Source: an uncultured virus (IMG/VR IMGVR_UViG_3300038428_000489)
Lineage: Duplodnaviria > Heunggongvirae > Uroviricota > Caudoviricetes
Virus record (IMG/VR): IMGVR_UViG_3300038428_000489
DNA: 20,000 bases
Direction: 5' to 3' (one strand)
The notes under the pieces were generated by a model. It ran no database searches. It saw nothing but the letters and a program-made list of their open reading frames with translations, and was not told where the DNA came from. Of the stretch, positions 1 to 20,000 are shown one piece after another (positions within the stretch are counted from its first letter, which is position 1; each line of letters opens with the position of its first letter). Made by a program: the position numbers and the translations under genes.

Positions 1-159
1 CTGCCAGCCGGCGATGTCGGATATTTCCAGAGCCACCGCCATTGGGGTTTTGCTGGCAACAGAAGCCATCACATCCGCCATATCCGCCACAAAGGTTACG
101 CTCAACTGCGCTCCACCCGTGGCACCAATCAGTACTACCGCTGTTCCTGTAATTGCCAT
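1..159 (-). CDS. Hypothetical protein, 3'-truncated (MAITGTAVVLIGATGGAQLSVTFVADMADVMASVASKTPMAVALEISDIAGWQ...)
   Basis: Translated by hand (not in ORF track). ATG at 159 is preceded by a strong AAGGAG RBS and the frame is open to the window edge. Confidence 0.75.
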   Translation of the reverse strand, partial: MAITGTAVVLIGATGGAQLSVTFVADMADVMASVASKTPMAVALEISDIAGWQ

Positions 160-311
160 GTTGGTTTCTCCTTTTCATAACAAATAATGGTTCTTTTTCT
201 TACACCGCTTAATGGGTAATCATCAAAATTCCATATCTTGTCCCAAGGCATTTCTCCTGTGTGTGGAGGATAACGCCTTTGGTTAATATATTCTACGAAG
301 ATGTCGCCCAT
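135..311 (-). CDS. Small hypothetical protein, 58 aa (MGDIFVEYINQRRYPPHTGEMPWDKIWNFDDYPLSGVRKRTIICYEKEKPTWQLQEQR)
   Basis: Translated by hand. ATG at 311 follows GGGAAGGA; TAG at 135-137. It fills the gap between neighbours and overlaps the next gene by 25 nt. Confidence 0.5.
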   Translation of the reverse strand: MGDIFVEYINQRRYPPHTGEMPWDKIWNFDDYPLSGVRKRTIICYEKEKPTWQLQEQR

Positions 312-325
312 TAATTTATCCTTCC

Positions 326-523
326 CTACTTTTGCGAATCTGTCAACTCCATTTGTCCTTGCTCGAAGGGCAACTCGGGTCTATTCCACAGGGAAGCCCA
401 ACAGCAAATATGCTTCGGCAACCTACAAAATCCGTCTATCTTCCAGTGGATGCAGGCTTTAATGGGATATGGATAAAGAGTCAAAACTATTCCCATAACC
501 ATGTCCGGGCATTTTTCACTCAA
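326..523 (-). CDS. Small Cys-rich hypothetical protein (65 aa from TTG)
   Basis: 3' part of track ORF 326..580. TTG at 523 overlaps the endolysin stop (TTGA) with GGAG just upstream. Contains five Cys (CPD, CIHW, FCR, ICC). Confidence 0.5.
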   Translation of the reverse strand: MSEKCPDMVMGIVLTLYPYPIKACIHWKIDGFCRLPKHICCWASLWNRPELPFEQGQMELTDSQK

Positions 524-900
524 GTCGTCTCCGGCATCCGCCAGGCGATAGCATCTTCCATAGGAATATGCTCGATACACACCTCATGGTCGCCCTTCTG
601 GTTCCCGCCTATAAAATTCTCCCCATGATGTTTGAACGCTACATGGCTGAAACTGAAAACCACGATGGCACCAAAGGGTTTCGTATCAGAAACATCCTTA
701 CCCCAATGCTTCCAAGAGAAGGCCGCCGCCGATCCGGTGCCTTTGATTCCCACCTGCTTCAAGCACCAATTCTCGAAAGCAGAGCAATAAGGCGTATGGC
801 CGTCAGGATTGGGATAATTTGTTGCTGAAAAATATTTTAAATCATCGGGTTCTTTAACACCGATTTCCTTTTCAGCTATATCCATCCAGGGTGTTTTCAT
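520..900 (-). CDS. TIGR02594-type CHAP/NlpC-P60-like cysteine peptidoglycan hydrolase (endolysin)
   Basis: Family motifs PWMDIAEKEIGVKE, TPYCSAF-x-NWCL (catalytic Cys), SAAAFSWKHWG, GAIVVF, HVAF (catalytic His) and GGNQ. GGAG RBS; directly downstream of a TM protein. Confidence 0.9.
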   Translation of the reverse strand: MKTPWMDIAEKEIGVKEPDDLKYFSATNYPNPDGHTPYCSAFENWCLKQVGIKGTGSAAAFSWKHWGKDVSDTKPFGAIVVFSFSHVAFKHHGENFIGGNQKGDHEVCIEHIPMEDAIAWRMPETT

Positions 901-903
901 TTA

Positions 904-1365
904 TTAGCTCCTGTCTCTTGTCACAACCGCCGCCGCAGCCGCCGCCGCAGCCGTTGCCGCCGATGACGCAGCCGCCGTCGTTGCTCTTATGGCCTCCAGA
1001 AGAGTTGACTGGCTATCCTTTACTTGCTCAAACCACGCCTGCATGTCTTTTCTCAGTTCCCCAAAGGTTTTCCAAATATCCTTGATTTCAGCTTCGTTTC
1101 TATCGCCCTGTTGAACCAAAGCAAGGTGGGCCGGGCAATGTGTAGGGTCAATGAGGCCCCCTGGGTTGCCAAATTTAGGCATTGCGTCTCCTGTTTCACC
1201 GATATTGACATTCACCTCTGCTCTCTCTCCCGAAAGGCGTCTCAAGGCGGCCTTAATCAGCGGCTTCAACCCCATCCCCGCAGCCTGAAGAATGACGATG
1301 GCTACCAGGATGGCGATGATTATCCAGGCATAGGGGTCACAGATATTTTTAAGGGTTTGGGGCAT
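904..1365 (-). CDS. Single-TM holin-like/lysis-associated membrane protein with coiled coil and Ala-rich C-terminus
   Basis: Hydrophobic segment YAWIIIAILVAIVILQAAGMGL followed by basic residues; amphipathic helix IKDIWKTFGELRKDMQAWFEQV; ends 3 nt before the endolysin start. Holin role is inferred from position. Confidence 0.65.
   Translation of the reverse strand: MPQTLKNICDPYAWIIIAILVAIVILQAAGMGLKPLIKAALRRLSGERAEVNVNIGETGDAMPKFGNPGGLIDPTHCPAHLALVQQGDRNEAEIKDIWKTFGELRKDMQAWFEQVKDSQSTLLEAIRATTAAASSAATAAAAAAAAVVTRDRS
927..984. repeat. Imperfect GCN trinucleotide tract encoding ATTAAASSAATAAAAAAAAV
   Basis: ccgccgccgcagccgccgccgcagccgttgccgccgatgacgcagccgcc on the + strand. Confidence 0.8.
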
Positions 1366-1397
1366 TTAATAATTCCCCGTTATTAGGACGGTTTTGA

Positions 1398-2768
1398 TCA
1401 TATCGCTCCCCATTTTTCCAAGTCTTTGTACCGGTTCAGATGCGAGTCCAGATGCTCCTGCAGGGGCCAGAACTGCTTGTTGCCGGTGATCTCAATGCCG
1501 TCCACCTTCTTGAAGGCTTTCCCGATTGCCGCCTCCATATCTTCATCGTGCCCCACGCCCACCCCGATCAGCCCATCGTTGCCAGCCACCCGGAAGACAC
1601 CCAAGGAATCCTCCAAGACATCAAGCCAGGAAAAGTCGGATTCCTCCAATTTGCTGCTGATGAGGTTCCCGACGATCATCTCCTCAAAGTCCTTCCGATT
1701 GTTTTCCGTGGGCGGGAAGGGGGCCAGGGAGAGCACCTGGCTGGCTACGAAGCCGGGTTTCCAAACGGTTTGGAAAGGATTAAGGAAAAAATTGCCAACT
1801 TTTCCTTTCATAATGAACTTCAGCAGCAAGTAGAAGGCGCTCCACCCCAGTCTCAGGGTCCACTCAAGGATCCAGGCTTGAAGATCCGGAGTAATGATGC
1901 AGTTGGCCGAGATCGGGCCGCAGTAGCCTCTCAGGAGGCCGGCAGCGACCGTAATCTGCTTATAGATGATACCCCCAGGGTCATCGTCCAGCCACACCGT
2001 GTTGACCGCCGAGCCCACCCTGGGACCTGATTTTCGGGAGTGGAGCTTCTTATCCTCCAGGGTGCTACTGAAAGGCCCCAGCTTGCCGTCCGGCCCCTTC
2101 CAGACCTCCCGGTCCAGTTCCGCCACCTCACCCTCAACAGCCTGCTGCAGGACGCAATTCACCTTGTCGGTGCCGAGCCGCTTTGGGACTTTGTTTGTGA
2201 GGTAGTCGATGAGCTGAGCCGGCGTGCCATCGAAGGTGAGGTCCAGGGCCAGATTGTCGTCCGCTTTGAAGTACCATTTCTCCCTTTTCTGGCCCTCGGA
2301 GCTTTGTAGGAACCGAACAGCTTCCTTAATGGTTTTGAAGTCCTGGTAAGGCGGGATGCTAAAACCGCATTTTCGGGCGAACTCGATGCCTTTGGATCGA
2401 TCAAGCTCATATTGAGCAACCTCTTCACCGCCTCCAATGACCAGCTTGTCCCAGGGCGGGCGTTTAAGGATGTCCCCCAGGCGCCCGTAGAGATCGGGGA
2501 CATTGTGGCTGATGTTGAACTTGTCCAGGAGGGCCAGATCACGATAGGTTCTCCTATTCTTTACGATGGTGTCGATGCAGATGACCTCGGCCTTCTTGAC
2601 CGCGGCCACCAAGTCGTCCAACCCGACTCGGGGGAGGATGTTCTTGTAGCTGTTTTGGTAGTGGAGGTCGTGAAGATAGATTTGGCAGGGGATGCCTTCA
2701 CGCAGAAGGTCCCGCATGACTGGCAGAGTCTCTCCTTTGCAGGAGAGGATGCAGAGGCTATTTTTCAC
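1398..2768 (-). CDS. PurD (GAR synthetase)-like ATP-grasp ligase, divergent; probably not a true PurD
   Basis: Collinear with PurD motifs: AQYELDRSKGIEFARKCGFSIPPYQDF (AQLEGSK-F-K-FM--GIPTA-Y--F), YFKADD (VVKADG), VLQQAVEG (VIEEFLEG), EDKK...SGPRVGS (QDHKR...TGPNTGG), YCGPISANCIIT...ILEWTLRLG (Y-G-LY-GLM-T...VLEFN-RFG), C-domain EAAIGKAFKKVDGI. GTG start overlaps the upstream stop (GTGA). Confidence 0.85.
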   Translation of the reverse strand: MKNSLCILSCKGETLPVMRDLLREGIPCQIYLHDLHYQNSYKNILPRVGLDDLVAAVKKAEVICIDTIVKNRRTYRDLALLDKFNISHNVPDLYGRLGDILKRPPWDKLVIGGGEEVAQYELDRSKGIEFARKCGFSIPPYQDFKTIKEAVRFLQSSEGQKREKWYFKADDNLALDLTFDGTPAQLIDYLTNKVPKRLGTDKVNCVLQQAVEGEVAELDREVWKGPDGKLGPFSSTLEDKKLHSRKSGPRVGSAVNTVWLDDDPGGIIYKQITVAAGLLRGYCGPISANCIITPDLQAWILEWTLRLGWSAFYLLLKFIMKGKVGNFFLNPFQTVWKPGFVASQVLSLAPFPPTENNRKDFEEMIVGNLISSKLEESDFSWLDVLEDSLGVFRVAGNDGLIGVGVGHDEDMEAAIGKAFKKVDGIEITGNKQFWPLQEHLDSHLNRYKDLEKWGAI

Positions 2769-3256
2769 GGATTTTTAGCCTTAATTGTTACAGTTACCTC
2801 TCCATCTTTATCAACCGGAATCCTCCCCCGGGTATCCTCAATTCCCCGGCAATGCTCCTGCCAGTTACCGCCGGCAGCTTCCAGGAAGGCCCGCTCCACC
2901 AGCAGCGCGAGAACATGGGCCTCATCGTAGAGATTGCGGAGTTCGGGAGGGATGGCTTCGTAAGCCTGGGCTGAGTTTGACATTTTTACAAATGCGTGGG
3001 CCTTTGATATACCTTCCGGGGCCCTGGCGTAGGCGATAGCTGCCTCTTTGAAATTGTCCATGATGTCGATCTGTTCTTCGGTGATCCCGGCAGCCCGCAG
3101 GATAGCCGACTCGTTGAACTCGTGGAGCAGGACGGCTTGCTGGCTCAGAGGGGGCATCCCGTCCCAGGCCTCGATGACATCGCCGTGCCAATCCCCGGAC
3201 GTGTCGTAACGCATGGCCGGGCTGGTGCGCCAGATGACTTTCGTGAAATCCCACAT
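2765..3256 (-). CDS. Hypothetical phage protein with HExxE...H...E putative metal-binding motif
   Basis: GAGG RBS. Motifs RYDTSGDW, LLHEFNE (HEFNE at 3110-3124), GITEEQID, AHVLALLVER and W-x2-H. 4-nt overlap with the ATP-grasp gene. Confidence 0.75.
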   Translation of the reverse strand: MWDFTKVIWRTSPAMRYDTSGDWHGDVIEAWDGMPPLSQQAVLLHEFNESAILRAAGITEEQIDIMDNFKEAAIAYARAPEGISKAHAFVKMSNSAQAYEAIPPELRNLYDEAHVLALLVERAFLEAAGGNWQEHCRGIEDTRGRIPVDKDGEVTVTIKAKNP

Positions 3257-3371
3257 TTTCTTTCCTCTTTAGCTTTCCTCATGGCTTCCCAATCAGCTCT
3301 GGGAGGTCTTGGTAAAATGCTTCGGAAGCGACAAGTTAGGAATTCAATCATTGGGATATTCCCAAGATTAC

Positions 3372-3704
3372 CTAGTTGACAATGAGATAGTTAAAAGTTT
3401 CACTCCCCGTTGCCCCTATATGGGTAATGGTGAACGAGACTCCAGCCGATTTCCCGCTGATGTACGGAACCAGGGTAGCGACAGTAGCCGCCAAGTTGGT
3501 GGGGAATAAGAATATCAGTGAATTAGCCGTCACCGCAGCATTGTTTACCGTAGTGGTTGCCCCAGCCGTCAGGGTTACAGGTCCGCCATGAAGGGAAGCC
3601 TGCTTGGCGTTCAAGAGCGCCATAAGGTCGGATTGGGTCGATATGACCCCAATAATGTCACCCCATTCAAAACCACTAATTTCGCTTGGAGGAAAGGTAT
3701 CCAT
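3372..3704 (-). CDS. Small fibre-like virion protein (N-terminal fibre motif plus C-terminal beta domain)
   Basis: AAGGAG RBS. WGDIIGVISTQSDLMALLNAKQ resembles the WG-I-G-LS-Q-DL--AL--K segment of phage fibres. Thr/Ala-rich beta C-terminus VTLTAGATTTV...SFTITH...FNYLIVN. Confidence 0.65.
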   Translation of the reverse strand: MDTFPPSEISGFEWGDIIGVISTQSDLMALLNAKQASLHGGPVTLTAGATTTVNNAAVTANSLIFLFPTNLAATVATLVPYISGKSAGVSFTITHIGATGSETFNYLIVN

Positions 3705-3715
3705 TGACTCTCTCC

Positions 3716-4096
3716 TTAAACCCCGATGAATGGAGACAGTACATTGCCGGTGTTGGCCGTGACCTTGACTTTAAGCCAGCGCAGAGGAGTTTTGATCGCC
3801 AAAATTTCCTCAGTTGGCGCCGCGTAAGTTTTGGTTACAAAAAGCTGGTATCCATCGTAACTGTTAAGTGGCTGAGCGACCAGCATAGAACCGCAGACCT
3901 CGAAAGTGGCCGCGGTATCGCACCAGAGGCTCAGACACATCTTGTCGTAAGATTTAGTCTGAATCCATTGACCATTGGTGGTGCCTGATAAAGGAATGAC
4001 ATTAATTAATTTATTCTGGGCATCCAATACCAGATCACCCAGAAGGTCCCCTTCGACATTTGCTTTCGGATCGGTAAACCGTACAACTCCAGGCAT
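3716..4096 (-). CDS. Hypothetical beta-sandwich protein, possibly structural
   Basis: AAGGAG RBS. Alternating beta patterns TNGQWIQ, ATFEVCGS and LRWLKVKVTANTGNV suggest a jelly-roll (inference). Confidence 0.7.
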   Translation of the reverse strand: MPGVVRFTDPKANVEGDLLGDLVLDAQNKLINVIPLSGTTNGQWIQTKSYDKMCLSLWCDTAATFEVCGSMLVAQPLNSYDGYQLFVTKTYAAPTEEILAIKTPLRWLKVKVTANTGNVLSPFIGV

Positions 4097-4155
4097 GATC
4101 TGTCTCCTTATTTCCCCATAAAGGAATTTTGGTTAAATATCAAGTGCATTTGTCC

Positions 4156-7100
4156 TTATAAACCCAAGAACTGATACCTATCCGTTTTCTTTCGAGTCTT
4201 TCCCGGCTGTCCAACCTTCTCCAAGTTCTTCTCAATGTCGGCGCTGATCGCCTCGTTGACCTCATCCATTCCGGGCGTTTCCGTGGCCGGTCTTAGAATC
4301 CCCAGGCCGGTAAGGTCCTGGCCCGCCAGCGGCTCCTCCGGCATCTGCATATCCTGAATGGTGTCGGCCACCTTATCCATATCCAACTCTCTCAAGAGGG
4401 GAACCAGGGCGTCCCGGTTACGGATAAGCATTTCCGGCTTGGCATTGGCGATCTTCCTCTGCATCAGGGGTGTCCATTGCTGGCGCTCATAGTCTGATGC
4501 CTGTTCCATAGTCCGCGCCATCCATTCAAGCGGAAGCCTATAAAATCGAGCTTGCCCCGCGGGGACTTGGCTCTCTTCCACGATCTCCTTGACCTGCTGG
4601 CGCGTCAATTTCCCCTCACTCACCGCCTGTGTGGCTGCTTCTTCAAATCCCTCGCTATCTTCATCCCGTGCCATCTTTGTCAAATCGCCCCGGAGCTTTT
4701 TGGTCTCTGCCGATTCCTTAGTAGTAGTGGAGGCCCGCATTAACTGTTTATATTCGTCGATGACATTCTGCGCCGGGGTATTGGCGATTTCACGGGGGAC
4801 TGGTCTTACTCCAAATAGACTCAAAGCCGCTCTCTCCGGTCCTTGCTTTGCTCCTTTCTGATAGCTTTGCAGAATAAAGGGCGATGCCTGCTTGGTCATA
4901 TATTTCAGGACACCCCAAGCTTGCTGGCTGTAAGGATCGTAATGGTCGGCGATCTGGTTGCCCCAATAATCCTTATTCTCAATAAGATCGCTGATGATAT
5001 GGATAAAAGTCGCTTCCTTGGCCGTCACGGTGCGGAAGGGATGTTTCCATAACCCCATGGCGTCCTTTAGGTAAGAAGGAAGCTGCAACCGTTCCTCGGC
5101 ACCGTTGGGCATAGTCTCGCCAGTAGCCGGGTAGAAATAATCCTTGAGCTGTTCCGGTTTCTTTCCGGTGAAGGCCCAGTGCATAAGCCCACCCATCATT
5201 CCCACAGAAAAGAGTAAGCCTGTAGCATATTGCAACGCAAGACGATCCTGCATCTTTAAATCTCTGACGGGTTCTCCCCGGGCGAAATCCACCGCTTTCA
5301 TCAAAACATCCTTGGCTCCGGCAAAGCTGCGGGAAGCCAGTTTGGCACTCCCGATGTTGAACCGGGGGAACTGAATGATGGCTCCGAAAAGGCTTTTGAC
5401 CGTGGCGTTCATAGCCACATTGTCCTTGGCTACCTCCCCCCAGACATTATCGGCGTGCTCGCGGACCTCATAGGCTATCCGGGCTTCTTCCTCGGGGGTG
5501 GCGGGGCGCCCCTGCGTTCTCTGAAACCGTTCCACTTCCTTGTTAAATTCCAGATAGATTTGCCCGTTTTTGCCCTGGGGCACCACATAATCCATCAGAC
5601 CAGCAGAGGCGGTTTTCAGTAAATGGCCCGTAGCCTGTAAGGGATGAAGAGGCCCTGCTTCCCAGACATCTTGAAGATGCCCGGCTAGAATCTTTTTCAA
5701 ATTGGTTTCTGCTGCTGGCCGAGTTCCGCCACCTACCAGAATCTTGGCTATTTCCAAGACATGAGCGTCAGCCTTCTCAGGATTCATCAGGGCGCGGTCG
5801 AACTTCAAACCTTGTCTCATGTAGATAGGTAGTGCTGCGGGCGCAGTAACCAACTGGCCAAGTCCGCCAGCCACCCTCGGCAAATCTCCGTGGAACAGCC
5901 CTCCGACGGTATCCGATAGACCAGCCCATGACTGGCTGGCCATAGAATTGATGCCTTCAAAGAAGAAATGCCAGCCGGATAGGGCCATCTGCATATGCCT
6001 GATACCATAGAGGCTCCTAGTATAAAGCTGGTAGGCATCGCTGCCTTCCAACCCCCGGCCCACGAAATTTTCCACTTGGCGCACCACTTCATCGGGGCCG
6101 ACTCGGTATCCGACTCGCATCCAGCCTTTGAGTGCCGGGATTTCCTCATAACCCATGCGTTCTCCGCCAGGAATAATACCGCCTTTTTTTGCCCCAGGGA
6201 TTGTTATTTGTCGGTCTGACCCCCCCAAAGGTAAAGTTTCTTCATCTGCACGTTCTGGGATCGCTTGCACAGCCCGACGCTCCACCTTTTTCCAAACCTC
6301 CCCATAGGAACCGGGAAACTGGCGATAGCCTTCCGGCATTCTGTCCAGGCTCTTTACTACCTCTACTTTTCCCGCATTTTTCAAATCAGCGATGATTCTC
6401 TGGCTGCCGATAAAGGCTTCATGGGCGGCCCGGCCTGCCATAACCGATTGCGCCAAGGTCGGGAACCTCGGCTCTAATCCGGCTTCAATCCCTGCCGGGA
6501 TGCTGACCACGGTTCTCAGGTTACGGAAATATTGAGGCCCTTCCAAGGAGCGGGTCCGCCCCTCAAAGATAGCTTTTTTAAGTGCCTCCAATTTCTCACT
6601 CGGTTTCCATAGATGATCCATATAATTGGAGAGATCGTTCATGCTGATGCCGAGTTCATGGATGGCAGCCACTTGACGGCGCTCTTCCGGTTTGTAGCTA
6701 TCGGCAAAGGCTTTCAAAGTGGGGTCTTTGACTTGATCCGCCTTGCCGCTTTCATAAAGGCGGAGAAAATCAAGCACCCGGGGGTCATCGAAGCGGGTAT
6801 CTTTATCGAAATCCGCAAAACTCCGGTTCATACGGGTAACTTCGGCTTGGACCTCGGCAGTCCGCCCCGCAATAATCTGGTGGGTCCACCTGCCCTCTTC
6901 GGTGCGGCGGGCCGGGTAGAAAAGACGGCTCAGGGTATCTTTAACTCCCGTGTAGTGAGCGTGAGCCGCTTCTACATTTCCTTTCACGGCACCGGTGATA
7001 CCGCCCACTATCTGCCAGGGGCGTTCTCCTTCCACGCCTTCATCTTCCCGCACCCGGTATCTGGTCGGCGCCAAGGCCTCGGGTAACTCCTTCCCCCGGG

Positions 7101-10100
7101 GTTCACGGCCAAACATCTCTCCGCTCCGAGCCTTGGTGAAAATATCGTCCACATTCTCGTACCCGGTAATGGCCCTAATGATGCGGGTAAAGAAGTCTTT
7201 GATTTTCTGGAAGATAGTGTCGGGAGCAACCTTGGGGTCCCATTCCTGGTAGGCTTTGGCACGAAGCTCTTCATTGTCGCCGTATTTCTCGGTGACTTTC
7301 GCCAGTTCAGCGGGGGTCAGAAAATACTGTTCAACGTGGTGCCAGAGCTCGTGGTCCAGGGTTCGAGGCCCTTCACCCCGTGCGATTTCAATGAAACCCC
7401 CGAGGTTAAAAGACAACGACGTGTACGCCCCGCGAATAGTTCTTCCTTCAGGATCAATGCCTAAGGCGGCATAATCCGGGCCTATGGTCTCACCTAATCC
7501 GAGTTTAAGAGAACCATCTTTAGCTTCCCGGATGAGAACCATCTGGCCGCTTTTCTCTCGGATGACCCAGCCGCGGTTATCATCTGGCCCAATCTCCCCA
7601 GGAGCCATTTCTGTCACAGTGCCGTTCTTGCCAAAGCGTTTTTGGATGATATCAGTGGTCAGACCGCGGGAAAGAGAGGCTTCCTGTTCAGGGGCAAGGC
7701 TGAACTTTGTGGGTTCGGCGGGGGTTATCTCAGAGGGCGAAAGTTTTGCAGGTTGGGGGCGTTGGCCTCTATCAACTGCGCCAGCTTGGGGTTCTTTTTC
7801 CACAATGCCGACATAGCCGCTTTGACCAGGGAAGAATCTGGCTCGATCTTGCGAAAGGGCGTTTTTAATGGCTCGGTAGGCTTCATTTTTGACGGCTCCT
7901 TTGTTTGCCGACCCCGCCAATGCCTCAGCATATTGATTGAGGGTTTTGCTTGTCTCGCTATCTGCAAGATAAGCGAATTTGTCCACTAATGCAAGGGCAT
8001 TGGCTGATTCTTTGGAAATTAATTTATTGGTTTCAGGGTCTAAAACATTCCCAGCTTCCCTCAGTCTCGTGGTTTTCTTGGAAACTAAGGTAAATAAACC
8101 CCGATCCTGTAAAAGTGATTTGCGGGCATGGCTAAGAATTTCTGCCTTTTCTAAAATTAAGGTATTTACTAGTTCCTGTTCTCCGAATAAATCTTTTTGC
8201 ATACCGGGGACTCTCGGAGCATTAACCGAAAGGCGAATAATCTCCCTAAGTTTATCATTGCCTATTACTTTGCCTTTGCCCTCCCAATCCGATAAAAGTT
8301 TATAAATACCTTCTTGCGCCGAAGGATCACCACCAAGTTCCCGGCCAATAGTCACGGCCTTATCCACGGGGAAACGACCGATGCTGACCTGATGGAAAAT
8401 CGGGTCAATCACCTGAGATAAGGCAACCGCTCTGTCTGTTTTAGCTTCACTCAGAGAAAGTCCCTCATTGGCTAAATCTTCGGGGGTCAACTTCGTATCC
8501 CGCATGAATTTAGCCATGTCCATTTCAGTGCCTCGGCCCTCGGCAATATTGATTTTGGCTCCATAGGCCCTGGCTTCCTGGGCAGACCATTGGGCTGAAT
8601 CAAGAATCTGCGCCCGAACATCTTTAACACCAAGCCTTTTAGCCAAGGCCAAGCGCTGATGACCGTTCACCACGAATTGTTCACCATCGGGGGATTTCCA
8701 TAGAGTGACGACACCGCCAAGTCCCTCATCCCATTTCTTCACATCTTTAAGGGCTAAGCCTGCGCCCGTTTCAGACTCGTAGCCTTGCTTGAATTGAAAA
8801 GTCTCAGGAGCAACCTTAATTTCTTGAACAGGAACACGCTCAATAGCTATCCCCTCCCCCCCAGCTTCCGGGGCGGGTTTCGGGGCGAGACCGAAGGCGG
8901 CGCCTACCCCACCTTCCGGGACTTTCGGGGCGAGGTCGGGAAATCTCTTTAAAAGGGAATCAGATACTTTCTCTCCTCGTGCAAGTTTAGCCTCTGTCAG
9001 TCTTCTTAATTTTGCATCTGGCTCTTTCTCTGGACCTTGCTGTTCCTCTTTAAAAAATCCTGCTTCCTTCCTCAATGCTTCTTCTTTTGAAGTTTTAGGC
9101 GTTGCCCTTTGTTCATCGTAATTTCCTGTTAAAGTATAATTTAATTGTTTCCGTCTGTTGGTAATTTCTTTTAATGCTTCTTCCTTTGTGTTAAAAGTTT
9201 CATCGCTTCTTTTTAATCCATCTTCATTGAATACTCTTAAACTCCATAGATTTTTGTTTTTATATTTATTAAATTCATTCTTTAATTCATAAGTATATTT
9301 TGGTAAAGAGCCACTTTCATAGGCATTTATCCAATCAACAGCATCTGAGCGGTCTCCGTACATTGACTTTTTGATACCAAGGCTTTCATTGGCAACCAAA
9401 ATACCATCTGTTACTTTGTCAATTTCCCATCCCGGAGGAGCCTTTTCCCCCTCCCCCTTCCCAGCTTCCGGGGCTTTCGGGGCGAGGTCAGTCTTGGCTT
9501 CCGGGGGCGGATTTTTGGGAAATATTATTTTACGCGCTTGGTCAACACCACTAAGTTGTCTCGCAATGCTGTCGGCTTCAACAAATTGGTTTGTTCCAAC
9601 AACAGGTCTATCCCCGAAAAATTCTACATTAATTCCATACTTAGGAATTTCAGTAGATTTGTCATGGACAATAAGGGTCAATATGGGCTTGTGGTTTTGG
9701 TCTGCAAGCTTCTGCGCTTGCTTTAATTGCTCCTGACTTATTTCTCCGCTACGTTGCAACTTAAAGGGTTTATCTTCTTTGGTTCCATGAACACGACGCG
9801 GCATTGGTTCTCCTTTTTCTGCCCATGCCGTTACTGTTTTTTCAAGTTCTTTTTCAAAGGTGGTTTCTAACTCATCAGGGAAAACTTGATAGAATCTATT
9901 TCTATCTCGCTTTAATTCTCCCCACGGCTCTTTCGCCGGGGCTGCGGCCTCACCAGACGGCGCAGGAGGCACGGTAGAGGACGGAGCAATGGTAGGGGCA
10001 GGGGTAGTCCCTGCCTTAGGCATCGGCTGATCCGGTAGTCCCGGTTCGGGAGCGGGTGGCATCTTCTCTGTCGGTTCACCTCCCGCCGGGGTCGGTGAAA

Positions 10101-11865
10101 TTCCCACGTTGCCGGGACCTCCCGCCTGGGCCGGGGCGAAAGAAGGAGGTTCCTCGGCAGCAGGCGCGGCAAATCGAGGACCTGTCGGGGGTTCTTCTTT
10201 GGGAAGGCTCTCGGGAATCTCGTTTTGACGGCCAGCGGGATTTACTGGGGGCAGACCCTTGGAAACTAACCCCGGCTCCGGGGCAGGTACAGCAGGGGAA
10301 GGGGACACCTCGCTTGGAAAAGCAGCCGCCCCGGAGGTCGGCCTGATTCCTTCTCTCCCCATGGGTTGAGCAATGCCCGCGGTTATTTTTTCCCCAGCCT
10401 CTTTCAATGCCTGATCCGCCAAGAACTTTTCATGGGCATTACGCTGAGTCGGATCTACTGCAATAGCTGCCTGGACTTCATCGGGACGGGCCGGTTTGCC
10501 ATCCGGGCCAAGAATTTGTCCCGGTCCATGTGCAGCCTCTCCAATGACCGCACCCTTCCCGCCCCGGTAGTAGCTCGCAACATTGACTTGGGCTTCTTGG
10601 TGGGCGGCTTGAAGATCCAGGGTAAGGCTCTTTTGCCACTCATCCAGAGCTTTGGCTCTATTTGCCTCAGCGGTACTTTTAGCTATACGATCTCGGGCCA
10701 AGCCAATCTCGCTGTGGATACCGGAAATAGCCGTCCCCAGAATAAGGCTCTCAAGGACTCCCTGAGTCACCTGGCGGTCGGGATTGTAGCCGAACTTCTC
10801 GAAGGCGTTCTCAATGATATTGAATCCCGCCATGGCCCCGCCGCCCATGGTAGCATTAACCGCTCTCTGGGCAATGGCTTGGCCTGCCTTCCCTTCAAAA
10901 ATCTTGGCAATGGCCGTAGAAGCCTTAATACCTTCCGGGCCTACTAGTTTGCCCAGCACCTTACCGGGAAGAACAGCGCCAGCGGTCCCGGCTCCCAGAC
11001 CGATCATAATTTTTTCTACTGTCGGAATTTCCTTATTATGCTCCTTCTCCCAGGCCATCATGCGCTGGCCGGCATCACTGATACCGATGAGGGCACCGCC
11101 GATCTCACCTCCAATCGCCCCGGCAGCGGCGGCAGTAACCCCCAGAGCCGGGGCAACCACCTCGCCTCCGAGGGCCAGGATAGCAATGGGTAGAAGCTGG
11201 ACGGCCAGGCTGGGCATGGATGAGGCCCACCACTTGGGATTGACCAGCAGAGAAGGATGCTCAGTTATCCCACCGGACACCGAAGGAGAAGGAGCATATT
11301 CACGCTCTAATTTCTCCCCGGTCTCGGCCAGACCTTCACCGGCCTTCATCCCGAAAGCCCCCATGATGGACCGGGGCATCGTCAAGACCCCGCCTAATCC
11401 CCGGGCAAGGCTGGCTCCGATTTCATCGAGGAAACCCCCAACTCCGGTACGCTCCCCTGGCGGCCCTGCCGGTGCAACAGCACGGGTCGGAGCAAGGGCC
11501 TCGGGTAACTGACCTGGAGGTGGACTCGCTGGTGCGGCAAGAGGCGGTTCAGGTACGGCAGTAGGTCTCGGAGCCAAAGTAGGAGGCAATTCAGTCGGTG
11601 CCCCGCCTGTGCCTCCCGGCGGTTTGGCTACTTCTGATACAGGAGTCTTTGGTGCCAGTTCGGGAGTAGCCGGTTTCAGCCCAATCTTCCCCATAAAATC
11701 GGGGAAGGTGTCAGGCGGTTTTGCAAGTTCCGCCGGAGGTTGCCCTGCATATCCTCCTGGCCATTTGGGGGTGGGCAGACCTGTGGGTTCAGGGGCTTGA
11801 GGTGTCGGCGCAGCGCTGACCTTCAATCCGATACTACCCATGAAGTTGTCAAAATCATCGGCCAT
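4156..11865 (-). CDS. Large polyvalent / internal virion (ejection) protein, 2569 aa
   Basis: Pro-rich disordered N-terminus; Gly/Ala-zipper hydrophobic region; ParB-like domain (VVNGHQRL); HELWH metallopeptidase followed by IFQKIKDFFTRI; long helical C-terminal region with a hydrophobic segment (YATGLLFSVGMMGGLMHWAF). AAGGGA RBS. Confidence 0.88.
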   Translation of the reverse strand: MADDFDNFMGSIGLKVSAAPTPQAPEPTGLPTPKWPGGYAGQPPAELAKPPDTFPDFMGKIGLKPATPELAPKTPVSEVAKPPGGTGGAPTELPPTLAPRPTAVPEPPLAAPASPPPGQLPEALAPTRAVAPAGPPGERTGVGGFLDEIGASLARGLGGVLTMPRSIMGAFGMKAGEGLAETGEKLEREYAPSPSVSGGITEHPSLLVNPKWWASSMPSLAVQLLPIAILALGGEVVAPALGVTAAAAGAIGGEIGGALIGISDAGQRMMAWEKEHNKEIPTVEKIMIGLGAGTAGAVLPGKVLGKLVGPEGIKASTAIAKIFEGKAGQAIAQRAVNATMGGGAMAGFNIIENAFEKFGYNPDRQVTQGVLESLILGTAISGIHSEIGLARDRIAKSTAEANRAKALDEWQKSLTLDLQAAHQEAQVNVASYYRGGKGAVIGEAAHGPGQILGPDGKPARPDEVQAAIAVDPTQRNAHEKFLADQALKEAGEKITAGIAQPMGREGIRPTSGAAAFPSEVSPSPAVPAPEPGLVSKGLPPVNPAGRQNEIPESLPKEEPPTGPRFAAPAAEEPPSFAPAQAGGPGNVGISPTPAGGEPTEKMPPAPEPGLPDQPMPKAGTTPAPTIAPSSTVPPAPSGEAAAPAKEPWGELKRDRNRFYQVFPDELETTFEKELEKTVTAWAEKGEPMPRRVHGTKEDKPFKLQRSGEISQEQLKQAQKLADQNHKPILTLIVHDKSTEIPKYGINVEFFGDRPVVGTNQFVEADSIARQLSGVDQARKIIFPKNPPPEAKTDLAPKAPEAGKGEGEKAPPGWEIDKVTDGILVANESLGIKKSMYGDRSDAVDWINAYESGSLPKYTYELKNEFNKYKNKNLWSLRVFNEDGLKRSDETFNTKEEALKEITNRRKQLNYTLTGNYDEQRATPKTSKEEALRKEAGFFKEEQQGPEKEPDAKLRRLTEAKLARGEKVSDSLLKRFPDLAPKVPEGGVGAAFGLAPKPAPEAGGEGIAIERVPVQEIKVAPETFQFKQGYESETGAGLALKDVKKWDEGLGGVVTLWKSPDGEQFVVNGHQRLALAKRLGVKDVRAQILDSAQWSAQEARAYGAKINIAEGRGTEMDMAKFMRDTKLTPEDLANEGLSLSEAKTDRAVALSQVIDPIFHQVSIGRFPVDKAVTIGRELGGDPSAQEGIYKLLSDWEGKGKVIGNDKLREIIRLSVNAPRVPGMQKDLFGEQELVNTLILEKAEILSHARKSLLQDRGLFTLVSKKTTRLREAGNVLDPETNKLISKESANALALVDKFAYLADSETSKTLNQYAEALAGSANKGAVKNEAYRAIKNALSQDRARFFPGQSGYVGIVEKEPQAGAVDRGQRPQPAKLSPSEITPAEPTKFSLAPEQEASLSRGLTTDIIQKRFGKNGTVTEMAPGEIGPDDNRGWVIREKSGQMVLIREAKDGSLKLGLGETIGPDYAALGIDPEGRTIRGAYTSLSFNLGGFIEIARGEGPRTLDHELWHHVEQYFLTPAELAKVTEKYGDNEELRAKAYQEWDPKVAPDTIFQKIKDFFTRIIRAITGYENVDDIFTKARSGEMFGREPRGKELPEALAPTRYRVREDEGVEGERPWQIVGGITGAVKGNVEAAHAHYTGVKDTLSRLFYPARRTEEGRWTHQIIAGRTAEVQAEVTRMNRSFADFDKDTRFDDPRVLDFLRLYESGKADQVKDPTLKAFADSYKPEERRQVAAIHELGISMNDLSNYMDHLWKPSEKLEALKKAIFEGRTRSLEGPQYFRNLRTVVSIPAGIEAGLEPRFPTLAQSVMAGRAAHEAFIGSQRIIADLKNAGKVEVVKSLDRMPEGYRQFPGSYGEVWKKVERRAVQAIPERADEETLPLGGSDRQITIPGAKKGGIIPGGERMGYEEIPALKGWMRVGYRVGPDEVVRQVENFVGRGLEGSDAYQLYTRSLYGIRHMQMALSGWHFFFEGINSMASQSWAGLSDTVGGLFHGDLPRVAGGLGQLVTAPAALPIYMRQGLKFDRALMNPEKADAHVLEIAKILVGGGTRPAAETNLKKILAGHLQDVWEAGPLHPLQATGHLLKTASAGLMDYVVPQGKNGQIYLEFNKEVERFQRTQGRPATPEEEARIAYEVREHADNVWGEVAKDNVAMNATVKSLFGAIIQFPRFNIGSAKLASRSFAGAKDVLMKAVDFARGEPVRDLKMQDRLALQYATGLLFSVGMMGGLMHWAFTGKKPEQLKDYFYPATGETMPNGAEERLQLPSYLKDAMGLWKHPFRTVTAKEATFIHIISDLIENKDYWGNQIADHYDPYSQQAWGVLKYMTKQASPFILQSYQKGAKQGPERAALSLFGVRPVPREIANTPAQNVIDEYKQLMRASTTTKESAETKKLRGDLTKMARDEDSEGFEEAATQAVSEGKLTRQQVKEIVEESQVPAGQARFYRLPLEWMARTMEQASDYERQQWTPLMQRKIANAKPEMLIRNRDALVPLLRELDMDKVADTIQDMQMPEEPLAGQDLTGLGILRPATETPGMDEVNEAISADIEKNLEKVGQPGKTRKKTDRYQFLGL
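7100..7650 (-). other. Zincin-like metallopeptidase domain within the 2569-aa protein (approximate bounds)
   Basis: IRGAY...FIEIA...RTLDHELWHHVE (HExxH at 7339-7353), downstream EELRA as possible third ligand, then the FQKIKDFF helix typical of this domain in polyvalent proteins. Confidence 0.8.
7860..8850 (-). other. ParB/Srx-like domain plus helical extension within the 2569-aa protein (approximate bounds)
   Basis: VPVQEIKV...FQFK...VVTLWKSPDGEQFVVNGHQRLALAKRLGVKDVRAQIL...NIAEG; NGHQR at 8653-8667 matches the ParB-N GH-x-R motif. Confidence 0.8.
8860..9489. repeat. GC-rich intragenic direct repeats: 25 bp at 8913-8937 and 9465-9489 (24/25 identical), plus a split third copy at 8860-8889
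   Basis: cttccgggactttcggggcgaggtc versus cttccggggctttcggggcgaggtc; cccagcttccggggc at both 8860-8874 and 9460-9474. They encode DLAPK(A/V)PE and LAPKPAPEAG linkers. Confidence 0.9.
10714..11210 (-). other. Gly/Ala-zipper hydrophobic, membrane-inserting region of the 2569-aa protein
   Basis: LAVQLLPIAILALGGEVVAPALGVTAAAAGAIGGEIGGALIG, IMIGLGAGTAGAVL, ATMGGGAMAGF and LILGTAISG, with repeated GxxxG motifs. Confidence 0.7.
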
Positions 11866-11874
11866 GATATTCCC

Positions 11875-12945
11875 TTACGGGCCAAAGACGCCATATTTCG
11901 GCTGAGGTTGTTGAAAAAGCGGTGTTTCTGATTTAACTTCTGAACCACCGCCAAATCCAGGAACTCCCGTAGGCACTGAAGCTGGAACGAAAGGCGCAAA
12001 CGCGCCGCCCATTGGGCCAGCCTCAGTAGGCGCCGCTTCCCACCAGTGCGATTTAGGCGGCGGAGGCGGTGCCGACCTGACCTGCGCAAGCAACCGCGCC
12101 CAATGTTCCGGGTTTGCCTGGCCTGTATTCAGCCAAGTTTCAATGTCGGCATCCGGGCGTAACGGCTGGGTTAGAAGCCATTTGCGAACTTCTTGCCGCT
12201 CTGCGAATAGCTTTTTAGCAGCTTCAAACCCCTGAGTTCCGGCGACACTTCTCGCCGCCATCTGATCACGAGCCATTCCTTCATCTTTGGGCATAAAGCC
12301 CAACTTTCCACTCTTTGGGTCAAAAGTAGTGTAAGGACTTTCGTTATGAAGCCAGGTATCGAAAGCCTTGCCTTGCTCTTCTGCCTGCTGTTTCGGCAAT
12401 GCGGCCCTTGCCTGCTCCGTGGCAAATTCTTTTGCAGGATCTCGGTTATAAGCCGCCATAGCTTCCACATGAGCTTTAGCCTCAATTTGTGCCTTCTCAA
12501 GTTCGGTTGAACGGAGCATCCCTGCCCTTGTGGTCTCACCCGCTTCCCGCGCCATCCCCTCATGCCATCTTTGAACTGCTTCTGGATAATCCTCACCACG
12601 GCCCTCACTTGTGAATACCTGGGAAGATGGATGGCCTGTGCCCCTGATTTCCTCAATCCCGAGATTGTCTTTACCCAAAACCATGCTTCCACCTGGGGAT
12701 GTTCTAAAAGGGGTAAATTCAGGTTTGCCTCCGGGCGTAGCCTCGGCCAGATTTGCTCCTGGTGCTGTTATAACACCCGCAGACGGTGGACCGGCACCTC
12801 CGACGCGGAATGGCCCGGCACCCCTAGCTTCGGTCCTTGGTTCCACAAATGGACTACCACGACCTGCCTCGCGAGCCGCAGCCGCATCTTCTGCGGCAAA
12901 TGTTTTTTTGTCCCAAGGCATAACAGCAATTTGGAATTCAGCCAT
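11875..12945 (-). CDS. Probable internal virion/ejection protein (low-complexity, A/G/P/E-rich, central helical part)
   Basis: AGGAGG RBS within the end of the upstream gene. Composition and position directly before the giant protein; function is inferred. Confidence 0.6.
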   Translation of the reverse strand: MAEFQIAVMPWDKKTFAAEDAAAAREAGRGSPFVEPRTEARGAGPFRVGGAGPPSAGVITAPGANLAEATPGGKPEFTPFRTSPGGSMVLGKDNLGIEEIRGTGHPSSQVFTSEGRGEDYPEAVQRWHEGMAREAGETTRAGMLRSTELEKAQIEAKAHVEAMAAYNRDPAKEFATEQARAALPKQQAEEQGKAFDTWLHNESPYTTFDPKSGKLGFMPKDEGMARDQMAARSVAGTQGFEAAKKLFAERQEVRKWLLTQPLRPDADIETWLNTGQANPEHWARLLAQVRSAPPPPPKSHWWEAAPTEAGPMGGAFAPFVPASVPTGVPGFGGGSEVKSETPLFQQPQPKYGVFGP

Positions 12946-12948
12946 GAT

Positions 12949-13986
12949 TTATCCTCCTGCTGGATTATCCAGCTCGTAAAAACTAATCGGGACTATTTGC
13001 CATGTATCCCCAAAAGCCTTCATGTCATCATCGCTCCAAAGCTGGCTGGTTTTGGTCGTGGTCACATCCTTCAGAATGGTCACCCGATCCCCAACTTGAT
13101 AAGTGGCAAAATCGCTGGGAGTCGCGGTCACTATACCATCAGAGTTCGCATCGGTTACCCGCCATTTGACCTTGTAAGTCGGATAAGGCGTATCCACAGT
13201 CGGATCGATAACCTCGGTGACCACCCCGCTGGTGTAAAACACGGTGTCCATCCAATGGCCAGCATACATGAAAGGTGAAGATAGCTGCGATTGCGTCCCC
13301 CAACAGACATCCGGCATCATTCTGACCCCCAGGGCCAGGAGTTCCCCGGGCACCGGCCATTTAGGCGGATTCCCCGACGCATCGCTCGCGGGCATATTGA
13401 TCCTGAACCACCAATGGGGTTTGGTGGGTGCGGGCTGCCCATTTAGATTCTTTGCCAAAATTTGTGCAGGCACTCCGGTCACATTCTGTTGCGTAACTTG
13501 ATCAAAATTGGCCGCGACCAACGAGGTAAGATTCAATAAAATCTTGTCCTTGTCCGGCCACTGGAAGAAGGTCTCCGGCACTGGCGCCACCACCTTGTCG
13601 TCCCCAGGAACGGCCGTCACCTTATCCGGCGTGGTTGAGTATTGTCCAATAGCCATCAACATCTCTACAGCCGGGACTCCCTTATCTTCAATCGGGAACC
13701 CTGCCAAAAAATCTATGAAGCCGCTTACCGGCTGCTGATTAACAAACACCGCCTCCTGATAGTGAAAGTCCGCACCATAGATAGGAAACTCGAACCGGGC
13801 CAAAAAGAGTCGGTCAGTCCCCGCCAGGGTCTGAAACGGATTGATCTGTAAATTCTTTACCATGTCCTGCAACGAATCCCCGGCTTGGTCGGCAATATCG
13901 TCCATCCCCTCATCCGAGTCCATGATCCACCAAGTAGGACCAAGATCCTCTCTATAAGGTAAAAAATCTTCGGGGTCCCAGGGCAT
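12949..13986 (-). CDS. Hypothetical structural protein, acidic and Trp-rich, with possible C-terminal OB-fold
   Basis: Starts 1 nt after the upstream stop. C-terminus SGVVTEVID...TYKVKWR...IVTATPSD...YQVGDRVTILK follows an OB-barrel strand pattern. Confidence 0.7.
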   Translation of the reverse strand: MPWDPEDFLPYREDLGPTWWIMDSDEGMDDIADQAGDSLQDMVKNLQINPFQTLAGTDRLFLARFEFPIYGADFHYQEAVFVNQQPVSGFIDFLAGFPIEDKGVPAVEMLMAIGQYSTTPDKVTAVPGDDKVVAPVPETFFQWPDKDKILLNLTSLVAANFDQVTQQNVTGVPAQILAKNLNGQPAPTKPHWWFRINMPASDASGNPPKWPVPGELLALGVRMMPDVCWGTQSQLSSPFMYAGHWMDTVFYTSGVVTEVIDPTVDTPYPTYKVKWRVTDANSDGIVTATPSDFATYQVGDRVTILKDVTTTKTSQLWSDDDMKAFGDTWQIVPISFYELDNPAGG

Positions 13987-13987
13987 C

Positions 13988-15526
13988 TTAGCTGATAAAC
14001 TCCGTTTCGTTCAAAGTAGTGTAATCCCATCTCGTCATTCCTGCATAAGTAGCTATTCTTGCAGCCTCAAGCAATTCCTTCGCCCAAGTTTCCTTGTCCT
14101 GCTCACCCTGAAAGTAATATAGGTTTTCATCCATCATCCGCTCTTTGGCGGCCACCAGGGTTCCCTGTAAAGTCGCCTCTTCCCCAAGTTCGATCTGAGT
14201 CTGAGTGTCCTTGTAGGTGAAGGCGGTCTGCTCATTATCCATCGCGGTATTTCGTAGATCCTCCGCCGTCTCTCCATCGGTCAAAAGCTGAGGAAGTATC
14301 TTAGCTATTGCCTGCTCCGCTGCCAGCTTGAGATTTTCTATTAGGGTGTCGGTATCGTATTGCTGAATCATGTCGTCCAGCTTGGATTGGAGAAACCCGA
14401 ACCCGGCCTGGATCTCCTGGGTGCCAATGTCCAGCTTTATAGCTTCCAGTTGAATCATCAGCACCTTGACAAAAAGCTCGGCTACCTGGGCCTGCAATTC
14501 TGCTTTCTGAGCGGTGGTCATTGCTATTTCCACCTGGGCTTCTTCGGCCTTTACCTCAGTCTCGCCTGCCTCCACCCCGGCCATGGCGGCCCGCACCGCC
14601 GCCTTTAAAGCCTCCAAATTAATCTTGACAATCTCGGTAACTATAAACTGCTGATTGATGGACTCTTTGACAATATTGGCCTGAACCTCTTGCAGGTGCA
14701 CCGCCTCCTGGTTAATGGCCAGGGTGGTTTTCTCCACCTCCACCTCAGCCTCACCTGCAGCTACCTCCGCTTCAGCGGCCCGGAACATCGCCTTCTGCGC
14801 TTTCAGCACAATCTTAGCAATGTCGGTTTGCAAAAACGCCTGATTGATGCTCTCTTTGATAATGTCGTCTTGCACCGCCTCAAGACGCAACTCCTCTTTG
14901 GCGATGGCCAGGTCTGCTTCTTCAACCTTGACCTCGGCCTCCCCCGCGCCTACCTGGGCCTCGGCGGCTTTTACGATGGCCTCTTGCGCCACTATCTGGT
15001 TTTTGGCGATATCTGTCGCCACAAACTGCTGGGCGATTCCTTCTTCGATAATCTTATCTTCGACATCTTGCAGGTGCAGGGCCTCTTTAGCGATAAATAG
15101 GGTTACTTCCGATGCCTCCACCGCCAACATCTTGAGTTCCACCGCCGCCGCGAACTCCTGGGTCCCCATAAGCAGCGAGCGCACTTTGGCGCTGTAAAAA
15201 TCCGCGGTCAGCACATAATCGTTAGTCGCTTGCTCGATGGCCAGCTTCACTAGCCCGGTTTCCACTTTCATATCGGCAATCAAGCGTTCTTGATTCACCA
15301 CCGCCTGATCTACCTCGTTGCTCCGCTTGACCTGGTACTCCTTAACCCGCCAGTTCTCATCAGCAATAGCCATGGGATTGGCCACCCCCGCCCGTCCCAG
15401 GTCATTGAGCACCTTCTGTTCAGCCGCCAGAGGGCACAGAAGTCCACCCCACTCGAAGGAAACCCACAGGGTCCTATTGCGCTCCCAGGTACGCTCTCTC
15501 AATTCTCTTTTAGCGATAGTTTCCAT
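13988..15526 (-). CDS. Long acidic coiled-coil virion protein B (512 aa) with 3 x 63-aa repeats
   Basis: A/E/Q/K-rich heptad pattern, almost no Pro; AAGGCGG upstream of the start. Confidence 0.8.
   Translation of the reverse strand: METIAKRELRERTWERNRTLWVSFEWGGLLCPLAAEQKVLNDLGRAGVANPMAIADENWRVKEYQVKRSNEVDQAVVNQERLIADMKVETGLVKLAIEQATNDYVLTADFYSAKVRSLLMGTQEFAAAVELKMLAVEASEVTLFIAKEALHLQDVEDKIIEEGIAQQFVATDIAKNQIVAQEAIVKAAEAQVGAGEAEVKVEEADLAIAKEELRLEAVQDDIIKESINQAFLQTDIAKIVLKAQKAMFRAAEAEVAAGEAEVEVEKTTLAINQEAVHLQEVQANIVKESINQQFIVTEIVKINLEALKAAVRAAMAGVEAGETEVKAEEAQVEIAMTTAQKAELQAQVAELFVKVLMIQLEAIKLDIGTQEIQAGFGFLQSKLDDMIQQYDTDTLIENLKLAAEQAIAKILPQLLTDGETAEDLRNTAMDNEQTAFTYKDTQTQIELGEEATLQGTLVAAKERMMDENLYYFQGEQDKETWAKELLEAARIATYAGMTRWDYTTLNETEFIS
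14534..15100 (-). repeat. Three tandem 189-bp (63-aa) repeats in protein B
   Basis: Units start at 15100, 14911 and 14722: LFIAKEALHLQDVEDKIIEEGIAQQF / LAIAKEELRLEAVQDDIIKESINQAF / LAINQEAVHLQEVQANIVKESINQQF; each contains AGE(A/T)EV near its end. Confidence 0.92.
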
Positions 15527-15534
15527 AACCGCCT

Positions 15535-17142
15535 TTATGCCACGACAAAAGACCCGGCTTGAATTGTCTTTTCCACCAGAGATGTTGTCTCACGGTTAAA
15601 GCGCTGGACGACACTGGCCGCTATTTGAGCAGCCTCACTTTGAGCCCGAGCCTGCAAATTGGTTAGCAAAGAAGTCAGTTTCTCGGTGAGCAGGGTCCGG
15701 TCATAGTTCTCTAGACCCACTTCATTGTTCACCCTGATGGTTTCCCGGGCCAGAGGCGTCTGAAGTCCATATAGAACTTCTTCTTCATCCAGGGTCAGCT
15801 TTTTCGCAAGGAGTTCCGCCTGGATCTGGTTTCGGTACGCCGCCAGAGTTTCTTCGTTTTGAGTTCGGATCAGCCGGTTCGCTTCCTCCGCTGTGACAAG
15901 ATTTGCGTCAACCAGCTTCTTATTTTCCTCCGCCACCCGCAGCAGGTGATCTACATATTCTTTGACGACTTCCACTTCCAGCCGACCGTATCCCAGGTTC
16001 ACCAGGGCTGTCTGAATAGGCAGGTTAGCGGTCTCCGCCGCCGCCAACTGCAATTCCGCATCGGCCTTCTGGATATAGTAAGGCACCATGGCCAACTTGA
16101 TCGCCACCAGGGCCTGGTCCGCGGTCAAGAGGTTTTGCAGAGCCATAACCTTTGCCTGGTCCGCAGCTACCTCAACCTTCTCGGCGGCGATTTCCGCATC
16201 AATCGCCGGAATCTCCTGCAGCTTCATTTCCGCGGTTTGCAGCCCCGCCGCCACCAGGACGCTTTCGTAAGGCACAGTCGCTTCCTGGTCTGTGACCAAA
16301 ACCCGCTGCGCCGCCAGTTTGGCTTGATCTGCCGCCAGCTTATCGTAATCCGCGGCAATCTCCACCTTCTCAGCGGCGATCTCCTGGTTGATGGGCGGGA
16401 TTTCCTGGAGCCGCATTACCGCGGTGGCCAACTGCGCCAGGAGCAAAGCCTGTTCATAGGGCAAGACGCCTTGCTGCACCGCCACCAGATTGCGCTCCGC
16501 CACCAGCAGGTCTTGCAAAGCCGCCACCTTAGCCTGATCGGCAACCAGCTCTACCTTCTGGGCCGCGATGATCTGCCAGATGGAGGCGATGATCTGCAAC
16601 TTCATCTCGGCGGTCTGAAGCTGGGCCGCCAGCAGGGCCGCCTCATAAGGCAGGTCGTTGGTCTGGGCCTGCACCAACTGCGCTTTGAGGGCGGCGATCT
16701 GGGCCTGTGCTGTGGCCTTGTCCCGGATGATGGCCACCATGCGCAGCTCGGTATCGGAGTCGAGCCGTTTGACATCCGCCTGCCCCTTGCGAAAAGCCGC
16801 CTGTACCTGGGTCTGCTCAATTTCCAGGGCATCGAAAATCTCAACACGATAGAGTTCCATGGCCAGGGTCATTACCCGGACCAGAATCTTTAAGGCAAAA
16901 TCGTACTCGGAGAAGATGATGGCTCGGCGGTCATCGTAAATCTTGCCGTTCACCAGGACCAGTTTATCCTTGGCTTCCTGGCCGGCTTGCAGGATGGCGT
17001 CCAGGTTCTCCCCGGGGGGTTCACAGAAGCCCCTGGCAGCGCCATCGGCCAAGGCCTTGTCCACTGTGACCAGGAGCCGGGCGTTCTCTTGCTCGACACC
17101 CTGGGTCCATTCCGCCGATTCTCGTTCATTGAAGGAGGTCAT
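15535..17142 (-). CDS. Long coiled-coil virion protein A (535 aa) with 3 x 63-aa repeats
   Basis: A/L/Q/E-rich heptads; N-terminal AARGFCEPPG motif; ATGA overlap with the upstream gene. Confidence 0.8.
   Translation of the reverse strand: MTSFNERESAEWTQGVEQENARLLVTVDKALADGAARGFCEPPGENLDAILQAGQEAKDKLVLVNGKIYDDRRAIIFSEYDFALKILVRVMTLAMELYRVEIFDALEIEQTQVQAAFRKGQADVKRLDSDTELRMVAIIRDKATAQAQIAALKAQLVQAQTNDLPYEAALLAAQLQTAEMKLQIIASIWQIIAAQKVELVADQAKVAALQDLLVAERNLVAVQQGVLPYEQALLLAQLATAVMRLQEIPPINQEIAAEKVEIAADYDKLAADQAKLAAQRVLVTDQEATVPYESVLVAAGLQTAEMKLQEIPAIDAEIAAEKVEVAADQAKVMALQNLLTADQALVAIKLAMVPYYIQKADAELQLAAAETANLPIQTALVNLGYGRLEVEVVKEYVDHLLRVAEENKKLVDANLVTAEEANRLIRTQNEETLAAYRNQIQAELLAKKLTLDEEEVLYGLQTPLARETIRVNNEVGLENYDRTLLTEKLTSLLTNLQARAQSEAAQIAASVVQRFNRETTSLVEKTIQAGSFVVA
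16087..16653 (-). repeat. Three tandem 189-bp (63-aa) repeats in protein A
   Basis: Units start at 16653, 16464 and 16275 (partial fourth VPY at 16086): LPYEAALLAAQLQTAEMKLQ / LPYEQALLLAQLATAVMRLQ / VPYESVLVAAGLQTAEMKLQ; each contains IAA(Q/E)KVE. Confidence 0.92.
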
Positions 17143-17888
17143 TTACAAATCCGCCTTAAATATCGGAATTTCGATAACACATCAGCCGGTTTGGGTAAAT
17201 TTTTGCTATAATATTTTAACATTGATAATATTTTTTCCGCACAGACGAGTTCTATCGCAATCCCTTCCGGGCTATCAATCGCTATCGGAGGTGGCTTTAC
17301 TGGAAATCCGTAAATTTTGGCAAGGATGGCGGCAAGAATTGGCGAAACCGTCCCGGTAACCTGGGGAAACCCCTCAAAATCGGCGCTTTCCTGGGCAAGA
17401 GCAGCGGCCATGGTGCCGGACAAATAAGGGAAGGACCAAGGATTTAAAGCACTCTCATATTCCTCGCCGGTCCCGCTAGCATATGTTACGAAGTTATCGA
17501 AGGTGTTGCTGGTTATGGTGTCCGTATAAAGCCCGCAAGCCGTCCCCGATCTGACCCCGGCATCGCTGATGGTGCCGCTTCCGACATAGGCGTTGTTGTA
17601 AAACAGATAATAGGATGTGCCGATGGACCGGACCACGATGGTTGCCCCAGCCGAATAAGTTGCAGCCGCCGTGCCCGGGGCTACCGCATTCACCTGGGCG
17701 ATGGCAGGCAATGTCAAAACTCCACCAGAGACATTCGAGCCGCTCAGGGAGGGCAGAGTGAAAGTGGCCAACAGAGTGCCGGTAGCGTAAGCGCCGGAGT
17801 AAATCTTGAGGGTTCCGCCGCTCAAATCCGTCGCCAGGGTGGTACCCAGCGAGGTCCGTTCAACGGTGTCGAGAATGAATGATGGCAT
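17139..17888 (-). CDS. Hypothetical structural (tail/fibre-associated) protein, possibly chimeric
   Basis: AAGGAG RBS. G/T/S/A-rich beta N-terminus GGTLKIYSG...LLATFTLP...GGVLTL...GTA resembles small phage structural proteins; middle YYLFYNNAYVGS...CGLY...TFDNF resembles the end of a ConA-like sandwich. Confidence 0.7.
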   Translation of the reverse strand: MPSFILDTVERTSLGTTLATDLSGGTLKIYSGAYATGTLLATFTLPSLSGSNVSGGVLTLPAIAQVNAVAPGTAAATYSAGATIVVRSIGTSYYLFYNNAYVGSGTISDAGVRSGTACGLYTDTITSNTFDNFVTYASGTGEEYESALNPWSFPYLSGTMAAALAQESADFEGFPQVTGTVSPILAAILAKIYGFPVKPPPIAIDSPEGIAIELVCAEKILSMLKYYSKNLPKPADVLSKFRYLRRICK

Positions 17889-17911
17889 GGTCGTTCTCCT
17901 TACAGGTTAAA

Positions 17912-20000
17912 TTAATCTGCCTTTGTTTCCTCTGATTTCAGCCACGCTTCAGCCGCCGACAACAACGCGTTCGCTTCCCCTCCCACCCAGGCCCCGGCCA
18001 GAGAGATCAGCGAGGGAGGCGCCGTGGGGCCCGCCCCCGTGATAATGGTTAAAATCACATCATCCGGCGTAGTCGTGAACACAGCCACCGCGGTAGCCAG
18101 GCGGAGCAGGAATCCTATTTCTGCTGAAGAAGTGGTGCTCAGGACCGGGATGTCGGTCACCAGCTTCCGCAGGATTGCAAGCATCACTCCAGGACTCACC
18201 GTCCCCACAGACACAGCCGTCTGTAAAGCTCGCAGAATTTGGAGACCGACGGCAGAGGTCTGGCTCTGCGCGGCGACAGTGGTTATTAGTTTTCGCAGGA
18301 CGGCCAGATTGATGGCCGGAGTCTCGGTCTGGCAATCCACCGTGGAGACAAGCTCCCGGAGAACTGCCAGCATGATATTTGGAGTCGAGGTCGTGACGCC
18401 ACACGCAGTAGCCAGCTTTCGCAATACCGCCAAGTTAATGGCTGAAGTCGAGGACAGCACCGCGACATCCGTAGCCAAGTTGCGGGTAGCCTGAAGATCC
18501 AGGTAAACGGTATCCGAGGTTTCGCTGATGACCGCGGCAATCTCCGCCAGGGCTCTTTGGACGGCCAGGTTAGGGGTGCTCACCGAGGAAACCACCGCGG
18601 GCGATGTCACCAGTTTACGCAGTACCGCCAGCATTACGCTATCAGGCGTGGAAGATTGCACCGCAGGAGAACAAGCCAGTTTCCGCAAAATATTCAGCAA
18701 AGGCGAGCTTGTGGAGGTGGTCACCGCGGGCGATGAAGCCAGTTTGCGGAGGATAGCCAACATAGGGCTGCTCACCGTGCTGACCACTGCAGGGGAGGTA
18801 GCCAGTTTGCGGAGGACCGCCAGCATGGGCGACGAAGTGGTGGAGACCACGGCCGGTGTAGTGTGAAGATTTCGAGTGACAGGTCCATAAGTTTGTCCCC
18901 GAATCAGGTCTATATCACTATCAGAAAGCAGGGCATTGGCCGCTACCCATTCATCCAAAAAACCCACAGTAGTATAATAATTAGAGCCTATATCCCCAAA
19001 ACCTAAATAAAAAATACCCGCTCCTAATGGAACGGACGCTATACTGGTGCTATAATCGCTAACGCTGCCAGTTGCTTTATTAAAAACCCGCACAACAAGC
19101 GTTTGAGCATTCGCATCAATAACAAAAGCCACATGATAAGTGTTAAGCAACGAAAGAATAAAGCCCGTATCATAGTTAGTGCTTCCGCTAATAGAAACTA
19201 TCAAATGCCCATTATTATCCAGATAGGCACCAATCCCATTAGTTAAAGTAGAAACCTTGCCCCATATCCATCGAGGGTGTGATGAATCAGGCGCCCAAGC
19301 GATAGGGATGATCCAGCCGCAAATGGTAATTTCTTTAACCGAATCGGTGCTTTTAAAAGGAAAGTTGGTTGAAAGGTTTGCATCGGTTATTTGGAAATAA
19401 CTTCCAGCGGTAGCCAGATATGCCGCGTCTGCTCCTTCTAAGACGCCAAAAGGATCAGAAACCGGATTGGCAGTTCCAGCCAAACTGAGAGTATTCGCAC
19501 CATTCCCACCAGCGGCGGGGCTGGAATCCGTGGTCAAGGCCCCGGTTTCAAACCGCCATCTCCCCTGAATATTGGCATTGTAAGTAAATACATTGCCGGG
19601 GGACGGGATGCTATATGCTCCTGTATAAGCTCCATTAATAATGGCTCCAACTTCTTCCATAATTAAAAGTCGATTAAATACTACCAGTTCATCAATATCG
19701 CCGTCCCAATAGTTACCATCGTTGTCTGTTCCATAGATACCTGAATTTCCTACCTGCCAATCGGCGGTGCAAACCCCAAGGGCTGAACCTGGCGTAGTAA
19801 TATAATATGAAGTAGCACCTGTTGACGCATTATATAAGTAAAGACGGAATACTTTATTAACTCCATCCAGCATAATGGTAAGATGATACCAGACCCCAGT
19901 TGATATTGTGAGGAGGGGGTTTATTGTTGTAGCAGTACTGCCACCATTTCCCCAGGTTATTAGCAATGCTCCCGAATTAATCTCGACATCAAGGCATTTT
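17912..20000 (-). CDS. Tandem LamG/concanavalin A-like fibre or adhesin with C-terminal repeat stalk, 5'-truncated
   Basis: Frame is open to the window end (KCLDVEINSGALLITWG...). LamG motifs GVWYHLTI...WDGDIDELVVFNRLL, then a second copy GRWRFE...ITICGWI...YHVAFVID...GFLDEWVAANALLS. Confidence 0.88.
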   Translation of the reverse strand, partial: KCLDVEINSGALLITWGNGGSTATTINPLLTISTGVWYHLTIMLDGVNKVFRLYLYNASTGATSYYITTPGSALGVCTADWQVGNSGIYGTDNDGNYWDGDIDELVVFNRLLIMEEVGAIINGAYTGAYSIPSPGNVFTYNANIQGRWRFETGALTTDSSPAAGGNGANTLSLAGTANPVSDPFGVLEGADAAYLATAGSYFQITDANLSTNFPFKSTDSVKEITICGWIIPIAWAPDSSHPRWIWGKVSTLTNGIGAYLDNNGHLIVSISGSTNYDTGFILSLLNTYHVAFVIDANAQTLVVRVFNKATGSVSDYSTSIASVPLGAGIFYLGFGDIGSNYYTTVGFLDEWVAANALLSDSDIDLIRGQTYGPVTRNLHTTPAVVSTTSSPMLAVLRKLATSPAVVSTVSSPMLAILRKLASSPAVTTSTSSPLLNILRKLACSPAVQSSTPDSVMLAVLRKLVTSPAVVSSVSTPNLAVQRALAEIAAVISETSDTVYLDLQATRNLATDVAVLSSTSAINLAVLRKLATACGVTTSTPNIMLAVLRELVSTVDCQTETPAINLAVLRKLITTVAAQSQTSAVGLQILRALQTAVSVGTVSPGVMLAILRKLVTDIPVLSTTSSAEIGFLLRLATAVAVFTTTPDDVILTIITGAGPTAPPSLISLAGAWVGGEANALLSAAEAWLKSEETKAD
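18044..18874 (-). repeat. 13 tandem ~21-aa (63-bp) repeats, consensus RKLATSPAVVSTTSSPMLAVL
   Basis: Eleven units of 21 aa, one of 22 and one of 24 (277 aa = 831 bp, counted by hand). Confidence 0.93.

Follow-up and report, generated by a model that had tools for sequence, protein, structure and literature searches.

The DNA that we analysed (hereafter, the window) is a 20,000-nt stretch from an uncultured virus of the Caudoviricetes (IMG/VR record IMGVR_UViG_3300038428_000489), and the genes with which we are concerned lie along its minus strand:

17139..17888, minus strand: a 249-aa gene upstream of A, with a weak match to phrog_3758 (virion structural; E 0.003); its product is a probable fibre part
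15535-17142, minus strand: gene A, 535 aa, predicted tail-tube subunit 1
13988-15526, minus strand: gene B, 512 aa, net charge -42, predicted tail-tube subunit 2
12949..13986, minus strand: gene C, 345 aa, acidic, directly after B in relatives and in the virus MetMV; it may encode a tube tip or plug
11875..12945, minus strand: gene D, 356 aa, Gly/Ala/Pro-rich, by position and composition a candidate small ejection protein
4156..11865, minus strand: gene E, 2569 aa, hydrophobic in stretches at ~220-305, likely a giant ejection protein

An earlier, sequence-only reading of this DNA had pointed to 63-aa repeats in both A and B, and self-alignment confirms them: 63 is the top period in each protein, with ungapped scores (325 for A and 345 for B) far above the maxima reached in 30 shuffles per protein (56 and 53). 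The repeats are placed as follows:

16018..16719, minus strand: A residues 142-375, the 63-aa periodic span, comprising one ancestral and two added units
16087-16653, minus strand: A residues 164-352, the block of three units as first delimited
14426..15121, minus strand: B residues 136-367, the 63-aa periodic span
14534-15100, minus strand: B residues 143-331, the block as first delimited

In the phases of the two blocks, the three units are 54-60% identical in protein A and 52-57% identical in protein B, with DNA identities among units of 59-65% in either gene; Tandem Repeats Finder missed both sets. The statement that the repeats of A and B do not resemble each other also stands, in that the two proteins cannot be aligned (BLASTP E 7.9), their profiles are related at hhalign probabilities of only 0.2% and 0.8%, and these direct comparisons gave no proof of paralogy. 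Two points require amendment. Three units are indeed present in each protein, but relatives have one 63-aa unit each (A of ~405 aa, B of ~388 aa), so the expansion in the window amounts to two extra units (+126 aa) in A and the same in B. Likewise, the 63-aa period would suit coiled-coil heptads, but the hydrophobic peaks of A and B lie at 7/3 and 7 rather than at 3.5, and the heptads are not of the canonical a/d type. Four runs contained no joints or variants of the stretch; in two of the four, which may be where it came from, it lies on a single contig.

If A and B co-assemble in register, as had been proposed, their lengths should change together among relatives. Three such matched events were found: The +126 in A and +126 in B of the window are seen directly on one DNA, and two others come from pairs that were inferred because both members share a database and an equal longest-contig value, namely P0058/P0222 (+105/+105, both 3 x 35; ENA, value 9565) and P0003/P0046 (-44/-43; NCBI, value 8400), the DNA of neither pair having been seen. 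The rough chance of a coincident value is 0.75% per inferred pair, which affects two of the three events. Neither gene was expanded in a further 17 pairs from one contig each, nor in 6 inferred pairs, and a permutation over 28 pairs, both mismatches (see below) included, gave 2/500,000 (r = 0.965). The modules that are lost lie distally, with approximate limits in the window:

15730..15861, minus strand: A residues ~428-471, a 44-aa module deleted in P0003, P0005 and L010
14153..14281, minus strand: B residues ~416-458, a 43-aa module deleted in P0045-P0047

Because these deletions begin at residues ~302-311 of A and ~289-294 of B, the two proteins would run in parallel register with an offset of 1-3 heptads; an antiparallel arrangement does not fit.

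The correspondence has exceptions. In L069/L071, which represent one lineage, A has no indel and B on the same contig has gained 36 residues near residue 300, an insert that includes Gly and Pro and may be looped out. P0005 (A, -35 and -44) and P0047 (B, -43) share one run and would form a second, doubtful mismatch if both came from one genome. Searches for partners found none for the 583-aa A represented by P0012/P0057 (+168 = 4 x 42) and none for the expanded B proteins P0071, P0152, P0141 and P0130. Indels in A and B co-vary, with sizes that agree to within one residue, in three events, but L069/L071 and the unpaired expansions depart from the rule that A and B must stay equal. Fixed steps of ~9 nm, the other element of the original proposal, have to be abandoned, since units of 35, 42, 43-44 and 63 residues occur across relatives. 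It could be argued from the mismatched and unpaired variants, and from the restriction of possible indel sizes to heptad multiples, that A and B are independent structures whose equal repeats are coincidental; given that three events, each different in size and place, agree to one residue or better, we consider such a coincidence extremely improbable.

An indication of what A and B might build comes from the beginning of A:

16921..17124, minus strand: A residues 7-74, a helix, an RGFxxPPG turn and a second helix, homologous to a nozzle-dock domain

This domain is known from the tail-tube family of Pseudomonas phage A1002 gp37 (Kochitakasuvirus; 44NX/26LA), which includes longer F116-like, AP1, Y11 and Y7 relatives (phrog_10969); the gp37 tube is described as a 12-mer of two alternating conformers (PMC13730344). 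Residues 7-74 of A matched the gp37-like hairpin at an hhalign probability of 93-95% (E 6e-8 to 3e-7), with a score of 60.5 against at most 22.4 in controls, and in a single-sequence alignment they correspond to residues 118-185 of KPP25 gp04, a protein that matches the A1002 tail tube in the PDB (26LA/44NX). For B, residues 104-214 matched the channel helix of the same family at 91% (hhalign). Global alignments of A and B to the channel part of single-gene tubes scored 39.7 and 38.4, whereas reversed or shuffled profiles scored at most 11.4 and 7.0. Moreover, when an HMM of 7 single-gene tubes was applied to 1082 ORFs from 35 sequences, 65 of them A or B, the top 46 ORFs were all A/B and the first other ORF had an E of 1; the same ranking contained no further tube homologue or single-gene copy in these loci. 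Judged from such comparisons, A and B are remotely homologous to the family of alpha-helical tail tubes that are encoded by single genes. Longer members of that family have the same periodicity profile (2.24, 2.33, 2.25) and the same two-seam wheel, and the Y11 and Y7 tubes are lengthened by 42-aa repeats. Against gp37 itself B gave nothing (6.8% by hhalign), and B is therefore linked only through the longer, F116-like tubes, among them P0149, which was itself found with the B profile. The outer fibre-dock domain of gp37 is absent from both proteins, residue 10 of A aligning with gp04 118.

Searches of general databases were less informative. Neither Pfam nor PHROGs assigned A, B or C to a real family, tblastn of the window's A and B against named phages gave nothing, profile searches of the PDB returned nothing or only noise (44NX was not among the matches of the A profile at E up to 1), and the ESM Atlas returned only unnamed viral clusters. 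Scans of viral contigs with window A, P0127 and A10 yielded no relatives, and with P0012 only L003. At E up to 0.001, Foldseek found nothing for the single-chain models of A or B in the PDB, nor for the A model in BFVD, a method for which long lone helices are uninformative.

Controls showed that the 7/3 hydrophobic period is no proof of a wide barrel: It is present in the trimeric P22 needle gp26, weak in the gp37 channel, and absent from phiX174 H and from the barrel of the P22 portal. That gp26 has the same peak, and that a hetero-bundle would also need chains of matched length, can be cited for A and B forming a solid axial needle or plug in the nozzle (e.g., a three-plus-three bundle), as do P22 gp26 or phi24B gp56. 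We regard this as very unlikely, in that A and B are homologous to a tube protein, the A7 and A6 profiles had no significant match to gp26 in a 22-protein set (E 0.8 and 0.23), and gp26 is a homotrimer with a single a/d core, whereas A and B have two seams, the second being B's most hydrophobic stripe (+3.0, vs. +0.6 in gp26). In the same 22-protein set a small remote-B profile, A5, scored gp26 at E 5e-4, which we read as coiled-coil noise.

AlphaFold models of the relative L007 are in keeping with a tube built from both proteins. Its A is modelled as a nozzle-dock hairpin (helices at 6-36 and from 44 onward), a very long two-seam helix and a short beta-rich C-terminal tail, and its B as a short N-terminal helix (3-20), a turn (21-30), a very long two-seam helix and a beta-rich C-terminal tail; B has no RGF motif, and only the global alignment spans its hairpin region. 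The long helices extend over residues 44-385 of A and 31-370 of B, i.e., 342 vs. 340 residues. For A and B together, complex prediction, which had been suggested as a check on their co-assembly, gave an ipSAE of 0.41 (best of three controls, 0.00), with at least 59% contact agreement between runs and a partner pLDDT of at least 64. In a benchmark, 116 of 157 solved complexes attained the same mark, as did 2 of 215 mismatches; among these, however, scores of 0.60 or less included only 18 of the 157 solved complexes and yet both mismatches; the prediction, although well above its controls, falls in this range and weakly suggests direct contact between A and B.

The surroundings of the two genes bear on where such a structure would reside. 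Relatives carry genes for an Hc3 nozzle and an SU10-type adaptor upstream, those of the window lying beyond its ends, and among 13 window proteins and 22 neighbours we found no tube or sheath family, but instead podovirus nozzle and adaptor families. Methanosarcina virus MetMV (MK170447), whose host was predicted in silico only, as described in PMC7164591, encodes true homologues of A and B in the same A-B-C-D-giant order (AZF89924 and AZF89925, 401 and 386 aa; HMM E 3e-27 for A, and 9e-6 with the near profile or 2e-51 with the remote profile for B), which are annotated as hypothetical and, unlike the window pair, are unexpanded. On the strength of these nozzle and adaptor genes and of the MetMV gene block, the virus is classed as a podovirus. 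The 249-aa ORF was not significantly similar to the KPP25 fibre gp07 (E 0.42), and a 695-aa LamG ORF in the window has weak PHROG matches to minor tail and tail terminator proteins.

Since A and B are all-helical and acidic and lie directly upstream of D and the giant E, they could alternatively be ejection proteins, carried internally, which after adsorption refold into a conduit across the envelope, as T7 gp15/gp16 or DEV gp72/gp73 do; DEV gp72 is described as a helical tube with a 25-A lumen (PMC11445570). Several features make this unlikely. A has the nozzle-dock hairpin of an external tube that is present in mature virions; D and E occupy the ejection roles by position, in loci that have no other tube homologue; and hydrophobic 19-mers (KD19 above 1.3) are absent from the window's A and B, as from its C and D, whereas E has four (family-mean peaks are 1.31 for A and 0.8 for B). 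The E proteins of relatives begin with ddrB-ParB, helicase or N4-vRNAP-like segments.

We therefore consider it probable that A and B together build the alpha-helical wall of a single external podovirus tail tube, alternating in register and matched in length, and such a tube to be likelier than an ejected conduit, a needle or a ruler. The sequence-only reading had left the choice open among a two-chain ruler, a needle and an envelope-spanning tube; its premise of length-matched co-assembly is retained, and remote homology points more narrowly to an external tail tube docked to the nozzle. We further infer an A6B6 stoichiometry, an external location on the virion, and lengths in nm. The tube would hang from the hexameric nozzle, docked by A's N-terminal hairpin together with B's shorter one, and the long helices of A and B would stand parallel, side by side and in register, in a 12-helix wall, most simply of six A and six B staves in alternation, the two-gene counterpart of the two conformers of A1002 gp37. 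Each helix would present two hydrophobic seams, one to each neighbour. Its lumen would pass DNA and the ejection proteins D and E, and C may cap its tip. If tube length equals helix length, with upper bounds of ~50 nm in most relatives and ~69 nm for the window pair, a tape measure would be unnecessary, and an indel in one gene would be viable only with an equal change at the same level in the other.

A different arrangement of the same parts would be concentric, one protein lining the channel and the other forming an outer sleeve that replaces the missing outer wall of gp37, still at matched length. The A1002 tube is described as double-layered (PMC13730344), A and B have no outer fibre-dock domain, the distal modules differ by one residue (44 vs. 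43), and the outward positions of A are small and weakly polar. Yet each protein aligns over its whole length with the channel part of single-gene tubes, B's two outward positions are strongly charged, and the central expansions are identical to the residue (126/126 and 105/105), such that we hold concentric layers to be rather unlikely.

Alternation of A and B in a single wall, the arrangement that we prefer, would be a two-gene, length-matched counterpart of known single-gene tubes. Common to A and the gp37 family is the hairpin with its RGFxxPPG turn, and common to both A and B and that family are the long channel helix, the Hc3-type nozzle and the podovirus context, as well as, in its longer members, variation in length by heptad-multiple repeats. 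In contrast, gp37 is a homo-12-mer from one gene that has the N-terminal fibre-dock (outer wall) domain, whereas each A/B locus has two mutually non-alignable, family-related genes, with paired indels in some lineages, and their helices (~340-470 residues, vs. ~150 in gp37) are 2-3 times longer. The tail tubes of N4, DEV, Moo19 and B2, compared here by description only, are likewise single-layer, 12-fold, alpha-helical podovirus tail extensions, but are homo-oligomers of one gene product (PMC13730344). The tunnels of T7 (gp15:gp16-N) and DEV (gp72:gp73) resemble A and B in being helical, two-protein and of DNA width, but they are packaged within the capsid and refold during ejection, they comprise a pore-forming protein, and they have no nozzle-dock hairpin; the portions of the reports available mention no paired length changes (PMC8954989, PMC11445570). 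Similarly, literature searches, mostly at the level of listings, found no two-gene heteromeric helical tail tube and no paired length changes.

A tape-measure protein acts from inside as the ruler of a tube of stacked rings. Tandem repeats in such proteins alter tail length, as described in PMC13585406; with A and B, by contrast, the proteins of the wall would themselves set the length, and two genes would have to agree. We see evenly balanced prospects for the broader claim that, in a widespread uncultured podovirus lineage, in which MetMV may be an archaeal virus, a tail of 50-70 nm is an A6B6 heterododecameric barrel built from gene-split conformers and retuned by exactly matched duplications with no tape measure, among the longest natural heteromeric helical barrels. 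If correct, this would assign a role to two unannotated protein families that occur in dozens of environmental phages as well as in MetMV, show that long tails can be reached without a tape measure, provide a clear case of two genes forced into length co-evolution, and make available to structural work a heteromeric helical nanotube of natural origin whose length can be programmed. It would also make tail length predictable from sequence at ~0.148 nm per residue; applied to gp37, this rule gives 22 nm, and 24 nm is reported.

Two adjacent genes of the window, A (15535-17142, minus strand, 535 aa) and B (13988-15526, minus strand, 512 aa), probably encode an external heteromeric tail tube. The sequence-only reading described neighboring ORFs that carry repeats of the same 63-aa period in otherwise unlike sequences, and each element of that description held: both ORFs are present in the window translation, 63 is the top self-alignment diagonal in A and in B (far above 30 shuffles), and the two proteins give no alignment to each other. 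Self-alignment places the repeat units at 52-60% identity; in DNA they have diverged so far (only ~60% alike) that they are unlikely to stem from an assembly artefact. The DNA over A and B is unbroken and variant-free in four sequencing runs, two of which span the stretch in one contig and may be the source of the window.

Relative to L007, an unexpanded reference pair, A and B are each longer by 126 aa; within the family, 33 of 43 A-like proteins have 403-408 aa and most B-like proteins 384-398 aa. The expectation that copy numbers would change together in homologous pairs was borne out. Nineteen distinct pairs share a contig: the window (+126/+126, seen directly on one contig), 17 unexpanded pairs, including that of the Methanosarcina virus MetMV, and L069/L071, with +36 in B alone, an insert that may form a loop leaving the wall. 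This count omits near-duplicates and re-fetches (L008, L009, L018, L029, L040-L044, L053, L062, L068, L072, L077, L080, L081), as well as loci in which A or B is truncated, split or absent. Indels at the C-terminal tip, and those shorter than ~20 residues, counted as zero, as did the B of L079, judged by its total length. Eight further pairs were inferred from an identical longest-contig value and source: P0058/P0222, with three additional 35-aa units in each protein, P0003/P0046 (-44/-43), and six unexpanded in both genes. P0005/P0047, from one run (-79/-43), was scored as a mismatch. Across 28 pairs, only 2 of 500,000 permutations matched equally well (r = 0.965, both mismatches included). 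The repeats are real and the length changes co-vary.

Because the zero-indel pairs are related sequences, the weight of this co-variation comes from three events (+126/+126, the +105-type 3 x 35, and -44/-43), which are unlike in unit size and place. Staves of equal length would explain the paired indels. Since A and B lie 1.6 kb apart and have unrelated repeat units, a paired change must arise by two mutations, one in each gene. The distal deletion falls at a matching distance from the N-terminus in A and in B, which favors a parallel register of their helices. Other expanded members are unpaired: an A of 583 aa (4 x 42 extra), a B with 43-aa repeats that reaches 538 aa, and three remote B proteins (506, 487 and 480 aa). 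At the other extreme, two B homologues of 228 aa (P0127/P0227) lack ~160 central residues and an unnamed viral A-like cluster in the ESM Atlas has 231 aa (score 0.91); these could possibly form a short-tube pair, and a viral-contig scan found no locus encoding the P0127-type B.

In AlphaFold models, the L007 proteins are nearly all helix (A: 6-36, 44-245, 251-385; B: 3-20, 31-191, 199-370, with a low-confidence middle), and the long-helix spans are 342 vs. 340 residues. Both proteins are acidic, have a final 25 residues enriched in beta-forming residues (likewise in single-gene tubes), and show two hydrophobic seams per heptad. Two seams per helix are expected in coiled coils with one neighbor on either side. 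The hydrophobic period was rejected as proof of a barrel, control proteins showing that the period alone is insufficient. A hydrophobicity scan found no membrane-like segment in A or B, and four in E, the likely giant ejection protein (2569 aa).

Helical podovirus tail tubes are already known (A1002, N4-like). The A profile matches KPP25 gp04 (E 1e-4 in a set of 22 proteins; hhalign 34.5%), which itself matches full-length the A1002 single-gene tube gp37 (PDB 26LA/44NX). In hhalign, the probability of a match is 93-95% for A 7-74 to the tube hairpin and 91% for B 104-214 to the tube channel, each above reversed and shuffled controls, as are global alignments of both proteins to single-gene tubes. 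The tube profile was built from 7 of 10 homologues, the other three having a turn motif not matched by the pattern. In a reverse search of 1082 ORFs with the tube HMM, of which one member (P0149) originated from a B-based search, the top 46 matches were all A or B ORFs. By these profile comparisons, A and B are remote homologues of single-gene tubes.

PMC13730344 describes gp37 as a 12-copy tube 240 Å high, with a helical, acidic, 12-fold channel and a nozzle-dock hairpin (residues 106-186) whose two conformations alternate and pair in a pseudo-six-fold manner. A and B would work similarly; however, they lack the outer-wall domain and occupy two genes in place of one, and both differences set them apart from gp37-type members. 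Two family-related genes sit where relatives hold one, and in the solved relative two kinds of conformer alternate on a nozzle of six-fold symmetry. An A6B6 wall would be the simplest model, with, from geometry, a helix-axis radius near 19 Å. Tube length would be residues x ~0.148 nm, a rule that gives 22 nm for gp37 (24 reported) and, as upper bounds, ~50 nm for typical A/B pairs and ~69 nm for the window. Speculatively, a longer tail could aid the crossing of a thick surface layer.

That A and B co-assemble, as the sequence-only reading supposed, was also examined by complex prediction. With alignments, the L007 pair scored 0.41 (runs 0.41, 0.46, 0.37; contact agreement at least 59%, partner pLDDT at least 64) vs. 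0.00 for the best of three controls. Among 157 solved complexes, 116 attained the mark, against 2 of 215 mismatches; with a score no higher than 0.60, only 18 of the 157 attained it, as did both of these mismatches. The output contained no interface, and a remote solved relative exists; the prediction lends weak support to direct A-B contact.

Single-gene tubes extend 174, 251, 372-383 or 548 residues past the turn, and because the longest hold 42-aa repeats, this family already alters its length by repeat gain. Those of phages Y11 and Y7 (L048 1643-4348 and L050 1595-4276) have 548 residues and 42-aa repeats, predicting unusually long tails. In the literature searched, mostly at record level, no paper turned up on a two-gene heteromeric helical tube whose subunits change length in pairs; related work is in PMC8954989, PMC11445570, bioRxiv 10.64898/2026.04.10.717836 and bioRxiv 10.64898/2026.07.03.736327. 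The record of the Y11 homologue names it a Rho exchange factor; F116 p57 (L036 13835-15649) matches phrog_10969 over residues 1-274 only and the rest looks out of frame, which suggests a frameshift; and KPP25 gp03 (L037 26839-28011), adjoining the tail-tube gene, bears the label 'photosystem II D1', a doubtful name for a gene in the tail module of a Pseudomonas phage.

The order A, B, C, D, giant E is conserved in the long loci examined. Other genes separate A and B in L010 (1053-3372, 2.3 kb) and L012 (1436-7216, 5.8 kb), so adjacency is dispensable; on L033, a contig of a Desulfarculales genome, gene A (51-1273) is split over two overlapping ORFs with an intact B behind. Genes for an Hc3 nozzle (phrog_8040) and for an adaptor of the SU10 type (Pfam PF24175) lie upstream in relatives, which makes these phages podoviruses. 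Named relatives of the nozzle are MetMV, KPP25 and F116, and in MetMV the homologues of A (401 aa), B (386 aa) and C follow the usual order; its Methanosarcina host is an in-silico prediction only (PMC7164591). For the window phage, a CHAP-like ORF below the Pfam cut-off hints at a bacterial host.

Two further window ORFs are:
17912-20000, minus strand: LamG-domain ORF, its C-terminal half a string of ~21-22-residue repeats in translation
1398-2768, minus strand: 456-aa ORF, with only a weak unrelated Pfam match

By analogy with A1002 gp39, the first may serve as a rope-like string to which fibre dimers dock; the second resembles ATP-grasp proteins by eye. Among relatives, giant E exchanges cargo, i.e., Strawberry-notch helicase, ddrB-ParB and methylase-like pieces (L005 14543-21202, L018 12334-19008, L019 14477-21082).
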